This document shows, piece after piece, positions 1 through 64,000 of a stretch of 64,000 nt of DNA. The translations under genes and the position numbers were made by a program. The number at the start of each line of letters is the position of its first letter. The stretch's first letter is position 1. Source of the stretch: Giardia intestinalis (taxonomy: Eukaryota). The stretch is from assembly GCA_000002435.2 (NCBI GenBank), contig CM018791.1. The stretch is one strand, 5' to 3'. The notes below the pieces were generated by a model. The model made no database searches. It was not told the DNA's origin and was given only the letters and a program-made list of their open reading frames with translations.

Positions 1-1094
1 ACGTTACTGTCAAGGTCTTCACAGACGTCCTGCCGGACCCTGACCTTGGGACCTGCTATAGGAGCCTTGCAGAGGTCAGGGATTTCCAACCGGACATGAT
101 TATCGCTCTTGGCGGTGGCTCTGCGATGGATCTGGCGAAGATGGTTAGGCTTCTGTATGAGCATCCGAAGGTAGACTTTGCCGGGCTTGCGCAGCGCTTC
201 ATGGACATCCGCAAGCGCATCTACGAGTATCCCGAGTGCCTGGATCTTCGCACAGCGAAAACGTTCAGTGTCGCAATCCCGACGACTTCTGGAACAGGCT
301 CTGAGGTGACCCCGTTCTCTGTCATCACGGACGAGAAGGAGCACGTCAAGTATCCCCTTGCGGACTACCAGCTCATGACGCACATGGCTGTCATTGATCC
401 AGAGCTTGTCCTGACCGTTCCTGCATCACTTGCTTCCTGGACGGGCGTCGACGCCCTAACTCACGCTATTGAGTCGTACGTGTCCGTTATGGCGACTGAG
501 TACACCATGCCCCTCTCTCTCCAAGCAATCAAGACAGTCTTCGAGAACCTCGAGAAATCTGTCGTCAGCAGGTGCCCGACTGCTCGCGGAAATGTGCATC
601 AGGCTGCGACCATCGCCGGCATTGCGTTTGCCAACGCTTTCCTGGGTATCTGCCACTCCTGCGCCCACAAGCTCGGCCAAAAGTATCACATTCCGCACGG
701 GCTTGCTAACGCAATAATGCTCCCACACGTCATCAGGTACAACGCAGTCGACGATCCCGTCAAGATCGCCACGTTTCCGCAGTACCTCTACCCTGTTGCT
801 CTCGAGCGCTACGCTGAGATAGCCGACTACTGCGGGTTCACGAACAAGAATGACGGGAAGAGTGTCAAGGAGAAGACGGAGATCCTCATTAAGAAGATCT
901 ACGACCTCTATGAGAAGGTAGGGATTGACGCGAAGATCAGTGCGTGCAAGGAGGCTCCTGTTGAGGCAGACTTCTTCGCCGAGGAGAACCTGGACTATCT
1001 CGCATACCACGCCTTTGACGACCAGTGCACCGGTGCCAATCCGCGCTACCCGCTGATCGAGGACTTCAAGGAGCTCTTCCGTGCGGCCTGGTAA
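1..1094 (+). CDS. adhE: Bifunctional aldehyde/alcohol dehydrogenase (AdhE), C-terminal iron-containing alcohol dehydrogenase domain. It is truncated at the 5' window edge.
   Basis: The reading frame is open from position 3 (VTVKVFTDVLPDPDLG...), upstream of the ORF-track start at 96. The Fe-ADH signature is present: GGGSAMDLAKM, the metal-binding stretch GICHSCAHKLG, and HIPHGLANA. The stop is TAA at 1092-1094. Confidence 0.85.
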   Translation, partial: VTVKVFTDVLPDPDLGTCYRSLAEVRDFQPDMIIALGGGSAMDLAKMVRLLYEHPKVDFAGLAQRFMDIRKRIYEYPECLDLRTAKTFSVAIPTTSGTGSEVTPFSVITDEKEHVKYPLADYQLMTHMAVIDPELVLTVPASLASWTGVDALTHAIESYVSVMATEYTMPLSLQAIKTVFENLEKSVVSRCPTARGNVHQAATIAGIAFANAFLGICHSCAHKLGQKYHIPHGLANAIMLPHVIRYNAVDDPVKIATFPQYLYPVALERYAEIADYCGFTNKNDGKSVKEKTEILIKKIYDLYEKVGIDAKISACKEAPVEADFFAEENLDYLAYHAFDDQCTGANPRYPLIEDFKELFRAAW

Positions 1095-1137
1095 TTAGTA
1101 GGTAAATTGAGTGAGTTTGTCTACCGACCCCGCAAAA

Positions 1138-3264
1138 ATGGATAGCGAGCATGCCACTCGGCGGTGTCTCTCCGAGTGTCTAGGGACCAGTATCCACATG
1201 AGTCCTATCGCCACTTTGCTCTTCAGTAGCTCGTCATTGGTCAATTCTTTGATCGCAGGACTATTCACAGAGTGGGATGGAAAGGATCCTATGATGTTGA
1301 ATGAGGCTACCATGAAGCTTCTGGGCACGTTGACCACTAATCGTGAGCCGCTTTTCAGCTCAACGCCCAAGGGTGAGCTAGGTCTTCTTCTCTGTAAGGC
1401 GGCGCTCTTGATGGTGAAAGAAAGGGACTTCTATGTTGCCTATGCGCTCGTATCGGCTATTTGGCGATCGCTTCAATGCACACACGAGCAAGAGACTTCT
1501 GGCGTATCTGTTTGTAAAGGAAGACTTGCATACTATAGAACCCTGGAGGCATTTCTGAGCGCATTCTGTTATCTAGAACTAGACGAATATACTATTGTTC
1601 CTTACTCGCTTGGTCAATTAGCTCAAAGGCAGTGCCTACTGACGTTCACCCACTTCTTAGAGTACCTCACAGATGGACCAATTCAGCTCAACGAACTTAT
1701 TCAGCTGCTCCATGTGCAGCTATACTCAGCAGTTATGTTCGGTCATCTGGATATGTTACATGAGTGCTATATCGTCACATTGTGTTTGTACTGTTTAGTG
1801 CTGGATCTGTTATTGCAATTAAATCTATTGTCCATTTCAGACACGAGCCAATCTGACAGAAGTTGCAACAATTATACAAGTGCAAAACTTAAGCATCTGT
1901 ATTTACAGACAAACAAAGATAGAAGAGTGTTTGATGAAGAAACTGCTACAACAATAACAGCCTTGTTAAGCGACATTGATGAGACGTTACGAGGACAGTC
2001 GAAGGATAAAAGTGAGTGCTCCCAGGGGGAGACCCTTTTAAACCAAACTAGAGGGGACTGTGCAGTGAAAACCCGTGAGCTACTTGCTAACTATAAGTCA
2101 AGTCATGTAGCAGAAGCCATATATACGTTAGATCAATCGCTTGAGAATAGGCGCCCATATAACATATTTGGAACATCCGGAATTACTATAGCCCAATTAT
2201 ATATCGGAGTCGCACTTCTGCGAAGCCTTATTGAAAGTAGCTTCGGAATAAGCACTCATTTGGCAAACGCCACGTTGCGTGACAAACCTTGTAACAAGAT
2301 GTGTGAGCAAATCTCTGATCTCGCATCATTCTTTCTGCAGGTATCTGAAGAAATTCCTCTACACATTGGAACCGTCTGCTCCCTCAGGCCATGCCAATCC
2401 CTCGATCAACGGATTGACAGGCCAAAGCCTGAGAGCATACGGCCTTATCTTGCCATGCTCAATCGATGTAGCAAAGGGCTCGGCAAGGAACTACAAGTTC
2501 CTCCTCTGTTGAATGCCTCCATGATCAAGTCTCTTTGTGCAGTCATGTGCTCCTGTCTGATGCTGCTCTTGGTTCCTGCCAATGCGGAGTCGACAAGTAT
2601 CCAGTTGGAAAGCGTTATAGACTCACTTAGTATGCTCAGCACTCACTGTACGAATGAGCTCCTGGTAATCTACACGTCTTTGGAGATCTTAAACGCGTTT
2701 ATCGTGTCCAATTGCTCAACACTCCTACTGCATGACATTTCGGAGAGTGTAGGGGCACCAGACGATTTCCAGCTGTCTACTTTTAAAGACACAGCCAAGC
2801 TATCGATAAAACGAATATCATCGAGCCCAAACAGTCAGTACGATTCTCATCTGAATAAGATCTGCGACCAGGTGCCAAAGAAGAGCTTCTGTGACGACAT
2901 TGACGGGTGGGTAGAAGCCATCGTGGACATCATGTATACTATCTCCAGGCAATCTATATCGCTGACCGCGGAGCTTGTCTCTCTGCTACAACGACTCTGC
3001 AGGCGTGAAAGCCTCACGATCTTGCGTCTTCTATGCTCCAACGACGACAGGAGGCTCCAGATAATCAAATACTTGCGGTACTTATGGTTCTTAGCTCAGA
3101 GTTATCGAGATAAAGTCCTGTGCATGCATCAGCGTCTTCAGGGCTACAGCTACGCTGCGCACACGCTGCCACTCATAAGCAACTCCCTTCTGCAGCGCAC
3201 AAGGAGCTTTTTTCCTCTTCAGAGTGTGCTCCTCGATCTGTATGTGATAAGCCTAGAATGGTAG
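1138..3264 (+). CDS. Hypothetical protein (~708 aa), Leu/Cys-rich and largely alpha-helical. No recognisable domain.
   Basis: Long uninterrupted ORF. The ORF track starts at a GTG (1111). The first ATG at 1138 follows the A-rich stretch ccgcaaaaATG. Its 3' end overlaps the convergent downstream gene by 12 bp. Confidence 0.7.
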   Translation: MDSEHATRRCLSECLGTSIHMSPIATLLFSSSSLVNSLIAGLFTEWDGKDPMMLNEATMKLLGTLTTNREPLFSSTPKGELGLLLCKAALLMVKERDFYVAYALVSAIWRSLQCTHEQETSGVSVCKGRLAYYRTLEAFLSAFCYLELDEYTIVPYSLGQLAQRQCLLTFTHFLEYLTDGPIQLNELIQLLHVQLYSAVMFGHLDMLHECYIVTLCLYCLVLDLLLQLNLLSISDTSQSDRSCNNYTSAKLKHLYLQTNKDRRVFDEETATTITALLSDIDETLRGQSKDKSECSQGETLLNQTRGDCAVKTRELLANYKSSHVAEAIYTLDQSLENRRPYNIFGTSGITIAQLYIGVALLRSLIESSFGISTHLANATLRDKPCNKMCEQISDLASFFLQVSEEIPLHIGTVCSLRPCQSLDQRIDRPKPESIRPYLAMLNRCSKGLGKELQVPPLLNASMIKSLCAVMCSCLMLLLVPANAESTSIQLESVIDSLSMLSTHCTNELLVIYTSLEILNAFIVSNCSTLLLHDISESVGAPDDFQLSTFKDTAKLSIKRISSSPNSQYDSHLNKICDQVPKKSFCDDIDGWVEAIVDIMYTISRQSISLTAELVSLLQRLCRRESLTILRLLCSNDDRRLQIIKYLRYLWFLAQSYRDKVLCMHQRLQGYSYAAHTLPLISNSLLQRTRSFFPLQSVLLDLYVISLEW

Positions 3265-6200
3265 GTATATCTTAGACTCTTCTACACAGTCCAGTATGTC
3301 CAAGATCTCTGTAGATACGTTCCCACTGATGCTCATCTGGCCAGTGTCATTTAATTCGATAGTGTTCCGCTTTATGAGCAGTTTATTGCCATGCTCGACT
3401 TGTAGTATGGAGTTGCTGAACGCCTTTCGGAGGGCCTGTCTGCGCTCGTCGCTATTGTCATAGCGGTTCAGAAGTATCAGCTCTGCGGAGTCGTCATACG
3501 GATGTGTCGATTCCACATCTAAGGAGATATCATCATCAATTTTAACAGAAAAGTATCCTCGAGCGATGCTCATCTTGCGATCAATCTTGTTAAATACGAG
3601 GTTTCGACATACGGGAAACTTAACCTTTGGAACCTGATCATGTAGCGAAAAAGCGATGGTTTCTCCAGTTGTAAATAGTAGGCTGTTGCCAAAGTCTGCA
3701 AAGTGTCCGCTTGAGAGATGCACCTGATGTGACTTCTTGGAGGTTGTGACAATGTACTTTTTAAATCTGCCGCGTAGGATGTCTGCCATGTCCTGAAGCT
3801 GCATAATGGGCTCATCGAGAAGAAAGATAAGGTCACACGCGCATACGACTGAGTCAGATAGAGTAGTAGACGTCAGTATTCGGTATGCCTTCTCGCTCTT
3901 CTCCAACTTCATAGTTTCTTCGCAGTGCATCTCAGTGGAGTTGGCATCTGATAACTTGTTGATCGTGGCTGTCTCCTTCTTCTCGGCGATGATTGTCTTA
4001 ATGGATGCAGTGAACTCCTGAACCTGACGATGCCTTGCCATGCAGATGTTGTTGAGATGAGAAAGCGGTATGTCAAGGAATGGTAGGTTGGTTCCAGAGC
4101 GTGTCGAGATAGAACTGGGAAGTGGTGTATCGTCCTTTAAATGGAGGGTATTGGAGACGGGTATGTTGGGCTTAGAGACTTTAATCTCTGGTTCTTCTTT
4201 AACCGAGAGTATTGCCTTCTGTGACTTTTGGCACACAGATCCATAATTTTGTAGAAACAACAACCCATACTGATCTTGCTTACCCTCAAAGTTCTGGTCC
4301 TCATCCGTCTCTGTTAGTGTCCGATATGTTAGATGTAGCTCATCTGTCACTGAGTTATAGACTATGGCTACATCCTTTAAGAAAGCTGTTATCAAGAGTA
4401 TGAACAAGTCCTTTAGTCGTTGTTGGAACGCTATGCTCTGGGTCCCTATATCTTTTAAGGCATCAGGACTGGATCCAGGTGCCTTAGGGCCACTAGATGG
4501 TATCTGGGTAGCTTGCGCTGCAAAGGCGTTGGCATCAGCCAGGAATGTAAGGTAAGGGAGCATGCAGCCTTCTTGTTCTACAGCAGGAGATTCTATGCCG
4601 AAATAGAGATTAGGGGGGACCGCAATGCTATGTTTGGTAAGTACACTTGCTCGCAGGTCCATAGAGGATGGAGCCGGAATCTCTACGCCACCAACCTTGA
4701 CGATTGGACTGCGTCTGATATTCTTACTTCGATAGCCATTAGCATCGTATCCTATGGAGAGATAATGGACGAGAACAGATATGAACGTCATGTCAAAGCG
4801 GATATGGGGAGGTGACTCCAACGTAATGTCTTTGTAGGCATCTGTGGGAGGTATAAAGACATGAGTATCGGACATTCCTAAGATGGTGCGCAGTAGAGAG
4901 AGGCTGAATTCCAAATCTATCACAGGATCTAAGGTCTTAGTCACGGGATTGAAATATTTTGAAACTACTACGCCAAGAATCAAGCTTACGTTAGTTGTGA
5001 CATATCTTTCCTTTGCCTCTGGGGACAGAGCAGCTCCATCTGCTGCATCAGACTGATGAGACTTTTGGGGTCTTTGATCAGTAGTTGAGTCAGCGAGCTG
5101 TTTTTGATAAGCTTCTCTATCCATGATTGTTAATTGCGGGGTTGAAATTTTGGTTAGATGAGCGACCGATTTCCCCTGGCTTTTAAGAAGAATGAGGGAC
5201 AAGAGCTTGTAGCCTGGAGAGCCTCTGGCAATCTTTGGTAAGTACGGACGGATAGATGTCAGCACAATAATGTTTGCGGGGTTAGATGCAAAGCCTCCAG
5301 AGAATAAGAGCTGCCTTCCGGGACCAGACAGAAAGTAGGGGTCTGGAGTCAGTATGAATAATGGAAAGGGTAGGGGCACATCAAGTTGCTGTGCTCTCGA
5401 AGTAATATAAAATTCTGGGGTGATGATACCATCCATTCCAATGGTGCGTAGATAAGATACGTAGTAGAGAAAGACTTGCTCATCCATCAAGAGACAAATC
5501 TTGTAGCTGAGACGCTGCTCTTCTGCATCGGCTCGTTGATCGTTAGATTCAGCAACCGGCTTAGGTGTATATGTTTTTAGTGCAGTGCTAAGCAATGCTA
5601 AGACGTTAGTAAAGCCAGTGATACCATCGCAGACGAACATAGTCTTAGAATACCGCTGTATAGATTGCATAGATTGCGAACCGAAATCTGTTAACGGTGT
5701 GAAGGCACGTTCTAGAAGTTTAAGCATAGCGTGTGAGTCTAGCAGAGGAAAGTTTAGGATGCTCCTCGGAACATTCAAAGGGGTTGAAAAGCAAACCTCT
5801 CCTTTAAGATAGCGGCTGCTTAAGGGAAGATCCAGAGCGACTGAACGCTCCAAAGATTGATATGCGCCTCTATTCTGAAGTATGTCTAAGCTCTTATGGC
5901 GACATGTCGGCATGCAAACGATCTTATTTGTCGAAGGAGGCAGCTGGAGAGACCAGAAGTATTCATCTGCATTGATTCTGTGGTAACTTCCCAAGATAGA
6001 TTGCGTCACTGAGATGACGTTTATCTCCTCAGGTGATTGGATGAAGGAAGAATTGAATAGTCGCTCAAGCTTGAGGTAATCTAAGAGGATGAAGTCCAGA
6101 ACTGGCTGATGACCTTTCATATCAAGACATAAATTGAAGAAAACATTCAACACAGTAGCGTGGAGCGCGGGAACAAGATTGGTGGGTATAAATGTCTTGA

Positions 6201-6429
6201 TCTCCTTTCTGCTCAAAATATACAGGCAGGCACCTGCGTGTTCCAAGGCAGCCGATGTGAGGAGTATTGCGCTGATGTTATCGATGTGGTCATCATACAC
6301 TCGGAGATATGTCTCGTAGGGTGCAGCCAGGCCACAGTCGACAAGAAGAAGAGTGTCGTTTATGGTCAGCAGATACGCATGCACCCCAGTTTCTTCTACG
6401 TCGAAAAGCGGCTGCAGCTCGCATTCCAT
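3253..6429 (-). CDS. CPSF100/CPSF2-like protein, an inactive metallo-beta-lactamase-fold subunit of the mRNA 3'-processing complex (1058 aa).
   Basis: The N-terminus (HAYLLTINDTLLLVDCGL ... IDNISAILLTSAALEHAGACLYIL) parallels the CPSF100 pattern (CYLL..D...LLDCGW ... IDAVLLSHPDPLHLGALPY) and has lost the HxHxDH zinc motif. A long C-terminal region is as expected for CPSF100. The start codon is confirmed as ATG at 6427-6429. Confidence 0.5.
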   Translation of the reverse strand: MECELQPLFDVEETGVHAYLLTINDTLLLVDCGLAAPYETYLRVYDDHIDNISAILLTSAALEHAGACLYILSRKEIKTFIPTNLVPALHATVLNVFFNLCLDMKGHQPVLDFILLDYLKLERLFNSSFIQSPEEINVISVTQSILGSYHRINADEYFWSLQLPPSTNKIVCMPTCRHKSLDILQNRGAYQSLERSVALDLPLSSRYLKGEVCFSTPLNVPRSILNFPLLDSHAMLKLLERAFTPLTDFGSQSMQSIQRYSKTMFVCDGITGFTNVLALLSTALKTYTPKPVAESNDQRADAEEQRLSYKICLLMDEQVFLYYVSYLRTIGMDGIITPEFYITSRAQQLDVPLPFPLFILTPDPYFLSGPGRQLLFSGGFASNPANIIVLTSIRPYLPKIARGSPGYKLLSLILLKSQGKSVAHLTKISTPQLTIMDREAYQKQLADSTTDQRPQKSHQSDAADGAALSPEAKERYVTTNVSLILGVVVSKYFNPVTKTLDPVIDLEFSLSLLRTILGMSDTHVFIPPTDAYKDITLESPPHIRFDMTFISVLVHYLSIGYDANGYRSKNIRRSPIVKVGGVEIPAPSSMDLRASVLTKHSIAVPPNLYFGIESPAVEQEGCMLPYLTFLADANAFAAQATQIPSSGPKAPGSSPDALKDIGTQSIAFQQRLKDLFILLITAFLKDVAIVYNSVTDELHLTYRTLTETDEDQNFEGKQDQYGLLFLQNYGSVCQKSQKAILSVKEEPEIKVSKPNIPVSNTLHLKDDTPLPSSISTRSGTNLPFLDIPLSHLNNICMARHRQVQEFTASIKTIIAEKKETATINKLSDANSTEMHCEETMKLEKSEKAYRILTSTTLSDSVVCACDLIFLLDEPIMQLQDMADILRGRFKKYIVTTSKKSHQVHLSSGHFADFGNSLLFTTGETIAFSLHDQVPKVKFPVCRNLVFNKIDRKMSIARGYFSVKIDDDISLDVESTHPYDDSAELILLNRYDNSDERRQALRKAFSNSILQVEHGNKLLIKRNTIELNDTGQMSISGNVSTEILDILDCVEESKIYLPF

Positions 6430-6487
6430 CCCTGCTGAGTCCTTTTATAATTTTAGCTTCAACAGGAGTAGCTAAGAGAAACCTGCA

Positions 6488-6494
6488 TGTTTAC
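6488..6494 (-). promoter_or_regulatory. Candidate AGTAAAC poly(A) signal for the LRR gene (GTTTACT on the plus strand).
   Basis: An exact match to the diplomonad AGTRAAY poly(A) motif lies about 45 nt downstream of the minus-strand stop at 6538. Confidence 0.4.
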
Positions 6495-6537
6495 TTCTGG
6501 ATCAAAGCAGCAAACAGGATGAGCTTTGTCACATCGT

Positions 6538-7626
6538 TCACCTTCTGCGGACAATAGGCTTGTTCGTGCTGCGAGGCAGAGCTCTCACGGGTGCACGCTT
6601 CGATTGGGTCGGCTTGGTGATCGCACGAGCGGTGGGGCGGGCTACAGCAGAGCGGCTAGCATTGCCAGTCACAGAGCTCCTCGATTGGACCGTCTTCTTG
6701 GGAGCCGTCCTGGAGCGGGACGTTGAGGCCGTCTTGCTAGATGACCTAACCACTGTCCTGAGCGGTGTTTGGCTGCGGCTGTTTGGCATGTTGCATTTCC
6801 TCTGCGCATTGTGTGCACTGTTGTGCATGTTGCTCTTGGCCTTGCCACAGTTGGAGGCGCTACGAGCGTTGCAGCTTGTCTTTCGTCCCGACGCATTGCG
6901 GACTACTGTCTGCCTGTAGTACGTGCATCCATCTCTCTCGAGAGTTGTGGGGCAGTTTGTCGGCGGGAGAGCAGTGCAGTAATCGCAGTCTGTTGTTCCA
7001 CAGAGGTAGATTCCGGTGTAGGTGTCAGGCGCAGCTGTGCAAACGAGATCGGTGTTGCACTGGACATGAATCTCCATCATGTAAGGCAGGTCGAAGAGAT
7101 CTGCCGGAACGTCGCCAGTCAGCTCGTTGCAGTCAAGGTGGAGCTCCTTGAGGAATTGGAGTTCGTTGACGCAGGTGGGGATGGGACCAGTGAGAGCATT
7201 AATACTCATGTACCAAAACATCATGTGGGTTAAATCACAGATGCACTCGGGAATGTCACCCGTCAGCCCAGCGTTGTTAATTTGCAGGTACTGCATTGAG
7301 GTGAGGGCACAAAGATCCGTCGGGATCGGGCCCGCAAGGTCATTATTATTAAGGTACAGCGACCTCAAAAGTGGGAAGCAGCCTATGTCGGCAGGGAGGG
7401 CACCAGTGAGCCCCATGTCAGAGAGGTCGATCCCAATAACGTTATTGTTAGAGTCGCATGTGATGCCGGTCCAGCTACAGTAAGACACGTCGGGCGTAAG
7501 CCAGTTATTCGACTTCCAATTAGCACCATCCAGGGCATCGTACAAATTGGTCAGGGCCTCCTCCTCGGTGGCAGGGCAAGCGGCGCGAGCAAGACCAAGA
7601 AGTCCTAGAACAAGGGCTGCGATCAT
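6538..7626 (-). CDS. Secreted leucine-rich-repeat protein (plant-type LRR) with a Cys-rich cap and a highly basic Ser/Thr/Arg/Lys-rich C-terminal tail (362 aa).
   Basis: N-terminal signal peptide MIAALVLGLLGLARAA. Repeated LxxLxLxxNxLxGxIP units (LRSLYLNNNDLAGPIPTDL, LQINNAGLTGDIPECI, LHLDCNELTGDVPADL). Multi-Cys region (CGTTDCDYCTALPPTNCP). The last ~110 aa are about 35% R/K/S/T with no hydrophobic segment. Confidence 0.75.
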   Translation of the reverse strand: MIAALVLGLLGLARAACPATEEEALTNLYDALDGANWKSNNWLTPDVSYCSWTGITCDSNNNVIGIDLSDMGLTGALPADIGCFPLLRSLYLNNNDLAGPIPTDLCALTSMQYLQINNAGLTGDIPECICDLTHMMFWYMSINALTGPIPTCVNELQFLKELHLDCNELTGDVPADLFDLPYMMEIHVQCNTDLVCTAAPDTYTGIYLCGTTDCDYCTALPPTNCPTTLERDGCTYYRQTVVRNASGRKTSCNARSASNCGKAKSNMHNSAHNAQRKCNMPNSRSQTPLRTVVRSSSKTASTSRSRTAPKKTVQSRSSVTGNASRSAVARPTARAITKPTQSKRAPVRALPRSTNKPIVRRR

Positions 7627-7919
7627 TTTATTTTCCCAGCCACTGTTGAGCTGCTGTTATCTGTTGACCTCTACAGCATCAGTCTACTGTTTCTTTTTAG
7701 TTCATATCTTAAGTTAAGGTTTTCTCGTTCACAGTCACTATTTGTCAGAACCCATGCTCTCATCAAAGTGGGTTGTAGATGCTTTTGGCTCTGTGTTCCT
7801 CTTGTGACTCTGGTACTTAGAAACACCTTGTGGTTCTAAGGTTCACAGTTGTGCTTCAAGGCCCAAGGGGTATCCTTTATAGTGGACTAAGACATCTGTG
7901 GAGTAGTAAACCACCATCC

Positions 7920-7952
7920 TTTGAGACTTCTTTGAGATTTCTTTGAGACTTT
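7920..7952. repeat. Three tandem copies of a ~10-11 bp unit (TTTGAGAYTTC) in a divergent intergenic region.
   Basis: The sequence reads tttgagacttc / tttgagatttc / tttgagacttt directly. It lies between the divergent LRR (-) and SNF2 (+) genes. Confidence 0.5.
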
Positions 7953-8036
7953 TTCGTGTCACATCGATCACATCCCATGTTTGCCATAGAGCGCACAGCT
8001 GTGTGAATTGGCGGCCAAAAGAAAAATGGCTTTGCT

Positions 8037-8063
8037 TCTCTTTCTACTGCTTCTTTCTACTGC
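8037..8063. repeat. 13-bp direct repeat TCTTTCTACTGC x2 in the same divergent promoter region.
   Basis: tctctttctactgc followed immediately by ttctttctactgc, about 90 bp upstream of the SNF2 ATG. Confidence 0.4.
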
Positions 8064-8149
8064 CTTCGTCGCACTTGTATAGCCTCTGGAGATGACTTTT
8101 GAGAGGATCATTAATAAACTGTCATAAATCATAATTTATAAGGTCCCAT

Positions 8150-11100
8150 ATGAAAACTTCGCTTGCGGATCTTCTGCGAAAGCCACTTCTACGGCATGCA
8201 TTTGATCCCCACGAGCGAGGCAGCAATTTATCCGGAGACCGGGACAGGCAAGGAACGGTAGACCATGGTCAGAATCACGCTCATTGTGTGCAGACCCACC
8301 ATTCATCACCCAGCTCTGCAAGCGGGGAATGCATAAAAATGGAGCCCGCTCAGAGCCATAAAAATCAAGTGGATCCTGAGGACCGGCTGCAGCCGCGCTC
8401 AGATGGTCCAAAACCGCCACAGTCTCAAGAAGCCGGTGTATGCCTTACTTATCAATTGCCATACCTTTCATTTGGAAAAAGAATGATAAAGGTGTTTCCA
8501 AATCTCAACATTACTAACGCTCACCGTGAATTCATGGTTCTCTACGAATTTGACTATCGATTGACAGAATTTTCGCTCATAACGTACCTGACCCAAAAGA
8601 GACGAGCATTCCTCAGCGAAGTGGACCTTTATGCAGAAACAGACTTGGGATCTCCTGAGGATGTGGAGGCATCCCAGTATCTAATCCTTGCCAATCTGAT
8701 TTCTAGGCCAAGGTTGCGAGGGTTTTATCGACCGCTGAATTCTTACTATGCTGTTAACTGTCTCCTTTACCACGATCCACAGCCAGCTAAGACCCTCAAG
8801 ACGTCGTTTCTTCAAAGCCTACAGCAGCAGTCGTTACTTAACATGCGATTTGCTGCTGAGAAGCGGGAAATGGCTGCTACCCTTAAGCAGAAAATGCTTT
8901 CTTTGACAACCGGGAACTTCAAACTCTCGATTGTTTGTAGACATGAATCGCCCTTGATAGGGAAAATATTTGGCTCTGGCCTACAGAAATACATGCTTCC
9001 TAGATCCCAAATACTGACCACTACTGGAAAGCAAGGGTCCTCGGGAGTTAACAAATATTCAAATCTGCCAGACTTTGCCTTCAAAACGTATACTGATGAC
9101 ATGATCAATAGCCTAATTTACATGTACTTGCGCCAGTTTGAAAACGTGTATACATTAGAAGATGCCCGGCAAAAGCGGATTTTCCTGCCACCTGTCTTTT
9201 TGACGTTACTGTTGGAGATAACACGCTATGAGCTGCATGTCATGTCGCGATTGGGGGTGGATCCCACCGTGACCCTCGAGACTACAACAAATAGGAGTAC
9301 TGTGGAAGCCCATGAGATCTCAGCAATGCTGGACTCTATTCTCGCTCGAACTAACCCCTCAGACATAGACCCAGCATGCACTGTCAATTACAGCTACCTT
9401 TTCAAGACCGATTCTTTTGCCGAGTCCGGTTCAGCAGAAGCCCAGGAGGCACTAGAGACACTTATAGAGTCACATCCCGGCTTTACAGAGCGGCATAAGG
9501 CGCTGCTTTATCAAGCAGAGCTCGGGCTGAAGTTGATAGAGTATATCTTGAAGAATACTGGGTACGAGAACAATCTTCACTTTGAGCAGCGGCTGTACGA
9601 CCAAGTCCACATCCAATATCCCATAGAACTCACCACACAGCCTGTATCCATTCAGCATGGTCGATTAAAGAACTACCAGCTGGACGGTGTGAAATTCCTC
9701 GTGTCTTTGTACCGCTCGAGCAATGCCAATCTACAAGATCTTCAAACTGGGACAGGAAGCTCTGGCTGTCTTCTTGCAGATGACATGGGTTGTGGGAAAA
9801 CAGCGCAATCCATAGCCTTTCTGGCGTACTTATCAGACAATCGCATATCTACCGGGATGCACTTGATAATATCCCCACTGGCTGTGTCTGACAGTTGGGC
9901 CACTGAGTTTCAGACATGGTTCCCCAACTTCTCTATTCTTCTCTACAAAGGTGACCAGGAGCAAAGAGCAAAGTATCGGCGACATATCCTGACACTATCC
10001 AAAGGCAACATCAGCGTGTTAACGGATTACGGCGGGCCAGCAATCAAGGATAAGGATTCTCGAACAGCATCTGGCTCAGCTGGGTATTCTTCAGGCGATT
10101 CCGGCAAGTCCACAAATCAAATCCTCTCAAATATTAATGCAATCGTAACGACCTATGAGTACGCCATCAAAGATCGGAGCTTTTTCAGGCAGATTGACTT
10201 TGACGTCGTTATTGTTGATGAAGCGTCAAGAGTTAAGAATGCACGGGGAAAGCTCATAGACGTACTAAAGAAGAGTATCAATTGTAGGTTTAGAATCCTG
10301 CTCAGTGGAACACCTATACAGAATAACCTTCGGGAGTTATTCACCCTGTTAGGTCTGATTCATCCTGCCGTATTTTGCGATTATGATCGCTTTGAAAGCA
10401 TATTTGGCCAAGTGTTCTCACTGGCACATACTGGACGTAACTCAGACCTACACCATGCACACCATGGCTACCATGGCTTCAGAAGACGTGCAAGCACTGA
10501 TAGCGCGCAGCTGGAGGTATCCGACATGAGAACAGGTGCTTCTCCCTCTCTCAGCTCTGTCCAAATGCAAAGCATGCAAAGCATATCTACTACAACTTCT
10601 CAAGCTGTGGGGCGCCGAAGCAAGCGCCAATGCGGATCTACTGCAGTCACCTTTGCAGATGACCTTGGTGAAGATGAGCTAGACAGCAGCTACTCTTACT
10701 CAAACAAGGACAGCAGCGAAGACGAAAATGATAATGATTCAGAGCTGAGCCGGGTTTCTTCTGTGCCCACAGAGATGATGGTTCCGATAGGGTCCACTGC
10801 TAGCTTAATTGGTGCAAAAACAGCTTCTTCCTTACCAGAACTAACTCAGGATCTGCCCCAAAACGCTCCCATTACAAAGGACAACATTGCAGAGGTCGCC
10901 ATACAACTGGCTGAGAACATCGATAAGATATCTGGCCTGACAAACTCACAGAAGACATTCATCGTTGAGAGACTTCACGGTATTTTGAAACCATTTCTTC
11001 TGCGGCGTGTTAAGACTGAGGTTCTTGCACAACTGCCTCCAAAAGAAGAGATTATTATCCGTGTCCCGCTGTCCGCGTTTCAGCTATTTTTTTATAATTT

Positions 11101-14100
11101 GGCGATAGCGAACGGGCGAGCCATGACTAATCCAGACTTAGCATCCTCCCTGCCAGCAAACTTCATTCGCAACCTTGACATCTACTTACGATGTGTTTGT
11201 AATCATCCATTTACCGCACTCGAGCATGATAAGCTCCAGTTGCTTTATAACTTTTATCTGATGAAAGCCAAATCATTTAGTGCTAGGCACAAAGCAGAAA
11301 ATACTGACTTTTATAGGCAGTATGGGGGAGCAAAGGAGGAGGCATCGAAGGACGCTACTGCTTCAATGCCTCCTAATAACTTTAATGTTCTGGAAAATAT
11401 GTATGTTAACGACCAAATATGGCGTGTCTCAGGAAAGCTAGAGCTTCTAGATAACATTCTTGCAAAGTTGCACAAGACAAGCCATCGGGTGCTCATCTTC
11501 AGTCAATTTAAAAAGGTCCTCGACGTCCTTTCTAGTTATTTGCATTATCGCCAGTACAAGTTTGTGCGCTTTGATGGCAGTGTCAAAGACGTAGACCGTA
11601 ATAGCATGATTCGGGGGTACAATAGGGAAGATAGCAAAGACTTTGTCTTCCTCCTCAGTACACGTGCGGCATCTCACGGACTAAATCTCCAAACAGCAGA
11701 TACAGTCATTATCTTTGATTGTGACTACAATGGCACGTATGATCAGCAGGCTCAGGATCGGTGCTATAGGCTTGGACAGGTCAACCCCGTAAAAGTGTTC
11801 AAGCTCTATTCAAATACGGCGATTGAAAGTAAAATGTTGTCGGTGGCGACGTCAAAACTCAGCCTGGCCACGATTGTGATGGACGCGGGCACATACACCA
11901 CCAACGCAGGTGATAAGACCGACGGTACGGCTGGCGCAACAGTGACCGGGGGTGGAGCGCGCAAGAAAACAAAGATGTCAACGCAGGAGTATATCCTCGA
12001 GGTTCTTAGTGCCAACTCTGTCGTTCCAGATGACGTTCACATACCGACCTCCGAAGAAATCAATCGGTATCTGGCTAGAAACGATATGGAGTTTCAAGCC
12101 TTTCAAATGCATGACATTGAGACGTCCCTGTACTGGCGGAAAAGAAACTTTGACGAGGACGTCCCTCGGCTGGATCCAGAGATTCCATCTGTTTTTTCTG
12201 AGCAGAAGGACCAGATTTACGAAGAGATGCGAGAGATGAATCTCTTGGAAGATAAGCAGGAGGTTGTAATGCCTAACATGCAGATTCCTTCAGCAGAGAG
12301 CGGCGGTAAGAGAAGCCATTCTGCTGGTGCTGATTCTAACAGCACTACCAGCGATTATGACGAAGACGACAGCCTAGACGAGGGATTGCTTGCTTCAGAA
12401 ACAGATACCGGGGGGTCACAGCAGCGGAAGTTAGTGCCCAAGGTACTCAAGAAGACACAGTCTATTAAGAAATCCATGAGCCGGTCTCTCACGGCACAAG
12501 ACCTGTCTGAGTCTGCAGTTTTCAGTTTGTGCATGCAAGTGGACAAGTCTCTACGAGACGATCCCGCCTTCCGTAACTCGATAGTCCTCAGCTCTACAAT
12601 TATCCAGAAGACATCCGTTGTTCTGACTCCTGTCGTAGATACCCCTATAGCCTGCTTTTTAATCGACCATGGACACTCAAGTGGTGTCCTGTTTCTTGTC
12701 TCGACAATGGTCGGGATGGCAGATCTATTGCGCCGCGAGGATGCATATAACAACTTAGGGGCTTGCGTAACACAGTACGTATCGTCAAATCTTTCTAGTT
12801 TGTTTGCATGTTTCTCTCGACAGAGCTTGGTTAAGCAATCTGCTGAATCGGTAAGTCTTGCACAGCACCTTTCTTCGCTGGTCATGGCCCCGGGCTTTTC
12901 ATCACCAGGCAACGCTGGCTCTGGGAGCTGGGACTCATATTTGTTTTTGACCGGTAGCGAATCTATTTTGCAGACAGCATACACGTTTCCACTGGCACAG
13001 CAGGGCCATCCTCTCTCTACGTATCAACTACTTTTCACGAAAGCAGCACTATTCATCATGGCCCTGAAGCTTGAACGGGACGTGTTCCACAACGATCTAC
13101 TCTCCTATCTTACAACTGATCTAACTAATGCCAAAAAATACACCGGGATATCCTATTCCAGTCTGTTATTTTATTTCTCATCTGGATTGGCTGTTGCGGT
13201 GGAGGAGCAGTCTCTTTGTGCTCCAGATCTCCTGTATAGTAAGCCTTCATCTGAGAGTGCTGTTCTAAACGAATCAGCCGATACAACCTCTTTATTCTTG
13301 CGATCAGATCGAGCATACACGGATGTTTATATTAAGCTGGAGTCTCTGCCGCAGCTCTCTGGAGATATCGATGTAATAAGGAGAGGGTATGCCTGGTACA
13401 ATGGTCTATCACAGTCACAGAGAGACCAACAACCGTCCTATCTACAATACTTATGTAATGTCATAGACCATTGCCGTGTAGGCGCTGCTTCACAAGATCA
13501 ATTGGACCCCCTGCCAATTTATGTGCGAATAACGACTAATACAGAGAGGCTGCGCTACCTGTACTCTTCTGCACGCAGCAGTGGGGTAACCACAGATGTT
13601 CTTCGTTTACTTTATGCGACTGTCTCATTCCACCTGCGCATAATGGCCATCTTCAACTATCTGATTCATCTGATTGATCCTCTTTGTGCTCACCCCAGTG
13701 AGGACAGCGTTGACGTTTCTTCTACTGTCGCAGGTGACTCTGAACCCGAATCCGGAAAGGAAGACTCTAGTAAGGCGTTACTCACTTATCGGATTCTCTC
13801 CCAATTTTGGATACTACCAAGCAAAACAGAGCTACCATCTTATTACCACGCTATCCCTTATCCGCGATCACTTGCTTACATATACTACAAACTGATAACG
13901 CTGTCATATTTATCCCTGCATGAATTCGTAGCAGATATGCGTCAGAGTTTTAAAAACTGCCTGCAATTCAATGAGCGAAGCTCAGCTTTTTGTGAGCATG
14001 CTAAGGTGTGCAATGAGCTCACTTTCCAGCAAATCTCTCAGCACTTCCAGTACTGTAATGCAAGTAGTGTAATATCTTGGTTTACCGCCTATGAACGGCG

Positions 14101-14389
14101 TCTCAGCGTAGTGAAGAAGGGATACACTCTGTTATCTACCTTTGTAGGTTGCGGCATATATGAGTTGCTGAGCCTCCCGATCACAGAGGGCCCTGGGCCC
14201 TTCCATCTTGAGATGGATGGAGAAAAGTGCAAAGGGCTTATACTCTCCTACGGGTCTGGTGCAGATATGGCTGGGTTGTGTGCCTATGATATCTTACGGT
14301 ACGCCATAGCTGCAGCTAAGGAGGGTGAAAGCGGCACAGGAAGTACTGTTACATACCCAGACGCCTCTGTCCGTCACGTCAAGAAGTAG
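8150..14389 (+). CDS. SNF2/Brahma-type chromatin-remodelling ATPase with a C-terminal bromodomain (2079 aa).
   Basis: SNF2_N motifs: LKNYQLDGVKFL, ADDMGCGKT (Walker A), VVIVDEASRVKN (DEAx box), LLSGTPIQNNLRELFTLL. Helicase-C: VLIFSQFKKVLDVL...RFDGS, LLSTRAASHGLNLQTADTVIIFDCDYN, QAQDRCYRLGQ. Bromodomain-like segment at ~13780-14050 (LPSYYHAIPYPRSLAYIYYKL...LHEFVADMRQSFKNCLQFNERSSAF). A Ser/Asp/Glu-rich low-complexity insert at ~10400-10950 splits the ATPase lobes. Confidence 0.85.
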   Translation: MKTSLADLLRKPLLRHAFDPHERGSNLSGDRDRQGTVDHGQNHAHCVQTHHSSPSSASGECIKMEPAQSHKNQVDPEDRLQPRSDGPKPPQSQEAGVCLTYQLPYLSFGKRMIKVFPNLNITNAHREFMVLYEFDYRLTEFSLITYLTQKRRAFLSEVDLYAETDLGSPEDVEASQYLILANLISRPRLRGFYRPLNSYYAVNCLLYHDPQPAKTLKTSFLQSLQQQSLLNMRFAAEKREMAATLKQKMLSLTTGNFKLSIVCRHESPLIGKIFGSGLQKYMLPRSQILTTTGKQGSSGVNKYSNLPDFAFKTYTDDMINSLIYMYLRQFENVYTLEDARQKRIFLPPVFLTLLLEITRYELHVMSRLGVDPTVTLETTTNRSTVEAHEISAMLDSILARTNPSDIDPACTVNYSYLFKTDSFAESGSAEAQEALETLIESHPGFTERHKALLYQAELGLKLIEYILKNTGYENNLHFEQRLYDQVHIQYPIELTTQPVSIQHGRLKNYQLDGVKFLVSLYRSSNANLQDLQTGTGSSGCLLADDMGCGKTAQSIAFLAYLSDNRISTGMHLIISPLAVSDSWATEFQTWFPNFSILLYKGDQEQRAKYRRHILTLSKGNISVLTDYGGPAIKDKDSRTASGSAGYSSGDSGKSTNQILSNINAIVTTYEYAIKDRSFFRQIDFDVVIVDEASRVKNARGKLIDVLKKSINCRFRILLSGTPIQNNLRELFTLLGLIHPAVFCDYDRFESIFGQVFSLAHTGRNSDLHHAHHGYHGFRRRASTDSAQLEVSDMRTGASPSLSSVQMQSMQSISTTTSQAVGRRSKRQCGSTAVTFADDLGEDELDSSYSYSNKDSSEDENDNDSELSRVSSVPTEMMVPIGSTASLIGAKTASSLPELTQDLPQNAPITKDNIAEVAIQLAENIDKISGLTNSQKTFIVERLHGILKPFLLRRVKTEVLAQLPPKEEIIIRVPLSAFQLFFYNLAIANGRAMTNPDLASSLPANFIRNLDIYLRCVCNHPFTALEHDKLQLLYNFYLMKAKSFSARHKAENTDFYRQYGGAKEEASKDATASMPPNNFNVLENMYVNDQIWRVSGKLELLDNILAKLHKTSHRVLIFSQFKKVLDVLSSYLHYRQYKFVRFDGSVKDVDRNSMIRGYNREDSKDFVFLLSTRAASHGLNLQTADTVIIFDCDYNGTYDQQAQDRCYRLGQVNPVKVFKLYSNTAIESKMLSVATSKLSLATIVMDAGTYTTNAGDKTDGTAGATVTGGGARKKTKMSTQEYILEVLSANSVVPDDVHIPTSEEINRYLARNDMEFQAFQMHDIETSLYWRKRNFDEDVPRLDPEIPSVFSEQKDQIYEEMREMNLLEDKQEVVMPNMQIPSAESGGKRSHSAGADSNSTTSDYDEDDSLDEGLLASETDTGGSQQRKLVPKVLKKTQSIKKSMSRSLTAQDLSESAVFSLCMQVDKSLRDDPAFRNSIVLSSTIIQKTSVVLTPVVDTPIACFLIDHGHSSGVLFLVSTMVGMADLLRREDAYNNLGACVTQYVSSNLSSLFACFSRQSLVKQSAESVSLAQHLSSLVMAPGFSSPGNAGSGSWDSYLFLTGSESILQTAYTFPLAQQGHPLSTYQLLFTKAALFIMALKLERDVFHNDLLSYLTTDLTNAKKYTGISYSSLLFYFSSGLAVAVEEQSLCAPDLLYSKPSSESAVLNESADTTSLFLRSDRAYTDVYIKLESLPQLSGDIDVIRRGYAWYNGLSQSQRDQQPSYLQYLCNVIDHCRVGAASQDQLDPLPIYVRITTNTERLRYLYSSARSSGVTTDVLRLLYATVSFHLRIMAIFNYLIHLIDPLCAHPSEDSVDVSSTVAGDSEPESGKEDSSKALLTYRILSQFWILPSKTELPSYYHAIPYPRSLAYIYYKLITLSYLSLHEFVADMRQSFKNCLQFNERSSAFCEHAKVCNELTFQQISQHFQYCNASSVISWFTAYERRLSVVKKGYTLLSTFVGCGIYELLSLPITEGPGPFHLEMDGEKCKGLILSYGSGADMAGLCAYDILRYAIAAAKEGESGTGSTVTYPDASVRHVKK

Positions 14390-14440
14390 TGTTAGGTTTT
14401 GTTGTAGCCAAAATGCTGCAGCCAATGAAGCCGCTGATGG

Positions 14441-14980
14441 TCACGTTGCGGCCTCAGATGGCGTAAACTTCGTGACTTTCTTGGCGACCTCTGCCTTTAC
14501 CCATTCCAGCGCTTCAAAGGGAGATGCGATCTTTTTCTGGATCTTTGCGTACGAGTCCTGCAGTGGAGGACATATGAACACACGGTACAAGAGAAGCGCA
14601 CACGAAAAGTCATGTTGACCCAACCAGTAGAAGTATAGTGACTTAAACAGTTCATAGTAGGGAACCCATAAGAAAAACTGATCAAGGACATACTCCGCTG
14701 CCATAGAGAGAGCGAAGGCTATCCAGAAGGCACTTGCGTCCTGAATTCTCGCTGCCAGATCCGTGGGCATTTCATCGTCTTCCTGATATTCATTGCACAG
14801 CAGGCGGATGAGACAGTATGACTTGTACGCAGGAACTGCCAGAAAAATTAATCCTCGGACGGCTCTTACGACGGAAGGTAAATCCATTTTTGTGGTGGAT
14901 TTTAATTTTTCATGTCTACGTATACCATCTATGGAGTCCCCACGTGACCTGAGGCGGCTGTGGGACTGCATTTTGGCCAT
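14441..14980 (-). CDS. TB2/DP1/HVA22 (Yop1/REEP) family ER membrane-shaping protein. The start is uncertain.
   Basis: Two hydrophobic hairpins and the family-typical core WIAFALSMAAEYVLDQFFLWVPYYELFKSLYFYWLGQ. The ORF-track start at 14989 is a TTG. Candidate ATG starts are at 14980 (M4) or 14887 (M35). The latter gives the short N-terminus typical of the family and avoids overlap with the divergent gene. Confidence 0.55.
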   Translation of the reverse strand: MAKMQSHSRLRSRGDSIDGIRRHEKLKSTTKMDLPSVVRAVRGLIFLAVPAYKSYCLIRLLCNEYQEDDEMPTDLAARIQDASAFWIAFALSMAAEYVLDQFFLWVPYYELFKSLYFYWLGQHDFSCALLLYRVFICPPLQDSYAKIQKKIASPFEALEWVKAEVAKKVTKFTPSEAAT

Positions 14981-17003
14981 GGGGGACAATGATGTTTACT
15001 ATTCCGAGGCTTGCACAGGCCTTATTGTCACAAGTTTTTATGGAGAGAAGTTGCAGATGGTACTAAAATATCTACGAGACAAGTTCTTTTCTTACACCTG
15101 GTCTACCTTGGAGTCCTTCAGCCAGGATGACTCCGCCCATACCAGGATCACAGCCCTTAAAGGTATCATTAAGTATTCCCGAACCGTATGCTCATCAATG
15201 AGCTTTATTCATTCACATTATTGCAAGGAGCTCCTTGTTGATTTACTTACTCCTGAGGCCAAGGATGCCTCGTTTAGCTATAACAGCAAGGACCTTCTAA
15301 GTCCCATTTACAACCGTCTTTGCACCCTCCGTGAACTGTATTGTCCTAGTGCATTACGGGGAGCCAGTGTGCAAAGACCCAACCTTTATATTGAAGGCAT
15401 TCGTGTAGCAACAACGCCAATCAAGGAGGTTCTTCTTCTCTATAGCGAGCTCTCACCAAATCACAAAGAGGAAGTCCAGGAGATGGTAGAGGGAGCGCTC
15501 TTATTTGATGCGGACAGGTACTTATTGGACTTCACAGAGTTTGTATCTGTACAATTGAACGCACCCTTAGGTTGCCATGCAGTGGAGCTCTTTCATCGCT
15601 TGTCCATCTTTGAAGAGGAAATGCTATCTGCGCTGCATCAGATACTTCCAGTGGAATCCAAATTCGATCCAGCGCAGACCCTGGCTCGAGTGTGCAATGC
15701 CGCTATCTGTCTAGGCGTGAAAATGCATCCCGAAAGACACTGGGAAGGCATAAGAATTATTGTAGATAAACTAGTAAAAGAAGAGATTCCTGTATGCAGT
15801 ACAATGGTGTCATTTATGGATCATACCATCCTTGCCTTCATAATGAACAAACGACACAGAGAGTTTGTGGATATCATGACTAACATAGTATGCAGAGGAC
15901 TTACTGCCGCCAACGACGTACAGTGCCTCTTTAGATCTCTATTCAGAGTAGACACTTTGACCAATCATACGGGTGTACACTACGCAAAGCTCTTGGACAC
16001 AATCCATAATAGATTAAATAGTGTTATCAGCAATGGAAGCTGCTCCATCAAGGAACAAATAGGACTATATGCAGCAGCGTTTATCAACTTCCACCATGTG
16101 AGGGGAGAGATGGAAGCCCTGACAAAGATCATGCCTCACAAACCATTATTCTTTTGCAAACTGTTTGAAGAACGGATATTGTTGGATCTCTTTTCACGTA
16201 TGACTGCACTGCGACTGGGGTTAACCTTCATGGATCAACATCTTGACAAACTATCCTATATTCTGGCCGAGCTGGAGCTGTTCACGGTGCTAGCATCCAT
16301 ATTTACGCCATGCCTTACTCAGCTGTATGCATACGTGCTTACCATTTCAACAGGGTGTAGAGAGGCACGTCAGATTGAAGCGAAATCGAAAGCTTTGTAT
16401 GCTTTTGTCACGACATCAGGGTGGAAGAGCTCGATGCCAAAGATAGCTGGGCTAATAGCTACATTGGTCCAGCCAGTAACATCCAGTAATGTTGAGATAG
16501 GATTTTCGAATATTCGCTTGCCAGAGACAGTAAAGACAGCCCTCTGTGAGGCCAGATTTGCCGCCATAAATGTCGGAGCCGATGACAGGCTGAGAGTGGT
16601 CCGCGAAGATTGCCTTCGCAAACTAACAAGAAACAGTTGTGACACAGATTGCTTAAATCAATTGGTAAGTGCAGGTTACTTTTATGTATCAATATCTCCA
16701 GAAGATATGAACTTCCCATTGAAGCTCACAGATTCCTTAAGCAACAGAACCAGAAGCGATAACAATACCAATAGCAATAGCGGTAACAAGGAACCAAAGA
16801 AACTGGAGATCATGGCACGCCTGTCGCGGATGGTGAAGACATCAGGAAGGATCTCTGTTGAAGATCTGGTAAATGCTTGCCATGAACACTATAAAGCAAC
16901 CAGTACCATTACCAAAAGCGAAATATCAGACATAGTTCAGCGTCTCACTGAGTCTGACGTACTAGAGTGGACGGGAGAGAAGATGCTGCAATGGCATGAT
17001 TAA
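14931..17003 (+). CDS. Hypothetical protein (~690 aa, alpha-helical). No recognisable domain.
   Basis: Long ORF. The ORF-track start at 14793 would overlap the divergent Yop1-like gene. Internal ATGs at 14931 (MESPRDL...) or 14979 (MGDNDVYY...) are more plausible. The stop TAA at 17001-17003 overlaps the stop of the convergent gene (TTAA). Confidence 0.65.
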   Translation: MESPRDLRRLWDCILAMGDNDVYYSEACTGLIVTSFYGEKLQMVLKYLRDKFFSYTWSTLESFSQDDSAHTRITALKGIIKYSRTVCSSMSFIHSHYCKELLVDLLTPEAKDASFSYNSKDLLSPIYNRLCTLRELYCPSALRGASVQRPNLYIEGIRVATTPIKEVLLLYSELSPNHKEEVQEMVEGALLFDADRYLLDFTEFVSVQLNAPLGCHAVELFHRLSIFEEEMLSALHQILPVESKFDPAQTLARVCNAAICLGVKMHPERHWEGIRIIVDKLVKEEIPVCSTMVSFMDHTILAFIMNKRHREFVDIMTNIVCRGLTAANDVQCLFRSLFRVDTLTNHTGVHYAKLLDTIHNRLNSVISNGSCSIKEQIGLYAAAFINFHHVRGEMEALTKIMPHKPLFFCKLFEERILLDLFSRMTALRLGLTFMDQHLDKLSYILAELELFTVLASIFTPCLTQLYAYVLTISTGCREARQIEAKSKALYAFVTTSGWKSSMPKIAGLIATLVQPVTSSNVEIGFSNIRLPETVKTALCEARFAAINVGADDRLRVVREDCLRKLTRNSCDTDCLNQLVSAGYFYVSISPEDMNFPLKLTDSLSNRTRSDNNTNSNSGNKEPKKLEIMARLSRMVKTSGRISVEDLVNACHEHYKATSTITKSEISDIVQRLTESDVLEWTGEKMLQWHD

Positions 17004-18745
17004 GAATTTGAAAACTCTTGAGGCTCTTGTGGTTTGCTGACGCTGTTATGTCGCTCAACAGCGATGAGGCACACAAAAAGAAAAGTAATGGCCATAAAGA
17101 ACACCCCCAAAACAATCCCATACAGCTTGAAGTTGGGCCCGAATATATTGCTTATTATAATCTCGTCTATGGGATATACCTTTCCACAGGCTCTAGTGTT
17201 GTTCATGAGCTGGTAATATACCATGCTAGCCTGTGAGTTCAAATTACTTATTATAGTTTGACACAAATCACTGGTTGTGGCCGTGGTGGAAGAAGATGAA
17301 ATTAAACATCTCATGCTCGCAAAGAGTGACTCAGTTTGCTTCTGTAAAGGCATGAGAACTGTGATGTTTTCTTTTTCGATACTCTCAAAGAAAATATCCT
17401 GAAAAATCTTACGATTCGGGGCGAAGATTAGCCGGATGTGAGTGCAATCAGTACCTATGGCGCTGTTTTCACGCAGGATAGTGTTAGACGCGTTAAACAT
17501 CAACATGAAGGATGTCACAGTAACAGACGCTGTGTCCCAGTCGACCAGTTCAACAATGTTGACAAGGTACCTAGCTATATCTATGGAGCCGCCGCCTAGG
17601 TGCATTGCCAAAATAAAGTCAGAGATAAGTGATGACTGAAATAGTTCTTCGGCGACTCTCAGCGTCGTCTTTCCCTTGTGAATCATCGATATGCATGTCG
17701 AGCAGTTGTATACAAGCACCCCTTTGCCGTCTACCAAGTTTAGTGCAACTGGGGACACGAATCGCGCGGGCTCTAATGGGCTCTTAAAACCAAATATCAG
17801 AAGCTCTGGCGACAAGGAGTAAATGGGCACATTGTCATGAGTCTTAGTGAAGGGACAGGCTGCAGAGATGGTCCTAGATATGTAGACAGAGATAGTCTTT
17901 GTTGATATTACCACTCGAACATTGGAGAAGCAATCATAGTAGTTAACCGTGCGTAAGCCGAAAAGCCGATTAGTCAAGATTGCATACTTGTTTCCAAGAG
18001 AAATGTTGAAGGTCATGTACAGGAAAACAAACGGACTGCTAACAAGAGAGTAGTAGTTGGAGGTGCACTCATCTTCACAATGAAAAGTAACCAGCGCATC
18101 GGTCAGGATAGAAGACGTGGGCTTGATAGATTTCTGCAAGAACTTTCTGAGCTTGTTGGTGGAGCTGTCCAGATATATGAGGGTGAGGTGATGGTCTATG
18201 ATTGCACTCATAGGTATCATGGAGCACTTGTAAGACGGGTGCAGCTGGGCAAGAAACACAACTCGGGACTTCTCCATGAGGATATCGAGAGTTTGGTCGT
18301 TGGAAAAACAATCCCGATAATTATAACTGTCGACCTTCAACGTCATAATCTGTCGGGACGCAAGTAGCTGAGAAGTAGCGCTCGAGACAGATATATGAAC
18401 GCCTGACTTGTAGGAGACATCACACAAATTGCGGTGTGAGTCGTCATCGTGCCATGAGAAGAAATCAATAAGCATAGTATCGTTGTACGAATCCAGCATT
18501 ACCAAAATTTGATCACGATTCGACGTCAGGAAGTGGAGAAGGATCTCTCCCTGAAAGCTTGCACAAAGGGGATTTTCAAGATTAGGACTGAATCCTTGCA
18601 AAACGAAAAGACACGAACCATAGATCGCGGTTCCATTCATCAGACTTTGAAGACACACCCCCAGATCTTGCTTAAGGAAGTCATCAGGGTATGCTATCTC
18701 TGTGTCATAATTATGAAGGGAGACCAGCATGAGCAAGAAGAGCAT
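17000..18745 (-). CDS. Hypothetical type I membrane protein (581 aa): signal peptide, large lumenal/extracellular domain, C-terminal TM anchor.
   Basis: N-terminal MLFLLMLVSLHNY. C-terminal hydrophobic segment YGIVLGVFFMAITFLFVCLIAV followed by a short charged tail. ATG confirmed at 18743-18745. Confidence 0.7.
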   Translation of the reverse strand: MLFLLMLVSLHNYDTEIAYPDDFLKQDLGVCLQSLMNGTAIYGSCLFVLQGFSPNLENPLCASFQGEILLHFLTSNRDQILVMLDSYNDTMLIDFFSWHDDDSHRNLCDVSYKSGVHISVSSATSQLLASRQIMTLKVDSYNYRDCFSNDQTLDILMEKSRVVFLAQLHPSYKCSMIPMSAIIDHHLTLIYLDSSTNKLRKFLQKSIKPTSSILTDALVTFHCEDECTSNYYSLVSSPFVFLYMTFNISLGNKYAILTNRLFGLRTVNYYDCFSNVRVVISTKTISVYISRTISAACPFTKTHDNVPIYSLSPELLIFGFKSPLEPARFVSPVALNLVDGKGVLVYNCSTCISMIHKGKTTLRVAEELFQSSLISDFILAMHLGGGSIDIARYLVNIVELVDWDTASVTVTSFMLMFNASNTILRENSAIGTDCTHIRLIFAPNRKIFQDIFFESIEKENITVLMPLQKQTESLFASMRCLISSSSTTATTSDLCQTIISNLNSQASMVYYQLMNNTRACGKVYPIDEIIISNIFGPNFKLYGIVLGVFFMAITFLFVCLIAVERHNSVSKPQEPQEFSNS

Positions 18746-18816
18746 TTTTCATGCTAGGACAAGCTGGCTCTTACAGAAAAAGGAAAATCTGAACTTTAAA
18801 ATCTTAAAAATCGTGC

Positions 18817-19221
18817 ATGGAAAAAGAGATCGACTATGCAGCTCTTGAGCAGCGCGCTAAGGAGCTTTATGCTCAAATCCAGGACGTGAACGTTCCAGAT
18901 AGATTTAAAAACCCTTCCAATTTTTCCACACAAAAGGTCAGTCTCGACAACTCAGCACCACTGATTGCGAACGGATCCCAGAGCCTTTCGGCCACGGCGA
19001 CAGAATCTAGAAAGTCAAATGCATCCATGTTTTATACTACTTCTAACAGCGAGTATGGAGACTTCACACCCTCCATAGTTGAGATGCCCACGCAGTGGAA
19101 TGGGAACAAAATTATCGTGAGTCGTCAGCAAAATAATGTCGTCTATCGATACGACGGATTCAACACCGAGGTCGACAAGAATAGATACATGGACCCTTAC
19201 GTCACTATCCGCCGCAAGTAA
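18817..19221 (+). CDS. Small hypothetical protein (134 aa).
   Basis: ORF preceded by an A/T-rich stretch (ttaaaatcttaaaaatcgtgcATGG). It fills the gap between flanking genes with 48 bp to the next ATG. No recognisable motif. Confidence 0.45.
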   Translation: MEKEIDYAALEQRAKELYAQIQDVNVPDRFKNPSNFSTQKVSLDNSAPLIANGSQSLSATATESRKSNASMFYTTSNSEYGDFTPSIVEMPTQWNGNKIIVSRQQNNVVYRYDGFNTEVDKNRYMDPYVTIRRK

Positions 19222-19269
19222 TCAGTTTTAAAATAAACATTTCTTTGTCACGTTTTAAAGGCGCCACAG

Positions 19270-22200
19270 ATGATGACCTCTATGCGCCAGCTGGGCAAGA
19301 ATAGACACTATAGAACGCAATCTCCGGTCTCTGTGGGCTTCGACTTCGGAGACACTATCCCTGAGTTGACGTTCCGGGCGACAGATTGGCTCTTCGCTCA
19401 CCTTCCAGCTTGTGCAGGCCACTCTCAGATGGTGTGCCCCGGAGCCATGCTGGTTGGAAATATGACTGAAAAGCAACTCAGTAAGCTTCGACGGACCATT
19501 TTTGTCTTCCAGGCAGACGGGGTCCTGTTCTCGAGTATTGAGGTTGTGCTTGCAGATGAGCATTTAGATGTCTTGGGATTCTGGCACCTAGAAAGCACTA
19601 GTGATTTACTGGTTGTCTATAAACAAGGGCTTGCACGCGTTTTTACCCTTAAAGGCTGGAGGCTACGAGAATTGCGTCTCTTCAAGAACCCGAAGACACA
19701 GACGTCTGTTCTTGCGGCGAGCTTCGCCAAGGACTCCTTTATTGCTCTGTTTAATGAAGGCACTCTAGTGTTCTACGAGAACCTCGCTGGAGCCATATTT
19801 TCCTCCAAGCAACCGCGCTCCCGCTCCATACGGCCGCCAATCCTGTCAACCATATTTGCTGGCGGGGCCCCGCAAGCAAATGATGTAGCGTTTTTGCGCC
19901 TGGTCAATGGCTCTGAAGAGTCTATGGACACAAAGTTTGTTATTCTAGCTACTACCCCTGAAAGCGACCCTGATCCACGTTTGATATTCTTCCCTTTAAA
20001 TACACAATCTATTGAGTCGTATTGTTACACTAGTTCAGAGCTTTGTAAAGCCGTTCAGCTGAGCCCCGGTTCCGTTCTCTTCACGAATGCCGTATTACAC
20101 CACAGTTGCGACTGTGTTATAGTGATTGATGAGTACTCATTGTCTTTGGTCGTGATTAACATATTGTCTCTGCGCAAGGACTTTGCCACAGGTGCCCCAC
20201 GACTCCAGCTTTTCTTTTCGGTGCCATCCGCTGGAGAAAGGTCCATTCAGGTCAACCGAGCAGCAGGTCTTTCGGGGCTCCACAGCTCTGCTTTCCTCTG
20301 TTCTTTCTGTGATATTTTGCCTTGCTATTATGATAACTATGGCGGTGACGGTGAAATACGCATCATAATTCCGACCTCTGCTCGCGATCCGAAGGAGGTT
20401 CGCCTGGAGAGCTTGGAAGCTTCCAGTGTATTTTATATGGAAGGGTTATTGAGTGGGTTGCTCTACAAACAAGATGACCCCGATGAAGCTGCCACAATGC
20501 ACTTTGTTCGACTTAACCAAGATCTTTATAATATTGAGACTAGCGCCGAGAACCACCCTGGGGCACTTTTATATCAAATCTCTACGCAGCTACGCAATGC
20601 CAAACAACATGGTTCGAGCTATGATGTCAAGGAAGTCTCATCAAACATGTTACTCCAGATTCTTGAGCCCCAAATGAACGTGGCAGTCACAAGTGTCTTA
20701 CATGCTATTTCATCCATCGATGATTGCAAGCAACAAATGGAATACTTGAGTGCAGCAGCTTTAGGGAAGCTCTTCCTCAAGGCAGACGAGTTCCTGAGCA
20801 TAACGGAGCAGTATGATGACACGCGTCGCCGTCTGCGTGTGCTTGGGGACTTCAATCGACATACTGTTGGTGGAGCGCTGCCTGCCGAAGACTTTTTCGG
20901 CAGATATGCGGTCCACACCTTAGTGGGATACTACTCGTCCCGCGGAGATCATGAGCGTGCGCTACGGACTACTCTCTATTTCTATAATAATAGCGAGGAA
21001 GCCATCAATCTCACATTTACCGTTCTCATGCGCCTTGCGGTTGACTATTTTCTCAATCCTGCTTACTTAAAGCAAGACGAGAGGAACATCATTAAGGTGC
21101 TCGACATCAATCTGGGACGCTTCCCCACTGTGACCGGAATCTATAGAAAATTGATTGACTTTCTGGTCTCTTTAGAGTGTTATCCGCGAAACGAACTGAT
21201 ACTGACTCTGATCGATAAGGAGCCTGCGATCTACGATCGTATAGCATTACTCCTCACAACCAGGAACTATAGAAAGGCAGCAGAGCTTTGCCTACAATGT
21301 GGAGTTGCAAGCTCTTTGACACACCTCGGCTATATGCTCTGCAGAGACAAGGATATAGGGGGCTACGACATGAATGCAGCACTCACCGTATTTCTTAGGA
21401 TGTTCTCGCAACAGCAATCGCCTCAGGATCACTCAATTCAGACAAGCCTTTTCACCTGTCTCCTTCACATGATGATCACAGTCCTGGAAGCAGAACGGAA
21501 TCTACCACAATTGTCCACCTCTGAGCAGAGCACTGCCCTCACCCCTGCGTGGGTTAACTATGAGTTCTTTATTAAGCTATCCAAGTCACTGTCGCTGGAA
21601 ACGGAAACCACACTGGTAATGCTTACAGCACTGTTCCACAGCTCTGCCTTTGGTGGTGACTGCAATACTATTATAGATGCTTTGCACACCCACGCCACTC
21701 CGCCACGCGCATACCAAGTCACATGCGACAATCTATTGCGTGCCAAGAGGTTTATTACATGCTTTATGGATGACGATGTCGTGGAAGCTAAGGACAAAAG
21801 CAAGAAGTCTAAGGAGAGAGCGCGTGGTGGTGTAGATCCAAATAGCTCTAGCAGCCAACTAAAGTCCGTCACAGAGGTAATGAATGACACTGGAAGACAG
21901 ATTTTTAGGCATTCTTTTGCTATGCTTGCAGGTGATGTTGGAAGCGACTCTGCGAGCAAAAGTACTAAAAAGTTTTCTATTACTGATCTTCCTAAAGCCA
22001 GAGAGCTCAAAAAGCACATTACAGGTGACTTCAAGAAGGACGTCTCAGCCGAACTAGTGTATTTGTCTGTCTGTGAGGGCTTTGTTATGGCAGCGTCTAA
22101 AGAAAATGCACAGTCACCTATCAATGTAAAGACTATGAGGCTGCTTATGGATGCCTTGCACGAGTTCTGCACATCAATAATTCCCAGTAAGGTTCTTGCT

Positions 22201-22467
22201 GTCATTGCATACCCTCTTCTTACCGTAATAGAACAAACCCTTTCAACAGAAGTGCATATCACACAGTCTAATATCTACAGAGAGTTGTATGGATTGCTCG
22301 ATCCTGTCTCCAGAGCCAGGGCTGCATTGCGGTCTGGCAAGGCAGATGAGCTTGCTGCTGCGCTAGAGAGTGTTGGATTAGCAGACATGGAGCCCTTCAG
22401 CATAGCCTCCATGTCACTGTCAGCAGAGCTACAGGCAGTAATAATGAAGGCGCGCTCTCTTAAGTAG
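19270..22467 (+). CDS. Hypothetical protein (1065 aa).
   Basis: Long ORF with an A/T-rich leader (ttttaaaataaacatttctttgtcacgttttaaaggcgccacagATGATG). No domain recognised by eye. Confidence 0.8.
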   Translation: MMTSMRQLGKNRHYRTQSPVSVGFDFGDTIPELTFRATDWLFAHLPACAGHSQMVCPGAMLVGNMTEKQLSKLRRTIFVFQADGVLFSSIEVVLADEHLDVLGFWHLESTSDLLVVYKQGLARVFTLKGWRLRELRLFKNPKTQTSVLAASFAKDSFIALFNEGTLVFYENLAGAIFSSKQPRSRSIRPPILSTIFAGGAPQANDVAFLRLVNGSEESMDTKFVILATTPESDPDPRLIFFPLNTQSIESYCYTSSELCKAVQLSPGSVLFTNAVLHHSCDCVIVIDEYSLSLVVINILSLRKDFATGAPRLQLFFSVPSAGERSIQVNRAAGLSGLHSSAFLCSFCDILPCYYDNYGGDGEIRIIIPTSARDPKEVRLESLEASSVFYMEGLLSGLLYKQDDPDEAATMHFVRLNQDLYNIETSAENHPGALLYQISTQLRNAKQHGSSYDVKEVSSNMLLQILEPQMNVAVTSVLHAISSIDDCKQQMEYLSAAALGKLFLKADEFLSITEQYDDTRRRLRVLGDFNRHTVGGALPAEDFFGRYAVHTLVGYYSSRGDHERALRTTLYFYNNSEEAINLTFTVLMRLAVDYFLNPAYLKQDERNIIKVLDINLGRFPTVTGIYRKLIDFLVSLECYPRNELILTLIDKEPAIYDRIALLLTTRNYRKAAELCLQCGVASSLTHLGYMLCRDKDIGGYDMNAALTVFLRMFSQQQSPQDHSIQTSLFTCLLHMMITVLEAERNLPQLSTSEQSTALTPAWVNYEFFIKLSKSLSLETETTLVMLTALFHSSAFGGDCNTIIDALHTHATPPRAYQVTCDNLLRAKRFITCFMDDDVVEAKDKSKKSKERARGGVDPNSSSSQLKSVTEVMNDTGRQIFRHSFAMLAGDVGSDSASKSTKKFSITDLPKARELKKHITGDFKKDVSAELVYLSVCEGFVMAASKENAQSPINVKTMRLLMDALHEFCTSIIPSKVLAVIAYPLLTVIEQTLSTEVHITQSNIYRELYGLLDPVSRARAALRSGKADELAAALESVGLADMEPFSIASMSLSAELQAVIMKARSLK

Positions 22468-22470
22468 CCT

Positions 22471-22477
22471 AGTAAAC
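22471..22477 (+). promoter_or_regulatory. AGTAAAC poly(A) signal immediately 3' of the 1065-aa gene.
   Basis: tagcctAGTAAACtac begins 4 nt after the TAG stop at 22465-22467. This is an exact AGTRAAY match at the canonical distance. Confidence 0.5.
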
Positions 22478-22690
22478 TACTCTTTCCCCCAATCCGCCAT
22501 AAGCTGAGCTTCACGCAAAGCCATGGAGTGGCAAGAATCTTAAAAGCTATGGAGCACAGGACTTCACGGGAATCTAGAACCTTATCCTGGAGCTCTTGTC
22601 TTTCCCCGCCTGTAGCCGTACTGTCGGGTTCTACCTCTGGTAAATTTACCCACTATCAAAATTCTTTGTGGGCGCTGAGAATCCTGGTAG

Positions 22691-23392
22691 ATGCTGAGCC
22701 GCCTACAGAAGAATGGCCAGTTAGTCACTGATAGGCCAAATCAGACACATGACGCAGTTGTTCTGTTACAAAGGAAGGTGACTGATTTGTCGCAGATCCT
22801 TTCACAGGTCATGGGGCAGCTGGAAGTCCAAAGCGACGAGATCTCCCGCTTGAAAGAACGATGCTCAGTAATGGAAGGTTGCAACAAAGATCTCCAGGCA
22901 CGTGCAGATGTGTCGGAAAGAACTGCAGAGAAATTGCAAAAGGCTGTCTTGAGGGTAACAAAGGGCCTAACTGAGGTGGCCAACTCTACGTTTATTCCCT
23001 CTTCTGGCGCACCTGACCCAACAACGAATGGAGACCGCAGGCCACTGCTTCAGTCTAATCCATCAACAACGTTAGGTGCCGGCACCAAACGCGCTGCCTC
23101 CGGCAGATCATCTACTCAAAAATCACGAAGGTCTGTTTCAATAGATGAAGTTCCTAGCGTAGAAAACGAAAGAATGGGTCTAAACCATGGACCAGATGCT
23201 CCTGTACCCAGCAACCTACGGAGCCAGACCCTCAAGCTATCTCATCTAAACACAACCGCAGCACCACCTGCACAGGGAACCAATCAAAGCACCGCAAAAG
23301 GGCCGCCATCTTATGCCAGCGTCGTTCAGAATATCAATACGCGCCATGTAACAGCTGACGGCAGAGTCCTTGAGCGGATAAAGCTAATTTAG
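22691..23392 (+). CDS. Hypothetical coiled-coil / low-complexity protein (233 aa).
   Basis: The N-terminal ~90 aa have heptad-like charged/Leu periodicity. The rest is Ser/Thr/Pro/Asn-rich. There is no A/T-rich initiator before the first ATG, so the start is uncertain. Confidence 0.4.
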   Translation: MLSRLQKNGQLVTDRPNQTHDAVVLLQRKVTDLSQILSQVMGQLEVQSDEISRLKERCSVMEGCNKDLQARADVSERTAEKLQKAVLRVTKGLTEVANSTFIPSSGAPDPTTNGDRRPLLQSNPSTTLGAGTKRAASGRSSTQKSRRSVSIDEVPSVENERMGLNHGPDAPVPSNLRSQTLKLSHLNTTAAPPAQGTNQSTAKGPPSYASVVQNINTRHVTADGRVLERIKLI

Positions 23393-23559
23393 TTTGATAA
23401 TAATTTAATCTGGTAAGTTTCAGTGTTTGCCATATGCAGTCGATAGTAGCGGTCTATAAATATAGACACAGATGCCTTGCAGCTTACGCTTCCGTATCTC
23501 ATATAGCCGAACTGAGAACAAACTCTTTGAATCAAAGTTTTGGCCACAAATCTGTATTT

Positions 23560-24693
23560 CTATTCATATATGAAGCACCCTCGTGAGGCATTATCTGGTG
23601 CCGAGTCTCTGGTTAGGTCACTCTGCGTACCCTCGAGCTTTTCTGAAGAGCACTCCCACCTGTCTGCAAAGATAGAAACAGATTCGAAAGCATCGTCGTC
23701 ATATGGGCTGCAGGAGATCTTCCTGTCAGAGCACCTGTCATTGGCTTCTTCCCTCTTCTGTCTGGCAGACTTCAAATGGGCGTATCTGGATTGCCTACGG
23801 GATATGTGGAGCTCTAACGCTTCTTGTTCACACTTAAAGCAGCTCCATTTTAGAATTATAAACAGCAGCCTAAGTGGGCCCGGGGATTTGTAGAACGAGT
23901 GAACATTCCACAAAAGCATGCACTTATAAAGAGGAATTTCCCAAAGGAAGCAGTCGCCTATGCGCTTCTCATCTGATGTTCTAGCGAAGATGTCTGGTGG
24001 AGGAAGTGGGGTGGTCACACACTTTGTGAGGGATGGAGAAGGGACCAGTCCGACTGGTCCGGACATATAAATGTCCTCGGTGATACCTGGGTATGGTCTA
24101 ATTCCGTGGCAACTGAGTGCAAGGGCGATAGAAGACGGCTCTATTGTTGAGTTTATCACGCGCTCTGTACTGTTTTCTTGACATATCTTCACAGACACGT
24201 CATGCAAAGAAGACAGTGAGCTATAAGAAACAAAAATAGACAACCTGACTGTGTACCTCTGCTCTGGTTGCACTTCTGTGCCACGCTTTTCTGTGAGCTC
24301 GTTGATGCTCCCCATTAGCTCTAGACACTCTAAGAAGGTGCTATTCGGCCTGGAGTGATGGTACGATCCATAGACAGTAATGTATAGTAAGAAGTCCGCT
24401 GTCCTAAGATAATCTAAGAGGTCAGACAAGGCATCCTTCATGGTGGCGAGGTTCTTGGATCGTGAATCAGAAGATGTGTTGGGGGAAAACAGACCGTAGA
24501 GAACAAGTGAGAGGCACTGAATTCTAAACGAAACAAAGAGGCGGACGTGTTGGAGAAGACAACATGGGAATAAATCGTAATTGTGCTGAAAACTGGATCT
24601 TCCAGTGCCATCTGCCACAATGACAATGTGTTGGGGTAGCTCCGTGGGCAGTTGACGCCGGATAAACTCTGTTAGCATGGAACCAACCCCCAT
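23560..24693 (-). CDS. Hypothetical protein (377 aa).
   Basis: ORF with a confirmed ATG at 24691-24693. No recognisable motif. A short sense-strand ORF (23540-23893) overlaps its 3' part and is taken as spurious. Confidence 0.5.
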   Translation of the reverse strand: MGVGSMLTEFIRRQLPTELPQHIVIVADGTGRSSFQHNYDLFPCCLLQHVRLFVSFRIQCLSLVLYGLFSPNTSSDSRSKNLATMKDALSDLLDYLRTADFLLYITVYGSYHHSRPNSTFLECLELMGSINELTEKRGTEVQPEQRYTVRLSIFVSYSSLSSLHDVSVKICQENSTERVINSTIEPSSIALALSCHGIRPYPGITEDIYMSGPVGLVPSPSLTKCVTTPLPPPDIFARTSDEKRIGDCFLWEIPLYKCMLLWNVHSFYKSPGPLRLLFIILKWSCFKCEQEALELHISRRQSRYAHLKSARQKREEANDRCSDRKISCSPYDDDAFESVSIFADRWECSSEKLEGTQSDLTRDSAPDNASRGCFIYE

Positions 24694-24729
24694 TTCAGCA
24701 AGTCGCGTGTCCAGTCCAGAACGGGTTTT

Positions 24730-27700
24730 TCATAAATATTTCCCCATCATCTCCTGCAACATAGGGTCTGAAAATTTGCCATAGAGCAGTGAAAGCGCTC
24801 GGTTGAGCACACGGCTTGTTGATCTGTGACCCATGAGGTTTAGGTTTAAGGACTCACAGATAGATATAATTACATTAAGCTCTTCTATTGAAAAATTAGT
24901 ATCAATCCCAAGGCATGCTTCGCACATGGAGATGACATCTGCGTATACTTGGATAAAGAAGGGGTCGGCAATGTTAGGGTAGAAACGTTCTACAATTGCC
25001 ACAAACGCCTTGTAAATGGCTGAATCACGCCAGACGTGCCTACAGTCATTACAGCTATAGTTTGTAATCAAGTCAGCTGATGCATGAAGAATGGGGGTGT
25101 CTATGGACGCCTCTATCTCATCTTCAACAGATGGCTGGCCGTCTAAACGCTGCGTGATAAGTCCAGAGAAAGCAGATAGGCATGGAGCTACTGTGGTAAG
25201 CGCAGTGATGTCGGAGACATATGTATTTAGCTCCACAAGGCACTCTTGGGCATAGTTGTTAGTATATGTTGGACAAATGGAGTCCGTGCTCATATATTTG
25301 TAAAGTTCTATGGCTCTTCCAGCCCCGAATTTGATATTCTTCTCTACCGACTGATCATAGATGGGAATGTTCTGCTGAGGTATCCCAAATTGTTCCAACG
25401 AGTTCGTGGCGTCTGTTTTACTTGTGCATAATTGAGTAGCAGATGAAGGATGCTCTAGCGTATTGCTTATGTGAAGATAGGAGTGTGCTGCATACATAGT
25501 TGTACACTTAGACCAGGGGGAGCTAGTCAGTATTTTGTCCTGAGTGACAGAGTGAAGAAAAACATGAAGTGGATTAGAGTAGAGATTGATTGCTAAAGAA
25601 CATGGATAGCTAGTGTTTGCTTTCTGAGTGTTTAATAGGATTCCTTTGAGGGCCAAAAGGGAGAATTGAATTGCATTTGAATCACTAGGATTGCTTGTTT
25701 TCAAAGAAATGGAAACCTTTTCTAATAAACAACCAACAAGAGTAGAGTATTCGAGCATGCAGTGTGTCCTTAGCTTGCTCAGCAATCGCTTCCACCACTC
25801 CACATGTATGCTGTGGAGTTGTGAAGAGTCGGAGAACGAAGGTGTGTTGATATCTGACGCGATTGTAAGTAGATTGATGTGTAGTAGACGTGTATACCGA
25901 TGGTACAGAAGTACAAGCTTGTGGTTGAGGCGCAGGAGTCTGGCCTCATATAGACATGCACACATGTCTTTAGGGCGAGGGTGGCACAGATTGATGGCCA
26001 GCTGAGATAAATCAACCGTTAAGTCAAGTTGTCGTTGAAGTAGCATGTCAAAAGCCGCAAACGTTACCTTAGTAGACCATCCCTCAGCACTGGAACAATA
26101 TGAAGGAATGACGGAGTATCGCCAAGATCTGGACAGGTGGCAAATTTCGTCGATGTCTTTAAGGTAAAACGTATAGCTCGGCTGTGGGATGCACTTAAGA
26201 AGACCGGTAAGATCTATAGTGGACTGCATTGGAAAGTTAATAGATCCACTTATCGGGCGGCTCAAATAAGTTAGCTCAAGAGAGAGACTAGCACAGTCAC
26301 TTTCTAAAGACTTTTGCTCCAGGTCCTTTGCTTCAATCATGGGAGTAAACTGAGATGTGAGTTTAGAAGACATTGACTTTTTGCTTACCACAGAAGTCAC
26401 ACTACTATCAAGATCCGCTGCTTGCTTCTGTTTCTTCCTTTTTCTCTGGAATTGTGAAAGCAAGACCTTCCGCTGTGAGACGAGGGTGTCGATAGATAAT
26501 TCTTTGTGCCTAGGTCCTGAGCGTTTCTGAGGTGGCTGCTCGTCTAGTTCATCAAAGGCTGTTGTATCTGCCACGCTGGTGGTAACGGTACTTGTTAGGA
26601 AATTATCAGGAGAATCATTGACACTGTGCACTTCCGAGTGCAGTGCATTGAGATCGGTAAGTGTTGGCGGCGCAACGACAATAGGAGGAATGCTCGGCTC
26701 ACCAGGACTACGGGGTTCGTCTGTGTAGTCAGTCTGGCAAGTGTGCATAGCACTGGGAATGCGTGCAGGATTGGCAAGACGCCGAGAGGTGCTAAGGTTG
26801 GTAGCGGATACATCCTGGTGAGTATGGGGAGACGGGGTGCTATCTGTGGCCTTTGAAGTAGTTCTTGCAAGTGTGCTTGCCCCAGATTTCGGGTCGTTCA
26901 AAGCTAGCGTTATAAGTGACGAAAGAAGTGAAGTAGGGTGCAATGAATCCATACCCACGTCCGGGTAGTTTTCCTTATTAAGACCGGTCCACCCGCAAAG
27001 GGCCTCAACATCTAACTTTGGGGCTTCAGGTAGGCCTGCTATTTGTCTAACACGTGTATGCATATATACGCTAGCCAATTCAGCATATGAAATAAAGCCA
27101 AAGGGAGTATCTGCGTAGCCTCCAGACCCACTCATAGGAGATATAACATATTCCAACATACGATCTATCGTCGTTCGAGCCGCATGCATATCTGTTAGTA
27201 TTTGCTCCTTGCTTAGGTCAACTAATGACAAGGCCATGTAGTGAAGAAGATACTGTGCCTGCGACTGGTATTTAGAAATGTAGCTGGATACCGGAGGGAG
27301 CTTCGAAAACTGCTTTAGTGCATAGTAGGCTTGAAAATTACAGACCTGAAATGGTAACAGTGCAGAGTAGGCAATGTACATGGATCCATAAGATGGTAAT
27401 GCGACAATAACAAGTTGTGCTGTGCTTAGAGAGAAGGGCTGGATGAAGAGTAGATAGTTGGCGTGCACTAGAAGGATAAACTTATGTAAGGTAGCAGTGA
27501 CATACTCGTAGTTAAAGAGATAAGTAGAGTCGCGTTCTGCTGGTAAAGTCTTTTCATGTGGAGCATTAGCTTGAAACGCTGTCCTAGGTGCATCTTCCGT
27601 CACCTTTTGTAACGGAGTAGCAAGAGAAAATGTGAATATAGATGCAGTGAGGCACGCGCATATCTTAATCATGGTACAGCCTAGAGAGTGGCACGAAAAG

Positions 27701-28569
27701 ATCGCTATAGGCTGTGGGGTAGTCACCAGATCTATCAAGACACTCTTGCACTGTATGGACCCTCTGCTAGGGAACGGGTGCACCTTGTAGCGTGCTGGAA
27801 TGGTGACGGGAAGGCGCCTGATCTCGTTCAATTGATTATTGTACCAGCGATAGAGCCGAAGGACCAGCAGTTGGGTAGACCCTCGGGCATCGAGTTGTCC
27901 CAGCAACCGAGCGTACATGTGTCTCATGCCGTTTACGTCTATGTACTTATTTGCAGCAGTAGGTAGTTCAATAATAAGCACATAGGGTGGAGAACCTTGA
28001 ACATGCAGAGCCTCCCCAAAGATGTGGAGTGAATCAGCCACCGGCCGAATGATAAGTTGCTGAGTTTGCAAGCGGGTGCGCTTAATGAACAGCTTGGTAA
28101 GGACAGGAATATACGTCAATAGCAAAAGATATGAAGAGTCTCCCGGAAAGCATACGTCAGCAGGACTCCGAAGGCGAATGGAGGCGGTGAGTCCTTGCTG
28201 TTTAAGGTTAGTGACCGTTATGGTATACTGATATCGTGCACCCCAATCACGAGTAACAGTTGAAATGGCAAGAAGATGCCCATTGGGAGAAATAGCTGCT
28301 GAAAGTATGCGGCTCGTGGAAGGAAGAGAGGATAAAAGGGTAGCGCTCTTATTATGCTGGTGATCGTGTAATAAGATCTCTGAGAAAATACAGCGCTGAT
28401 TTTGCAGACGGCAAATAATTTCTCGAACCAAAAGAAATCTGGGTGAAGTCTCGGTGCCGACATCAAGAACACATGGTCCAGAGTGAACTCCAATCACCCG
28501 GAGATTTGCAGGACCCTCTGTGGTCCCTGAAGAACGAGGGAAGAGGCGTTCACGCGTTATCGTTAACAT
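24730..28569 (-). CDS. Large hypothetical protein (1279 aa). The N-terminal region is beta-rich (possible propeller). The central region is Ser/Thr/Pro-rich with basic stretches.
   Basis: Uninterrupted 3.8 kb ORF with a confirmed ATG at 28567-28569. The central low-complexity region includes a KRKKQKQ basic cluster. Confidence 0.8.
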   Translation of the reverse strand: MLTITRERLFPRSSGTTEGPANLRVIGVHSGPCVLDVGTETSPRFLLVREIICRLQNQRCIFSEILLHDHQHNKSATLLSSLPSTSRILSAAISPNGHLLAISTVTRDWGARYQYTITVTNLKQQGLTASIRLRSPADVCFPGDSSYLLLLTYIPVLTKLFIKRTRLQTQQLIIRPVADSLHIFGEALHVQGSPPYVLIIELPTAANKYIDVNGMRHMYARLLGQLDARGSTQLLVLRLYRWYNNQLNEIRRLPVTIPARYKVHPFPSRGSIQCKSVLIDLVTTPQPIAIFSCHSLGCTMIKICACLTASIFTFSLATPLQKVTEDAPRTAFQANAPHEKTLPAERDSTYLFNYEYVTATLHKFILLVHANYLLFIQPFSLSTAQLVIVALPSYGSMYIAYSALLPFQVCNFQAYYALKQFSKLPPVSSYISKYQSQAQYLLHYMALSLVDLSKEQILTDMHAARTTIDRMLEYVISPMSGSGGYADTPFGFISYAELASVYMHTRVRQIAGLPEAPKLDVEALCGWTGLNKENYPDVGMDSLHPTSLLSSLITLALNDPKSGASTLARTTSKATDSTPSPHTHQDVSATNLSTSRRLANPARIPSAMHTCQTDYTDEPRSPGEPSIPPIVVAPPTLTDLNALHSEVHSVNDSPDNFLTSTVTTSVADTTAFDELDEQPPQKRSGPRHKELSIDTLVSQRKVLLSQFQRKRKKQKQAADLDSSVTSVVSKKSMSSKLTSQFTPMIEAKDLEQKSLESDCASLSLELTYLSRPISGSINFPMQSTIDLTGLLKCIPQPSYTFYLKDIDEICHLSRSWRYSVIPSYCSSAEGWSTKVTFAAFDMLLQRQLDLTVDLSQLAINLCHPRPKDMCACLYEARLLRLNHKLVLLYHRYTRLLHINLLTIASDINTPSFSDSSQLHSIHVEWWKRLLSKLRTHCMLEYSTLVGCLLEKVSISLKTSNPSDSNAIQFSLLALKGILLNTQKANTSYPCSLAINLYSNPLHVFLHSVTQDKILTSSPWSKCTTMYAAHSYLHISNTLEHPSSATQLCTSKTDATNSLEQFGIPQQNIPIYDQSVEKNIKFGAGRAIELYKYMSTDSICPTYTNNYAQECLVELNTYVSDITALTTVAPCLSAFSGLITQRLDGQPSVEDEIEASIDTPILHASADLITNYSCNDCRHVWRDSAIYKAFVAIVERFYPNIADPFFIQVYADVISMCEACLGIDTNFSIEELNVIISICESLNLNLMGHRSTSRVLNRALSLLYGKFSDPMLQEMMGKYL

Positions 28570-28950
28570 CCTCTTCTTTAAAAATTTGTGCTACTCTACT
28601 CTACCCTATCGTTCTCAGGTAATTAATGATATCATAAAAAACAGAGAGACTTGTTAGTCGTGCACTCTACATAAGCTCAAGCCTAGAATTTAACAGATGT
28701 TTCACGGAGTAGAATGGAACTAATTATATTTGGGATTGATGTTTTATAGGTCTCCTGCTCTTTTTAGAGTTGCACTAAGCTGACGAGGTTTCCTCTTTCT
28801 TTGCTTATGGTTCATGCTTTTCTGACGCTGATTGGATTTGCTTGCAGGTTATTACTGAGCTCTACTACTGTTTCCGCTTCAAGTGAACTTTCTGCCGGCC
28901 GCGTTATACAGTATCATTGAAGATTTGTTATAACAACTATAACTCAAAAA

Positions 28951-31437
28951 ATGACGTCTGCGCCGCAGCCCTCGGGCCTCTTCGACCCGGCGCCCCGGCC
29001 CACGGCGGCGGGGGACGGACGCCCGCCCGCGGCAGCCGCGCCCTCGTTCGTCCTCGCCGGCGACCCCGAGGGCCTCGCAGGCGCGTTCCTCCGCGTCGTC
29101 CACCAGGCGCTCGTCCTCGGGCGGCTCGAGGCCCTCCTCGACGGCCCCCCGCCCGCCGGAGACGCCCCGCAGCTCTGGGCCGGGCTCCTCCGCGCCGCGC
29201 TCGCCGGGGCGGGGACGCTCGACCTGGGGCCTCTTGCCGCGCAGCTCGGGCCGCTCCCAGACCCCGGGGCGCTCCCGGCGCTCGTCCGCTCCCTCCCGGC
29301 CCCCGTCTGCGCCGCGCTCTTCGGGCTCCCCGGGCCCTGCCCCGCGTGCGGCGCGCCCTCCCAGCCCGGGGCGAGCGCCGTCCTCGCGCCCGGAGAGGCC
29401 CTCGCCGCAGGGGCCCGGCGGGTCGGCCTCCGCTGCGAGAGCTGCACCCGCCCAGACGCCCTCCCGCTCGCCCGGCCGCCCCTCCTCCGCGCCGTCGCCG
29501 TCCCCCCGGGCTTCGCGGGCCCCGTCCCCCTCCGGCTCCCCGGCGACCTCTTCCTCGGGGCCGTCGTCACCCGCGCCCGCGCCGGCCACGCGCTCTCGGT
29601 CTTCGTCAACCCCGCCTTCGCCCAGGGCCGGAGCGACCTCGTCCGGGACCGCCGCTTCGTCCTCTACGCGCCCCCGGCCGCCGAGCTCCGCGCCCAGCCC
29701 GGGAGCCGCGCCGCCGAGCTCACGTACCTCCGCTACCGGAAGGTCCAGGCGTACCTCGAGCGCCCCGCCGCCGCCCGCGAGGCCGCCTCCTTCGGGGCGC
29801 CCCGCTTCGTCTTCTACTTCGACGGAGACGTTCTGCACCCAGACATTAGGAAGCGCTTTAATGCGCTAGCCTCTGATACTGACCTGATTGCGATTAATCC
29901 ATCACTATCTGCTCCACATCAGCCTCCAACCCTTTCGCAGCCACACACGCTATCCTCCCCCAAGGAGCCAGAAACTGTTGATGTCACACTTAAAGTCGGT
30001 GGTGCTACCAAGCAAACTCTAGCTGAACAGCAGCACACTCTTGCCTCTCCGTCCCTAGATTCGAGACCGCCTTTGAGTACACTTTCTTTGCACAAATCTA
30101 GCCAACTAGTTGGTGAATCGACTCCTTGGAAAGAAACCAAGACGATCTTATTGCGCCCAGACTTTGTTCAGGAAAGGAAAACATCGTGTTCAGATGAATT
30201 TCGTGAGCACATGGGCATATACATTCTGATTATTGTTCTAGCAGTTATAGTTCTTGTTCTCTTCATCCTCGTGATTGTTCTCTATTCCAGATTGATTAAT
30301 TTGACTGTTCGCAATCTACTTGTCACAAATTTCACGGCAATAGGTGTCCAGTCACGCTTAGACATCCCCAACCCAGCGCAGTTCACGTGCCCAAGTGGGA
30401 TTCAAGACGTGAACGCAGTAAGATACTGTGAGCAGATGGCTCCTGATGCAACCGTTGGCCTCTATGCACCAACTGTTCGAACCGGTACATTCAATTCTAA
30501 GCAGTACAATGTGACCAACCTCTACTATTCTAATATCTTCCTTCTTAACTTTACTCAGATAGCCCCTCTGAATGTCTCCGAACTCATAGCACAGAATATT
30601 ATGACAAATGACGTCACATATAGTACAGAACTTGTCCAGGAAGGGACAGCAGAGTTCCGGACCGGCCAGGTTAGTGTCCAAGGCTTTAGAAGTGCAGATT
30701 TCACCAACACAACGCTGAATTTCAGTCTTACGAGCCTTTCTGCTCTTCATGTGCGTGGCATCTCCTCGCCAAGCTCTGTGACTCCGTCGACTATAGGAAC
30801 TGTCAATGCCGGCAAACTAGTGTTGGCTCAAAAAGATCCAATCACTCCAATCACCACCTTCAGTATAATAGGAGACGTCAATGTGTCACGCCTCGTTGGA
30901 GGCTCTACAACAATCGGACAGCAGGCACTAGAATGGGTGTTTCAGAACGTATCCGCTTCCAAGCTAGTTACCACACCCGTAACAACGACAGTCAAGACAA
31001 TCAATGGAATGGATACTCCTGTCACATTAGATATAAACCTCAATGATGCTTTGTCCGTGAAGACTCTCACTCTTCTTAAGTCGGGTACGTCGGCATCGAT
31101 CCAAATATCTGCTGCATTTACCATCAGTAAGGCTTCTGTATACAATTGCACTACAGCCTTGCTGACAATTCCTAGTGCCACAGCGACTCCGCCCAACACG
31201 GGAACTGGTTTGTATATCAAGAGCCTCTCTGATAAACCGTTTCCTCAGATATCTGCTCTGGTTGTGGGGAATATTCGGATTGACAATGGGGGGATATGCA
31301 ACGCCAATGACCCTCCGGCATCTACGACGCGGACATGCATGATATCAAGCGCAGGCAGCAGCAATATCGGGTCTATGTCTGCCACGACAGTCACTTCTAC
31401 TGGGCAGTTGAAGAGCTCTTTCTGCCAATGCACATGA
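28951..31437 (+). CDS. Compositionally chimeric ORF (828 aa): an Ala/Pro/Gly/Arg/Leu-rich N-terminal ~295 aa encoded by ~80% GC DNA, fused in frame to a single-pass membrane protein with a Thr/Ser/Asn-rich ectodomain.
   Basis: ATG at 28951 follows an A/T-rich initiator (aactataactcaaaaaATG). GC3 exceeds 90% through ~29836, then composition abruptly returns to ~45% GC. There is a TM segment MGIYILIIVLAVIVLVLFILVIVLY at ~30212-30290 and many NxS/T sequons downstream. An alternative internal start is the Met at 30211. Confidence 0.55.
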   Translation: MTSAPQPSGLFDPAPRPTAAGDGRPPAAAAPSFVLAGDPEGLAGAFLRVVHQALVLGRLEALLDGPPPAGDAPQLWAGLLRAALAGAGTLDLGPLAAQLGPLPDPGALPALVRSLPAPVCAALFGLPGPCPACGAPSQPGASAVLAPGEALAAGARRVGLRCESCTRPDALPLARPPLLRAVAVPPGFAGPVPLRLPGDLFLGAVVTRARAGHALSVFVNPAFAQGRSDLVRDRRFVLYAPPAAELRAQPGSRAAELTYLRYRKVQAYLERPAAAREAASFGAPRFVFYFDGDVLHPDIRKRFNALASDTDLIAINPSLSAPHQPPTLSQPHTLSSPKEPETVDVTLKVGGATKQTLAEQQHTLASPSLDSRPPLSTLSLHKSSQLVGESTPWKETKTILLRPDFVQERKTSCSDEFREHMGIYILIIVLAVIVLVLFILVIVLYSRLINLTVRNLLVTNFTAIGVQSRLDIPNPAQFTCPSGIQDVNAVRYCEQMAPDATVGLYAPTVRTGTFNSKQYNVTNLYYSNIFLLNFTQIAPLNVSELIAQNIMTNDVTYSTELVQEGTAEFRTGQVSVQGFRSADFTNTTLNFSLTSLSALHVRGISSPSSVTPSTIGTVNAGKLVLAQKDPITPITTFSIIGDVNVSRLVGGSTTIGQQALEWVFQNVSASKLVTTPVTTTVKTINGMDTPVTLDINLNDALSVKTLTLLKSGTSASIQISAAFTISKASVYNCTTALLTIPSATATPPNTGTGLYIKSLSDKPFPQISALVVGNIRIDNGGICNANDPPASTTRTCMISSAGSSNIGSMSATTVTSTGQLKSSFCQCT
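28956..29836 (+). other. Roughly 0.9 kb compositional island (~80% GC against a ~48% background) with strong 3-nt periodicity in the +1 frame of the 28951 ORF.
   Basis: Codon-by-codon reading shows third positions are almost exclusively G/C while second positions are mixed. All six frames are stop-free across the block: ORF-track entries 28879-29838(-), 28917-29849(+), 28944-29609(-) and 29234-29869(+) all terminate at the edges of the block. Confidence 0.9.
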
Positions 31438-31465
31438 GGGTTGAAAAGCATCATATGGTTTCCAT

Positions 31466-34153
31466 TTACATATCTTGTAACCTGTAGATTGCGGATACAA
31501 AGGCAACAAAAAGGGTGTGCGGGAGTCTGTGTTTTGACGTGAATTCAGGATGGTACTGGGTGGCCATGAAGAAGGGGTGTGCTTCTGTTGGTAACTCCAC
31601 AGCCATAGGAAGTTGGTTGGTGAAGTCCATACCACTTATTATCAGTCCGTGCTCAGTCAAGGTATCAATGTACTGGGTGTTGACGGCGAACGAGTGCCAG
31701 TGACGCTCCTTCACCTGAGGATACTTGTTGTAGCACTCGGATAGCATTGTGTTTGACTTAACTGACACCAGAAGGTCGCCCAGTCGCATAGTGCTATACT
31801 TTGCGGTGGTACCCGGATTGGCCGCGTTCTGCTGCTTGTGGAGAGGTTTGATTTGCCCGGTCTCAAGCATCTCACTAATGGGAATAATGAGTTTGTGCGG
31901 AGTGTCAGGGTCCATTTCCGTCGAGTTTGCATGGCTGAGACCACATACATTTCTCGCAAACTCGCACACCATCATCTGGAAGCCAAGACAGAGACCAAGT
32001 ATTGGCTTGTTGTGAGTTCTTGCATATTTAATCGATAACATAAGGCCGTTAACACCAATGTCTCCAAACCCACCAGGAAGAACAAACCCGTGGGCCTCTT
32101 GTAGAATGTCATCACAGTTCTTTTCATCAAGAGCTGTGGGATCTACCCACAGGAATGCGAATGGCTTATCATGGTAGTATTTGTGCATAGTAGCCCGCAG
32201 TGCTTCCAGGATAGAGAGGTAGGAGTCCTCTCTTGCAACAAACTTCCCGACAATTGCTATAATGCAGGGAAGATCCAAATGCTTAAGGGTCATTTCATGG
32301 CGAAGAGTTTTTGCTTGGGCTGCACTTGCAAGCATCTGCTGCAAACTCGTCTCGACTTCCTTTTTCTTCAGATTTTCAATGCGCAACTTTAAGTGTCCAT
32401 CAGCGTTCGAGGGGTGATGATGCTTTTTGAGCTTCAGTGTTACGTGGGTACTTCTATTACGTACAGATGCGGAGGACCCAGAATTATGAGCCAAGACGAT
32501 TTCTCCAGGAACTTCACTGGTAGACTCACTTGGGCCTTGCAATTCTGAGTGAGCTGTCGGTGTGTGCGCGCAGGAATCTGTGCAGTAACTATGGCCACTC
32601 TGGTAGCTCTGGTAGCTTTGATGGCTTGGTAGGTCTTTTGCCGTAGCTGTAATCAAGGACCCAAGGGGCATATTGGTGTCTTTCTCTGCAAGAAAGGCAT
32701 CTCCATAGTTCTTGACCATCTTTGCCACGCTTTTGGACCCAAAGTATTTCTTCTGTGAACTTAAGTGTGACTTATCAGCAATAGTACTAGTGTCAGACTC
32801 GGAATCATACAGTGCCATGTCCGAGATGACCTCTTCGGAGTGGTCCTCGTCATATATGTTGGACGCCAGGCGCATGTGCGTTAACTTCTGGCTTATAGAC
32901 TTGCAGCAGAGATCAGTTGGGGATGCCAAATATGTAAAAGTTGCCTCTGTGATGGCCTCATTGACATCCAGCAAGTGTGAATTAAGGGTACAAATGGGGC
33001 ACACTTCTGTATTCTTTGCGGTCCCACATATCATGCAGATGGCACCAAAAATGCCTTCAGCTGCGTGATCCTGCTCTTCAGTAATGTTCGCCAGAGCGTT
33101 ATCGAATCCTCTGAGCACCTCGTCCCCCAATTCCACCACCTCTTCGCGGTCCACCCTCATCTCCACGAGGACATTCCCAAGCGCCTCCATCTGACCCGTG
33201 CATTTGGCCATCTCAATAGCTTTCTTCATATCTGTTTCAGCTGTTAACGCGCTCTCATCAGTGAATGAAGGAAGAACCGCCATCGAGCTGACCAGCTCTG
33301 TTGCAGACTTGGCAGCAAAGGCCTTGAACGCCCAAGCTTTGTTCCATTTGGCAATGAGCTCTTTCAGCATTATTTTCTCGTCAGACATTCCTTTAGCGTC
33401 TACTCGCGTTGCATTGATGGTGTATTCATCGTCCAAAATGTCTGTGCTATTTAGGTTCTGAAGTTGTATGAGGTAGTCCGGGGCGTACCCGCAGAAAAGC
33501 TGCATTATCTCTGGCTTGATTGCATCAGGATTTGCTGTGGCCATCAAAATAATGATGCTGCCTCGCTGCGGAGCAGATGGAGGTGGATCTTCACTGCAAC
33601 TCAGAGACAGCAGCCTCTCGATGGTTCTAGTAAAAATTTGGGTTGAGGGTTGGCGCACACCGCCCCCAATCTCAACGATACGAATGGGGATTTCATAGGA
33701 ATTCATACCTGAAGAAGGTGGATGCTGCAGGGTGGGCTCCATCTGGATGTACGTAACAAGGTAATCCAATAGGTCCTCTTCGAAGGTAAGCCGTGTAAAC
33801 CCGGTTTCCTGTTGCTTCGCCTGTTGAATGTACAGCTGCTGAATGGCCTGTCCAAGGGTTAAACATGACGTTCGCGGCAGCTCTCCCGTTATACTTCTCT
33901 CAATGATCCCCACGTCATAATCCACCTCGCCACCGTCCCATGTGATGAAGGCCTCACCCTCCTTCTCTGGAGAAAGATTTCCAAAAGTTAAAGATAGGGT
34001 TGTGGAGAGCTTTAGGTACGAGAAAGGGATTCTTTTCTGGTCTAGATAAGAGGCCAGATAGGCCGACAGAGCTGTTGTCTTCGCATTGTAGTCATCTGTG
34101 AGAATGAAAATAAAGCGCTGGACGCCCTTCGTTACATCTGCAGAAAGAGGCAT
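31466..34153 (-). CDS. Divergent CTP synthase-like protein (895 aa) with a ~330-aa insertion between the synthetase and glutamine-amidotransferase domains.
   Basis: The N-terminus aligns to the CTPS synthetase domain ([27 protein letters not shown] vs [35 protein letters not shown] vs IVELGGTVGD). The C-terminal ~250 aa is a class-I GATase with the catalytic Cys in GLCLGFQ and His in YHPEF. The central region (residues ~290-620) has no CTPS counterpart. Confidence 0.7.
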   Translation of the reverse strand: [895 protein letters not shown]

Positions 34154-34582
34154 GGGAAGCTAAGTTTTAGGAGCTAAGTTTTAAGATGTAAATTTTCTAC
34201 AAAATTGAGACGGGCTTATAGACTAAGGCTAAGTCTTTCTATGACAAAGCGGGTCCACACTCTTTAGAACCTGAGCTATGGCAAAGTAGCACAACGCTGG
34301 CCATAAAATATCACTTGAGAAATTGAACGTTAGTTGTGTGGAAGGTTAGTATGTGAAAGCAGAGTGTATATTTTTTGAGGAACACACTACAGATTAGGTT
34401 TCGCCCAACTGTCCTCGTTCCTAGCACGAAGCCCACACCATAATTGCTAAAACGGAAACGACAATTCAATATTTCAACTCAATTTTTCGTTAATCAATAA
34501 TTTAGCATAATGAATTAAAATATGAAAAAGGTCAGCGGCGATAATCTAGAGTTAATCTAGGGTAATACAGGGAACTGCAAAC

Positions 34583-35167
34583 ATGTTCCTTTTATCCATT
34601 CTCTGGCTTCCTGCAGTGGTCTATTCCGTTGAAACGACGATAACTCAGGGAGAGAGGCTCTGCTTTGTAGAGGAGCTCCCGACTGGTGTGAAGCTTCAGG
34701 GCTCGTATGGAGCGAAGAGCCCAGTGGAGTTTCCTGTTTCAGTGACTATCTTGTCGCCAAACGGAACACTGTATCGATCCGACGATATCCCAGAAGAAGC
34801 CCGCTTCTCTTTTTCTGTGACAACGAGTGGCACATATCAACTCTGCTTTATAGGCCAAGTCCGGCGCGAAGGACAGAGGTCTCGGTATATATCGATTAAC
34901 CTTGACGTAGGGTCTGTCTTTGGATCATCTTCGACATCTGATGTTGATGCAAACAAGCTCCCCCTCATAGAGTCTATCGTTTCAGATATGAAGGAGGTCA
35001 AAGAGGACTTTTCTTACATGAAGCACCGAGAGTTGTTTCTCCGTGCTCGGATCAAGAGACTTGCCACATCCGTCATGATGGTGTCTACCCTTTGCGTTCT
35101 AGTTAGCTGGGCTGGTATGATTTTGATAGGTCAATGGACGCGTATAAGTGTCAGGAAGCACATGTGA
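34583..35167 (+). CDS. p24/emp24/gp25L (TMED) family cargo receptor with a GOLD domain (194 aa).
   Basis: Signal peptide MFLLSILWLPAVVYS, a beta-rich GOLD-like region with a conserved Cys pair (CFVEE...YQLCF), a short coiled-coil (MKEVKEDFSYMKHRELFLRARIKRL), a C-terminal TM and a short cytosolic tail. Confidence 0.65.
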   Translation: MFLLSILWLPAVVYSVETTITQGERLCFVEELPTGVKLQGSYGAKSPVEFPVSVTILSPNGTLYRSDDIPEEARFSFSVTTSGTYQLCFIGQVRREGQRSRYISINLDVGSVFGSSSTSDVDANKLPLIESIVSDMKEVKEDFSYMKHRELFLRARIKRLATSVMMVSTLCVLVSWAGMILIGQWTRISVRKHM

Positions 35168-35301
35168 GCGCATCAAGCTCTCCTCTCCCTGTTGAAGTGC
35201 TGTGAGATGGACATGTATGGTGGGGTAGTGTACGGTAGAGTAAATCCAAAATTCAAGATTTAAGAACAAGGAGGCCAAATTTTTAGATATTGCTGTTCCT
35301 A

Positions 35302-36621
35302 ATGGAGCCTGCTGTGGATTCTGTTGACCGCGATAAACGGGGTGAGTGGGGTGATCCCACGCAGGACGTTAGCCGTGTTGGCCATGTTGGCCTCTTAAAT
35401 CTAGGTAATACCTGTTTCATGAACAGTGGACTCCAGGTTCTTTTGTCAAGCAAACACCTTATAGGGGCGATTATGAAACTGAGAGAACGAGAACAGAGCG
35501 ATTTCAATGGGACCCGTGTCAACGGCAGGGAAATGCAAGATGCCTTTCAGAACCTTATTGATGCATCAAGAGGCAACATGACAGACATTTACAGGCCTGA
35601 TAAGATAAAAGACGCTGCATCAAGACTGAATAAATCCTTCAGGGGGTATGGACAGCAAGATTCATTTGAACTTATTCAAACAGTCCTGGATGGATTGGAG
35701 AAGGAGACAAATAAAGCAAAGGAGGTACCATACAAATTGCTAGACACAGATGGAATGGGGTACAGCAAGGCACAAGAGCTGTTTCGAGAGCACCACCACA
35801 TGAAGTACGACTCGCCAATCACGAAGGTCACATGCACGGAGCTTGCCAAGTGCGTCATGTGCACGAAGTGCCGCGCCAAATCATACTCCTTTTCCTACTG
35901 TCAAGCACTTCTCTTGGACCTGCCCATCAAGGAAAGTAGAACTGAAGTGAAGAAAACGAAAAAGGACGAAAAACAGGATCGGGGTAGTGGTAATAGATTG
36001 AGTCTCAGTGCACTCATCAATAACTCAGAAAAAGTATACACTGTGGACAACTACTACTGTGCAAAGTGCAAGACTCACCAGCGCGTACATGTACGGGAAT
36101 GGATATCCGAGCCAGCCAAGTGTCTTATCATTCAGCTCAAACGCTTCAGAAACGAGGGACACAGTGTGCTTCCTCGGTTTCTCTGGAGATACAGTAAGAA
36201 CGACTCGTCCGTCGAGTACGAGGACACGCTGGAGATACAATCCCTCGAGTTTGAGCAAGATGGTGTCGAAAAAGATGACATGCAGCCTGACAGGGCATAT
36301 TCAGGATCTGAGGTGGACTCCAGTGCAGATCCGACTGTCTGGGAGACCCCGTTGCATGACGATAGTAGTAGTGAGCACGTAGTGCAAGGAATGATAGCCA
36401 CGGCACTAGACGCTAAGGCACCGCATGTCAGAAGCTACAAATACCGGTACCGAGGGGCATCTTTGCACTCTGGAGGTCTGGGCGGCGGACACTACACAGC
36501 ACTCTGCTACGGCTGCAACGACAAGTACTACTACTGCAACGACTCGAGCGTCACAGTAGTGGACAGAGGAAAGTTGGACACCCGTGCATATGTGCTTCTG
36601 TTTGACAGGGTGGATTGCTAG
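35302..36621 (+). CDS. Ubiquitin carboxyl-terminal hydrolase (USP/UBP, peptidase C19), ~440 aa.
   Basis: Cys box GLLNLGNTCFMNSGLQVL and His box YRYRGASLHSGGLGGGHYTALCYGCNDKYYYCNDSSV. The ORF-track start at 35290 is TTG. The first ATG at 35302 (MEPAVDS...) follows an A/T-rich leader. Confidence 0.8.
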   Translation: MEPAVDSVDRDKRGEWGDPTQDVSRVGHVGLLNLGNTCFMNSGLQVLLSSKHLIGAIMKLREREQSDFNGTRVNGREMQDAFQNLIDASRGNMTDIYRPDKIKDAASRLNKSFRGYGQQDSFELIQTVLDGLEKETNKAKEVPYKLLDTDGMGYSKAQELFREHHHMKYDSPITKVTCTELAKCVMCTKCRAKSYSFSYCQALLLDLPIKESRTEVKKTKKDEKQDRGSGNRLSLSALINNSEKVYTVDNYYCAKCKTHQRVHVREWISEPAKCLIIQLKRFRNEGHSVLPRFLWRYSKNDSSVEYEDTLEIQSLEFEQDGVEKDDMQPDRAYSGSEVDSSADPTVWETPLHDDSSSEHVVQGMIATALDAKAPHVRSYKYRYRGASLHSGGLGGGHYTALCYGCNDKYYYCNDSSVTVVDRGKLDTRAYVLLFDRVDC

Positions 36622-36631
36622 AAAATCGAGG

Positions 36632-37876
36632 CTAGACCTCGCCGATGTATGGGATATTGTCATACTCTCGTGGAATCGGTAGATTGTAACGCATCAACAA
36701 TGCTTCCTCCAGTTTTCTGATGCTTATTCCGTCTATTAGCTGCGGGCGAACGTGCATTGGAAAGTTCTGCGGGGTGTATTCTTGCTCCTGTTGTGGCCTA
36801 TCTTTATTGCAGATTTCAAAGTCTGTGACGTGAAAGAAGAATGACATTCTGATCCAGTAATCTACCAAGAAATATATGCTGTATTCTATGCTGTCCGTTG
36901 GGATGATGCATTCGAGCTCTCCTATGCGCGACTCTGTGCTAGAATCTGCGTTATAGAAATCTAATACACCTCTTGGGTTGCTGCCTTGAGATGTGGACGC
37001 GGTATCTTGTAGCTTGATCCACCCCTCTGTGACGAGCCTCATAAGGTATCCGTTTCTAATGTGTGTCATCACCTCATATTTATATGGCAGATTGTAAACC
37101 AAAATCTGCACCCAGTTTATGCAAGGAATGATGGAGAGCTGGTGGACATCCAGCTGCTCTGTTGTGAGGCGCGGAGGCATCTGGGATAGCGCATATACTC
37201 GCGGCAGACGTAGAACATCTGCAAATCTGACATGTAAGCGCAGACCTTCGCGGATGTGAACCGTTGTAAGGCTCTTGGCATATCGTGAAAGGACAAGGGA
37301 CCGGCAACCACTCCCCAGCTCAGACTTGGAGACATAGTGGAGAAGAAGCTTAGACTTGAACTTTTCTACTTCATTGCTTTCGTCGTAGCTCCTAGAAACC
37401 CGCTCCCCGCCTCTCTCTTCCTTCATGGCAGAGGCCTTCAATGAGTAGAGAAGATTCTTCATAAGGGGGTAGTCGCGGGCAATGGTGGACTTGTTCAGGT
37501 ACGGATCCATTTCGAAGACCTCATCTGCTCCAATGCAAATGTCGCGGTTTATGGAGCGGAGAGTGCTAGAAGAATCATAGACAAAGATACTATTCAGAAT
37601 AATCCGTGCCAGGATCAGGTTCAGGCCTCGAGAGAAGAGAACCATGGCCGCTGGATGAATAACACACCTGTTGGCATACTTGCCGCCTGAGGAAATTCTC
37701 CGGAGCCTATCCATTGATACAATAGGAAGCGCCTGAACCAAGAAGCTGAAATACTTGGCTTCTGGGACTAGTTGATGGAACTTTGCAGGATATAATTTGA
37801 CCCCCTGGGTGCCCTGTTTTTCTTGTTGTGCTTCGCTAGAAGCCTTGGATTGCTCCATTGGTTGTGTTTCAGCCAT
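36632..37876 (-). CDS. Hypothetical protein (~414 aa).
   Basis: Long ORF. The ORF-track start codon at 37877-37879 is GTG. The adjacent ATG at 37874-37876 is the likely start. No recognised motif. Confidence 0.6.
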   Translation of the reverse strand: MAETQPMEQSKASSEAQQEKQGTQGVKLYPAKFHQLVPEAKYFSFLVQALPIVSMDRLRRISSGGKYANRCVIHPAAMVLFSRGLNLILARIILNSIFVYDSSSTLRSINRDICIGADEVFEMDPYLNKSTIARDYPLMKNLLYSLKASAMKEERGGERVSRSYDESNEVEKFKSKLLLHYVSKSELGSGCRSLVLSRYAKSLTTVHIREGLRLHVRFADVLRLPRVYALSQMPPRLTTEQLDVHQLSIIPCINWVQILVYNLPYKYEVMTHIRNGYLMRLVTEGWIKLQDTASTSQGSNPRGVLDFYNADSSTESRIGELECIIPTDSIEYSIYFLVDYWIRMSFFFHVTDFEICNKDRPQQEQEYTPQNFPMHVRPQLIDGISIRKLEEALLMRYNLPIPREYDNIPYIGEV

Positions 37877-38515
37877 CACTGATCAAAGGCACTCAAATCC
37901 GGAGACAGGATCCTTTCAATAAAGTAAAGGGATACTTTCTGAAAATGAAAACTCTGCAATTTATTAATAAAATGAGACTTTTAAGTTTAAAATAAATTCT
38001 ATTAGATTGAAAGGCAACGAAAAGTTAATCTAAAACAAAGTTTGTCTTTTAAGTTTATCTTTTGCGATCTTGTATTACTGTACATGAAAGATCGGCAAGA
38101 AATAAAGAGGGAAGAGCTACTGGTTCAAGACTGTTAAAAAAGCATGGTGAAGTTGGGAAACATTCAGGTCACACACCACCAAAGGAAATCATGGTCTTGG
38201 TGTTCTTTAGTAAAGAGTGCTATTACGCATGCAGCCTGTAACACTTCATAGTGCAAGTTGGAGGTGACTATGTCCACATCTGCAAATAGAGCTGGTAGAA
38301 GTCGAGCAAAACAGCATATTCTACATTATATCACAGTCTATTAGCTCAATCAAAGAAGATACCGTGCAGAATCTTTGTTTCCAGTGCTTAGAAGATAAAG
38401 ACAAGGCTCTTCTTAAACGCCTGACAATGGCAGACTTAGACCGCTTCACTAGGGTGTCACAGATTGCAACCTTATTGCAAATATATGGAACGAATCAACA
38501 AAAGCTGTCGAGTGT

Positions 38516-41500
38516 TCAGTACTTTGCACGCAATAGTCTCTGCTCGTTTCCCTCGACTTCTTTTGTCAATGCCTGGAGGTAATTCATTGTCCCTTGCGCT
38601 GCCGCAGTTAGCTGATCAATCTCCTCGATGTTCCTTGAAATGTCCATCCAGCGTATGTTGCTATGGGGCCTGTGCTTCGCTGGTACTTCTGGACGCTTAG
38701 GAGCTGCTGCATGGAGGTACTGTGCCATGTTTCTATAGTCTTGAGTCCCCAGATCTATCCCGGAAGTAGAGATACCTGAGCTAAAGATGGGCGGCGTGTT
38801 GTCTTCTAGCCCTATATTTGAACACATTTGGTGGTTAACAGGTTGCCGAGGAGGATACGGGTCATTTATGCTTAACGTGGAGCCATTCGCCATGGACGAG
38901 ATCTCGATGCTCTGTACCTGAGGCTGCATTCTCGTTTGCTTTTGAGGTGCTGGTTTAGAACTTGATGCTTGTGACGATGGCTGTTCTAGTTTTTCCATGT
39001 CCTGAGGCTTGGCCTGTGCATAGGGTTGTTGTTGAAAAGCTGGTGGTACCTGGGGAGTCGATATGACTTGAATGGCAGGGTAGTTTGGAAGATTAAGGTT
39101 TCCTCCATACGGTTGAAGCTGCGAAACAACATGCTGAGGTTCTAGAATGCGGGGTTGATGAATAGCTAAAGAACCGGCAGAGTGTCCTGGTACACCTGCG
39201 AAAGGCATATGAACAGGTAGGGTTATGGCATTTGGTCCTGGAGCTGTGGGGAGATATGCAGATTGCGGACGGATTTGAGAGGTAGTTAAAACTGAAAGTG
39301 GGCGCTGCGCCGAGCGACTCGATACTGGACGTGAAAGCTGAGGTCGAAAACTATACACAACAGGCCTGCTAACATTAGAAGTAAGGGAATACCCTGGGTT
39401 TGGAGGCAGATTATTGGCCCTGTTGTAGCCATAATGCATTGGCGGAGGAATCTTTACAGAAGGAGGCTGTGGATAGAATGGAAAAGGTGGTGCTGGTGCT
39501 GGCACCGAGGTAGGAGCTGGCGCTGGAGGTCCTGCAGATCGTGGCGGTGGGGGTAAGGGTGGAGGCTGTGACGGATGCTGGCTCAGAGGAATAGAGGATG
39601 GTGGCAGTGGCGGTGGCGGTGGTAGTGATTTGGCATGTTGCAGGGGATTGATTGAAATAGGGCTGCGCTGGTTCTTAGACGTTGGAGCAGTGATATCTAA
39701 CTCTGATGCTATATGCTTCTCAATAGCTACGTCATCTATCTTCACTGCAGATGTGCTCAAAACCTCACCAATCTCAGGACTTCTATTAATATGAAAATCG
39801 TCCATGTCAAGGACACGTTCTTTGCTTATGAGGGGAATCTTTGCCTCAAATGGAACATCGTGGCTCCTTGTGACGTCTTGCCTTGGTTGTTGATGCTTCG
39901 CCTGGGAAGTAGACCCAGAGGGCTTTGGCTGTAAGACCTCAGATGCCTGGTCAGGCATTATATAGTAGCTTATCTCCTTGATGGAGTCGCGCTGGGGACC
40001 ACACATTCTACTCAAAGCATTTTGATTGGTCTCCAACTCACTACAGAGTCTCTCAAGATTGGACATCTTGCAGACGTAAATATTCATAATTCTGCGCTTT
40101 TCATTCTCGTCCACTGGAGACTGATCTATAAGCGATGCACTCTTCGAGCAAGTGACAGTTTCAAGTGCTTTACTAGATATGGCAGAGAAGGAGGTAAGGA
40201 AACAACGAAGCAAGTGAATAGCCACTGAATAGTATCCCTCTCTGGCTAAGAGGAAAATCCCATCTTCTAGTCTACCTATTGCTAGGAGGAGAAGCGCCAC
40301 ACAAAGTGGTGTAAACAATGGCTGGATAGTAGGGGGCAGATTGTCAACATAAGTCGTATCAGGAAATGTAAATGAATAGCGTACTCGGCCTGCAATGCCG
40401 AACGAACTCAGAGGTGCAGCAGGCGGTGGTCCACAGTGGCATCGAGGCTCTGTATAAACATGTCTTTGAAACGTTAGGAGATAATTGAAATCAGGTAGTA
40501 CATTGTATGCTGTCACATAGAGCAAGAAGAAAATGAGTGAATCTAGGAGGGTGGTATCTGCCCTTGCACGCAGAGTTAAAAGAAAGTCAACGTCGGCATG
40601 CGCCAGTGGCGATCTGTCCTTCGCTATATCGCAAATAGCCAGCACCTTGGCGAGCACGCTGCACTGTACCTCTGTGAGGTGCGCCGTAGATGAGGCTGTC
40701 TGTATAGCGGTATCGGAAAAGCTTGGGCTCGGTCCGCAGTAATCAGAGTCTCCAGAAAGCCTCAGGAGATATGCAACAACTGCAAGAAAGCGGCCCGTTC
40801 TCCCAGCTACGTATGCTGCATACAAGACTTGCGCATGGGTAGGAGTAGAAGACTCCTGTGCAACTGCTAGAGATTTATGAGTTGTCATGCGGCAACCAAT
40901 ATCTTGGGGCCAAAAGGGGTTGTAATCCCTGATTACGTTGAGCACTGATTGAAGGTAGAAACGGTTGCAAGGGCCATTGGGGGCATCAAGTTTGCAGATA
41001 GATGTACCTGTGAACAGGTAGCCATATGAGTAAATAATAGACTCTGGAACAAAGCGCGATTGTCCTCCTTCAGACGCACCCACAAAGCGCTTCTCTAAAG
41101 TTAGGCTGGAACTCTGCAACACAGAAAAGGGTTCCAAGGATGGAAAGTATGCATTGATAATATAGAGTGGTAGAAGCGGAACTGCCACGTTTTTTGGCTT
41201 ATTAAAAGACCCAGAGGAGCTTGTATAATTCTGAGGTACCAGTATGGAGAGCATCTGCACAGCAGCACTGTCAAGAAAGTAGAACTGGAGTTGTTTTGCC
41301 AATGCATGAATACACAATAGAAAGAACGCCGCTTTTTGTACAAGTTCTCTGTGAGCAGGGTCCTTGGCTTCAAAGCAAAGTGCTTGGTATACACAATTAT
41401 CATATGTTAAACAGCAATACCCACAAGCTAGAAACAAGCATGTGGACGCGGGAATTGTATAGCCCACAGATCCAATACTCTTGTATGGAAGTTGGTGGGG

Positions 41501-44077
41501 CTGGCTTGGTGCAAGAAGGTGAGTACGAGCAGCGATGAGGGCATAGCTAGTACGGGCGAATAGCGCTGTAAGCTTTAGTAATGATGTGGTCATAAAACAC
41601 AACGTCTTGGTGTATTTAAACGCATCCTCAGTGGAGATGGTGGGCTTGGATGTGCTCTCTGCGCCGTCAGAGTCCCCCGTAAAGATGTCACTGCTCTCAC
41701 TAGAAGTGGTAAGAGAACCAGAGGCCCGAGAGGAAAATAGAACTGGGTAGCTGCCTAGCTGCTTATAGAAAAAGGAAAGGATGTTGTTGTCAAAGGATGA
41801 AGCAATTGATTCGGCAATGATCATATATGTCTGCTCAGCAGCCACTAAGGATATGGACGAAAGCTCTTTCGTATATCGGCGCCGAAGTATATTCAGCGGA
41901 ACAAGCACAGCTTCACACGCATGGCTTCCAATCGCTGAGTAGGCACCAGAAGCTATCTTAGCCAAGTGACAATCATAGTTTGTTGTCTCTTGGTAGTCAG
42001 CCGAGGTGGCAATCAGGTCAAACATCGTCTTTACAGTCATACCAACCTGCGCTCCCAAGGCCTGGAAGAATAGTAGCACCTCTGTTGCAACGCCTAGCTC
42101 ACGCACGCTGTCAGAGGATTGGTTGGGGTTGAGCTCATCACTGAGCCCTTCCTGGAGCTCCTTTGCCTCAAGAGGAGAGGAAGAAAGCAGGAGCTGCTTA
42201 AGCAATCTATAGCTTTCAAGAGTATAAGAGAGAAAAGATATTGTATTGATTTGTGGAGTAAACTTTGGATTGGCCATATAATTGTTACTTCTATCTAGAT
42301 TGATATGTGCCGATACAGGAGGAGTCTCACGTACCAGCTGGCAAGCAGAAATGGTGTGAGTGGACAGCGCCCATCGCTCTGGGTATTCAATCGTAAGCTT
42401 GTTGAATGGAAGAACTATCTGGAAGATGGTTAGCTTGTGTGCAAATCTGAATGCCAGGAAGCGTCCACCAAGGAACTCAAAGCTAATATCTTTGCCAGCG
42501 AGAGAGCTAGATGATGTTGCAAAAGATATCATGGGTCCGCTGGCGACAGCTGCGGAAGTGATATCCTTCAGGTCGACACGAAATAAAACCCCATAGATGG
42601 CACCGAAGATGAAGACTCCGGCGTATCTCATGCAGTAAATGGCTCCGTCAAGACTCCAGCTGATGCGGACAGGCTCCAACGAACAGGAGCGAAGTAGGTG
42701 AGGCATATAGGCCTGCATAATTGCGTGCAAATTGTGGGTCATCACATATGACCCGTTATCTGTTTCTAACCATTGTACGTAGCTGCTTAACAAATTGCTA
42801 AAGTGTGCATCAAACGATGGCATGAGTTGCAGGCAATTACACCGACACGGCATGGGGACTGGTTCATTAGAAGCCTTCTTCTCCATTACTGTGCCCAGAT
42901 TCGTGTTCGGAACAATGGACAGACTTGGCAAAGGTTCACCCTTAGAGTCCATTTCTAGACCAGCTGAGGAGCAGCCTCGACACCCATGTGAGGCACGAGT
43001 GTCCTGTCGCTGGCGCGCACCCATAAAATGGTTGGCTGGGGACCAGCTCCAGGCCAGCTGTCTGACACGCCTTACTGAATTGTTGACATGTAGCACAGGA
43101 ATGCTGAAATGTAGCCCGCTATACACCAAGACAGCAAAGGCTCCAAATGGGGAGATGGAGCAGCTAAGAGAAAGAGGCACTGTGGAATCAAAAGTCACTC
43201 GGAAGGTGATCGTTGGCATCTGACGGAGAGTCCAGGTCCTCCTCACACCGCCTCGCAATGCCAAATCGTCAATGGTGCAAGGAGAGCAGGAATAGATACA
43301 CCTCTCTAAGCTAAGCTCTGTGTGACTGCCAACCGCCCGAACCACGATTAGAGTAGAGTCACACTGCAGATAGTTATCGGAGTCAGGAGGAAAGCAGCAA
43401 TCGTATGCAACAACGTAAGGAGCCGCCTGCGCTTTTGATTCTCCGCAGTGCGATAGCATGCTAAAGGGGCTTGTGAAGAAGTAAGTGTAAGGCCTTCCAG
43501 GCAGAAACTCCACGTGGTCAAGAATGGCCACCTCCCCGCTTTCGTGGATGATGCAGATATCCCCATAATCACTAACAGAGCAGGCTATGATGTCGTCCTC
43601 TGGTGATAGTATAGGGCATCTAAAGCTCGCGGCATGTAGACGTGCGTTACGAGGGCGCATTTTGAGTAGCTTATGATAGAAGCGCTCTGTGTTAATGGTA
43701 GATATCGGAGTCTTTGTCTTCCAAGGCGGAATAATTAAGACCAAGTCTGAATGAAGAATGATGGAATGGTTGCAGAGGATAGAAATATTGACACTTTTGT
43801 TGGGTGAAATGGCAGTCATCTTGACCAAATTGTAGGGAACGCTGGACATTAGCAACGAGCTGATCAAGCGGATGGCTACTGGCTCCTGAGGGTCATAGCG
43901 GTCTTCAAGGCGGGCATCCCCAGGTGACCATGTCGTGATATGTGTCGAGAAGTAGGTGCCCAACAGGAACTGCGCCACTGCTTGGGGATCTGCGTCCTGG
44001 CACATGAGACTCCGGTCAGTGGGGGTCATGAGTTGCTCGAGAGCCCGGATGTAGAGCGGCTCTGCTTCTGAAGTCAT
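38516..44077 (-). CDS. Very large hypothetical protein (1853 aa) with an FH1-like polyproline tract near the C-terminus and an N-terminal beta-rich region.
   Basis: ATG confirmed at 44075-44077. Pro tract PPPPPLPPSSIPLSQHPSQPPPLPPPPRSAGPPAPAPTSVPAPAPPFPFYPQPP at ~39420-39650. The remaining C-terminal ~300 aa are too short for an FH2 domain. Confidence 0.8.
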   Translation of the reverse strand: MTSEAEPLYIRALEQLMTPTDRSLMCQDADPQAVAQFLLGTYFSTHITTWSPGDARLEDRYDPQEPVAIRLISSLLMSSVPYNLVKMTAISPNKSVNISILCNHSIILHSDLVLIIPPWKTKTPISTINTERFYHKLLKMRPRNARLHAASFRCPILSPEDDIIACSVSDYGDICIIHESGEVAILDHVEFLPGRPYTYFFTSPFSMLSHCGESKAQAAPYVVAYDCCFPPDSDNYLQCDSTLIVVRAVGSHTELSLERCIYSCSPCTIDDLALRGGVRRTWTLRQMPTITFRVTFDSTVPLSLSCSISPFGAFAVLVYSGLHFSIPVLHVNNSVRRVRQLAWSWSPANHFMGARQRQDTRASHGCRGCSSAGLEMDSKGEPLPSLSIVPNTNLGTVMEKKASNEPVPMPCRCNCLQLMPSFDAHFSNLLSSYVQWLETDNGSYVMTHNLHAIMQAYMPHLLRSCSLEPVRISWSLDGAIYCMRYAGVFIFGAIYGVLFRVDLKDITSAAVASGPMISFATSSSSLAGKDISFEFLGGRFLAFRFAHKLTIFQIVLPFNKLTIEYPERWALSTHTISACQLVRETPPVSAHINLDRSNNYMANPKFTPQINTISFLSYTLESYRLLKQLLLSSSPLEAKELQEGLSDELNPNQSSDSVRELGVATEVLLFFQALGAQVGMTVKTMFDLIATSADYQETTNYDCHLAKIASGAYSAIGSHACEAVLVPLNILRRRYTKELSSISLVAAEQTYMIIAESIASSFDNNILSFFYKQLGSYPVLFSSRASGSLTTSSESSDIFTGDSDGAESTSKPTISTEDAFKYTKTLCFMTTSLLKLTALFARTSYALIAARTHLLAPSQPHQLPYKSIGSVGYTIPASTCLFLACGYCCLTYDNCVYQALCFEAKDPAHRELVQKAAFFLLCIHALAKQLQFYFLDSAAVQMLSILVPQNYTSSSGSFNKPKNVAVPLLPLYIINAYFPSLEPFSVLQSSSLTLEKRFVGASEGGQSRFVPESIIYSYGYLFTGTSICKLDAPNGPCNRFYLQSVLNVIRDYNPFWPQDIGCRMTTHKSLAVAQESSTPTHAQVLYAAYVAGRTGRFLAVVAYLLRLSGDSDYCGPSPSFSDTAIQTASSTAHLTEVQCSVLAKVLAICDIAKDRSPLAHADVDFLLTLRARADTTLLDSLIFFLLYVTAYNVLPDFNYLLTFQRHVYTEPRCHCGPPPAAPLSSFGIAGRVRYSFTFPDTTYVDNLPPTIQPLFTPLCVALLLLAIGRLEDGIFLLAREGYYSVAIHLLRCFLTSFSAISSKALETVTCSKSASLIDQSPVDENEKRRIMNIYVCKMSNLERLCSELETNQNALSRMCGPQRDSIKEISYYIMPDQASEVLQPKPSGSTSQAKHQQPRQDVTRSHDVPFEAKIPLISKERVLDMDDFHINRSPEIGEVLSTSAVKIDDVAIEKHIASELDITAPTSKNQRSPISINPLQHAKSLPPPPPLPPSSIPLSQHPSQPPPLPPPPRSAGPPAPAPTSVPAPAPPFPFYPQPPSVKIPPPMHYGYNRANNLPPNPGYSLTSNVSRPVVYSFRPQLSRPVSSRSAQRPLSVLTTSQIRPQSAYLPTAPGPNAITLPVHMPFAGVPGHSAGSLAIHQPRILEPQHVVSQLQPYGGNLNLPNYPAIQVISTPQVPPAFQQQPYAQAKPQDMEKLEQPSSQASSSKPAPQKQTRMQPQVQSIEISSMANGSTLSINDPYPPRQPVNHQMCSNIGLEDNTPPIFSSGISTSGIDLGTQDYRNMAQYLHAAAPKRPEVPAKHRPHSNIRWMDISRNIEEIDQLTAAAQGTMNYLQALTKEVEGNEQRLLRAKY

Positions 44078-44245
44078 GTTTCAATGCAGCTGCCACTAGC
44101 GGAAGAAAGAAGCCTAGAAGTGCAGTCTCTCTGGTAGCTCGAACGCCTCGAAGGTGGCAGATATTTGATGGTGCTTTTGAGATATAGTCACATTTGAAAT
44201 GAAAAATTTACACAAATACTTGCAGGAGCTACGTCCTGCGTTGTC

Positions 44246-47200
44246 ATGCAGCCCTCGCTCAAACGATCCACCAACATAAGTAGTCTGGCATCACGGCAAC
44301 GTGTGTACGTGAAGATCTTTCAACGATTGCGACCGCACACGCTCATTCACCTCATAACGACATCCCAAACGTTTTATACGCTCGTTACCAACTATATAAA
44401 CAGTGGTTCATTAACCTATATTGCATCGGAAAGCCATCAAGCAGAAGATCTCCGAGCATGGCTTGGCCTGTTGAAAGTGCTCATGATATCTCCAAAGACT
44501 AGCCTAGTGCTCCCCAGATTCTTTTCCGTCACCAACATTTTAATGGAAAACCTAGATCGTCAGTACTACATCTCCTTGCTGCTCGAAGTAGTGACAGGAC
44601 TTTTATTGCGGTCGAAAACCTTTCTTTCAGAATTGCATTGCAATCTTGATTTAAGCTGCGACATTCTATTCAAGATCTTGCAAGAATTGAACCTCCGCGT
44701 GCTTGTCTTTCACCGACCCTACAAAGAGTTGTCTCGAGAATACTATCTAGAGTTCAATAGAATTTTACAATCCTTTACATTAAGCACCGATAGTTTCTGG
44801 AATAGCGAGTACAGCTCTAATCCGCAGATCAAGGCCCTGGATGACGTTGCCACAGAGGTGTTCCACGTCTGCCGCAATCTGACCTCTCTCACTATACCGG
44901 CACGTGTCATGGATTTCATTCTGCCAAACAGCCTAGAAATGCAAATTCTCGACGAGGACTACGAGATCAACCTGACTCATCTTTCAACGGTACTTGTTGT
45001 GCGGGCTGGAGACCTTGAGCACGAGCGTGTTCTTTCCCTGCAGTGCCACTTCTACAAGCATCTCCTCTCGCTGACACTCGACATGGAACAAATCCCAGGT
45101 GTTAATCACCTCTTCCTGACGCACAGACATCTCCAGCGACTCGCTTTATATTCCTCAACTGGATTGGTGGAATGTCCACTGCTGGTGTTCCCCTCGCTGC
45201 GGAAGGTTACCATAGAGCTCCGGCCTTTAGAGCAAGAGCATGCGGGTGTTGACAAATTCATAGGTGTATTCTTGACTATGGAGGCATTCATCTCCCTGTT
45301 TGCTAATTCTATCAACATATCATACATAAATGCAGTGTATTCGGACCAGATAACGAAAACGGACATCACAGAAAAGTTATATGGTTTACGATATGAATCT
45401 CTAACATTTCTGCGGTTACGGTTTTTCCCAGTCAAGTCGGAGGAGCTGGAAAGGCACGGGATAACATCTGCAGCTCTTGCACGTCTTGCACACAAGATGC
45501 CACGACTCCGAAAGCTGACCTTGTCTGGCTTCAGAGACATGCTTGGTGACACTCACGTGGCATGCATTCTGAAGAGCTGTCCTTTCTTGGAAGAACTATC
45601 TTTAACGGGTAGACATGACGTACTCCCTAACACCAAGCCATACATCTGCTCGTGCAACACACAGCTTCTGTGGCATTCGCAGTCGGAGACAGCTGAGTCC
45701 CTGGATGGGTCAAGTGAGCACTCGACTGTATACACTGCATATAACCGACACTTCCATCGAGAGGCGACATGTAAGTCTAGCATGTTGGTTGCCGCAGAAC
45801 ATCCCCCCTGCTGGACAGGACCTGCCGAAGAATCTCAGGAGCCGGCTAGCCCCTATCTCACATCCAAGCTCGCCGTTCTAAAATTGAAACAGATCTATAT
45901 CACCGACGTAACCTTTATCAATCTGTATTTGCTAGGGGCCGGAGACAGTTTGAAAGTACTATGGATTGATGCACTTCCACGCATATCTTCTATTGGTGTA
46001 GGTTTACTGATTAATCAGGTGCTGCTATATGGACCTCTGTTAACCACTCCTGTGCGCCAGATCCCCACCCAGCCAGCAGATTTCTCTGACCAAGTATACA
46101 CCTCTCTGACCAAACGTGCCCTCTCAGAACACAATGAGAGGTACGTAAGGGGGCTGTGTTCGGATTTGTGCTCGGATGCAGAGTCGATTGAGGAGTCTTC
46201 GCCAAGCTCACATTCAGAGTGTACAACGACGATCACTCCTACGCATGATAAAGCCAGTGAAGCACTCGACAACTTAACTGATTGTACGGCCAAAACCAGT
46301 ACCGCACTTAGCACCTCTTTTGATATAGATTCCCTATCAGCTATTTACAAAGAGACAGTCTTGACAGAAAGGGTTAGAGATTGGTGGGTCAAACGACTTC
46401 AAAGGCTGGACAAACACATCTGCAGATACCAAGAACTTTTGAAGGCACAGCGGGACAGGCAAACCCTACTTAAAATCACAAATCTATCCTTCAGCGACTC
46501 ATATCTACCGCTCTATCACGTCCCCAAATATGATATTGCATTTATAAGCGAGTCTGAACCTGTCATTGATAGCAGTCAGCCATATATAAACTATGTAAGT
46601 GGCCCATATGATCAATTAGAGTACGATGCTGTACTAACTATGTCCTCATTCTCATCGCTAGACAATGAAAAAGATAAACCTCAATCTGACTCTCTTCATG
46701 CCAATTTGTCGACGCATAGATTTAACGACTCCGTTAGTCATATAAACGTTGGACTCAAAGGTTCGTCAGAAGCGTACAGTCCACACATGGCCTTTGTCAT
46801 CTTCAGGACAAAGCATCAACCGTTTATCTCTATGCGCTATCCTCGGCTCAATGCCGATTCAATATACTCTCTATTTAGTGCGCATGGGGTATGTCGACGA
46901 ACCTTCAAGAAGATCGTGGGCCAGAACAATACAGGTACTCTCGGGGCCCAGTACCGCATCGTATATGATTCGGCCTTACAGACTGTAAGTACGATTGAGT
47001 GGACGTCATTCACCCCGCTACAATCAAGAGACATCTCCATTGCTGATGCGACGTTTTTTCCACTGGCGCATAAGCTAGCGAAAGATAAGACAATGCCTCT
47101 TCCTGCTACCCTGTTGTCATGGATCCTCTCGGAATACTTTGAGTCTAGTGCTCTTGAAAAGGTCAGCGTGGCAAACTGCGAGTTGGTAGATGGTAACTTA

Positions 47201-47449
47201 GTAACGTCACTGGCTACAACAAATACGCAGTCACTCCACTCTCTTCAACTGAAGCTCCTTTTCCCCGTTCATCACACAGCGTTCCATACCCTTGTCCTAC
47301 ACCACAGCCACAGCCTAAGGTACCTCTATCTACTTCCCTTCTCTTCCGAATCGGAAAATGAAAAATTTATTGATGCGGTGAAACAGATCTCTAATATACT
47401 CACGATAGATTTAGATTGGAAGACGGAGAGGAGCCTTCTATTTATTTAG
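44246..47449 (+). CDS. Hypothetical protein (1067 aa) with a probable RNI/F-box-like leucine-rich-repeat segment.
   Basis: ATG at 44246. The segment LRKLTLSGFRDMLGDTHVACILKSCPFLEELSLTGRHDV (~45510-45630) resembles cysteine-containing LRRs. The rest has no recognised motif. Confidence 0.75.
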   Translation: MQPSLKRSTNISSLASRQRVYVKIFQRLRPHTLIHLITTSQTFYTLVTNYINSGSLTYIASESHQAEDLRAWLGLLKVLMISPKTSLVLPRFFSVTNILMENLDRQYYISLLLEVVTGLLLRSKTFLSELHCNLDLSCDILFKILQELNLRVLVFHRPYKELSREYYLEFNRILQSFTLSTDSFWNSEYSSNPQIKALDDVATEVFHVCRNLTSLTIPARVMDFILPNSLEMQILDEDYEINLTHLSTVLVVRAGDLEHERVLSLQCHFYKHLLSLTLDMEQIPGVNHLFLTHRHLQRLALYSSTGLVECPLLVFPSLRKVTIELRPLEQEHAGVDKFIGVFLTMEAFISLFANSINISYINAVYSDQITKTDITEKLYGLRYESLTFLRLRFFPVKSEELERHGITSAALARLAHKMPRLRKLTLSGFRDMLGDTHVACILKSCPFLEELSLTGRHDVLPNTKPYICSCNTQLLWHSQSETAESLDGSSEHSTVYTAYNRHFHREATCKSSMLVAAEHPPCWTGPAEESQEPASPYLTSKLAVLKLKQIYITDVTFINLYLLGAGDSLKVLWIDALPRISSIGVGLLINQVLLYGPLLTTPVRQIPTQPADFSDQVYTSLTKRALSEHNERYVRGLCSDLCSDAESIEESSPSSHSECTTTITPTHDKASEALDNLTDCTAKTSTALSTSFDIDSLSAIYKETVLTERVRDWWVKRLQRLDKHICRYQELLKAQRDRQTLLKITNLSFSDSYLPLYHVPKYDIAFISESEPVIDSSQPYINYVSGPYDQLEYDAVLTMSSFSSLDNEKDKPQSDSLHANLSTHRFNDSVSHINVGLKGSSEAYSPHMAFVIFRTKHQPFISMRYPRLNADSIYSLFSAHGVCRRTFKKIVGQNNTGTLGAQYRIVYDSALQTVSTIEWTSFTPLQSRDISIADATFFPLAHKLAKDKTMPLPATLLSWILSEYFESSALEKVSVANCELVDGNLVTSLATTNTQSLHSLQLKLLFPVHHTAFHTLVLHHSHSLRYLYLLPFSSESENEKFIDAVKQISNILTIDLDWKTERSLLFI

Positions 47450-47815
47450 CGGGCTGCTATGCTGTGTACCCAGTACGCTGGTTTATAAAAATATCCTCTC
47501 TAGATCCCCGCAAAATTGATGTTAAGGCAATAAATGGTATGAAATATTAAAACTTTTAAGGTTTTTTTGCAATATTGAATTGTAATTTTGATTAGTAAAT
47601 TGAAGTGGATAGAATTGTATAAAGAGTGGAAGGCGAGTAGATTGCAGACCACTTTTTACAATCCTGTGTCTTTATCTTAGAAGATTTAATATGGCGCCAA
47701 GGCAATACATGGTTTAGCACTGAAGGCTATAAGTAAATGCTTAACGATAGTCATACTGTACTGTGAACCTGAACCGAAAAAACTAACTTGAGCCAAAAGA
47801 AGGGTGCAGGAGAAA

Positions 47816-50800
47816 ATGAGAGGCTCGTCTCCTTCACAATATAGGAAAACTGGGTTGAGTGCACAGCTTGCTGCACCCCCACAGCCACTCCAAAGACCTG
47901 AAGACTGGGCTTTACCAGACAGCCAGTCTGCCGCTCGCGTCAACGCGACTAGAATTCCAGAGCATTATTGGCGGGTTCCTAAGGATACTCTGACATACGT
48001 TAATGGTGTACCTATGCGACAAACAGATGCCGACACAATTTTTCCATCGAGTGAGCCGCGGACAGAGGCAGAGCGTTTATGGTTGTACAACTTTTCTTCC
48101 GACGTCCTGAGTCATGTGACAGGCCGTGCGTCATACTTAAATCTCAACAAAGAGGGAGACATTCGATTTGTACTGCACGGGATTAATCTTCTCCAAATCT
48201 TCTGCTTTGAAATATCGCGACATGTGGCCTGCATAACGCTTGACAAGCAGACGTATCCTTATGAGAAACTGGCTGAACTACTTGTTTCTATCTCCCACTC
48301 ACTCCAAGGCCTAAATGAGAATCTGACCCATTACGCAGCAAATGAGGCATCACATGCGCCATTACTATCGGATCTTTCTAACTTTTATCGATACACTAGT
48401 CCGGGAACAGATATCACTAACTTATATGCAGACGTCCGATCAACCACAGCCATAGACACAGAGACATCATTGGCCCTTATAACAGAGTTAGAGCGGCGTC
48501 TCAGCGAGGAAAAGGAGAGCGCGAAGAAGCGCGAGACTGAATTAGAACAACGAATCAAGTCCCTAGAATCAGAGCTTGCTGCCCAGAAGAAGAACTCCTC
48601 CCGGTTAGAGCTAGAGCTCAGTGCCACCAAGACTATCAGAACAAACATCACATCAACACACTCATTAGGGAAGGGCCTCAGTGCTAGCGCGAGCAATTTG
48701 GCCCAAGGCTCCTCTGCCCCAGGAATATCTGCAGAAGATTCTTTAACAGACCTGAAGCCCCATGCGGCAAGAAAGCCACATAGCCTGAACACTGATATGA
48801 TAACAACGAACATCTACTCCTCATTTGCCCCAGCTCCAGCTCCAATGACTCAAGCATCTTCCTCAATCAGACTTTTGCCCCAAAACGTCACAGATATATA
48901 TGGGAACATTAGCACAATGTCTATGCAGCGTAGCCAGCCTCGTGGAGAAGGAGCAGTCCTCCAGCGCATCAGCGAGATGCCGGTTTCACACAATCTCACC
49001 GGGCAGCAGACTCTTGGAGACGGTGCTGATTACACGGTGCTACGTAGCTGCACAGGTGGGTCTCAAAGGATGCTTGATCGCTTTGGAAAGCGAGAAGCTG
49101 ACCTGGATCACGTAGAGACTGTCCCAAGCACGCTTGAGGTGTCCAACTGTCGTGACTCCAGCAGGATTGAGCTCCATAGCGGAAGGACAGACCCGTCACA
49201 GAGGTCGTCAGCCATCTTTCAAACTATAGGCAACCTAATGTCTGCACAGCTAACGGCGTCACATCGCATTCCCAGTCGTCCCCAAACGGCCCCAGACCCA
49301 GAGTATCCTAGTCTTTCTTACAGGAGCACACAAGAAATCGGGCCGTCCGTCAATTCATCAATAGATATAACAAGGTTACAACGGAAAAACTGGGCTGATG
49401 TAACAATGAAAGACACCAGAGGGAGGGCATCTGAAAAGCTCATCAACAGCTCCGGACACCAAGACGTACCTGATCCCACCGCTACTCTTGTTCTTCCAAA
49501 GGGCTTAGCAAGCGCTGCATCCAAGTTTTTAGGGGCTATCATGAGCCTTGATGAAGATGACGCCTGGAGGCTGGAGGCCAACCTAACCCGTCAACTGACA
49601 AGGAATACATTAGACACGCCCTTAGCAGGAACTTACAATAAGGACCTTGGCCATGTACTGCTACGACAATCGAATGATACCCAAGCCTTTTCATTACTTA
49701 ATCCTATATGCATGTCACACGAAAAAGCTATCGGAGAAATAGATTTATCTGCAGATAATTTCAGAATTACGTTTCGAGCTATTCCAGAAGTAGCCTCGGG
49801 GCAGAAATCACTTTTTTCCGGCCAAGTCGCACAAGGTTGGACAGACGATTATTTACAGCAATATATGCGTGAAGTGGATCTTACCAATACTGGCACACAT
49901 TCGTCTCGACCGCTACTGCTCAGCGGCCATTCTAATTCCTTGCCGGCCGCGTCTTCATCCCTCGCTGTCTTCAACAACTCGATTGAATCAGGAATAGTAG
50001 AACCCCAACATACTCTTCCACAACCACTAAAGTCTGCTGTTGGACGTCATATTCCCATCCTGAGCAAAAATCGCTATATAAACCCTGAGGTGAGGCCCAA
50101 GACTAGTTTGAAGCCAGCAAGAATGTCCAAACGTTCCTCTACCAGTACATCACCAACAAGGCATAATATGTCTACTGACCCCGTGGCTGAGGTAGAGGCT
50201 GACAATCTTCCTCCCAACCAGTCAGCGCACGAGTTCATTACCGAGGCAGATGCGTTCCAGGGGATGATAGCTCTGGGAGAAAAAGATATGTCGCCAGCAC
50301 TTGCAGATCCCTCTGCACATACAGTTACATGCAGAACTCTTTATTCTAAGACGCGAGCAGAGCTACACACTATTTATCGACATATCTACTCCTTAAGGAG
50401 CACAGGAAGTGACACCTCAGTGGCTGATCGAGGCTCAGAAGAAAAGATCCTTTTGCAACCTCGCTACATAAGCCAGTATACAAAGATAGTTGATGCCCTG
50501 CTGCAAACAGAGAACGGATTGCAATCAATCCCCTTCATAAAGGGCCCATCTTATCTAGAGTCACAGTATGGACAGAGTGATCAGAAGAAGGAGTCTATCA
50601 TGCTTCTAACACGAAAGCTCTTTTGTAGTGACTCAATTTTCTCATTCACTACCAATGATAACATTTTTCAGGCTTTGAACGAGCGTATTGCTACTGTTTC
50701 TCAACAAGAGCTCCGAGACGTTTTATGGTGTGACTTTCTCACACAATGGAATTCACTGACCAACGGTATTACTGGACAAGAGACAAAGCAAGCTGCCCTA

Positions 50801-53200
50801 ATATCGAGATGCCTTGAGAACATGTGCCGAAAGTGGGACATACTGCCTCTTATCAAGCTCATTCTATGCTACAAGTTCGACTTACACACATCAATCCGTT
50901 TAGACGACCTAACACTCTTTAAAACCGGGAATAAAAATGGATCTAGTTCTGTGATGCAAATGTTTACACATCCAGGATTCTTTTCTGGGGCAAGCAAGAC
51001 ATATTTCATGGGTCTATCTAAGACCACGCATCTCTATAAGATCCTAAAGCCATCTATGCGGGTATTTTGTGCAAAGCTGGACTCAGCAGCTTCTAGAACA
51101 GCATCTCATGCTAGTATCAAGTCTACTACACAAGCTAGAATAAGTGTAGAGGAACAAAAGGGCCTTATGCATCTACGATCAATCGTTTCAAGTATTGGTT
51201 ATGTACTTCTCGATCTACGCGCAGTTTTGGGGATTATTCATGAGCTGATCATTCAAAGGCATGCATCTTGTGAGCTTTCTGCCAAAAAGGACGCTAGCTA
51301 CAATCCTATGGACAGGTTTGTTCTTGAGGTCTTCATGCACCACAATTCTATGGATATTGATAGAACACATCGCGCACTAATTTCTTTTCTTCTTAGCATT
51401 CAAGTCTATGTTCTCTGTGATCATCTATCAGAGGATTTTGGGGCAGAGTGTAAAGATGAGGACAACCAATTGGATAGTCTCTGGCCAGGTTCTAGGCACA
51501 GCCCGACACGTCCACTTTCTATAGCCTCGCATGCAGGTGCAATGTATAAACTGAATGAAGCTGGTGAATCCGATGAAGATGAGACATCTCTTTTCGATGA
51601 TCCTGTCCTGGATGACGCACCCGTGAAAGTCAGGCCAGCATCAGAGGCATTAGGCATCTTCCAATGTAACGAGTTTCTTCTCGTATTTCTGGAAATGCTT
51701 TCTTCGTCAGATCACGTCATCACTGAATACCTCTGTTATTCCTATATAATGCTCCATGAATGTAGTGGCGCCAAATATCCCTATCCATTTATCGGCTTAG
51801 ACTCGGTACTCTTGTTGATTAGAAAGCTGCTTCCAGAGCTTCCAGGGCCATATTTTGCATTACTGAATTCGTCGCTCAAACACATAGCTGTTACTGATAG
51901 GTGTGATGCGCCCGTATTAGATGTAGGCACTGTGCTCCGCATACTAGGCTCTCAAAAACGTATGGTGCGACTTATGCTTATGAATGCAGTCGCAGAGGAG
52001 TACGGCCGCTTGCTCACCAAGGAGACTATTCCGCAAGCAGGACCTTCTCTCGAAGACATCCCTAGAGCAATAGAATCTGGGGACAGATTGATACCAGATA
52101 CCACCTCTCCAATGACAGCTGGAGGTCGTCGTGATCCGACAAAGAAACCCAAGTCGTCGATCAAACAAAAGCGAGAGAACAAATCCATCGATGAGTTGAA
52201 GACGTCCTGCTACCTCGACGTCCCAATCACCTATGAGAACTTTGTCACGGTAATCTCTAAGACAGGAGGCGCTCTTTTCCCAGCAATGACTGCTAAATAC
52301 TATTATGCTGCAATGTGGAATGCAGCTGTCGACAAAGCTGAGTCTACTTCCACGCGTCCATCTACATTAGGATCGGGGTTGGAGCCTGGGTCCCACATCA
52401 GTTCAAGCATGCCATCCCTAAGACGTATCTTCTCTATACTTCCATATGTTGCATACGAGCCATTTCCTTGTCTGTTCAAGATCCTCTCTCGGAAAAGCAA
52501 ATTATTCTCTACGCAAAGACTTTACTATGGGCATGAGGTAAGCGCTCAGCATGATATCCAGGCCCTTGTGCTTCGGTATGCCCTGTGTGGAGATAGATAT
52601 GGGCATATTCAAGAGCTTCGAGGAACTCTCAAAACCATTGTCTATGAGCTGGAGGCTCCAGTCAAGCGGCTTGTTTCCATGTTGACATGTGAGGCTAATG
52701 GATTGGCATACAATATGGAGCCATTTTATATATCTGCGCGTTTGTCTGGCTCCATCACCACCACCACTACCAGTGTTTCAACTGTCTGCTCCCCTGAAGC
52801 TACTAAGTGCTCTATTAGCTCTCTATCTTATACAATGCCAGCTAGGAGACACCTCTCTGCAATGGCTATGCAGCTGACCGCACTTTATGCCTCAGCAAAG
52901 CTCACCATTGGAGACAACTCGCTTCCAGACGACGCTTTGGTGGATGTCATCAGCACAATAAGAGAACTTAGCATTCAGATGCACATATCTTACCAGTCCT
53001 TGCGTCCTTTCAACAGCAGCATCACTGGGCTCCTATATGAATTACAAGACCGATTACAAGGTGTTGTGCGCTGTGACTCTTACTTGTGCAAAAATGTTAC
53101 AGCTGAAGAGATGCTTCGGGAAACTTTGGGCGTTGACAACATCAGTGGGCCACTGGCACGGATACTGGGCATGGCACGCAACTCCATACATATCCAGTAG
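47816..53200 (+). CDS. Very large hypothetical protein (~1795 aa) with an N-proximal coiled-coil.
   Basis: The ORF-track start at 47804 is GTG. The first ATG at 47816 follows caggagaaaATG. Coiled-coil at ~48480-48640 (LITELERRLSEEKESAKKRETELEQRIKSLESELAAQKK). It is preceded by a ~360 bp A/T-rich intergenic region. Confidence 0.8.
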   Translation: MRGSSPSQYRKTGLSAQLAAPPQPLQRPEDWALPDSQSAARVNATRIPEHYWRVPKDTLTYVNGVPMRQTDADTIFPSSEPRTEAERLWLYNFSSDVLSHVTGRASYLNLNKEGDIRFVLHGINLLQIFCFEISRHVACITLDKQTYPYEKLAELLVSISHSLQGLNENLTHYAANEASHAPLLSDLSNFYRYTSPGTDITNLYADVRSTTAIDTETSLALITELERRLSEEKESAKKRETELEQRIKSLESELAAQKKNSSRLELELSATKTIRTNITSTHSLGKGLSASASNLAQGSSAPGISAEDSLTDLKPHAARKPHSLNTDMITTNIYSSFAPAPAPMTQASSSIRLLPQNVTDIYGNISTMSMQRSQPRGEGAVLQRISEMPVSHNLTGQQTLGDGADYTVLRSCTGGSQRMLDRFGKREADLDHVETVPSTLEVSNCRDSSRIELHSGRTDPSQRSSAIFQTIGNLMSAQLTASHRIPSRPQTAPDPEYPSLSYRSTQEIGPSVNSSIDITRLQRKNWADVTMKDTRGRASEKLINSSGHQDVPDPTATLVLPKGLASAASKFLGAIMSLDEDDAWRLEANLTRQLTRNTLDTPLAGTYNKDLGHVLLRQSNDTQAFSLLNPICMSHEKAIGEIDLSADNFRITFRAIPEVASGQKSLFSGQVAQGWTDDYLQQYMREVDLTNTGTHSSRPLLLSGHSNSLPAASSSLAVFNNSIESGIVEPQHTLPQPLKSAVGRHIPILSKNRYINPEVRPKTSLKPARMSKRSSTSTSPTRHNMSTDPVAEVEADNLPPNQSAHEFITEADAFQGMIALGEKDMSPALADPSAHTVTCRTLYSKTRAELHTIYRHIYSLRSTGSDTSVADRGSEEKILLQPRYISQYTKIVDALLQTENGLQSIPFIKGPSYLESQYGQSDQKKESIMLLTRKLFCSDSIFSFTTNDNIFQALNERIATVSQQELRDVLWCDFLTQWNSLTNGITGQETKQAALISRCLENMCRKWDILPLIKLILCYKFDLHTSIRLDDLTLFKTGNKNGSSSVMQMFTHPGFFSGASKTYFMGLSKTTHLYKILKPSMRVFCAKLDSAASRTASHASIKSTTQARISVEEQKGLMHLRSIVSSIGYVLLDLRAVLGIIHELIIQRHASCELSAKKDASYNPMDRFVLEVFMHHNSMDIDRTHRALISFLLSIQVYVLCDHLSEDFGAECKDEDNQLDSLWPGSRHSPTRPLSIASHAGAMYKLNEAGESDEDETSLFDDPVLDDAPVKVRPASEALGIFQCNEFLLVFLEMLSSSDHVITEYLCYSYIMLHECSGAKYPYPFIGLDSVLLLIRKLLPELPGPYFALLNSSLKHIAVTDRCDAPVLDVGTVLRILGSQKRMVRLMLMNAVAEEYGRLLTKETIPQAGPSLEDIPRAIESGDRLIPDTTSPMTAGGRRDPTKKPKSSIKQKRENKSIDELKTSCYLDVPITYENFVTVISKTGGALFPAMTAKYYYAAMWNAAVDKAESTSTRPSTLGSGLEPGSHISSSMPSLRRIFSILPYVAYEPFPCLFKILSRKSKLFSTQRLYYGHEVSAQHDIQALVLRYALCGDRYGHIQELRGTLKTIVYELEAPVKRLVSMLTCEANGLAYNMEPFYISARLSGSITTTTTSVSTVCSPEATKCSISSLSYTMPARRHLSAMAMQLTALYASAKLTIGDNSLPDDALVDVISTIRELSIQMHISYQSLRPFNSSITGLLYELQDRLQGVVRCDSYLCKNVTAEEMLRETLGVDNISGPLARILGMARNSIHIQ

Positions 53201-53310
53201 CTTTTCTTTCTCTGCGCTATCTCTGCCATAGTATATTGTTTTATCTTTTTGTGCACATTAGTTTACACCGGTTCTGTAAGTTCAATTAGGTCATGTTGTA
53301 TACTAGCGGA

Positions 53311-54009
53311 CTACTCTGGGAAATCAAACTCACTATCTCTCGGGGAGCTTTCTGTTACGCTCAACCCTGCAGTGGCTTGTGACATGTAAGAAAGGCTCTC
53401 TTCCCTTCTAATCTTTATGCGGATTTTCTGAAGGTAGGACTCCACGTTTTGGCGGGTAAGATTGGGAAATTCGTCCTGAATTAGGTTCAGAATGCGGGAA
53501 GGGGTAGCCCTTGTGACTCCGAGTTGGTATATGGCTGCGTCTGCCTTCTTCCTGAACGCCTCTGTCCATGAGAATTTGGTCTTAGCTGGAGCGAGAGACA
53601 TTTGCGGCACTATTCTGTTATATATGTTTAATAACTCCATTAGGACGCTTTGGTTCATCATGTCACTATAGGTTATCATGCTTTCCTCAGTGTGCGTGAC
53701 TATTGCCACAATCTTTCGTAGTGAGTGCAGTAACTGGGCCACTTGTTCGACAGTTACGCCATTTCGTGCAAACTGGGTACACAATGGACAACAGGAGGTT
53801 ACGGCGATACTTGAATCGTGGCTGTTGATGGATAGCTCTTGGGAGACTACCTCTGTTTTGGATGGAATGATACTGCTGTTCTCTAGTCTATCAGTCTTTG
53901 CTTTTTGTGCTTTCATGTGATAGTACGCCATACGCACCGCGACGTTCTTGCTGGTAAGGCTAGTGCTCTTCCTAATTCTATTGTCCTTTTTTGCACTTGA
54001 CTCGGGCAT
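53311..54009 (-). CDS. Myb/SANT-like DNA-binding protein of the SHAQKYF (GARP-like) class (232 aa).
   Basis: The single Myb-like repeat WTEAFRKKADAAIYQLGVTRATPSRILNLIQDEFPNLTRQNVESYLQKIR (~53410-53570) matches the W..E.H..F..A...LG...A.PK.I......LT...V.SHLQKYR pattern. ATG confirmed at 54007-54009. Confidence 0.6.
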   Translation of the reverse strand: MPESSAKKDNRIRKSTSLTSKNVAVRMAYYHMKAQKAKTDRLENSSIIPSKTEVVSQELSINSHDSSIAVTSCCPLCTQFARNGVTVEQVAQLLHSLRKIVAIVTHTEESMITYSDMMNQSVLMELLNIYNRIVPQMSLAPAKTKFSWTEAFRKKADAAIYQLGVTRATPSRILNLIQDEFPNLTRQNVESYLQKIRIKIRREESLSYMSQATAGLSVTESSPRDSEFDFPE

Positions 54010-54407
54010 CTAATAATTGAAGTGTTTTTTCTCGCTAGTCAAGTACCATCCAAGCCTATCGATTGGATTGTTTATTTTTAAAAAGGATCAATCATAGACA
54101 ATCTCGGTTTTAGTGTAAACAGAAAAGCGAAGGAACAGGTCCGAGTGACAGGTAGGTAACTCCTCTATGTCTCTTGGTGTCAATCTATCATCTACAGACC
54201 TCTTTTCTGCAAAGAGTTCGTAACAGTTAAGACTGACAAGTAAGAATACTTAGACCGACAAAATCGATTGAATCGACAAATGCACTCAGCCCAAGTGTGC
54301 TCTCTGGCTCTTATGTTTACTGATGGTACAGATGCATGCCATATGTACACACTAGGATGGGCTCTGCTTAGAGTAATGGTAACTATATTGGTGCTACACT
54401 ACTAGAT

Positions 54408-56558
54408 TCACCCTACCAGACTCATGATGTCATCTTCTAGGACGTGGCGGTAGTATTGTGTCTTCGGCATGTGCATACTTGCTAACTTGGATTTGTGGTC
54501 GCGAATTGCACGCACCAGTGCGTCTCCAGATGGAATCGGCAACGCCAGGCGGCAATTGATGCCGGGAAGAACAAGCGTATCCTCAGAACCATCCGCTTTT
54601 CTAGCTACTCCACAAAATGAGATCATATCTTTAATTATCCCTGGTATGAACTGAGCGCCTTGATCAGATGTTTCAAATATCCAATGTGCGTCTCTCGAGA
54701 AGATCGTGAGGACTTTGTAACGATTTTGGATCTGGTAAATGTCATCCAATGGAACCGCACTGGCACCATCTAGCTCGTAGTAGTCTATGTGGATGGGGTA
54801 CGTGCTCAGCAATTTGTTCTGGTAGTAAACTGCTAGGCGACAATACCGGATACAGGCCAACTCTAGAGACGAAGGAGAAAATCGTGCCTCATCATCCTTT
54901 TCTACCAAGTAGTCTGGGTCCTCGAATCGCCCAATCTTCTCTGTGCACTGTTCAACGCTTATTCCAAGCAAAGTGGTGTAAAACCAGATGATCCTGGCTA
55001 TTATAAAATACATTACATAGTAATAAAACGGCACCTCGGTCTTGTAGAGATAGCCTGCGGGCTCGAAGAGACGATAGTACGGAAGTAAGCCAAACTCGAG
55101 AGCCCAGCATCCTAGGAGACAGCGAAGCCTTTCGTATGCTTTCCTCGTTTTATCATTCACTGAGAAAGCACTCTTGATTGTGTCTAACTCTGTAAACCAG
55201 ACCATGAAATGACTATAACAGAACTTTCTATAAATTCTGTCCAAATTGAGGACATTTCCCAGTGAGGTGGCCATGGCCAACCTGGATAGTGTGTCAGATG
55301 CCATATTAACTACATCGTTAATAGACCTGGATAGAGACTTGCAGAGCAAACTATCTATCCGGCGAACATATTCTATTGCTTGCAGAGTAACAATAGAGCG
55401 ATTAACACTATAGAACGTGGATAGCTTCTCCACAATGGTAAAGGGCCGCTTTTGAATGCACAACTGATAGACTGATAGGTATGCATCTTTAAAGAAATCT
55501 ACACCGTTCCCCAGTTCGGTTAACATTGCAAAAAAGAATTTTCGAGACGAGTCCATGTACCTATAGATACCCTCAGGTGAGAACTGTGTAGAAAGAGGCT
55601 TTTCTTTTTCAGGGAGAGTCCTGGAGTCCAAGCGTGCGATAGTGTAGACGGCGTAAACCTTAGAGTGGTACATATTATTATGATAGTAGTTGGACAAGTA
55701 CTTTGAATAGTTCAGCTCATGCAACCAGGAAAAGGATAGGTCAAGGGCCTGAGTAAGGTGCATAATATCTTCAAGGAGCTGAGAGGAACGCTTGGGAGTG
55801 ACACCGTTGGCCACGCCCGCGGTAACTATCTGAATCAGAACAAAAAGACTGGTCTGGTAGTATGCTGGAACATCTTTCCGGGACTTTTCTTCCAGATTTA
55901 GGACTTTTATAAACACTCCGTAGGGGAAAACCGCACTATATCCATCATAAAAGATCGACTCTATCTCTGAAAGACTGAGGTACATGGCGTAGTGCAGTAG
56001 ATCAAGATTATAATCATCGTTGTGCTTGCATTTTGCGGCAGAAAAGGCATTCCTGTGGATTGAACCTAATAAGACAGCAGATAGAAGGATTGCATAGACG
56101 GAGAATAAAATATAAAGTTGAGTATTTGTTATGCCTGGTATGGATGAGCGTACGTATGCCAAGAGGGTACTTTCTGTTTCCTGCGCCGCCTTCTGCACCG
56201 TCTCGCTGGAGGCCCTTGCTTTAAGATAACTTCTTAGCAGGTCAATAGCTTGCGCAACAATGCCATGATATGAGAGGGACACGGGGACCATGGACTCCGT
56301 GAGGCAGAAGAAGTCACAAAGCACCCCATAGACTGCCTCTTCAGGCGTCAAGGCGCTGATCAGCTGCGTCAGGGAGAGGCGAGTGTCCTCGTCTTTCAGG
56401 CAGGAAATGGCATCAAGCGCCGGGTTTCCATACTCTGGCACTCTGAGGGCTTCTGAGAAAGACAGTGATGGGCTCATAAAATAAGTCTTGGGGGTGAGAT
56501 TGGCAGCAGAAGTGAAGAAGTCGGTAGTGACATCAATAAGCTTTTCCGGCTCGGGCAT
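54408..56558 (-). CDS. Hypothetical protein (716 aa) with at least two hydrophobic (possible TM) segments.
   Basis: ATG confirmed at 56556-56558. Hydrophobic stretches LYILFSVYAILLSAVLLGSI and YYYVMYFIIARIIWFYTTLLGI. No recognised domain. Confidence 0.7.
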   Translation of the reverse strand: MPEPEKLIDVTTDFFTSAANLTPKTYFMSPSLSFSEALRVPEYGNPALDAISCLKDEDTRLSLTQLISALTPEEAVYGVLCDFFCLTESMVPVSLSYHGIVAQAIDLLRSYLKARASSETVQKAAQETESTLLAYVRSSIPGITNTQLYILFSVYAILLSAVLLGSIHRNAFSAAKCKHNDDYNLDLLHYAMYLSLSEIESIFYDGYSAVFPYGVFIKVLNLEEKSRKDVPAYYQTSLFVLIQIVTAGVANGVTPKRSSQLLEDIMHLTQALDLSFSWLHELNYSKYLSNYYHNNMYHSKVYAVYTIARLDSRTLPEKEKPLSTQFSPEGIYRYMDSSRKFFFAMLTELGNGVDFFKDAYLSVYQLCIQKRPFTIVEKLSTFYSVNRSIVTLQAIEYVRRIDSLLCKSLSRSINDVVNMASDTLSRLAMATSLGNVLNLDRIYRKFCYSHFMVWFTELDTIKSAFSVNDKTRKAYERLRCLLGCWALEFGLLPYYRLFEPAGYLYKTEVPFYYYVMYFIIARIIWFYTTLLGISVEQCTEKIGRFEDPDYLVEKDDEARFSPSSLELACIRYCRLAVYYQNKLLSTYPIHIDYYELDGASAVPLDDIYQIQNRYKVLTIFSRDAHWIFETSDQGAQFIPGIIKDMISFCGVARKADGSEDTLVLPGINCRLALPIPSGDALVRAIRDHKSKLASMHMPKTQYYRHVLEDDIMSLVG

Positions 56559-56699
56559 CCTCTTCTGTCAACGCAAGTTAGTGAATCCTAATCAATAATT
56601 TGCAAAACAAATACAAAATATTTTGCAATTTTAATTGCTTGCAAATGACCAGTAATCTAGGTCTTACGCACTTGGGGGGTCTGGCAACTTCTTGCCGGG

Positions 56700-57902
56700 A
56701 TGAATTGCTGCGGCGGGAAGCGGGGCTCCAGGATCTTTGTTAATCGGTCTGTATCCCCTATGCTGTCGTCCTCTTTAGATGAATCAGCTGTCATCGAAGA
56801 GAAGTGTCAGTACACATTAGTCCCTCTAGAGGATCTCGAGGTGGAGCGGTGCTCCTCAGATCTCTTCCCACAGTCGTCCACTTTATTATCATCCTCATCA
56901 GTAAGCGCAACTCCTCCTTGTGGGCCTCCTTTACTTGAATTCGACAACAGTAGGCAACCGAGCACCTCTGCAAGTACGCAGTGCTATATACCATCCCAGA
57001 ACTCTGATTTCCCTGCACAAGGTAGCGTTCTTCATAATCCTGATCACTCCATCGGCGAGGTTTCTTCTAAAGAACCATACTCGGTGGATGAACACGGAAA
57101 TCAGCTCTATCCCACGGACTCCAAGGGCCGTGAATACTATGCCTCTGCTGATGGTAACGAAATCTATGCCCTGGATAACTGTGGTTGCGAATATTATGCA
57201 AAGAGAGCAGATTCTCAGGAATATTACGCTAAACTTGCCAACGGAGACGAAAGGCTGGCCAAGAATAGTTTGGGAGATGAGATGTACGTGACAGATTTGA
57301 ATCATATGGAGTTATATCCTCACACGGCGTGCGGAGACCCTATTTTCGCTAAAGATGCTGACGGGAATGAAATGTACGCTTATTCTGGAGAGCTTAGGCA
57401 AGAGATATATCCGTGTGATCAGCGACGCTGGCAGGTCTATGCACGCCTTGCCACTGGCGCCCAGGTCTATGCCAGAGCTGCAACGGGAAGCGACTATTAC
57501 GCACAGGATCCATTTGGAAGCGAAATCTTGGCTAAGGATGACAATGGGTCAGAGTATTATGCATGCGACGGTGCTAACAATGAGTTCTATCCATTAGATG
57601 CAATTGGGAACACGATTTATCGTCGTGCGCTAGAGAATGGGAGGGAGTTCTACGCCCGTGCTAAAAATGGCGACGAGCATTATGGAAGCAACGCATTGGG
57701 TGATGAGATCTATGCGACTGATGAGTCTGGGAACCAGTACTATTCATCAGACTTCACAGGTAGACGCATATATGCCAAAGACCGTCACGGCCTTTATTAT
57801 TCTGCACATTCCATTACAACACAGAGCACCCACACTGTTGCAGATGACAGACAGGCAGCAGTGGACGAGGACCCAGTACAACTTCTCTCTGCAAGTAATT
57901 AG
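56700..57902 (+). CDS. Tandem-repeat protein (400 aa): about 24 consecutive copies of a 10-residue unit D-x-x-G-x-E-x-Y-A-x.
   Basis: Residues ~120-360 can be parsed into successive decamers (DSKGREYYAS / ADGNEIYAL / DNCGCEYYAK / RADSQEYYAK / ... / DESGNQYYSS / DFTGRRIYAK). The Gly at position 4 and Tyr/Ala at positions 8-9 are nearly invariant. The DNA copies are diverged (not a recent expansion). Confidence 0.7.
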   Translation: MNCCGGKRGSRIFVNRSVSPMLSSSLDESAVIEEKCQYTLVPLEDLEVERCSSDLFPQSSTLLSSSSVSATPPCGPPLLEFDNSRQPSTSASTQCYIPSQNSDFPAQGSVLHNPDHSIGEVSSKEPYSVDEHGNQLYPTDSKGREYYASADGNEIYALDNCGCEYYAKRADSQEYYAKLANGDERLAKNSLGDEMYVTDLNHMELYPHTACGDPIFAKDADGNEMYAYSGELRQEIYPCDQRRWQVYARLATGAQVYARAATGSDYYAQDPFGSEILAKDDNGSEYYACDGANNEFYPLDAIGNTIYRRALENGREFYARAKNGDEHYGSNALGDEIYATDESGNQYYSSDFTGRRIYAKDRHGLYYSAHSITTQSTHTVADDRQAAVDEDPVQLLSASN

Positions 57903-57958
57903 CCAGTCGTCAAGTGCATTTACACCTTAAATTGTGTTTTCAATGACTTGTCACCGTT

Positions 57959-60900
57959 TCATGTTTTCGAGAAGCTTCGGGGGGACTTCATGCTCTTAGA
58001 GAATGAGAAAGAAAAGGTCCCACTCTTGGAGTTGTTATTAATCCTGGAATATGTAGTTTTAGGCGTCATAGTCACTGCACACTCTTCATGCCCTGCAGTG
58101 GACGCCCAGTCCTGCGCCGTTCTTCCGTTTGTATCAGTAATGTTTCCTTCAATCTTATTAAGAAGCGCGCAAATAGATTTGTGCCCATTCATTGCGGCGT
58201 ACATCATGGCGGTATATCCATCGTTGTCCTGCATGCCACCCTCGACCTTCATGAGGGCTTTCACCAGAGGCAAGTTACCCTGCTCTGCGGCCATCATCAT
58301 TGCGGTTTTATTGTCGATGTTTTTCAGGCCGGCCTCTAGTTTCACAAGGGGCTTCGCCAAAGGTATCTGGCCGCTTTCCGCTGCATACATCAAGGCCGAC
58401 GCCTGAGTATCAGGTGTTTGAATAGCGCATTCGGCTTTAGCTAACAGTTTCACCAGTGCTGGCCTATTGTTCAGAACAGCGTGCATCAACGCCGTGTGAC
58501 CATCTTTGCTCTGCATTTTGGCCTCATGTGGAAGCAGTAACTTTAAGGCCTTGCCTTGGCCATATCTAACAGCGGATATAAGGGCGGTCTCGCCGTTTTT
58601 CATCGTCATCTTATTCTCCATTAAGAGAAGTTCTTTGGTAATCTTCACGTTGCCATTTCGTGCTGCATACATGAGTGCGGTGTCACCGTTAGCGGTCTGT
58701 TGCTTTGCATACTCCTTCAGTAAATCTTTGACCAGCTTGACGTCATTGTTCTTGGCGGCCTTCATCAACGGAGTCATTGTCATGCTGACTGCATCAGCGG
58801 TCTCTAGGGCTTCGTCAGCCTTATCAATAAGTTGCGCAGCAAGCTCACACATGCTCTCACCTTGGATAGTTGGGTCCCCCTTGCTAACGTACACGTGATG
58901 TAAGTAACCCCCAGATGCCTTGATTCTTTCGCCTTCTGCAAAGAATGGCCCATTTGCATATGAATATCTCGATCGGAGAGACGTGGCAGTTGAGTCAGTA
59001 GAGTCCTCACACGTACTGGAATCCTGCACTCTTGTCGCTGCCTTGCAGAGCTCTTCATCAAGAGTAGGGCTGCAGGGCGCAGAGGGATTCAGGTTTTCTA
59101 CAATCACCTCATAAAGAAGGGTGCCATCCTGTACCTCTTGCTCAGTCGCAGTGGGAAGCCGGGGAAGGGCGTTCATGAGCTTTTCTGCTGTCTTCTTGTC
59201 CTTGCATATCACCTCAACTACAGATGGATCAGCGGCTACTTGGTCGACAAGCATGGGATCTGCGACAATCTCTTTCAGCACCGAGTCGTCTTGAGATAGA
59301 ACTGCCACTACGTCCGGATACAAGCAGGTCTTGCGGAGCAGCTCAGGATTCATTGTCAGGGCAGACACTAACTCTGGATTGCCTACCAGCGCATCAAAAA
59401 GCTTGTCTGACGACAGAAGCGCCTCTAGCAGATTCTCGTTGTCAGATAGCAGCCTCCCCAAGGAAGGATTAGACTGAACAGCCATAGACAGTCTTTTGTT
59501 CTTAGCCATAGCATTCTGAAGCGCAATAGAGTATGGAGGCTCCTCCATGATAGACGGAGAAGGCTCTGGTGAAACATTTCTGTCAATATGAGACGAGGCA
59601 ACAGGCGTGGACACTATCCGCTTAAACCTTTCCTCATCCTCACCATCTATGAGGTGACCATCATCTCCATCGTCTGTTCTACTTATGTACTCTATAAGCT
59701 CCTCAACACTCTGCCCAATATCCCCGACCTCACTGAAGTACGAATTCTGAGATATCACAGAGGTGGTGCTGGACGACAGGACCCGGAGCTCATCGGTCAG
59801 GCGTTCTATTCGCGCATCAATAGCACGCTCCCAGTTGACGTTTAGCTTTCTCAGTTCTTCATCATCGTTGATTATAGTTTGAAGCTCGCGCATAGCACGC
59901 ACAAGGTTATCAGTCTTCTTGTTGAGCCTCAAAAGCCCTGGTCGATTCTCTATGAGAGTTTGGTGGATTGCTTGAATCTTATCTGTCAACTTCCTTTGAT
60001 AGATTTCTGCTAGCTTACTTCTTGTGCTAGCAGACATCAGCAAGTGGGCGCCAGAGTCAGACTCACGATTACTTGACTTATAACCACCGGTAGGAGAAAA
60101 GTCCGGTTGTGGAATCCGGCTTCTGTGAAGACCGGACTGGCTATCCATCATGCTTCCGCGAAGATTGGCGCCCGGTGTGCCAGCCATCCGCGGAGTCGCG
60201 CCCGAGACACTGCTTCTGAGGGCGTTGCCGCTTGTGCTTCCAGCGCGGCCTGACTTCGGCGTTGGATATCGAATGTTGGATCCATTGTTTGTTGGATAAT
60301 GCTGCTTTTGCGTTTCTGCTGCGATTTCGTCAAAGGTCTTGCCACCACGACCGCCGAGAGGCTTCCACGGACTGGGTTCTTCTTGCCTACGCCCAGATCG
60401 GGATGTGGACCCTTTACCTACGCCTCGAGGCGAAAAGGCTTCTTGCTCATGACCGGCAAATCCTGTTGGAGGCCTCTTCGTGCTTCCAGCTCGTGCCGAG
60501 GACACAGTTGATCCGGAACGCTGTGGGGCGCTTTTCATCTGTGACACAGAGCTCTTACGTCTATTTGCAGAAGAGCCCTTCGCCATTTGTGCCTCAAGCT
60601 TGTCTCTGTGCTGGTTCATCAAGACTATATCATTATTAAGAGTATCGATTTGGTCTTCCAGGGCCTTCTTTTGGGCAATGTTACCTGGCGCACAATCTCT
60701 TGCCTCCATGATCCGGCGCTCGAGGATGGCAAGCTTGTTGTCTATCTCCTGGTCTAGGACCTGTTTGAGAGTATCTGGCGAGATTCCTGGGGACTGCGGA
60801 CCCTGCTGACTTACGGCCGACGGTATCTTACTAGAATAGGTTGGGGCCTTGGTTGTCGACAAGCGCAGCGACTCCCCGCTCTCCTTTATGAACTCCGACA

Positions 60901-61429
60901 AGTAAGACAGAGCCTCGGGATTATCCCGTATAGTAGCGTATATAAGTGCAGATTGACTGTCCATGTCGTAAATCATGTTTGTGTGGGTGGTGAGCGCGCG
61001 CATAGCCTCGACAGCATTTGCTTCGGCTGCAAGAGCCAGTGCGGTGCGCCCGAGGGAATCCACGTCGTAGCGCGTTTCGGGCATCAGTCTCCGAATCACG
61101 GAGGAGCAGTCATTCATAGCGGCGATCATCAAGGCCGTCTGGCCATCCTTGTTGTGGAGATGTCCCTCTAAGGCGTGCAGGTGCTTGGCTCCGTCTGCAA
61201 AGTCTATTTTCGAGGCAATCATTAGGGCAGTCTCTCCATCGTTGTTGAATATGCCTGACTCGAGAGGGGCAAGGAGTTTTACCATTTGGATATCCCGGGA
61301 TCGCACTGCCAGCATAAGCGCGGTCTCCCCCTGTGCATTTTTAGTTCCCTGAAACGTTTTCATGTTTTTAGATACGGCGTTATGACTCCGATCCTTTATG
61401 GCCTTGAACCAGTCGCTCGCGGTTTGCAT
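57959..61429 (-). CDS. Ankyrin-repeat / coiled-coil protein ('protein 21.1'-type), 1156 aa.
   Basis: N-terminal ANK repeats (GETALMLAVRSRDIQMVKLL, DGETALMIASKIDFADGAKHL, DGQTALMIAAMNDCSSVIRRL, GRTALALAAEANAVEAMRAL; ~60830-61340). A central Ser/Arg-rich region with a coiled-coil. Eight or more C-terminal ANK repeats (TALMYAARNGNVKITKELL ... GYTAMMYAAMNGHKSICALL; ~58040-58880). Confidence 0.85.
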   Translation of the reverse strand: MQTASDWFKAIKDRSHNAVSKNMKTFQGTKNAQGETALMLAVRSRDIQMVKLLAPLESGIFNNDGETALMIASKIDFADGAKHLHALEGHLHNKDGQTALMIAAMNDCSSVIRRLMPETRYDVDSLGRTALALAAEANAVEAMRALTTHTNMIYDMDSQSALIYATIRDNPEALSYLSEFIKESGESLRLSTTKAPTYSSKIPSAVSQQGPQSPGISPDTLKQVLDQEIDNKLAILERRIMEARDCAPGNIAQKKALEDQIDTLNNDIVLMNQHRDKLEAQMAKGSSANRRKSSVSQMKSAPQRSGSTVSSARAGSTKRPPTGFAGHEQEAFSPRGVGKGSTSRSGRRQEEPSPWKPLGGRGGKTFDEIAAETQKQHYPTNNGSNIRYPTPKSGRAGSTSGNALRSSVSGATPRMAGTPGANLRGSMMDSQSGLHRSRIPQPDFSPTGGYKSSNRESDSGAHLLMSASTRSKLAEIYQRKLTDKIQAIHQTLIENRPGLLRLNKKTDNLVRAMRELQTIINDDEELRKLNVNWERAIDARIERLTDELRVLSSSTTSVISQNSYFSEVGDIGQSVEELIEYISRTDDGDDGHLIDGEDEERFKRIVSTPVASSHIDRNVSPEPSPSIMEEPPYSIALQNAMAKNKRLSMAVQSNPSLGRLLSDNENLLEALLSSDKLFDALVGNPELVSALTMNPELLRKTCLYPDVVAVLSQDDSVLKEIVADPMLVDQVAADPSVVEVICKDKKTAEKLMNALPRLPTATEQEVQDGTLLYEVIVENLNPSAPCSPTLDEELCKAATRVQDSSTCEDSTDSTATSLRSRYSYANGPFFAEGERIKASGGYLHHVYVSKGDPTIQGESMCELAAQLIDKADEALETADAVSMTMTPLMKAAKNNDVKLVKDLLKEYAKQQTANGDTALMYAARNGNVKITKELLLMENKMTMKNGETALISAVRYGQGKALKLLLPHEAKMQSKDGHTALMHAVLNNRPALVKLLAKAECAIQTPDTQASALMYAAESGQIPLAKPLVKLEAGLKNIDNKTAMMMAAEQGNLPLVKALMKVEGGMQDNDGYTAMMYAAMNGHKSICALLNKIEGNITDTNGRTAQDWASTAGHEECAVTMTPKTTYSRINNNSKSGTFSFSFSKSMKSPRSFSKT

Positions 61430-61564
61430 GACTTTTTATTCAATATTTCAAATTTTCGCTTCTGAGCAAGCAAATTTGCGCGGACTCCGTGTAGCACGCC
61501 AGGATTCGACCGTGTGACATGTGCATGGAAAACCAGCCATTCTAATTGGCCTTTTATTGACCTT

Positions 61565-62887
61565 TTATTCCAATATATTGTATCCGGATGCAATCTGAAG
61601 CAGAGATTGAATCAGGTGTATTGCCACTGAGAGGGCATCAACCGCAGGGGACTCTATCGTGAGGGGTGGCTTGCCAACAGAAAGACCACTTTTCTCTAAA
61701 ATGTTTTTCAATTCTATCAAGTTTTTAATTTCCCTGAACGGGCTGCTGGCAGAGTAATCACTCATGCACAGATGAATCGCACTAATGCAGTGCATGCAAA
61801 GCTCTGTAGTTGTCTTTTCAGTAAGGGGATTTAGAGGATCATCCCCTAGCGTCTGTTTGATAAATGAGAGCAATCCTGATCTTAGTTCCTCTTGGAACGT
61901 ACAGTCTGATTGCTCGGCATAGGAAGACATGTCATTGGAATAAACTGATCTGCGACCCTCCATCTGGAATTCTGACGGCTCCGGGGTTATAGGAGTCGTA
62001 GTTACACTGGGGGTACTACAGATATTATTACAGGTATAACTGTAAGGGCAATGCAATCGCAAAATCAGCGACTCAGAAGCGGGATTACCGTACGTTAGTA
62101 TTTTCAGTTGAGGTGAAAACGTATCACGGGCATCCAATAGTTGCCTGCAACCTTTTGTTCCTATGTCGTTGTGGTTTAGATGCAGCTCACGCAACGGTCT
62201 ATTTGATCTGGAGGCAAGCTCTATGAACTTTCGGAAGTGCTCCATGTGTTCGTCGCACAAATTGCAATTACTCAACTGCAGTATTTCTAATGCAATGCAG
62301 CGATCAAAGATGGCGAGCAGAAGATCATGAATGGACTTAGAAGTAAACCTGAAAGAACCGGAGCAGGATAATTTGCTGAGCTGGAGAAACGATACGGGAG
62401 ATTGTGTAAACCAATCTATCATAAGGTAAACCTCATCCTGCAGCAAGCGATTCCCAGCCAGATTTAAACACTTCAGGTTTCTAGACTCCTTGATGCCTTC
62501 AAAGATTATTGCCAAAAGGGTCCTTGTGAGTTTGCATCCTTCAAGGTCCAGGCTATGAATAGGGGTATACAGCCGGCGGACCTTACGAGCCTTACTTCCC
62601 GCTACTGGATTTTCAGCTATCGATTCATGGGATAGCCGCTGTCTGATTGCAACGGCCATTTCCTTTGTTAGATCAACTGATTGCATGCTAATCTTCCCGT
62701 CTTCATCGCTAATAAGCAGATTCTGAGAAGATGCACGTTCCAGTGTACAGGATGTAGAACTAAGACCTGAAAACTCTGAAGAAGCAGCTTTAGGCCTCTT
62801 ATTGGACTTAGACTGAGCAGGGTAATTGGCGTAAAAGAGCGGGATAATGCTGTCTCGGATGGTATCAACTGGTTTCCATGGCTGCAT
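61565..62887 (-). CDS. RNI-like leucine-rich-repeat protein (~440 aa).
   Basis: Ribonuclease-inhibitor-type repeats (LKCLNLAGNRLLQDEV, LEILQLSNCNLCDEHMEHF, LRELHLNHNDIGTKGCRQL). The ORF-track start at 62905 is TTG. The first ATG is at 62885-62887. Confidence 0.6.
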   Translation of the reverse strand: MQPWKPVDTIRDSIIPLFYANYPAQSKSNKRPKAASSEFSGLSSTSCTLERASSQNLLISDEDGKISMQSVDLTKEMAVAIRQRLSHESIAENPVAGSKARKVRRLYTPIHSLDLEGCKLTRTLLAIIFEGIKESRNLKCLNLAGNRLLQDEVYLMIDWFTQSPVSFLQLSKLSCSGSFRFTSKSIHDLLLAIFDRCIALEILQLSNCNLCDEHMEHFRKFIELASRSNRPLRELHLNHNDIGTKGCRQLLDARDTFSPQLKILTYGNPASESLILRLHCPYSYTCNNICSTPSVTTTPITPEPSEFQMEGRRSVYSNDMSSYAEQSDCTFQEELRSGLLSFIKQTLGDDPLNPLTEKTTTELCMHCISAIHLCMSDYSASSPFREIKNLIELKNILEKSGLSVGKPPLTIESPAVDALSVAIHLIQSLLQIASGYNILE

Positions 62888-63908
62888 GGCACAAGTAAGA
62901 AGCAAAATGGCTTCTCGGCTGATCGCTTTAAAAATGACAGTAGAAGCGGAGATCTTAGAAAGGCACCCTGCGCGGGAATGGCTTCCAAAGGGACACTCCT
63001 ATGACCACAAGAAGATACTACCAAGCCTTTCAGCCGAGATTTGCGGATATCTACAGTACAAGGCACCACCGCCGGATCGACAAAGGCAGGTACAAAGGCT
63101 CTTACAGAAGCTAGAGGGAAGGATTCGGGCTTCTGAGATATTTAGGGGCTATATTTCTACGTCTGGGCCGTTGCTGCGCGTCGTAGGCAGCTATGCCAAC
63201 GGAACAGCATCATGCACGTCCCCCATCGATGTTTGTGTGCTGATCATTACACCAAACTCTATGGAAACGGTTGCCGATCCCAAGCTTTGGTTTGCATTTT
63301 CTAAGATACTCTTAAACACAGGGTATACCCTTGTCTCAACACAGTTTTATCAGTCTATTGTCAGAACTGTTGTGGTGCATACTGAACTGCCCGTGGCACT
63401 TCACTTTTATTATCATGGGAAGGAGCTCATGAACAATACAGAGCGTGCCATCCAACTGTTCAAGGAAAGCCCATCTCTTCAGCAACTGCATTGTCTCATA
63501 AAGGCCATTTGTAGACACAAGTGCATACATGGGTTCACTCATGGAAACATTTCTTCTCACTATATTTTTCTTTTGATTCAAGCCTTCGCACTAACCCTCC
63601 TCCCCAAGCAACTCACGGAGACTGTCGGCAGCTTGCTTATCCTCTTCACCAATTTTATCTCTAACTACGATGAATCTATCTATTATGCAGACGTGCACAG
63701 CGGCAACATCTTGTGTGAACAAAAGATACACCGAACAGAGCCGTACTTTGAGGTACGTTCTGCTTCTTTTTATGACATGCACGATGTTCCATACAAATAT
63801 TGTGTGTTTAAGGATACAATGATGGAGATATCCCGGCTCCTGCGGCATTACGAGTCGCCAGGTGTGGCAGCACCAATCAGCATAGTATTTGAGCTTTGTG
63901 GATTCTAG
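62886..63908 (+). CDS. Non-canonical nucleotidyltransferase (Cid1/GLD-2/TUTase-like poly(A) or poly(U) polymerase).
   Basis: Pol-beta-type NTase motif GSYANGTASCTSPIDVCV (~63153-63207), i.e. [GS]x9-13Dh[DE]h, followed by a helical PAP/25A-associated-like region. The start is uncertain (ATGs at 62847, 62859, 62886, 62907). The 62886 ATG shares the CATG with the divergent gene's start. Confidence 0.55.
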   Translation: MAQVRSKMASRLIALKMTVEAEILERHPAREWLPKGHSYDHKKILPSLSAEICGYLQYKAPPPDRQRQVQRLLQKLEGRIRASEIFRGYISTSGPLLRVVGSYANGTASCTSPIDVCVLIITPNSMETVADPKLWFAFSKILLNTGYTLVSTQFYQSIVRTVVVHTELPVALHFYYHGKELMNNTERAIQLFKESPSLQQLHCLIKAICRHKCIHGFTHGNISSHYIFLLIQAFALTLLPKQLTETVGSLLILFTNFISNYDESIYYADVHSGNILCEQKIHRTEPYFEVRSASFYDMHDVPYKYCVFKDTMMEISRLLRHYESPGVAAPISIVFELCGF

Positions 63909-64000
63909 CTGCAGAAGTATATCCCAGCATCATAGACAGCTACCACCATTGTTTTGTCTAATAGACAAGCGAACAGTGGGCGTCCCTCTGGACACTCCAC

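Follow-up and report, generated by a model that had tools for sequence, protein, structure and literature searches.

The locus analysed here raises the question of whether the genes of a head-to-head pair in Giardia intestinalis share their start codons. In the window, that is, the whole 64,000-nt stretch of DNA under study (contig CM018791.1), the tetranucleotide CATG, which reads as ATG on both strands, lies at the boundary of two divergent gene pairs. A preliminary description took both tetranucleotides as shared starts, placed the promoters of each gene inside the coding sequence of its partner, and reported that a convergent pair shares its stop codons. Our comparison with related lineages makes it very probable that neither head-to-head pair has shared starts, that spacers of 43 and 46 bp separate the genes, and that both CATGs are coincidental; the stop overlaps are real.

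The G+C content of the window was approximately 46-47%, equal to that of the WB reference genome, and approximately 92% of the stretch analysed was coding. An Rfam scan of the whole window gave zero matches at the gathering thresholds. The encoded proteins were long; one of them, of 1156 aa, was rich in ankyrin repeats. The compaction had initially suggested a microsporidian origin, which was abandoned in view of these proteins and of the connection between the relatives and Giardia duodenalis sequencing runs. The syntenic relatives used for comparison were contigs from Giardia sequencing-run assemblies (labelled L001, L002, L004 and so on); one run, SRR21529631, is named in a genome paper on Giardia duodenalis, and runs SRR445168-172 are possibly part of the RNA-seq series GSE36490. 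The DNA alignment of the first pair consisted of the window and four other Giardia lineages, five lineages altogether.

The Yop1-like gene and gene B

The features of the first pair are as follows.

14441-14887, minus strand: TB2/DP1/HVA22 (Yop1-like) coding sequence, 148 aa, starting MDLPSVV (Pfam PF03134 and orthologue alignment)
14888-14930, both strands: 43-bp divergent intergenic region between the two conserved starts, a putative shared bidirectional core promoter
14899-14910, both strands: ATTTTAATTTTT, an AT-rich, almost symmetrical element read from the sequence, reading AAAAATTAAAAT on the minus strand, with a putative initiator-like function
14931-17003, plus strand: gene B, 690 aa, starting MESPRDLRRLWDCIL at ATG 14931 (orthologue conservation)
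14978-14981, both strands: first CATG, on the plus strand the codon for Met17 of gene B, on the minus strand an upstream ATG that is not conserved and falls within the non-coding leader of the Yop1-like gene (alignment)

The CATG at 14978-14981 was present as described, with the ATG at 14979 (+) in the frame of the long plus-strand ORF and the ATG at 14980 (-) in the frame of the TB2/DP1/HVA22 ORF. At this CATG and at the second one, the frames were open on both strands. The minus-strand gene is predicted to belong to the TB2/DP1/HVA22 (Yop1/REEP) family, with a PF03134 match (E=3e-9, 37 bits against a curated cutoff of 27.2) that covered residues 53-141 of the extended ORF and lay within the 148-aa protein. 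For gene B, the Pfam search returned a weak cullin-neddylation-like match at the C-terminus and nothing else.

The starts of both genes were located by their orthologues. The protein alignment of the Yop1-like orthologues began only at MDL[PS]SV, the sequence 'AAAAATGGAT' at this start showed no variation across the five lineages, and L001 carried an in-frame stop six codons upstream of 14887. In the DNA alignment, the ATGs at 14887 (-) and 14931 (+) were invariant in all five lineages. The gene B calls in the relatives began at the identical alignment column; all four relatives lacked an upstream ATG and had an in-frame stop 2-7 codons before the conserved one, and the N-terminus followed the conserved pattern M-x-x-x-x-x-L-x-x-[LI]-W-x-x-[IM]-L. 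The spacer behaved differently from the coding sequence. It measured 58-74 bp in the relatives, its lengths were not kept modulo 3, and gaps occurred in 40 of its 75 alignment columns versus 0 in the flanking coding columns; one of the indels was 20 nt long. The first CATG itself was found in the window lineage alone, the four relatives reading ATAG, GAGA, ACAG and GAGA, and Met17 of gene B was replaced by I, I, V and I. No A-rich context was seen around this CATG. Past the AT-rich element but ahead of ATG 14931, an out-of-frame ATG was observed at 14912-14914; it would be the first one met if transcription started inside the element.

The LRR gene and the nucleotidyltransferase-like gene

The second pair comprises the following features.

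61565-62887, minus strand: leucine-rich-repeat (RNI-like) gene, 440 aa, starting MQPWKPVDTIRDSI at ATG 62887 (Pfam LRR_6, LRR_1)
62885-62888, both strands: second CATG, whose CAT is the genuine LRR start and whose G opens the intergenic region; the plus-strand ATG at 62886 is not the conserved start (alignment)
62888-62933, both strands: 46-bp divergent intergenic region between the conserved starts, a putative shared bidirectional core promoter
62926-62933, plus strand: CTTTAAAA, an initiator-like element adjoining ATG 62934, of which the relatives keep TTTTAAAA[AT]ATG
62934-63908, plus strand: nucleotidyltransferase-like gene, 324 aa, starting MTVEAEILERHP (orthologues)

The CATG at 62885-62888 was likewise found, and its ATG at 62887 (-) opens the LRR ORF; the ATG at 62886 (+) shares the frame of the nucleotidyltransferase-like ORF. 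The conserved N-terminus of the LRR protein, MQPW[KR]P[VI]DTIRDSI, was preceded by sequence that was not conserved, and the start CAT was kept in four of the five aligned lineages; L010, for which no intact LRR gene was called, read ATA at this position. The CATG position read CATA in L011, L012 and L014. The nucleotidyltransferase-like gene gave a weak MTPAP-like Pfam match (E=0.004) that fell below the cutoff. Its orthologues in three other lineages were 324 aa long and began at M30 of the extended ORF, ATG 62934 was invariant in the relatives, and a TAA stood two codons upstream of it in all three. The spacer was 51 bp in the relatives, with indels confined to it. The extension of the ORF was kept in L015 and L016, which are 99% identical and too close to the window to be informative. 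An indel in the window lineage appears to have removed the TAA, opening the frame upstream of 62934.

The comparison of orthologous N-termini that the preliminary description had proposed as a check was carried out with protein and DNA alignments, and it placed the starts at 14887 (-) and 14931 (+) and at 62887 (-) and 62934 (+), not at the CATGs. Of the four ATGs that the two CATGs provide, three are thus not the conserved starts, and the conserved starts leave non-coding spacers of 43 and 46 bp, so the proposal that promoters lie inside the partner's coding sequence was not borne out. The alternative ATGs named in that description, 14887 (-), 14931 (+) and 62907 (+), were all present and in frame. 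As fallback starts they were correct for the first pair (14931/14887), and for the second pair the conserved start was 62934, not 62907. The earlier reading had taken the third in-frame ATG of each plus-strand ORF, not the first. These start positions and their conservation were observed directly in the alignments; the starts used in this isolate are, as we infer from that conservation, probably the same ones.

The open frames could also mean that the CATG starts are truly used in the window lineage, so that the coding sequences abut or overlap and the promoters of both pairs lie within the partner genes. The four ATGs do all lie in frame, and the nucleotidyltransferase-like extension is shared with L015 and L016, whose near identity makes this point uninformative. 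However, three of the four ATGs are missing from the other lineages, and the relatives carry in-frame stops or frame-breaking indels within the supposed extensions. Gene B started from 14979 would lose 16 residues, including the conserved L..LW..IL, and the contexts of the CATG ATGs are GC-rich, unlike Giardia start sites (PMC7000408). We consider the use of the CATG starts extremely improbable.

A related alternative concerns the second pair, in which the nucleotidyltransferase-like gene might start at 62907 (MASRLIALKMTVEAE...) in the window lineage, leaving a 19-bp spacer and placing the LRR promoter within the partner coding sequence. This ATG would add a 9-residue extension and is preceded by the A-rich AAGTAAGAAGCAAA (85th percentile of start context), and in the window as well as in L015/L016 the frame stays open up to 62934. 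Against it, the relatives read GGCTTAATTT without an ATG and their TAA closes the frame, and 62934 is invariant, has the better context and resembles the published TSS consensus. A start at 62907 is therefore unlikely, and 62934 is the preferred start.

Start contexts, putative promoters and the CATG coincidence

The context of the candidate starts was scored with a weight matrix derived from 21 further genes in the window, which is too weak to decide alone; it favours 14887 and 62934, but not 14931 or 62887. The percentiles were 93rd for 14887, 96th for 62934, 2nd for 14931, 47th for 62887 and 85th for 62907, so that 62934 had the best score among the five candidate ATGs. Right around 14931 (+) and 62887 (-), the sequence was not A-rich, and the case for these two starts thus comes entirely from the orthologues. 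An AT-rich initiator-like element was clear near the Yop1-like start (AAAAATTAAAAT...CAAAAATG) and near the nucleotidyltransferase-like start (CTTTAAAAATG); it was weak near the gene B start 14931 and the LRR start 62887, the latter being T-rich rather than A-rich. The motif AAATTTAC occurred in four copies at three loci, all 35-50 nt upstream of starts, and this was not significant, since 8 of 100 shuffles reached the count.

Known Giardia promoters are rich in A and T and act in both directions (Teodorovic et al. 2007, PMC1885649). In Giardia TSS-seq data, ATTTTAATTTT and AAATTAAAAT(G) were among the commonest initiation-site variants (Tolba et al. 2013, PMC3792122), and the TSS consensus variants of the same study included ATTTTAATTTT and CTTTTAAAAAT. 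The spacers described here resemble such bidirectional core promoters (PMC1885649, PMC3792122) in the head-to-head arrangement, the very short distance and, clearly for two of the four starts, the AT-rich initiator-like elements beside them. The nearly symmetrical ATTTTAATTTTT fits a listed consensus variant (PMC3792122), and CTTTAAAA resembles the variants CTTTTAAAAAT and ATTTTAAAATG (PMC3792122). In contrast to the studied ran/phd promoter of 153 bp, the present putative promoter spacers are only 43 and 46 bp long; in addition, two of the four starts have no A-rich run directly upstream, unlike Giardia bidirectional promoters.

The following mechanism would account for these observations. 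Each spacer may act as a compact bidirectional core promoter, in which ATTTTAATTTTT (14899-14910) and CTTTAAAA (62926-62933) would place the TSSs a few to approximately 20 nt from each ATG, and the initiator of one gene would lie roughly at the expected site of the partner's upstream AT-rich element. Giardia 5' UTRs are 1-14 nt long and are not scanned (PMC3610916). With no ribosome scanning and such very short 5' UTRs, the AUG nearest the cap would be chosen. As for the CATGs, short spacers hold few stops, so that frames stay open beyond the genuine starts, and when the spacer is 1 mod 3 in length the two strands are in compatible frames, allowing a chance CATG. In the first pair, the CATG is most probably an internal Met17 codon on the plus strand and a spurious upstream ATG on the minus strand. 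In the second pair, the CAT is most probably the real minus-strand start and the plus-strand ATG spurious, reachable through the lineage-specific indel.

Only a spacer that is 1 mod 3 in length lets both strands share a frame, and 43 and 46 bp both qualify. In simulations, a doubly usable in-frame CATG was found in 20-21% of the pairs with such a spacer and in approximately 7% when the phase condition was dropped. The window contained 303 CATGs, with approximately 249 expected from base composition. The CATG coincidence at two pairs is not beyond chance.

It could also be proposed that the upstream and the conserved ATGs are both used, promiscuous initiation giving minor N-terminally extended isoforms that overlap the partner. 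Giardia does initiate at multiple sites and at cryptic AT-rich patches, and numerous transcription regions are situated within ORFs or a long way upstream of them (PMC1885649, PMC3792122). However, the extensions are not conserved and thus give no sign of selection, and the sequence immediately upstream of 14980 and of 62886 contains no AT-rich patch; we regard dual use as very unlikely. Equally slight is the chance that, with upstream frames opened by small spacer indels in the window lineage, translation of some transcripts starts at the CATG ATGs or at 62907, producing young, lineage-specific N-terminal extensions. If true, these extensions, antisense to the first codons of the partner, would be a snapshot of how head-to-head overlap originates without ribosome scanning.

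Initiation at the conserved starts, the preferred reading, agrees with earlier work on Giardia annotation. The start codons of 626 WB genes were corrected with the help of A-rich motifs and of alignments between orthologues (Xu et al. 2020, PMC7000408). As in those mis-assigned starts, the first or longest in-frame ATG over-extends an ORF into its neighbour, and cross-lineage alignment corrects it; unlike that over-extension, the gene B start had been put 16 codons too far downstream. For annotation, a preference for the longest ORF, or for whichever in-frame ATG is convenient, leads to false gene overlaps in Giardia, and cross-assemblage alignment fixes the starts. In microsporidia and nucleomorphs, intergenic regions are very short and transcripts run into neighbouring genes. 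The organism and the promoter logic differ here, and the resemblance is to the earlier idea of shared starts.

Overlapping stops of convergent genes

The 3' ends involved are listed below.

3253-3264, both strands: 12-nt 3'-end overlap of the convergent ORFs 1138-3264 (+) and 3253-6429 (-) (ORF coordinates)
17000-17003, both strands: TTAA, the TAA stops of gene B (+) and of a 581-aa gene (-), both with syntenic orthologues
17000-18745, minus strand: the 581-aa gene, which is tail to tail with gene B and encodes a hydrophobic segment at the C-terminus (ORF; syntenic orthologues of 533 and 573 aa)
63905-63908, both strands: CTAG, the TAG stops of the nucleotidyltransferase-like gene (+) and of a 726-aa gene (-) that runs past the window end (sequence)

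The preliminary description was right about TTAA at 17000-17003, where the TAA of the plus strand occupies 17001-17003 and that of the minus strand 17002-17000. All four genes at the TTAA and CTAG junctions had syntenic orthologues; both junctions join real convergent genes, the stops of which have the two central bases of a 4-nt YTAR in common. At the 17000 junction, the relatives showed a 3-nt gap (L001/L002) or a 20-nt gap (L004/L005), indicating that the TTAA overlap is lineage-specific. Because the stops of these tail-to-tail pairs overlap, their 3' UTRs would have to extend antisense into the partner's coding sequence. None of the hexamers AGTRAA, GTRAAY, TGTAAA, AATAAA and ATTAAA was found within 120 nt past the six overlapping stops, an absence that is uninformative because approximately 47% of mapped Giardia polyA sites have no prominent signal (PMC3610916).

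Such overlaps are ordinary for Giardia, in which gene overlaps and mis-assigned starts are already known. The transcripts of tail-to-tail pairs overlap in 81% of cases in G. intestinalis (PMC3610916), and in G. muris 9.5% of the genes overlap a neighbouring one, by 21 bp on average (PMC7641422). The genome compaction with antisense consequences that had been suggested for this locus is real in a weaker form, and it has been published for Giardia (PMC1885649, PMC3610916, PMC3792122, PMC7000408, PMC7641422). The two-gene spacers of 43-46 bp and the shared stops illustrate a compact genome in which antisense transcripts are common, and they introduce no new principle. The convergent overlaps of 4 nt (TTAA, CTAG) or 12 nt, with 3' UTRs that would be antisense, are like those of other overlapping Giardia genes (PMC7641422, PMC3610916) and differ from them in nothing substantial. 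The 4-nt overlap at 63905-63908 is notable for its persistence, as it was YTAR in every relative (TTAG, TTAA, CTAA and TTAG) while its outer bases varied.

Relatives and in-frame start codons

The proteins of the window matched, at 80-99% identity, sequences solely from assemblies of public sequencing runs; SRR21529631, the run behind one relative assembly, is listed in a study of clinical isolates of Giardia duodenalis (PMC10132058). The relatives form several lineages, which behave like different Giardia assemblages.

In the preliminary description, two head-to-head gene pairs were proposed to start at a shared CATG, and one convergent pair to share TTAA stops. The motifs were read from the sequence at exactly the reported coordinates: CATG at 14978-14981 (gcCATGgg), CATG at 62885-62888 (gCATGg) and TTAA at 17000-17003. 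In the first pair, ATG(-) 14980 was in the same frame as an ORF matching Pfam TB2/DP1/HVA22 (Yop1-like; 37 bits, cutoff 27.2), and ATG(+) 14979 was in frame with the long + strand ORF terminating at 17003 (gene B). In the second, ATG(-) 62887 headed the LRR ORF, and ATG(+) 62886 was in frame with an ORF having a weak MTPAP-like nucleotidyltransferase match. All of these ORFs contained further in-frame ATGs nearby, and the proposed + starts were the third in each + ORF.

Further in-frame ATGs (ORF reading)
14980/14971/14887, - strand, Yop1-like ORF
14808/14931/14979, + strand, gene B ORF
62847/62859/62886/62907/62934, + strand, nucleotidyltransferase-like ORF

Conserved starts of the two divergent pairs

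For the first pair, we compared the window with the syntenic contigs of four other lineages (L008, L001, L009, and L004). The alignment of orthologue N-termini, which had been suggested as a check on the shared starts, placed the beginning of Yop1-like conservation at MDL[PS]SV (ATG 14887), not at 14980, and the residues upstream were unrelated or missing. The sequence around 14887(-), AAAAATGGAT, was identical in all five aligned sequences, and L001 contained an in-frame stop 6 codons 5' of the Yop1-like start. For gene B, ATG(+) 14931, seen as CAT on the opposite strand, was unchanged in 5/5 sequences, and all four relatives had an in-frame stop 2-7 codons upstream of this position with no intervening ATG. 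Residues 1-16 followed a common pattern, M-x5-L-x2-[LI]-W-x2-[IM]-L, and separate gene calls on all four relative contigs put the gene B start at the same alignment column as 14931. Start positions from such prokaryote-style calls on the relatives' contigs are unreliable; in L004, the Yop1-like start was called at an internal Met (111 aa), and the frame was open from the conserved ATG 5884 (~150 aa, L004:5884-6336). The CATG at 14978-14981 was replaced by ATAG, GAGA, ACAG, and GAGA in the four relatives, and Met at 14979 by Ile, Ile, Val, and Ile. Indels, one of 20 nt, were confined to the interval between the two conserved ATGs (gapped columns, 40/75 vs 0/148 in flanking coding sequence). The spacer measured 43, 64, 60, 58, and 74 bp across the five sequences; thus its length modulo 3 was not conserved. 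Based on the conserved ATGs, the upstream stops and the spacer-only indels, the features were therefore delimited as follows.

14441-14887, - strand, Yop1-like gene, 148 aa (conserved start)
14888-14930, non-coding spacer between the conserved starts
14931-17003, + strand, gene B, 690 aa (conserved start)

These results did not support a shared CATG start in this pair; the starts proposed as the alternative, 14931 and 14887, were those found invariant. Judged from the alignments, the CATG most probably represents Met17 of gene B, with a spurious upstream ATG on the other strand.

For the second pair, the nucleotidyltransferase-like orthologues of three other lineages were 324 aa long, and their first residue corresponded to M30 in the extended ORF (MT[VL]E[AT]EILERHP), which is ATG 62934. 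In these lineages a TAA lay two codons 5' of this position (TTTTAAAATATG); the window lineage has GCTTTAAAAATG, in which a small indel moves the TAA to another frame, leaving 33 codons open upstream of 62934. The LRR protein was conserved from MQPW[KR]P[VI]DTIRDSI (ATG 62887), with unrelated sequence upstream. In the CATG at 62885-62888, the base following CAT was A in L011, L012, and L014, so that these relatives have no + strand ATG at this position. The orthologue starts, the upstream TAA and the conserved LRR N-terminus therefore gave the following boundaries.

61565-62887, - strand, LRR gene (conserved N-terminus)
62888-62933, spacer between the conserved starts, 46 bp (51 bp in relatives)
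62934-63908, + strand, nucleotidyltransferase-like gene (orthologue starts, upstream TAA)

Thus 62887(-) was retained as the LRR start, but the conserved + start was 62934, and the frame leading to the CATG is closed in relatives. The suggested alternative, 62907, also failed, with GGCTTAATTT at that position in relatives. That 62907 or the upstream ATGs are used to a minor extent or in a lineage-specific way is, taken together, unlikely. At L010:4600-5000, the LRR start was ATA and just 37- and 64-aa fragments were called; a pseudogene or a faulty assembly may explain this.

CATGs expected by chance and the spacers as possible promoters

For one CATG to work on both strands, the spacer must be 1 mod 3 in length, as 43 and 46 bp are. 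Random spacers of intergenic composition were simulated between N-termini matched for codon usage. Of the pairs in the 1 mod 3 phase, 20-21% had a CATG that could give both genes an ATG in frame and free of stops; the average over the three phases was ~7%. WB has a reported ~1,300 tail-to-tail pairs (PMC3610916); head-to-head pairs are presumably about as numerous, and coincidences of this sort would then be expected in large numbers genome-wide. The first Giardia annotation is known to have suffered from over-extended starts that produced false overlaps; the WB 2020 reference corrected 626 starts, based on orthologue alignments and an A-rich motif (PMC7000408). The CATG "shared starts" belong to this class of artefact. 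What the window does contain, two bidirectional spacers of very short length and overlapping stop codons, is already known from Giardia.

Giardia 5' UTRs are 1-14 nt long, without ribosome scanning (PMC3610916), and its core promoters, made up of degenerate AT-rich elements located both at the start site and ~30 bp upstream, fire bidirectionally (PMC1885649). Initiation consensus variants from TSS-seq include ATTTTAAAATG, CTTTTAAAAAT, AAATTAAAATG, and ATTTTAATTTT, at times used bidirectionally between neighbouring genes (PMC3792122). The first spacer contained ATTTTAATTTTT at 14899-14910 (on the - strand AAAAATTAAAAT, then CCACCACAAAAATG), and CTTTAAAAATG was located at 62926-62936. Read together with the published promoter features, these AT-rich elements suggest that each spacer (43 bp, 46 bp) may act as a compact promoter common to both genes of its pair. 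The contexts of 14931 and 62887 were not A-rich (start-context matrix built on 21 genes), and an out-of-frame ATG, 14912, precedes 14931. In a DNA alignment of the first pair, AAATTTACAAG upstream of gene B was kept in L001, L009, and L004 and read AGATCTACAAG in L008; the segment was deleted in the window.

A third short head-to-head pair was observed between starts 18817(+) and 18745(-), the latter of a 581-aa gene; its 71-bp spacer (18746-18816) contained CTTTAAAATCTTAAAAAT.

18817-19221, + strand, Piercer-of-microtubule-wall (PF14892) gene, 134 aa (Pfam match)

Elsewhere, AAATTTAC at 22640-22649, 34188-34195, and 44204-44211 was intergenic only, 35-50 nt 5' of start codons. Its overall count was not significant; it may be the counterpart of the CAATTT/CAAT-like upstream element of Giardia promoters (PMC3792122, PMC1885649).

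Convergent stop overlaps and window composition

The TTAA at 17000-17003 holds both stops of the convergent pair, as first described, and both genes have orthologues. In relatives, this junction had a 3-nt gap (L001/L002) or a 20-nt gap (L004/L005), owing to length variation in the 581-aa protein's C-terminal tail. At 63905-63908, CTAG links the nucleotidyltransferase-like gene to a 726-aa gene continuing past the window end, and this overlap was kept as YTAR in all lineages examined (CTAG, TTAG, TTAA, CTAA). The outer-base changes, which leave both stops intact, are in effect "synonymous" stop substitutions on either strand.

YTAR at this junction in relatives (alignment)
L011:5152-5155
L012:1770-1773
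L014:2297-2300
L010:5972-5975

A third convergent pair, ORFs 1138-3264(+) and 3253-6429(-), overlapped by 12 nt at the 3' ends (3253-3264). Overlaps were thus found at 3/9 convergent junctions. The count is approximate: the gene list comprised ORFs of 120 aa or longer, and at least one small gene was absent from it (Piercer-like, 134 aa, 18817-19221). The overlaps are in line with the literature: transcripts overlap in 81% of tail-to-tail pairs in G. intestinalis (PMC3610916), and in G. muris 9.5% of genes overlap neighbours (mean 21 bp), where polyA signal and stop often overlap as well (PMC7641422).

With the corrected starts, the coding share was ~92% for 1138-63908. The window G+C was ~46-47%, and its proteins were long and frequently low-complexity; one, of 1156 aa, was ankyrin-repeat-rich. 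A G+C island of 78-84% (vs ~46% for the genome) spanned ~800 bp at 28950-29850. Searches of this island for a tandem repeat, a Pfam match and an Rfam match each found none; the island makes up the initial ~300 codons of an 828-aa ORF, 28951-31437(+), a part rich in Ala, Pro, Gly, and Leu.

Follow-up and report, generated by a model that had tools for sequence, protein, structure and literature searches.

The GC-rich block that opens the membrane-protein gene GL50803_00114636 (hereafter 114636) of Giardia intestinalis is a native 5' coding segment of this gene, not foreign DNA, and it evolves in concert with the corresponding segment of a paralog, GL50803_28832 (hereafter 28832), by recurrent interlocus gene conversion. 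GC-biased gene conversion probably drove the GC content of the block to its extreme and is the best explanation for it; taken as a whole, an account that combines a native segment, recurrent conversion between paralogs and repair biased toward G and C is in our view likely to be correct. The locus is a striking new case of a process already known, namely paralog conversion accompanied by GC enrichment. Positions given below refer to the window, i.e., the whole 64,000-nucleotide stretch of DNA that was analysed, and features lie on its + strand unless otherwise stated.

Gene structure and reading frame

The ORF list and its translation give a single complete CDS for 114636 (28951..31437), which encodes 828 amino acids followed by a stop codon and exactly matches KAE8303189.1 / XP_001710255.1. 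Its product is a membrane protein that is specific to Giardia and spans the membrane once. At its N-terminus, a cytosolic USP-fold domain, probably catalytically inactive (aa 1-309, 28951..29877), is followed by a fast-evolving Ser/Pro/Thr-rich linker that is poorly conserved among paralogs as well as among orthologs (aa 310-421, 29878..30213) and by a single transmembrane (TM) helix (aa 422-445, 30214..30285), recognized by a Kyte-Doolittle peak of 3.99, with a comparable hydrophobic peak at the equivalent place in all family members. The C-terminal part (30286..31434) is presumably extracellular: the N-x-S/T sequons number 10 after the TM helix and 0 before it, and the family alignment shows a C-terminal CxC motif. 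The AlphaFold2 model of this part, computed from an 8-sequence alignment, has a pLDDT of 31.8. An earlier, sequence-only reading of this DNA had correctly described how the frame runs on past the block, through a linker and a TM helix, to a C-terminal part rich in sequons, all within one ORF.

The same reading took the block to be protein-coding in the frame set by the ATG at 28951, and this is borne out by eight relatives of normal composition, which match this + frame of the block by tblastn (E = 1e-19 to 1e-47). Other open frames that cross the block (28879-29838 and 28944-29609 on the - strand, 28917-29849 and 29234-29869 on the + strand) are artefacts of stop-poor sequence, family homology backing the + frame of the gene only. 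Upstream, the intergenic region (28570..28950, GC 32-47%) ends in an A/T-rich initiator (…CTCAAAAAATG) and shows no alignable similarity to the region 5' of the paralog, with about 37% identity.

Composition and limits of the GC-rich block

The block (28951-29835, 885 nt) has a GC content of 80.7%, with GC1/GC2/GC3 = 85/61/96% in the frame of ATG 28951 and a clear three-base periodicity, whereas the remainder of the same ORF (29836-31437) has 46.9% GC and a GC3 of 46%. Third bases in codons 1-292 of the block are C in 194 cases, G in 86, A in 9 and T in 3, and the coding strand is C-rich overall (GC skew of -0.1 to -0.39). In WB, DH and GS_B alike, GC3 stays at 92-100% throughout codons 1-292 and then lies at 40-50%. 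Both edges are as abrupt as had been noticed from the letters: GC climbs from 35-45% to 78% at the ATG and drops again between ~29820 and 29850. At the protein level, Gly, Ala, Arg and Pro (GARP) make up 54% of N-domain residues, versus 22-28% in relatives of normal composition.

Compared with 1225 other 885-nt windows (mean GC 0.468, sd 0.026, max 0.559), the block has a z-score of 13, and GC3 ranges from 45 to 72% in the 21 other large ORFs of the 64-kb window. The block was thus rightly singled out as a segment of ~80% GC and GC3 above 90%, the window as a whole having 47% GC, and a similar GC3 is not widespread among the window's large ORFs. The accompanying remark that it matches nothing else holds within the window but not in the genome, where the paralog 28832 bears the same block. 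An rDNA-like or structured RNA was also considered and rejected: a search of 28000-31000 against Rfam gave no match at E <= 1, the block has no rRNA similarity, and its RNA fold is less stable than those of shuffled sequences (z = +2.2), 20 of 20 dinucleotide shuffles folding at least as well.

Concerted evolution with GL50803_28832

KAE8303169.1 (28832) and KAE8303189.1 (114636) both belong to the WB record of 1,973,847 bp; accession numbering and the shared record length place the two on one 1.97 Mb chromosome, at a distance of about 20 genes. The duplication that gave rise to them is older than the G. muris split. The paralog was compared via its WB protein and the DNA of its DH ortholog. 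Over 28948..29825, 877 of 878 nucleotides are identical to this DH ortholog, with a single mismatch at 29198, and the paralog proteins are ~99% identical over aa 1-292. The flanks of this tract are about 37-40% identical to the paralog, and, past aa 292, proteins of the paralog lineage are ~23-25% identical to 114636. Identity to the paralog, composition and site patterns together delineate this 878-nt segment as a gene-conversion tract that is co-extensive with the GC-rich block (GC ~81%, GC3 ~96%). The switch in composition within the ORF falls at the base where paralog identity ends, so that the GC drop lies at the conversion boundary and not where the structural domain ends; aa 297-308, which form the final helix of the USP fold, are outside the block and of normal composition.

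Site patterns were examined in two assemblage A and two assemblage B sequences. Within the block, where the test covers the last 146 nt/columns only, seven sites group by assemblage and none by orthology, while downstream the corresponding counts are 25 and 379 (Fisher p = 9e-9). Both B contigs end within the block, and the end of the BAH15c1 contig appears error-prone. The two assemblage B copies have B-specific changes in common within the tract. Because block sites group by assemblage and downstream sites by orthology, these data show that the block evolves in concert in 114636 and 28832 by recurrent interlocus gene conversion. Two singleton differences between paralogs were seen, both C/T.

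Recombination in Giardia is still argued about, and an 878-bp exchange in assemblages A and B is concrete evidence of active homologous recombination; the two loci may also provide an experimental handle on conversion rate and GC bias. A practical consequence is that an identical high-GC repeat breaks short-read assemblies, and truncated gene models, such as the old WB model of 28832 and that of P15, probably reflect assembly breaks at this repeat.

Probable GC-biased gene conversion and its alternatives

In the explanation that we favour, the anciently duplicated 114636 and 28832 exchange exactly the 878-bp segment by recurrent interlocus conversion, as the site patterns show, and this segment stays homogenised while the remainder of both genes has diverged to ~24% amino-acid identity. 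Conversion heteroduplexes would be repaired toward G/C, bringing synonymous sites to ~96% G/C, and the same bias would move first and second codon positions where the protein tolerates it, hence an Ala/Pro/Gly/Arg-rich domain. The sharp edges would correspond to the limits of homology usable for conversion: on the 5' side, the promoters differ from 3 nt ahead of the ATG, and on the 3' side accumulated divergence would block further heteroduplex at codon 292. GC enrichment indeed spans the same extent as the converted tract and peaks at synonymous sites (GC3 > GC1 > GC2). The locus would then illustrate that a non-adaptive pressure can drive a folded domain to its present Gly/Ala/Arg/Pro content, with fold-defining residues surviving.

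Several points count against this explanation. First, the GC bias of conversion is inferred, from composition and from comparison of present-day sequences. Second, GC-biased conversion alone does not predict the strand asymmetry at third positions, where C (194) far exceeds G (86). Third, the N-domain of the G. muris ortholog is also GC-raised, at 65-70% versus 39-55% in the rest of the gene, and it is highly divergent from the N-domain of the G. muris paralog; for these two reasons, some of the GC enrichment may predate, or be independent of, paralog conversion. Other 300-nt windows in the same G. muris locus reach 0.69 GC, and the rise in G. muris was accordingly downgraded as a candidate for the same phenomenon. 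Finally, Giardia repeat families of other kinds, the VSPs for example, are not known to be GC-extreme.

Since the G. muris ortholog is GC-raised too, the bias may already have been present in the Giardia common ancestor, and the block, instead of being a mere side effect of paralog conversion, might be an unusually strong, localised recombination/repair hotspot or a functional DNA-level element within coding sequence. We hold this to be unlikely. If it were true, transmission would favour G/C so strongly as to remodel a domain that has to fold, and the locus would offer a natural reporter for homologous recombination, and for the bias of this process, in a eukaryote of disputed sexuality.

The divergence between assemblages bears on two further alternatives. 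For the A-B ortholog pair, the block has a dS of 0.107 and the remainder of the gene one of 1.50 (14-fold); the corresponding dN values are 0.065 and 0.167 (2.6-fold), and dN/dS is 0.6 in the block and 0.11 outside. Overall, the block differs by ~7% between the two assemblages, and 7 of the 10 synonymous differences are G<->C, which is what rejection of S->W changes would produce.

The low dS, together with the strongly C-rich coding strand and its excess of C over G at third positions, could also be read as the product of selection at the level of nucleic acid or codon choice, the DNA or mRNA of the block being functional and conversion a mere consequence of its identity. Candidate functions would be 5' translational control, formation of G4s by the G-rich template strand, or a recombination/replication signal. 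The gene is regulated: contact with Caco-2 cells raises it ~2.6-3-fold (PMC7461913), and for 7 h encysting cells on Caco-2 it is listed with the most strongly up-regulated genes (PMC9094438). The G. muris ortholog is GC-raised although dissimilar to its own paralog. Both points would fit such selection. However, the fold and Rfam results described above speak against a structured RNA, and the synonymous changes, mostly G<->C, keep the composition but neither the sequence nor the pairing. Moreover, first and second positions are shifted and the protein is remodelled, which looks non-adaptive and unlike codon optimisation, and the GC shift ends in the middle of a structural domain. This explanation therefore appears doubtful to us. 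Translational selection for C/G-ending codons was likewise rejected as the main cause, as its effect should extend along the entire gene and leave first and second positions unshifted.

The contrast in dS could alternatively result from recent introgression of the segment between A and B after the assemblage split, and non-reciprocal exchange has been reported among Giardia sub-assemblages (PMC12669663). In that case, however, dN and dS should drop together, which is not what the 2.6- and 14-fold reductions show, and the synonymous differences are mainly G<->C transversions, the class that remains if S->W changes are filtered out. Introgression, which would in any case leave the composition unexplained, is thus quite improbable, and recurrent conversion with GC-biased repair accounts better for the locus.

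Family and origin of the N-domain

With the N-terminal 300 aa as query, an exhaustive phmmer search of 1.84 billion representatives returned nine matches, all from the Giardia lineage and none bacterial, algal or viral: they include GL50803_3564, the G. muris proteins GMRT_13193 and GMRT_13203, the WB 'LCAT' protein and unnamed Logan relatives. The N-domain is the hallmark of a small family of single-pass membrane proteins from the Giardia lineage, in all of which N-domain, linker, TM helix and ectodomain follow one another in the same order. GL50803_3564 is 37% identical in the N-domain and has an ordinary GC3 of 34-48%. GMRT_13193, which adjoins CTP synthase and EMP24, is the syntenic G. muris ortholog. 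Because all relatives share this order and the G. muris ortholog is syntenic, the N-domain-TM-ectodomain architecture is ancestral, which overturns the proposal that a foreign ORF was fused to a resident gene to give a novel architecture. Furthermore, the GC-rich copy retains the family-invariant residues, i.e., GD..G, W, the P of the SLP motif, four Cys and the T.L within ELTYLK.

These data also decide the question of horizontal or viral capture, which had been raised from the sequence. With 81% GC, a GC3 of 96% and an Ala/Pro/Gly/Arg-rich product, the block does resemble high-GC genomes and differs from the rest of the window, as would a bacterial, algal or viral segment fused in frame to a resident membrane-protein gene. 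The only homologs that the exhaustive search found, however, are of the Giardia lineage, share its architecture and are mostly of normal composition; the closest relatives are not foreign, the segment is not missing from sister lineages, and BLASTN of the block against a phage collection found no match. Together with the syntenic ortholog and the retained invariant residues, this effectively refutes a foreign origin already. An assembly chimera or a contaminant joined to a Giardia gene, which had also been suggested and which the breaks of short-read assemblies in or at this hard-to-assemble block might recall, is next to inconceivable, as the block is homologous to family members, is found in frame and at the same position in independent WB, DH (A2), GS_B and BAH15c1 (B) assemblies at two loci, and differs between A and B as vertically inherited sequence does.

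Comparison with known systems

Paralogs that evolve in concert were reportedly shown to be GC-enriched by Galtier 2003 for mammalian histone genes, and Kudla et al. 2004 and Escobar et al. 2011 (the latter cited in PMC10123126) are said to have found the same for hsp70 paralogs and rDNA, respectively. The arms of X-chromosome palindromes provide another example (PMC8981503). As in these cases, the Giardia duplicates are kept near-identical by non-allelic conversion and are GC-richer than their surroundings, above all at synonymous sites, with an enrichment that is limited to the converted tract. Unlike them, the Giardia pair consists of two copies only and involves about a third of each gene, the contrast within one ORF is extreme and the protein is remodelled, and the bias is inferred in a tetraploid binucleate protist with no observed meiosis. 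This places the locus, to our knowledge, among the sharpest within-gene cases of composition tracking a conversion tract (GC3 of 96% versus 46% in one ORF).

Two comparisons come from Giardia itself. G. duodenalis genes in gene-conversion events are GC-enriched, with a median of 0.541 versus 0.488 (PMC12669663). These AI/AII sub-assemblage tracts share with the block the organism, non-reciprocal conversion and GC enrichment of the genes, but they are allelic or inter-strain and modestly enriched, while here two loci of one genome are involved and the enrichment is far larger. GC-biased gene conversion has also been suggested for the Giardia rDNA, which has roughly 75% GC in a 49% GC genome (PMC10123126). 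Like the block, the rDNA is repeated, homogenised and of extreme GC in the same genome; it is, however, a non-coding RNA present in many subtelomeric copies, whereas the block has coding periodicity. The case of 114636 additionally removes horizontal transfer, viral capture and assembly artefact as tempting readings of such a segment.

A USP-like N-terminal domain

The N-domain has a USP fold with a zinc-ribbon 'fingers' subdomain. The latter is an insert of the form CxxC…CxxC (C130, C133, C162 and C165; 29338..29445), positioned from the family alignment and the codon positions, and its four cysteines are invariant across the family. Besides these zinc ligands, no Cys or His is invariant among the nine family members, so that catalytic Cys and His boxes were not found, and no Cys occurs where the first long helix begins (aa 37-45, GDPEGLAGA). 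Pfam searches with the full protein and the nine family N-domains detected no domain, with only weak zinc-ribbon noise and no UCH match at E <= 10, and a profile search of PDB sequences gave insignificant matches only, among which the USPL1 zinc ribbon had an E of about 0.6. Because conserved catalytic Cys/His and a Pfam UCH match are both lacking, the domain is best filed as USP-like, probably inactive and thus a probable pseudo-enzyme, and not as a deubiquitinase.

USP-fold pseudo-deubiquitinases are exemplified by the pseudo-ubiquitin hydrolase domain of PAN2 and by USP54. The Giardia N-domain differs from this type in that it has no sequence-level UCH match in Pfam, precedes a TM helix and an extracytoplasmic part in the same protein, and belongs to a family confined to the Giardia lineage. 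As a by-product, this Giardia-lineage membrane-protein family, one member of which is induced upon host-cell contact, receives its first structural annotation, with a cytosolic USP-like and probably inactive domain.

Composition and coding content of the GC-rich block

The 885-nt GC-rich segment at 28951-29835 encodes a native pseudo-USP (ubiquitin-specific protease-like, probably inactive) domain, and its DNA is an 878-bp interlocus conversion tract common to the gene that bears it and an ancient paralog. That gene is the 828-aa open reading frame at 28951-31437 (+), whose translation is an exact match to GL50803_00114636 (hereafter 114636) of Giardia intestinalis WB, assemblage A. The block is a true compositional outlier: GC per kb is 43-55% across the window, with the exception of 29001-30000 at 75.8%, and the block lies 13 sd above 1225 other 885-nt windows (mean 0.468, sd 0.026, max 0.559). 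At 60-nt resolution, GC is 35-45% ahead of the ATG at 28951, where it leaps to 78%; it then remains at 72-88% up to ~29820 and is again 45-53% by 29850. In the frame of this ATG, GC1/GC2/GC3 are 85/61/96% over the block and 48/47/46% in the remainder of the ORF, and the 21 other large ORFs of the window reach only 45-72% GC3. The sequence-only reading, which had described ~0.9 kb of very high GC and GC3 that starts at an ATG, ends abruptly and has no match elsewhere in the window, is thus accurate on each of these points, the last because no second copy was found there.

That reading also took the block to be coding in this frame and to run on into a membrane-anchored, glycosylation-prone part, and both statements hold. 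All eight relatives compared by tblastn match the + frame of the block (E = 1e-19 to 1e-47), and the product has a single strong hydrophobic helix (aa 422-445), with 10 N-x-S/T sequons C-terminal to it and none N-terminal. Since no signal peptide is found in the product and sequons occur only past the helix, the N-terminus is likely cytosolic and the C-terminus outside. The gene is expressed, as its mRNA reportedly increases ~2.6-3-fold upon Caco-2 contact (PMC7461913) and is listed with the most strongly up-regulated ones of cells encysting for 7 h on Caco-2 (PMC9094438). The block is also overlapped by four other ORFs (211-319 aa), at 28879-29838 (-), 28917-29849 (+), 28944-29609 (-) and 29234-29869 (+); these were discarded as products of a stop-poor sequence of 81% GC, family homology backing the ATG-28951 frame only.

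The surrounding genes are eukaryotic and without introns. They include an Fe-alcohol dehydrogenase (Fe-ADH; 96-1094, +), which has the highest ordinary GC3 of the window (72%), an SNF2/bromodomain ATPase (8150-14389), an LRR protein, EMP24, an 895-aa CTP synthase (31466-34153, -) and a canonical USP deubiquitinase (35290-36621, +; Pfam UCH, E = 7e-43). In the CTP synthase, a large insertion of several hundred residues without a Pfam match lies between the synthase N-domain (aa 30-181) and the glutamine amidotransferase domain (aa 665-886), and it is 86% identical in assemblage B.

A native domain of a Giardia-lineage family

An exhaustive phmmer search with aa 1-300 against 1.84 billion representatives gave nine matches, every one from the Giardia lineage: GL50803_3564 (37% identity over the entire N-domain), GMRT_13193 and GMRT_13203 of G. 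muris, a module at 1150-1443 of a 2125-aa WB protein annotated 'lecithin-cholesterol acyl transferase' (LCAT), and five Logan-assembly proteins. The latter comprise four relatives of full length, of which two lie in tandem on one contig with one gene between, and a 105-aa fragment matching the GL50803_3564 N-domain at its C-terminal end. All full-length relatives begin with a ~300-aa N-domain, continue with a linker and a single TM helix, and finish with a C-terminal part rich in Thr/Ser/Asn, and the GC-rich copy keeps all 15 invariant positions of the nine-member family alignment, including G37, D38, G41, W76, P116, C130, C133, C162, C165, R247, T258, L260 and G282. In addition, GMRT_13193 adjoins CTP synthase and EMP24, the same arrangement as in the window, and GL50803_3564 is of ordinary composition throughout (GC3 30-48%). 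Together, these Giardia-only relatives, their shared order, this synteny and the normal GC of GL50803_3564 indicate an ancestral architecture whose composition changed secondarily and locally.

None of the origins first proposed for the block is therefore supported. A foreign ORF fused to a resident surface-protein gene, giving a novel architecture, is rejected because the same order is already present in every full-length relative; horizontal transfer and viral capture are rejected as well, all relatives being Giardia-lineage and a phage collection giving no match to the block. An Rfam search likewise gave no match.

The CxxC…CxxC pairs of the N-domain correspond to the zinc ribbon of USPs. 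USPs carry their catalytic Cys where the first long helix starts; in the N-domain this stretch reads GDPEGLAGA. The family alignment contains no conserved Cys or His besides the zinc ligands and Pfam UCH does not match the N-domain even at E <= 10, so that the domain is classed as USP-like and probably catalytically inactive. The canonical USP gene lies 3.9 kb downstream of that for the pseudo-USP membrane protein, a neighbourhood also present in assemblage B (GS_B); no sequence similarity was found between the two proteins, and their proximity is thus probably a coincidence.

Within the WB 'LCAT' protein (P0022/P0035), residues ~1150-2125 hold the pseudo-USP domain, a TM helix and a Thr/Ser-rich C-terminal part, the family module forming the C-terminal half behind an LCAT-like lipase region. 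At L008, the locus of a Logan-assembly relative, an LCAT gene is ~4.4 kb away from the tandem family pair, and an Fe-ADH gene (L008:8337-9521) is directly upstream of family member P0016. The G. muris counterparts of the LRR and SNF2 genes of the window (6538-14389) flank the other paralog. The Fe-ADH, LRR and SNF2 placements suggest that the paralog cluster was originally tighter and has since been rearranged.

A conversion tract shared with a paralog

GL50803_0028832 (hereafter 28832; 770 aa) is encoded on the same 1,973,847-bp WB record as 114636, 20 protein accessions apart. The two WB proteins are ~99% identical over aa 1-292, beyond which paralog-lineage proteins are only ~23-25% identical to 114636. 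At the nucleotide level, 28948-29825 is identical to the DH copy of 28832 at 877 of 878 positions (sole mismatch at 29198), while the 150 columns on each side are at 37-40% identity, i.e., alignment noise; the tract thus extends from 3 nt upstream of the ATG to codon 292.

Site patterns were compared among the four overlapping sequences (each paralog in assemblages A and B). In the final 146 block columns, the part comparable in B, seven variable sites unite the copies of one assemblage and no site unites orthologs; past the block the orthology pattern prevails, at 379 sites against 25 with the assemblage pattern (Fisher p = 9e-9, one B contig end looking error-prone). G. muris has both paralogs with conserved neighbours, which makes the duplication old and implies that homogenisation of the block took place separately in the two assemblages. 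The block is therefore taken as shown to evolve in concert through interlocus gene conversion, with B compared over these 146 nt. The tract adds a new, unusually clean case of a known evolutionary process, from an organism whose recombination is debated; a literature search found no paper describing the GC-rich conversion tract of 114636/28832.

An assembly or contamination chimera, the remaining early suggestion, does not survive comparison with independent assemblies, as the block is in frame in the DH (A2) and BAH15c1 (B) orthologs of 28832 and in the GS_B (B) ortholog of 114636, and its A and B versions differ by ~7%, as expected under vertical descent. Both assemblage B contigs terminate within the block (L001:1 in GS_B, L004:1 in BAH15c1) and Logan fragments begin immediately after it, breaks to be expected at an identical repeat of high GC. 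More generally, short-read assemblies break inside the block or just past its end. Public models of 114636 and 28832 are therefore often N-terminally truncated, the older WB one for 28832 (369 aa) and that of P15 (357 aa) beginning at internal methionines; the proteins concerned are P0004, P0006 and P0007.

Origin of the extreme GC content

The cause of this composition is most likely GC-biased gene conversion, which, acting on the converted tract, would push the block to extreme GC. The composition switch falls at the conversion boundary rather than at that of the protein domain; in a structure model the domain extends to aa 308, and the helix that closes it (297-308) lies beyond the tract with normal codon composition. 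The order GC3 > GC1 > GC2 points to a DNA-level pressure filtered by protein constraint, as does a Gly/Ala/Arg/Pro share of 54% in the encoded domain versus 22-28% in relatives of normal composition. Between A and B orthologs, dS is 0.107 and dN 0.065 in the block (dN/dS 0.6), against 1.50 and 0.167 in the rest of the gene (dN/dS 0.11; Nei-Gojobori), and of the 10 synonymous changes inside the block, 7 are G<->C. This agrees with a process in which G/C-to-A/T changes are rejected and only composition-neutral transversions are left. Recent introgression could also lower the divergence of the block but fits poorly, since it should reduce dN and dS jointly, contrary to the dN/dS observed inside and outside the block. 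Selection for RNA structure is without evidence, the block RNA being less stable than dinucleotide shuffles (z = +2.2).

A link between conversion and GC is known for mammalian histone paralogs, hsp70 paralogs and rDNA. In Giardia, genes in inferred conversion events are GC-enriched (0.541 vs 0.488; PMC12669663), and GC-biased conversion has been suggested for the GC-rich rDNA (PMC10123126). Boundary coincidence, codon-position order, substitution pattern and this literature together favour GC-biased conversion.

Three observations do not fit GC-biased conversion neatly. First, C far exceeds G at third positions of the block (194 vs 86), and the GC skew of its coding strand falls to -0.39; this strongly C-rich strand leaves many G runs on the template, which might matter through, e.g., G-quadruplexes or transcription-coupled repair asymmetry. 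Second, the GMRT_13193 N-domain (L003:10001-10750, in G. muris) is at 65-70% GC, with a Gly/Ala/Arg/Pro share of 43%, against 39-55% GC elsewhere in the gene, although the N-domain of its paralog GMRT_13203 is highly divergent from it. As its GC3 is not above its overall GC, this could be an older enrichment in decay. Third, other windows of 0.69 GC occur at the GMRT_13193 locus; a stretch of 0.68-0.69 GC at L003 ~21100-21400 (the same place as ~7100-7500 of L005, also G. muris) adjoins an ankyrin gene and lies partly in a region without a called gene (L003 19251-21486).

Follow-up and report, generated by a model that had tools for sequence, protein, structure and literature searches.

Giardia VSPs and HCMPs are type I membrane proteins: a signal peptide stands at the N-terminus, Cys exceeds 10% and is arranged in CxxC motifs, and the transmembrane (TM) segment is C-terminal; VSPs additionally carry a GGCY motif and an invariant cytoplasmic CRGKA tail. 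A different layout, in which a cytosolic CxxC...CxxC module is combined with one TM segment and a variable outer domain, is that of bacterial zinc-finger anti-sigma-type membrane proteins, which the protein described here calls to mind.

The locus under study lies in a 64,000-nucleotide stretch of Giardia intestinalis WB DNA (contig CM018791.1, assembly GCA_000002435.2), hereafter the window, where an original prediction had singled out the downstream half of a long open reading frame (ORF) as a possible independent gene for a surface protein. This half is the membrane-spanning and probably outward-facing part of the annotated protein GL50803_114636, which is neither a VSP, an HCMP nor a mucin and is best read as a Giardia duodenalis-specific single-pass protein, probably with its N-terminus inside and its C-terminus outside.

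Gene Model and Translation Start

The ORF at 28951..31437 of the plus strand, on which all the features given below also lie, encodes 828 residues, its stop codon (31435-31437) being included in the coordinates. Exact sequence match and the ORF listing identify it as the complete CDS of GL50803_114636 (XP_001710255.1, KAE8303189.1, UniProt A8B3L8; Giardia intestinalis WB C6), annotated as a hypothetical protein, whose residues 301-828 are encoded by nucleotides 29850-31437. The 529 stop-free codons of the downstream half have a chance probability of ~6e-12 given the base composition of that half, and no support was found for the minus-strand ORFs inside 29850-31437 (130, 92 and 69 aa), which overlap the constrained plus-strand CDS. 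The RefSeq gene model is already correct, the suggested split is wrong, and the finding as first stated is ordinary. The literature yielded no localisation or functional study of either 114636 or 28832, its paralogue.

Read from its sequence, GL50803_114636 is best explained as one long product starting at 28951 rather than as the outcome of split genes. The competing view holds that a 408-aa protein begins independently at Met421 (nt 30211), with the hydrophobic segment as its signal peptide or signal-anchor and with the GC block and linker being separate or non-coding. It draws on an ATG placed exactly at the start of that segment, on the 408-aa model GLP15_4190 annotated in P15 and on the first RefSeq model of the paralogue, which likewise used an internal start (369 aa). 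It is nonetheless quite improbable. The linker upstream of Met421 (aa 296-421, 29836..30213, ending at the conserved EFREH-M) evolves as coding sequence of this frame and is subject to purifying selection, its 125 codons before the Met showing dN/dS values near the ~0.10 of the tail: 0.105 for A vs E, 0.129 for A vs B and 0.23 for E vs B. Synonymous divergence there is normal, with pS of 0.44-0.71 and dS on the level of the tail, and the indels that separate assemblages A, E and B are all in frame. Furthermore, the initial Met of the WB protein is followed by no other until residue 421, and the linker can accordingly be translated only from 28951.

GLP15_4190 itself, which starts at an internal Met, bears the label partial, and 550 nt separate it from a contig end situated within the GC block; in both P15 (assemblage E) and GS (assemblage B) the frame remains open into that block as far as the contig ends. 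The WB paralogue repeats the entire layout, which also speaks for one long product, and it does not keep the Met, reading REHLLIY where REHMGIY is found here. Under general topology rules, a start at Met421 would moreover give an h-region of 24 residues that lacks a positive n-region and is followed by a positive C-flank, predicting an N-out/C-in protein whose supposed ectodomain would be cytosolic. Other truncated models from assemblages E and B are GLP15_3499, a GS entry mislabelled 'Chromosome segregation ATPase, partial' and a 475-aa model of BAH15c1; together with GLP15_4190, at least three of these sit at contig breaks in the GC tract, and such draft models should not serve as evidence for an internal start.

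The sequences preceding the two candidate start codons differ as well, A+T in positions -30..-1 being 0.80 at 28951, the highest value among 18 ATG-initiated long ORFs compared within the window, vs 0.57 at Met 30211, which is not AT-rich. By analogy with Giardia promoters in general, the AT-rich stretch at 28921..28950, which ends in ...ataactcaaaaaATG and adjoins the start codon, is the likely initiator or promoter of the long gene. Besides the long protein, a second, shorter product may arise from Met421.

The GC-Rich Front Half and the Linker

GC, GC3, composition and Cys positions delimit an Ala/Leu/Pro/Gly/Arg-rich N-terminal module (aa 1-295, 28951..29835), with a GC content of 0.77-0.85 and a GC3 of 0.956 in the ORF's own frame, which is also that of the downstream half. 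It is this ultra-GC front half, rather than the downstream half, that is the odd feature of the gene. The module is presumed cytosolic and contains CPAC (aa 130-133) and CESC (aa 162-165), which may be predicted to form a zinc-ribbon or metal-binding pair; 26 Arg occur in the 421-residue region before the TM segment. The linker, recognised by composition, dN/dS and the restriction to in-frame indels, is rich in Ser (12.7%), Leu (11.9%), Pro (10.3%) and Thr (10.3%), in agreement with the Ser/Pro/Thr/Leu-rich stretch foreseen from the sequence, whose length of about 120 aa needs only a small correction to 126 aa.

GC content climbs from 0.37-0.52 to 0.8, and later falls again, over mere tens of bases. 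These steps, together with the facts that DNA of 80% GC is open on all six frames and that draft assemblies break in the GC block, speak for an artefact or pseudogene, in which chance or assembly would have fused a foreign GC-rich fragment to a Giardia gene. Such a fusion can hardly be credited, since its junctions recur, with the frame intact, in independently made assemblies of WB, DH, P15, GS and BAH15c1, and since the GC1/GC2/GC3 pattern of the block singles out exactly the frame of the 828-aa ORF. The searches also speak against it, as they produced no bacterial, archaeal or viral relative and no Rfam match.

Rfam gave no match in 28000-32000, so that an rDNA fragment does not account for the GC block. 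None of 185,579 prokaryotic species genomes, and none of the viral contigs scanned, yielded a relative of the GC-encoded module, which leaves a recent bacterial or viral origin unsupported while an old one is still possible. Searching for homologues of the N-terminal 300 aa by themselves gave zero matches and was uninformative, the near-identical paralogue also being missed, probably because low-complexity words swamped the candidate list. AlphaFold2 gave an unusable model for aa 1-420 from 3 sequences (pLDDT 32.4).

Membrane Segment and Topology

Kyte-Doolittle(19) hydropathy (KD19) exceeds 1.6 in a single stretch, GIYILIIVLAVIVLVLFILVIVLY (aa 422-445, 30214..30285), which peaks at 3.99 and is assigned as the single TM segment from KD19 and conservation. 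Its 24 residues are 96% identical between assemblages A and B, with a dN/dS of 0.011, and it is recognisably kept in paralogue GL50803_28832. The hydrophobic segment anticipated at 30212-30290 is therefore present, with its limits moved to 30214-30285 (30211-30285 if Met421 is counted). Likewise, the hydropathy scan and the composition bear out the sequence of one TM segment followed by a Thr/Ser/Asn-rich, Cys-poor domain.

KD19 reaches a maximum of 1.05 in the first 60 residues, from which it follows that there is no N-terminal signal peptide. The lack of a cleavable signal peptide and the finding of exactly one internal hydrophobic segment in the hydropathy scan are features of a type II protein. 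As the original prediction correctly held, orientation depends on the start used, and with the start at 28951 the N-terminus is likely in and the C-terminus out. All 10 sequons of the protein come after the TM segment and none before it.

Net charges over the 15 residues on either side of the TM segment are -1 before and +2 after. According to charge-difference and hydrophobicity rules, a positive C-flank and a long, very hydrophobic segment favour an N-terminus-out orientation, as they do in model proteins. The same long protein might then have the opposite topology, N-terminus out and C-terminus in, with a cytosolic Thr/Ser/Asn-rich domain and an exposed GC-encoded module; the flank charges favour a cytosolic C-flank, and the TM segment is indeed long (24 residues) and extremely hydrophobic. 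We regard this inverted arrangement as rather unlikely. It would involve the unusual translocation of a 421-residue N-region with 26 Arg in the absence of a signal peptide, CPAC...CESC looks like a metal-binding pair that would suit the cytosol, and all the sequons as well as the two conserved Cys-pair loops are located on the C-terminal side.

The Thr/Ser/Asn-Rich C-Terminal Domain

The tail that follows the TM segment (aa 446-828, 383 aa; 30286..31434), defined by composition, sequons and dN/dS and presumed extracytoplasmic, consists of 14.1% Thr, 11.2% Ser and 7.3% Asn (S+T 25%, T+V+I 29.5%), with 5% Pro. Its dN/dS is ~0.10 in all three pairs among assemblages A, E and B, as befits a real, constrained protein.

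The seven Cys of the tail (1.8%) are residues 480, 493, 733, 783, 796, 825 and 827, positions that match the motifs FTCPSG..RYCEQ, GICNAN..RTCMIS and CQCT recognised from the start. Two Cys pairs, C480...C493 (FTCPSG...RYCEQ, 30388..30429) and C783...C796 (GICNAN...RTCMIS, 31297..31338), occur in assemblages A, E and B alike, each within a lineage-specific insertion for which the paralogue shows a gap, and a disulphide may be predicted for each; the C-terminal C-x-C (CQC, aa 825-827, 31423..31431) is marked by invariant Cys columns in the six-sequence alignment. This low Cys content and the lack of CxxC, GGCY and CRGKA in the tail agree with the early view that it is unlike the CxxC-rich variant-surface families.

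The 10 N-x-S/T sequons of the tail amount to 2.61 per 100 aa vs 0.69 pooled over the 23 other long ORFs of the window, a 3.8-fold difference (Poisson P ~4e-4). Shuffling the tail yields an expected 6.8 +/- 2.2 sequons (P = 0.10), so the description as sequon-dense holds in absolute terms and fails as an excess beyond composition, the richness in Asn, Ser and Thr accounting for the surplus. Eight of the 10 are conserved, about the number expected from 77% identity. With excess due to composition and conservation to identity, glycosylation has no independent support.

Composition (S+T 25%, N 7.3%) and the 10 sequons are also what speaks for a mucin-like or repeat-type adhesin, whose tail would be an extended, heavily glycosylated low-complexity stalk. 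The label 'adhesin-like' is at most a guess. The stalk reading, part of which had been put forward as 'mucin-like', is very improbable: TRF detects no tandem array in the tail DNA, none of 80 autocorrelation offsets is conspicuous (top z ~3), Pro is only 5%, no Pfam adhesin or repeat family matches at E up to 10, and T+V+I of 29.5% along with the strong purifying selection seen in a dN/dS of ~0.10 across 383 aa point to a folded, constrained domain.

For such a folded domain, Pfam gave nothing credible for the whole protein or its halves (E up to 1), and the six family tails had no hit at E up to 10; profiles of beta-helix or Pmp-type repeats (e.g. Chlam_PMP) likewise had no match in the six family members up to the same E. 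Sequence and profile searches of the PDB gave chance-level matches only (E >= 0.05), and the AlphaFold2 model of the tail, built from six aligned sequences, was unusable (pLDDT 29.1) and too poor to judge a beta-solenoid fold. No assignment to a fold or family resulted.

The Paralogue and the Shared GC Tract

The only paralogue is GL50803_28832 (XP_001710223.2, 770 aa), on the same WB chromosome record, whose RefSeq model was lengthened from 369 aa (.1) to 770 aa (.2). It presents the same order of GC-encoded N-module, linker, REH and TM segment, juxtamembrane motif and T/S/N-rich tail, and its N-module protein is ~99% identical. The parts held in common are this module, the TM segment, the juxtamembrane motif, of the form L-x-x-L-x-V-x-N-L-x-V-T-N, and the C-terminal C-x-C (CIC vs CQC here). 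In contrast, it lacks both Cys-pair insertions, its tail is ~55 aa shorter, and beyond the juxtamembrane motif the two tails have no detectable similarity: BLASTP gives an E of 6.7, and hhalign of the two orthologue groups aligns 34 columns only (E 0.015). These columns include the motif, SRLINLTVRNLLVTN (aa 446-460, 30286..30330), which was delimited from hhalign and from the invariant alignment columns L, L, V, N, L, V and T. Demonstrable homology of the tails was considered and dropped, the 22-25% identity in MAFFT not being evidence beside that BLASTP value and those 34 columns. When 1.84 billion representatives were scanned in full with HMMER, Giardia sequences alone were retrieved; by these searches, the family comprises two paralogues and is confined to G. 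duodenalis.

Nucleotides 28948-29825 are identical to the paralogue in isolate DH at 877 of 878 positions, with one mismatch. Just 3' of this tract similarity is gone within a few tens of nt, only the TM segment and the short juxtamembrane motif being still recognisable. The 878-bp GC tract groups by assemblage, a pattern that points to gene conversion.

Tentatively, and with a probability that we place somewhat short of even, the two genes may form a G. duodenalis-specific modular membrane family in which one module carries two alternative 'heads'. Ongoing gene conversion would keep the 878-bp tract, encoding the cytosolic module, near-identical between the paralogues, and GC-biased repair would push it to ~97% GC3. 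The outer domains would meanwhile have diverged beyond recognition, and the downstream half would be one of the two heads, switched on by host contact, on an intracellular module that both proteins share and that evolves in concert. If true, this would be an unusually clean natural case of concerted evolution confined to one tract, and of biased gene conversion, within a protein gene of single-copy type in a protist that has long been considered asexual. The wider interest of the locus lies in its other half, where a sharply bounded, near-identical tract with 97% GC3 in two paralogues that otherwise look unrelated gives direct access to gene conversion and its GC bias in Giardia.

Expression and Working Model

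Taken as a whole, the explanation that we favour with fair assurance is one long, host-contact-responsive membrane protein, probably of the type II signal-anchor class, with its C-terminal domain extracytoplasmic. The internal hydrophobic segment would most likely act as signal-anchor, so that the Arg-rich N-terminal module (CPAC...CESC) and the linker would stay in the cytosol while the C-terminal domain would be translocated into the ER lumen, from which it would reach the cell exterior or an endomembrane compartment. Outside the cytosol, each of the two conserved Cys pairs could close a disulphide loop. Giardia makes a short GlcNAc2 glycan, and some of the 10 sequons could carry it. The working model is that the outer domain would bind something and the conserved cytosolic module would do intracellular work.

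Published RNA-seq of trophozoites brought onto Caco-2 intestinal epithelial cells reports fold changes of 2.6, 3.0 and 2.8 for GL50803_114636 at 1.5, 3 and 4.5 h (logCPM 6.49), HCMPs being co-induced with it upon host-cell contact (PMC7461913), and it ranks with the most strongly up-regulated genes when encysting cells are on Caco-2 (PMC9094438). This modest transcript change is the sole ground on which a role in host interaction may be suggested. As a lineage-restricted, host-contact-induced protein outside the VSPs and HCMPs, GL50803_114636 is a reasonable candidate for host-interaction localisation and knock-down studies.

Comparison with Known Systems

In gross layout GL50803_114636 resembles the bacterial zinc-finger anti-sigma-type proteins, and the composition of its N-module resembles that of high-GC bacteria; it differs from them in having no Pfam hit (E up to 1), no PDB hit and no relative in the 185,579 prokaryotic species genomes. 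With VSPs and HCMPs it shares the condition of a Giardia single-pass membrane protein. Unlike both, it has no signal peptide and bears its TM segment mid-protein (aa 422-445 of 828). Unlike VSPs, it ends in ...SFCQCT rather than CRGKA, and its tail lacks GGCY and has Cys at 7 of 383 positions. HCMPs, which are type I proteins with >10% Cys and at least 20 CxxC/CxC motifs, contrast with its 13 Cys in 828 aa; the whole protein has two CxxC, both in the N-module, and one CxC.

Generic type II signal-anchor glycoproteins differ from it in two respects, its predicted cytosolic part being unusually long (421 aa) and its flank charges breaking the positive-inside rule. Like them, it lacks a cleavable signal peptide, has a single hydrophobic segment, placed internally, and carries its sequons and Cys pairs in a large domain at the C-terminus.

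Gene Identity and Genomic Surroundings

Exact-sequence look-up assigned the window, which is intron-free, ~46% GC and densely packed with genes, to Giardia intestinalis WB clone C6. The ORF at 28951..31437 (+) is the 828-aa hypothetical protein GL50803_114636 (XP_001710255.1, KAE8303189.1, UniProt A8B3L8), and the stretch under study therefore corresponds to residues 301-828 of an existing RefSeq gene model, its start coordinate lying approximately at the 3' edge of a GC-rich tract. GL50803_114636 is a lineage-specific membrane protein, already annotated but uncharacterised. All elements of the original prediction (linker, hydrophobic segment, T/S/N-rich tail, Cys and sequons) are present in it, confirming the observation; the interpretation is partly supported, since the description as a membrane protein stands, while the readings as an independent gene and as a mucin-like protein fail.

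Relatives of GL50803_114636 were detectable only within Giardia duodenalis: among 1.84 billion representatives scanned in full with HMMER, three matched, all from Giardia. Searches recovered two orthologues, P0001 (isolate GS, assemblage B) and P0003 (isolate P15, assemblage E), and the WB paralogue GL50803_28832 (P0002). Neither sequence nor profile searches of Pfam and PDB produced matches better than chance.

The convergent neighbour is CTP synthase (31466..34153, -), and synteny with it is kept for both P0001 and P0003. The two stop codons are 28 nt apart (31435-31468), so that the 3' ends and polyadenylation signals of both genes must overlap or abut. CTP synthase itself has 895 aa (975 aa in the GS orthologue); its CTP_synth_N match covers profile positions 19-159 of 265 and ends at residue 181, with the GATase match beginning at residue 665, which implies a Ser/His/Thr-rich insertion of ~480 aa between its conserved parts. 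On the other side, a divergent intergenic region of 381 nt (28570-28950; 34-44% GC), longer than is usual in the window, separates GL50803_114636 from a 1279-aa minus-strand gene.

Translation as a Single Protein

The downstream half had been proposed to be a separate gene encoding a 408-aa protein from Met421 (nt 30211), a reading that is not supported. In a codon alignment of assemblages A, E and B, the linker (aa 296-421) is under purifying selection (dN/dS of 0.105, 0.129 and 0.23), with dS values of 0.67-2.2, as large as those of the tail, and exclusively in-frame indels, indicating that sequence upstream of Met421 is translated in this frame; tail dN/dS is 0.096-0.099. Moreover, residues 2-420 of the WB protein include no Met, and downstream of the preceding stop the ORF has its first start codon at ATG 28951; thus, translation must begin at 28951. 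The GC1/GC2/GC3 values of the GC block (0.85/0.61/0.96) fit coding sequence read in this frame alone. A+T content in the preceding 30 nt reaches 80% at 28951, the highest among the 18 ORF starts compared in the window, versus 57% at 30211. The paralogue GL50803_28832 repeats the full architecture; its RefSeq model, 369 aa in one version, was extended to 770 aa in a later one.

P0003 is exactly the 408-aa product expected from the internal start, and it is labelled partial. Its contig begins just 550 nt upstream, within the GC block, and carries the open frame from its very first base. The block is also interrupted by contig ends in GS and in BAH15c1, the latter contig carrying the paralogue. 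Contigs of three independent draft assemblies end in the tract (GS, L001 1-430; P15, L002 1-170; BAH15c1, L004 1-155), where gene models are truncated; one of these is named 'Chromosome segregation ATPase, partial' and has no recorded Pfam domain. An additional minor short isoform may accompany the full-length protein.

Layout and Class of the Protein

The linker contains 12.7% S, 11.9% L, 10.3% P and 10.3% T. A single stretch of GL50803_114636 exceeds the threshold of 1.6 for the 19-residue Kyte-Doolittle mean, namely the hydrophobic segment GIYILIIVLAVIVLVLFILVIVLY (aa 422-445, nt 30214-30285; peak 3.99), present as predicted although the limits first proposed, 30212-30290, are off by a few bases (with Met421, 30211-30285). 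As the first 60 residues peak at only 1.05, hydropathy reveals no N-terminal signal peptide. Within the GC-encoded module, CPAC (29338-29349) and CESC (29434-29445) are separated by 28 residues, a spacing that resembles a zinc-ribbon. Assemblage B retains CESC; neither Pfam nor PDB supported the motif.

The tail (383 residues after the TM) contains 14.1% T, 11.2% S and 7.3% N, with 7 Cys and 10 N-x-S/T sites. Its density of 2.61 sequons per 100 aa is well above the 0.69 pooled over 23 other long window ORFs (P ~4e-4), but shuffled tails yield 6.8 +/- 2.2 sites (P = 0.10). The tail is hence truly sequon-dense relative to other ORFs, as a consequence of its composition. As read from the alignment, A, E and B share eight of these ten sites, approximately the expectation at 77% identity.

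As had been anticipated, the tail is unlike the CxxC-rich variant-surface families, with 1.8% Cys, no CxxC after the TM, and neither GGCY nor CRGKA; these features, together with the missing signal peptide, rule out a VSP or HCMP. The mucin-like description is likewise discarded, given the absence of tandem repeats and periodicity, the 5% Pro and the strong purifying selection along the whole tail. Two AlphaFold2 models were unusable (pLDDT 29 and 32); the 29.5% T+V+I content suggests that the tail may be beta-rich.

Membrane Topology and Expression

Evidence on topology points both ways. In model proteins, a C-flank more positive than the N-flank and a long, very hydrophobic segment favour an N-terminus-out orientation, and GL50803_114636 has both, its segment being long and very hydrophobic and its net charge over 15 residues being +2 after it versus -1 before it. 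Against this orientation, (i) translocation is improbable for a 421-residue N-region that contains 26 Arg and lacks a signal peptide, (ii) CPAC...CESC in that region looks like a putative metal site, (iii) the ten sequons are all C-terminal to the segment, and (iv) so are two conserved pairs of Cys (C480/C493 and C783/C796), each of which falls within a stretch missing from the paralogue. On balance, an N-in/C-out (type II) protein is probable. The same rules applied to a protein starting at Met421 predict N-out/C-in, an orientation in which the supposed ectodomain would be cytosolic; the internal start also would not yield a conventional surface protein.

Functional data on GL50803_114636 are transcriptional only. 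Co-incubation with differentiated Caco-2 cells gave fold changes of 2.6, 3.0 and 2.8 at 1.5, 3 and 4.5 h (logCPM 6.49; PMC7461913), and the gene was among the top up-regulated ones in encysting cells on Caco-2 (PMC9094438). In a working model, it would be a membrane protein responding to host contact, its outer domain being variable and its cytosolic module conserved.

A GC-Rich Tract Shared with the Paralogue

The GC tract merits follow-up of its own. Window positions 28948-29825 differ from GL50803_28832 of isolate DH (L003 6010-6887) by 1 mismatch in 878 nt, at a GC content of ~0.8 and GC3 of ~0.96. On both sides, identity becomes random within 30 nt, the edges coinciding with the GC step. 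Outside the tract, what the paralogues have in common is limited to the TM and a juxtamembrane motif (hhalign, 34 columns, E 0.015), their tails showing no detectable similarity (BLASTP E 6.7).

Between assemblages A and B, third-position differences amount to 9.2% in the tract versus 48.9% elsewhere in the gene, and dS to 0.11 versus 1.4-2.2 (~10-fold lower). GC3 stays at 0.96-0.98 in A, E and B, with G<->C exchanges making up 8 of 13 third-position differences. Five diagnostic sites unite the two assemblage-B paralogues against A, A2 and E; thus, over the ~150 nt available from five sequences, the tract groups by assemblage and not by gene. From these alignments, it looks like the signature of concerted evolution through inter-paralogue gene conversion, and its exact coincidence with extreme GC suggests that GC-biased conversion may be the cause. 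The tract matched no bacterial, archaeal, viral or Rfam sequence. In Giardia, genes associated with gene conversion are reported to be GC-enriched (PMC12669663), and GC-biased conversion has been proposed for the GC-rich rDNA (PMC10123126).

Follow-up and report, generated by a model that had tools for sequence, protein, structure and literature searches.

The Locus and Its Question

A gene whose product is named a CTP synthase (CTPS) lies in a stretch of 64,000 nucleotides from contig CM018791.1 of Giardia intestinalis (assembly GCA_000002435.2; this whole stretch is hereafter the window). Does it encode an enzyme that makes CTP? The complete ORF occupies positions 31466..34153 on the minus strand, as do all its features described below, and specifies 895 aa plus a stop codon without interruption. 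It corresponds in length to GL50803_4507 (895 aa), whose product name, "CTP synthase/UTP-ammonia lyase", also matches. A homologue search showed 95% identity between the protein and "CTP synthase/UTP-ammonia lyase [Giardia lamblia P15]". Published mass-spectrometry data include GL50803_4507 (99 kDa) at low counts, with few spectra, under the class "metabolism". It is also present in organelle-enriched fractions (published data). The gene has a head-to-head emp24 neighbour, an arrangement that G. muris and the Logan assemblies share. An Rfam scan of the whole window gave zero matches.

An initial annotation, made from the sequence, described a two-domain CTPS-like gene at this position, and the uninterrupted ORF together with Pfam and PDB matches confirms this description. 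Two readings were offered, a regulatory or pseudo-enzyme paralogue and an active CTPS with a filament or regulatory module. The first is supported by the loss of synthetase motifs and by the presence of a canonical second CTPS in the organism. The second finds no support, as degeneration extends widely across the synthetase site. The distinction matters for drug discovery: among protozoan parasites, CTP synthase counts as a candidate target, and Giardia relies on pyrimidine salvage. Two Giardia genes are named CTP synthase and the catalytic machinery is in one of them, so the mislabel affects metabolic reconstructions and target lists. A full-text literature search (GL50803_4507; CTPS pseudoenzyme; Spironucleus CTPS) found no prior account of a dead CTPS paralogue. 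The window protein is referred to here as pseudo-CTPS.

The Canonical Enzyme of Giardia intestinalis

A search for a second, canonical CTPS had been set beforehand as a test of the pseudo-enzyme reading, and it found one. "CTP synthase [Giardia duodenalis]" (P0277, 620 aa), encoded on a 2.76-Mb contig and outside the window, has its P-loop, GDMES, KTKPTQHS, and catalytic triad all intact. Since G. intestinalis also encodes this canonical 620-aa enzyme with every motif, the window gene is a paralogue. Two WB gene ids for CTP synthase appear in the literature, and the P0277 gene is probably GL50803_17587. The active enzyme GiCTPS, whose inserts match P0277, has measured activity and an expressed gene (PMC9138612). 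Canonical and pseudo copies (P0162 and P0004) also occur together in the sample SRR17450158.

The NCBIfam equivalog models separate the two proteins. P0277 scores 682 with NF003792 and 638.7 with TIGR00337, passing both cut-offs (308 and 462.75, respectively), whereas pseudo-CTPS fails both, with 266.3 and 253.2.

An Amidoligase Domain With a Degenerate Synthetase Site

Residues 1-278 (33320..34153) form a degenerate amidoligase domain, as indicated by a weak Pfam match, model superposition, and low dN. The CTP_synth_N match is partial (residues 30-181, 43.9 bits, where the canonical Giardia CTPS scores 356.6), and the match to Thermus thermophilus CTPS in a search of PDB sequences is weak in this part of the protein (27 bits). 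Alignment to E. coli PyrG and to the Giardia CTPS places the Walker-A/P-loop position at residues 17-28 (34070..34105), where 12 other residues replace the canonical VTGGVVSSLGKG. Every Gly is gone and the loop is acidic. It reads TDDYNAKTT where GGxxSxxGKG with the ATP-binding Lys (E. coli K18) is expected. The earlier statement that all Gly and Lys are lost from this loop is thus correct for Gly but not for Lys, as K25 remains, one position out of the Walker lysine register. G. muris and Spironucleus share K25, whereas a Giardia-like organism (P0126) lacks it. The possibility of an intact P-loop elsewhere in the N-terminus was rejected; scans of the protein and of all six frames of positions 33200-34500 turned up neither G-x4-G-K-[STG] nor GK[STG].

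The alignment to PyrG bears out the degenerate loop and adds catalytic and ligand-binding residues to those first listed as lost. The segment EIGG (residues 161-164; 33662..33673) supplies equivalents of E. coli E140, G142, and G143 in the residue table and the canonical-consensus alignment. It is followed by GVRQPST rather than the canonical TVGDIES, so that the UTP/CTP-binding D147 and E149 are lost. E. coli D42/Y44/N46/D48 become S/T/S/T, and the ammonia-gate H57 becomes E65. No counterpart of KTKPTQHS (K187, K189, Q192) was found, the sole candidate by eye being IKPEIMQ. Profile-profile alignment and MAFFT disagree over residues 200-290, where alignment is unreliable, and therefore K187, K189, Q192, R211, and K223 are described only as having no motif counterpart.

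Other features of the pocket persist. The Mg2+/phosphate ligands K40, D72, and E140 correspond to K48, D80, and E161, which are invariant across all four pseudo-CTPS lineages, and the G142 and G143 equivalents are likewise kept in all four. Their retention suggests that the domain could have kept an ability to bind a ligand or Mg2+. The K40, D72, and E140 equivalents could also mean residual chemistry rather than simple binding.

An AlphaFold model of pseudo-CTPS superposes on full-length CTPS structures with a TM score of ~0.76 (target-normalised), a likeness that is partly imposed because canonical CTPS sequences are in the alignment behind the model. With a 6-sequence alignment the model was unusable (mean pLDDT 40), and with 125 sequences the domains became usable.

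The Glutamine Amidotransferase Domain

The class-I glutamine amidotransferase (GATase) domain spans residues 626-895 (31469..32278). Pfam GATase (PF00117) matches residues 665-886 with 85.8 bits against a gathering threshold of 22.8, and residues 622-893 align to T. thermophilus CTPS 293-547 (E 1e-55) in the PDB sequence search. The model has a pLDDT of ~90 in this domain. The nucleophile C722 (GLCLGFQ; codon at 31988..31990) aligns with E. coli C379, and H868-P-E870 (YHPEF; 31544..31552) provides the His and Glu of the triad, equivalent to H515 and E517. The initial annotation was therefore right that the Cys and His are retained. The oxyanion strand PGGFG aligns with E. coli G351/G352. G. 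intestinalis, G. muris, and P0126 all preserve the triad, the oxyanion strand, and the equivalents of Q383 and E403 without change. Glutamine hydrolysis may persist in Giardia species, and such strict conservation across three Giardia-type lineages would fit a retained catalytic role there.

The GTP-site arginines R356, R468, and R470 have become I699, W819, and S821, with W819-H-S821 (31691..31699) standing in place of the canonical R468-H-R470. His57 has a role in the ammonia gate and R356, R468, and R470 in GTP activation (PMC9138612). The family NF004836 scores 114.9 bits on pseudo-CTPS, below its cut-off of 260.

A Giardia-Specific Linker Insertion

Between the two domains lies an insertion of ~345 aa without a counterpart in canonical CTPS (~residues 279-625; 32279..33319). 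It is slightly wider than the ~290-620 first proposed and is flanked by the linker helix (about residue 278) and by the first GATase strand, IIAIVGKF (residue 631). The insertion is mostly of low confidence or disordered, with pLDDT <50 at residues 358-592 and predicted helices at 305-355 and 586-620, and it includes a QSY micro-repeat (residues 511-523). Searched alone against Pfam and PDB sequences, it returned nothing significant. The equivalent insert measures ~125-135 aa in G. muris and P0126 and does not exist in Spironucleus.

The Cys cluster and the His-rich patch that had been singled out are both in the insertion but do not belong to the conserved core of the family; G. muris, P0126, and Spironucleus lack both. 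The cluster is a Cys4 motif (residues 373-388; C373, C376, C385, C388; 32990..33037) and a candidate zinc knuckle. Its spacing is CxxC-x8-CxxC, and the pattern CxxC-x(0-20)-CxxC arose in 46 of 20000 shuffles of the protein. The four Cys are invariant in all five G. intestinalis-group sequences. Matches to Pfam zinc fingers are sub-threshold (e.g., Prok-RING_4, 14.2 vs 27 bits), and model confidence is low there. Confined to the G. intestinalis group, the motif is a putative, probably zinc-binding, knuckle. In the His-rich patch KKHHHPSN (residues 576-583; 32405..32428), HHHPSN occurs in four of the five G. intestinalis-group sequences and P15 has KKYHYTSN. The insertion is most plausibly a late, Giardia-specific, largely disordered expansion that serves as a protein-interaction or localization module. 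A frameshift or misassembly as its source was rejected, because four other assemblies carry it in frame, GL50803_4507 has the same length, and dN is well below saturated dS.

Distribution and Selection

Orthologues with the same degenerate loop occur in G. muris, the Giardia-like organism P0126, and Spironucleus salmonicida. In an exhaustive profile search, P0001, P0005, and P0126 score at least 480 bits, after which scores drop to 230 bits. With the pseudo-CTPS profile, the canonical representative of Giardia (P0162) reaches 188.6 bits vs 230.5 bits for the best ordinary CTPS. A homologue search with the full-length protein returned five matches among 8000 candidates, with ordinary CTPS not among them, and a search with the GATase domain alone returned short bacterial CTPS fragments (no longer than 467 aa) without the Giardia paralogue. 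The N domain is closer to that of Spironucleus (37% identity, 117 bits) than to that of Giardia's own CTPS (29% over 139 aa, 48.9 bits). Identity between the G. intestinalis and G. muris proteins is 51% in the N domain and 55% in the GATase domain. Further CTPS-like proteins lacking a P-loop (P0163 and P0231) appear in unrelated sequencing runs, so CTPS evolution may repeatedly have taken the route of losing the synthetase site.

Between assemblages, the pseudo copy is 84-86% identical and the canonical enzyme 83%. Constraint on the N domain is as tight as on the GATase domain, with dN of 0.036 and 0.031, respectively, vs 0.13-0.17 (~0.15) in the insertion, four to five times the values of the domains. 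As dS is saturated (>1.4, or undefined), dN was used together with the qualitative statement that every segment has a dN far lower than its dS. The low dN of the N domain, similar to that of the GATase domain, argues against both a decaying pseudogene and a misassembly.

What Does Pseudo-CTPS Do?

A non-CTP-synthesizing paralogue kept by selection is very probably what the window gene encodes, and the database label "CTP synthase" is probably wrong for this probable regulatory or scaffolding pseudo-enzyme. The opposite view, a true CTP synthase with a non-canonical mode of ATP and UTP binding, can point to the annotation "CTP synthase/UTP-ammonia lyase", to the CTPS architecture, and to the retained K40, D72, and E140 equivalents. 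It is highly improbable, as no frame provides a P-loop, the GDIES motif, H57, R356, R468, and R470 are lost, KTKPTQHS was not found, and the protein falls below both equivalog cut-offs that the organism's other copy passes. At the other extreme, the loss of many catalytic residues and the long region without homologues might suggest a pseudogene in decay, or an insertion created by a frameshift or assembly artefact. This is scarcely credible for an ORF that five G. intestinalis-group sequences carry intact and in frame, and that has orthologues in G. muris, P0126, and Spironucleus, keeps its synteny, shows a dN far lower than dS throughout its segments, and matches a GL50803_4507 model of equal length with detected peptides.

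A further choice concerns the selected function. The GATase domain of the three Giardia-type lineages, with C722, H868, E870, PGGFG, and the Q383 and E403 equivalents in place and a dN of 0.031, could belong to a neofunctionalised enzyme, in which an active glutaminase would deliver ammonia to a new acceptor via the N domain or act on its own; the K40, D72, E140, G142, and G143 equivalents in all four lineages also favor it. However, the Spironucleus protein keeps its N domain although its GATase domain lacks the His, the Glu, the Q383 equivalent, and some of the oxyanion strand, and the ammonia-gate H57 and the GTP-activation residues R356, R468, and R470 are gone. ATP-driven activation of an acceptor is itself unlikely because the P-loop is acidic and free of Gly. 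We regard such an enzyme as unlikely. More unlikely again is a structural or moonlighting protein independent of CTPS, with the fold recruited as a scaffold or filament and the insertion as an interaction or localization module. CTPS proteins do polymerize, filament structures are in the PDB, GL50803_4507 is found in organelle-enriched fractions, and the large insertion, with its conserved Cys4 motif and predicted helices, is under purifying selection. The mass-spectrometry basis, however, is a few spectra in the class "metabolism", and the insertion cannot carry the ancestral function because Spironucleus has none and that of G. muris is short.

On balance, we favor with some confidence a pseudo-enzyme CTPS paralogue that is not Giardia's CTP-making enzyme and that has a non-catalytic role, possibly as a prozyme-like partner. 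The N domain is the part best conserved across diplomonads, and the Spironucleus GATase domain lacks the His and Glu, which together suggest that the shared function is non-catalytic and resides in the remodeled N domain. Pseudo-CTPS would most likely act as a binding partner, perhaps forming mixed oligomers with the canonical CTPS or regulating it otherwise; alternatively, it might serve as a scaffold. A specific partner mechanism with the canonical enzyme is a tentative proposal, drawn by analogy, that we consider doubtful as it stands. The sources on GiCTPS show no sign that it needs a partner, nor do they state that it works alone. The great divergence of the N domain from the canonical N domain could speak against mixed oligomers.

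A broader form of the partner proposal is more speculative still. Pseudo-CTPS would be a diplomonad-wide CTPS prozyme, whose remodeled pocket senses a ligand and which assembles with, or gates, the bacterial-like CTPS, and G. intestinalis would have added a disordered arm with a zinc knuckle. If so, organisms that depend wholly on pyrimidine salvage would have a parasite-specific layer of control over CTP supply. Should pseudo-CTPS regulate or scaffold the real enzyme in any manner, it would offer a parasite-specific handle on nucleotide supply. In either case, a dead CTPS paralogue has been strongly constrained from Giardia to Spironucleus, and in Spironucleus both active sites are degraded.

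Comparison With Known Systems

Pseudo-CTPS shares with E. coli PyrG and GiCTPS the order of amidoligase, linker, and class-I GATase domain, a GATase identity of ~31-42% with the Cys-His-Glu triad, the K40, D72, E140, G142, and G143 equivalents, and a predicted fold that superposes on theirs. Unlike them, it has no P-loop, GDIES, H57, R356, R468, or R470, no KTKPTQHS was found in it, and it has the 345-aa linker insertion.

The "CTP synthase" of Spironucleus salmonicida (P0158; EST44381.1 / V6LKW5, 472 aa) has a degenerate P-loop of the same type, SSDAQSSCKT, and shares with the Giardia protein the derived motif GIIERS and an inserted "SGF..LS" segment. Unlike the Giardia protein, it has no linker insertion, and in its GATase domain the His and Glu are replaced by L and Q (FLPQF for HPEF), while the Q383 equivalent is gone, as is part of the oxyanion strand. 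The family NF004836, "CTP synthase C-terminal region-related (seleno)protein", is likewise a CTPS-type GATase outside a functional CTP synthase. However, it is a stand-alone GATase, whereas pseudo-CTPS retains a full-length, degenerate N domain.

The prozymes of trypanosomatids have no catalytic activity of their own and activate a paralogue, AdoMetDC or deoxyhypusine synthase, through hetero-oligomers. They resemble pseudo-CTPS in that, in a parasitic protist, purifying selection has maintained an inactive paralogue of a metabolic enzyme beside the active copy. The prozymes belong to another enzyme family, and hetero-oligomerization and activation are demonstrated for them, whereas for pseudo-CTPS such an association is hypothetical.

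The gene and its neighbours

The gene at 31466..34153 (-) is an uninterrupted 895-aa ORF. Its length and span exactly match those of GL50803_4507, which a proteomics supplement lists as 'CTP synthase/UTP-ammonia lyase' (CH991782:1086765-1089452(-), length=895, 99 kDa) and reports as detected with low spectral counts. A homologue search retrieved P0001, 'CTP synthase/UTP-ammonia lyase [Giardia lamblia P15]', at 95% identity. Three orthologues from Logan assemblies (P0002-P0004) are 84-87% identical, and P0005 from G. muris (670 aa, same product name) shares 48% overall identity in a MAFFT alignment. emp24 (34583..35167) lies head-to-head with the gene; emp24 and a UCH gene adjoin the orthologues on Logan contigs, and emp24 also adjoins the G. 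muris orthologue. The window gene is a conserved, expressed CTP synthase (CTPS) paralogue, already annotated under a misleading public-database name.

The divergent intergenic region shared with emp24 (34154-34582, about 430 bp) is AT-rich (36% GC at 34300-34599) and long compared with the roughly 30-bp spacers on Giardia contigs L002 and L005; it has no Rfam family match. On the other side lies an 828-aa ORF (28951..31437 (+)), which matches no Pfam family and has a hydrophobic stretch resembling a transmembrane segment. Its 5' third forms an abrupt island of 72-84% GC (28900-29800) amid 43-50% GC. The island is real coding sequence, since at the protein level it is homologous to the syntenic neighbour in G. 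muris (32% identity over 472 aa, E 7e-34). All three Logan contigs with a pseudo-CTPS orthologue stop 1.0-1.65 kb beyond its stop codon, about where the island begins, and short-read assemblies are probably broken there.

Degeneration of the synthetase site

Pfam gives a partial, weak CTP_synth_N match (residues 30-181, 43.9 bits) and a solid GATase match (residues 665-886, 85.8 bits). In a PDB sequence search, residues 622-893 matched Thermus thermophilus CTPS 293-547 at E 1e-55, and the N-terminal part reached only 27 bits. Active-site residues were compared by aligning the protein with E. coli PyrG (NC_000913.3), canonical Giardia CTPS, and one clostridial CTPS. The P-loop, described as degenerate in the initial annotation, is so: E. 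coli G10, G11, S14, S15, G17, K18, and G19 correspond to T19, D20, N23, A24, K25, T26, and T27. A search of the protein and of every reading frame across the 5' region found no Walker-A-like motif, so the degeneracy stands. The further claim that all Gly and Lys had been lost from the loop holds for Gly but not for Lys, since K25 remains one position out of the Walker-lysine register; G. muris and Spironucleus keep it too, but the Giardia-like orthologue P0126 does not.

The changes extend well beyond the P-loop. The conserved DPYxNxD motif (D42, Y44, N46, D48) is replaced by S, T, S, and T, the NH3 gate H57 by E65, and the UTP/CTP-binding segment T144-E149 (TVGDIE) by GVRQPS. R356, R468, and R470, which act in GTP activation (PMC9138612), correspond to I699, W819, and S821. 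KTKPTQHS is nearly invariant in CTPS; because residues 200-290 align unreliably, it can be said only to have no recognisable counterpart. Retained are the Mg2+ and phosphate ligands K40, D72, E140, G142, and G143 (K48, D80, E161, G163, and G164), the oxyanion strand P350-G-G-F-G, and C379, Q383, E403, H515, and E517 for GATase catalysis and Gln binding, which include the triad (C379, H515, E517) reported initially. The synthetase active site is thus broadly degenerate, and its sequence predicts a protein that does not synthesise CTP.

For an AlphaFold model built from a 125-sequence alignment, mean pLDDT is about 90 for the GATase domain and 60-87 for the N domain. In a Foldseek comparison the model superposes on full-length CTPS structures, among them 1vco, 8uv4, and 8sbr, with a TM of about 0.76 normalised to the target. 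Since canonical CTPS sequences are in the model's alignment, this superposition shows compatibility with the CTPS fold and is not independent proof of it.

The interdomain insertion

In canonical enzymes only a few tens of residues separate the KELIAKWN linker helix motif (here about residue 270) from the first GATase strand, IIAIVGKF (here residue 631). The window protein has an insertion of about 345 aa (residues 279-625, 32279-33319), bearing out the proposed region without a CTPS counterpart. The same position holds about 125-135 aa in G. muris and P0126 and nothing in Spironucleus. G. intestinalis and G. muris are 25% identical in the insertion, compared with 51% and 55% in the domains on either side, and the insertion alone has no match in Pfam or among PDB sequences. 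Deep-alignment AlphaFold gives pLDDT <50 at residues 358-592 and predicts helices at 305-355 and 586-620. We infer a late, lineage-specific, mostly disordered expansion. Frameshift or misassembly is ruled out because every assembly carries the insertion in frame, with dN of 0.13-0.17 against saturated dS.

All five sequences of the G. intestinalis group keep the insertion's Cys4 motif (C373, C376, C385, C388; 32990-33037) unchanged, and it is missing from the other sequences; CxxC-x(0-20)-CxxC arises in 46 of 20000 shuffles. This candidate knuckle is probably a metal site. The His patch reads HHHPSN in four of the five sequences and YHYTSN in P15. A micro-repeat (residues 511-523, 32585-32623) varies in length within the group, with 3-6 aa indels in P0002-P0004.

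A separate canonical CTPS

An exhaustive profile search over 1.84 billion representatives retrieved P0162 (617 aa), which has a perfect P-loop and lies on a contig with Giardia-like gene packing. Sample SRR17450158 holds both P0162 and the pseudo-CTPS orthologue P0004. With P0162 as query, P0277, 'CTP synthase [Giardia duodenalis]' (620 aa), was found on a 2.76-Mb contig among others. It keeps all catalytic residues in alignment to E. coli PyrG, scores 356.6 bits with CTP_synth_N, and with 682 and 638.7 bits exceeds the cut-offs of both NCBIfam equivalog models for CTP synthase, whereas the window protein falls below both (266.3 vs 308; 253.2 vs 462.75). Both the synthase and the GATase domain of P0277 carry extra segments, in agreement with the description of the biochemically characterised GiCTPS (PMC9138612), and the literature holds two WB gene ids, GL50803_17587 ('CTP synthase') and GL50803_4507. 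The 64-kb window has no canonical CTPS gene. The second, canonical CTPS sought after the initial annotation is therefore present in the organism as a separate, intact gene. P0277 shares about 46-47% identity with clostridial CTPS; of all proteins retrieved, the nearest non-Giardia relatives of P0277 and P0162 (L002:137-1990) are clostridial and other bacterial CTPS (about 45-47%), which hints at a bacterial-type origin of the functional enzyme.

The pseudo-CTPS family

At 480 bits or more, the exhaustive search returned only P0001, P0005, the fragment P0006, and P0126 (663 aa, Logan sample SRR31929897, next to a CAF1 gene like its G. muris counterpart); the next score, 230 bits, belongs to ordinary CTPS. 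P0158, a 472-aa 'CTP synthase' of Spironucleus salmonicida, scores 190 bits. Its P-loop position reads SSDAQSSCKT, and it shares with the window protein the derived motif GIIERS and an inserted 'SGF..LS' segment. The N domain of the window protein is 37% identical to that of P0158 (117 bits) versus only 29% over 139 aa to Giardia canonical CTPS (48.9 bits). These shared derived motifs and the degenerate P-loop in Spironucleus indicate that the family is older than the Giardia-Spironucleus split. The GATase domain of P0158 has L and Q in place of the triad His and Glu (FLPQF), Y at the position of Q383, and LDGFG for PGGFG. The degenerate N domain is thus better conserved across the family than any other part, the glutaminase included. 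Within the G. intestinalis group, dN is 0.036 in the N domain and 0.031 in the GATase domain; between assemblages, whole-protein identity is about equal for pseudo-CTPS (84-86%) and canonical CTPS (83%).

SRR31929897 also holds P0231 (553 aa, L010:1767-3428), which is more degenerate than P0126 (L008:2764-4755). P0231 shares FGN..GEAFI and RRFWHGY with the family, has no P-loop and no counterpart of K40 or D72, carries TGGMND for PGGFG, and keeps the Cys and HPE; it stems either from another duplication or from a second organism. An unrelated-looking CTPS-like protein, P0163 (545 aa, Logan, 1.7-kb contig), has a degenerate P-loop (ILNNSVHRKDG), EISD for EIGG, an intact GATase domain, and 131 bits with CTP_synth_N. 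Synthetase P-loops may have been lost independently in other lineages.

Possible function and known systems

The degenerate synthetase site, the conservation, and the separate canonical CTPS support the regulatory or pseudo-enzyme paralogue proposed at the outset. The function shared by diplomonads would be non-catalytic and would reside in the remodelled N domain, where three retained residues, Lys, Asp, and Glu, may bind Mg2+ or a ligand that carries phosphate. Since three lineages conserve its triad, the GATase domain of Giardia may have kept glutaminase activity. However, the GTP-site arginines and ammonia gate are lost and the Spironucleus domain is dead, which argues that glutaminase activity is not the core function. 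The most economical mechanism would be a binding or regulatory role on canonical CTPS; a scaffolding role is the alternative to such regulation.

Full-text literature searches found no paper on a CTPS pseudo-enzyme or on degeneracy of the GL50803_4507-type gene. The window holds a real, conserved, and apparently undescribed CTPS-derived pseudo-enzyme with a hypothetical mechanism. Dead paralogues are common in general, and trypanosomatid prozymes provide the model for the proposed regulatory role. The window protein belongs to the class-I GATase superfamily but not to the CTP synthase equivalog families, because it lacks several defining features and scores below both curated thresholds. In its mode of working, it would resemble pseudo-enzyme paralogues.
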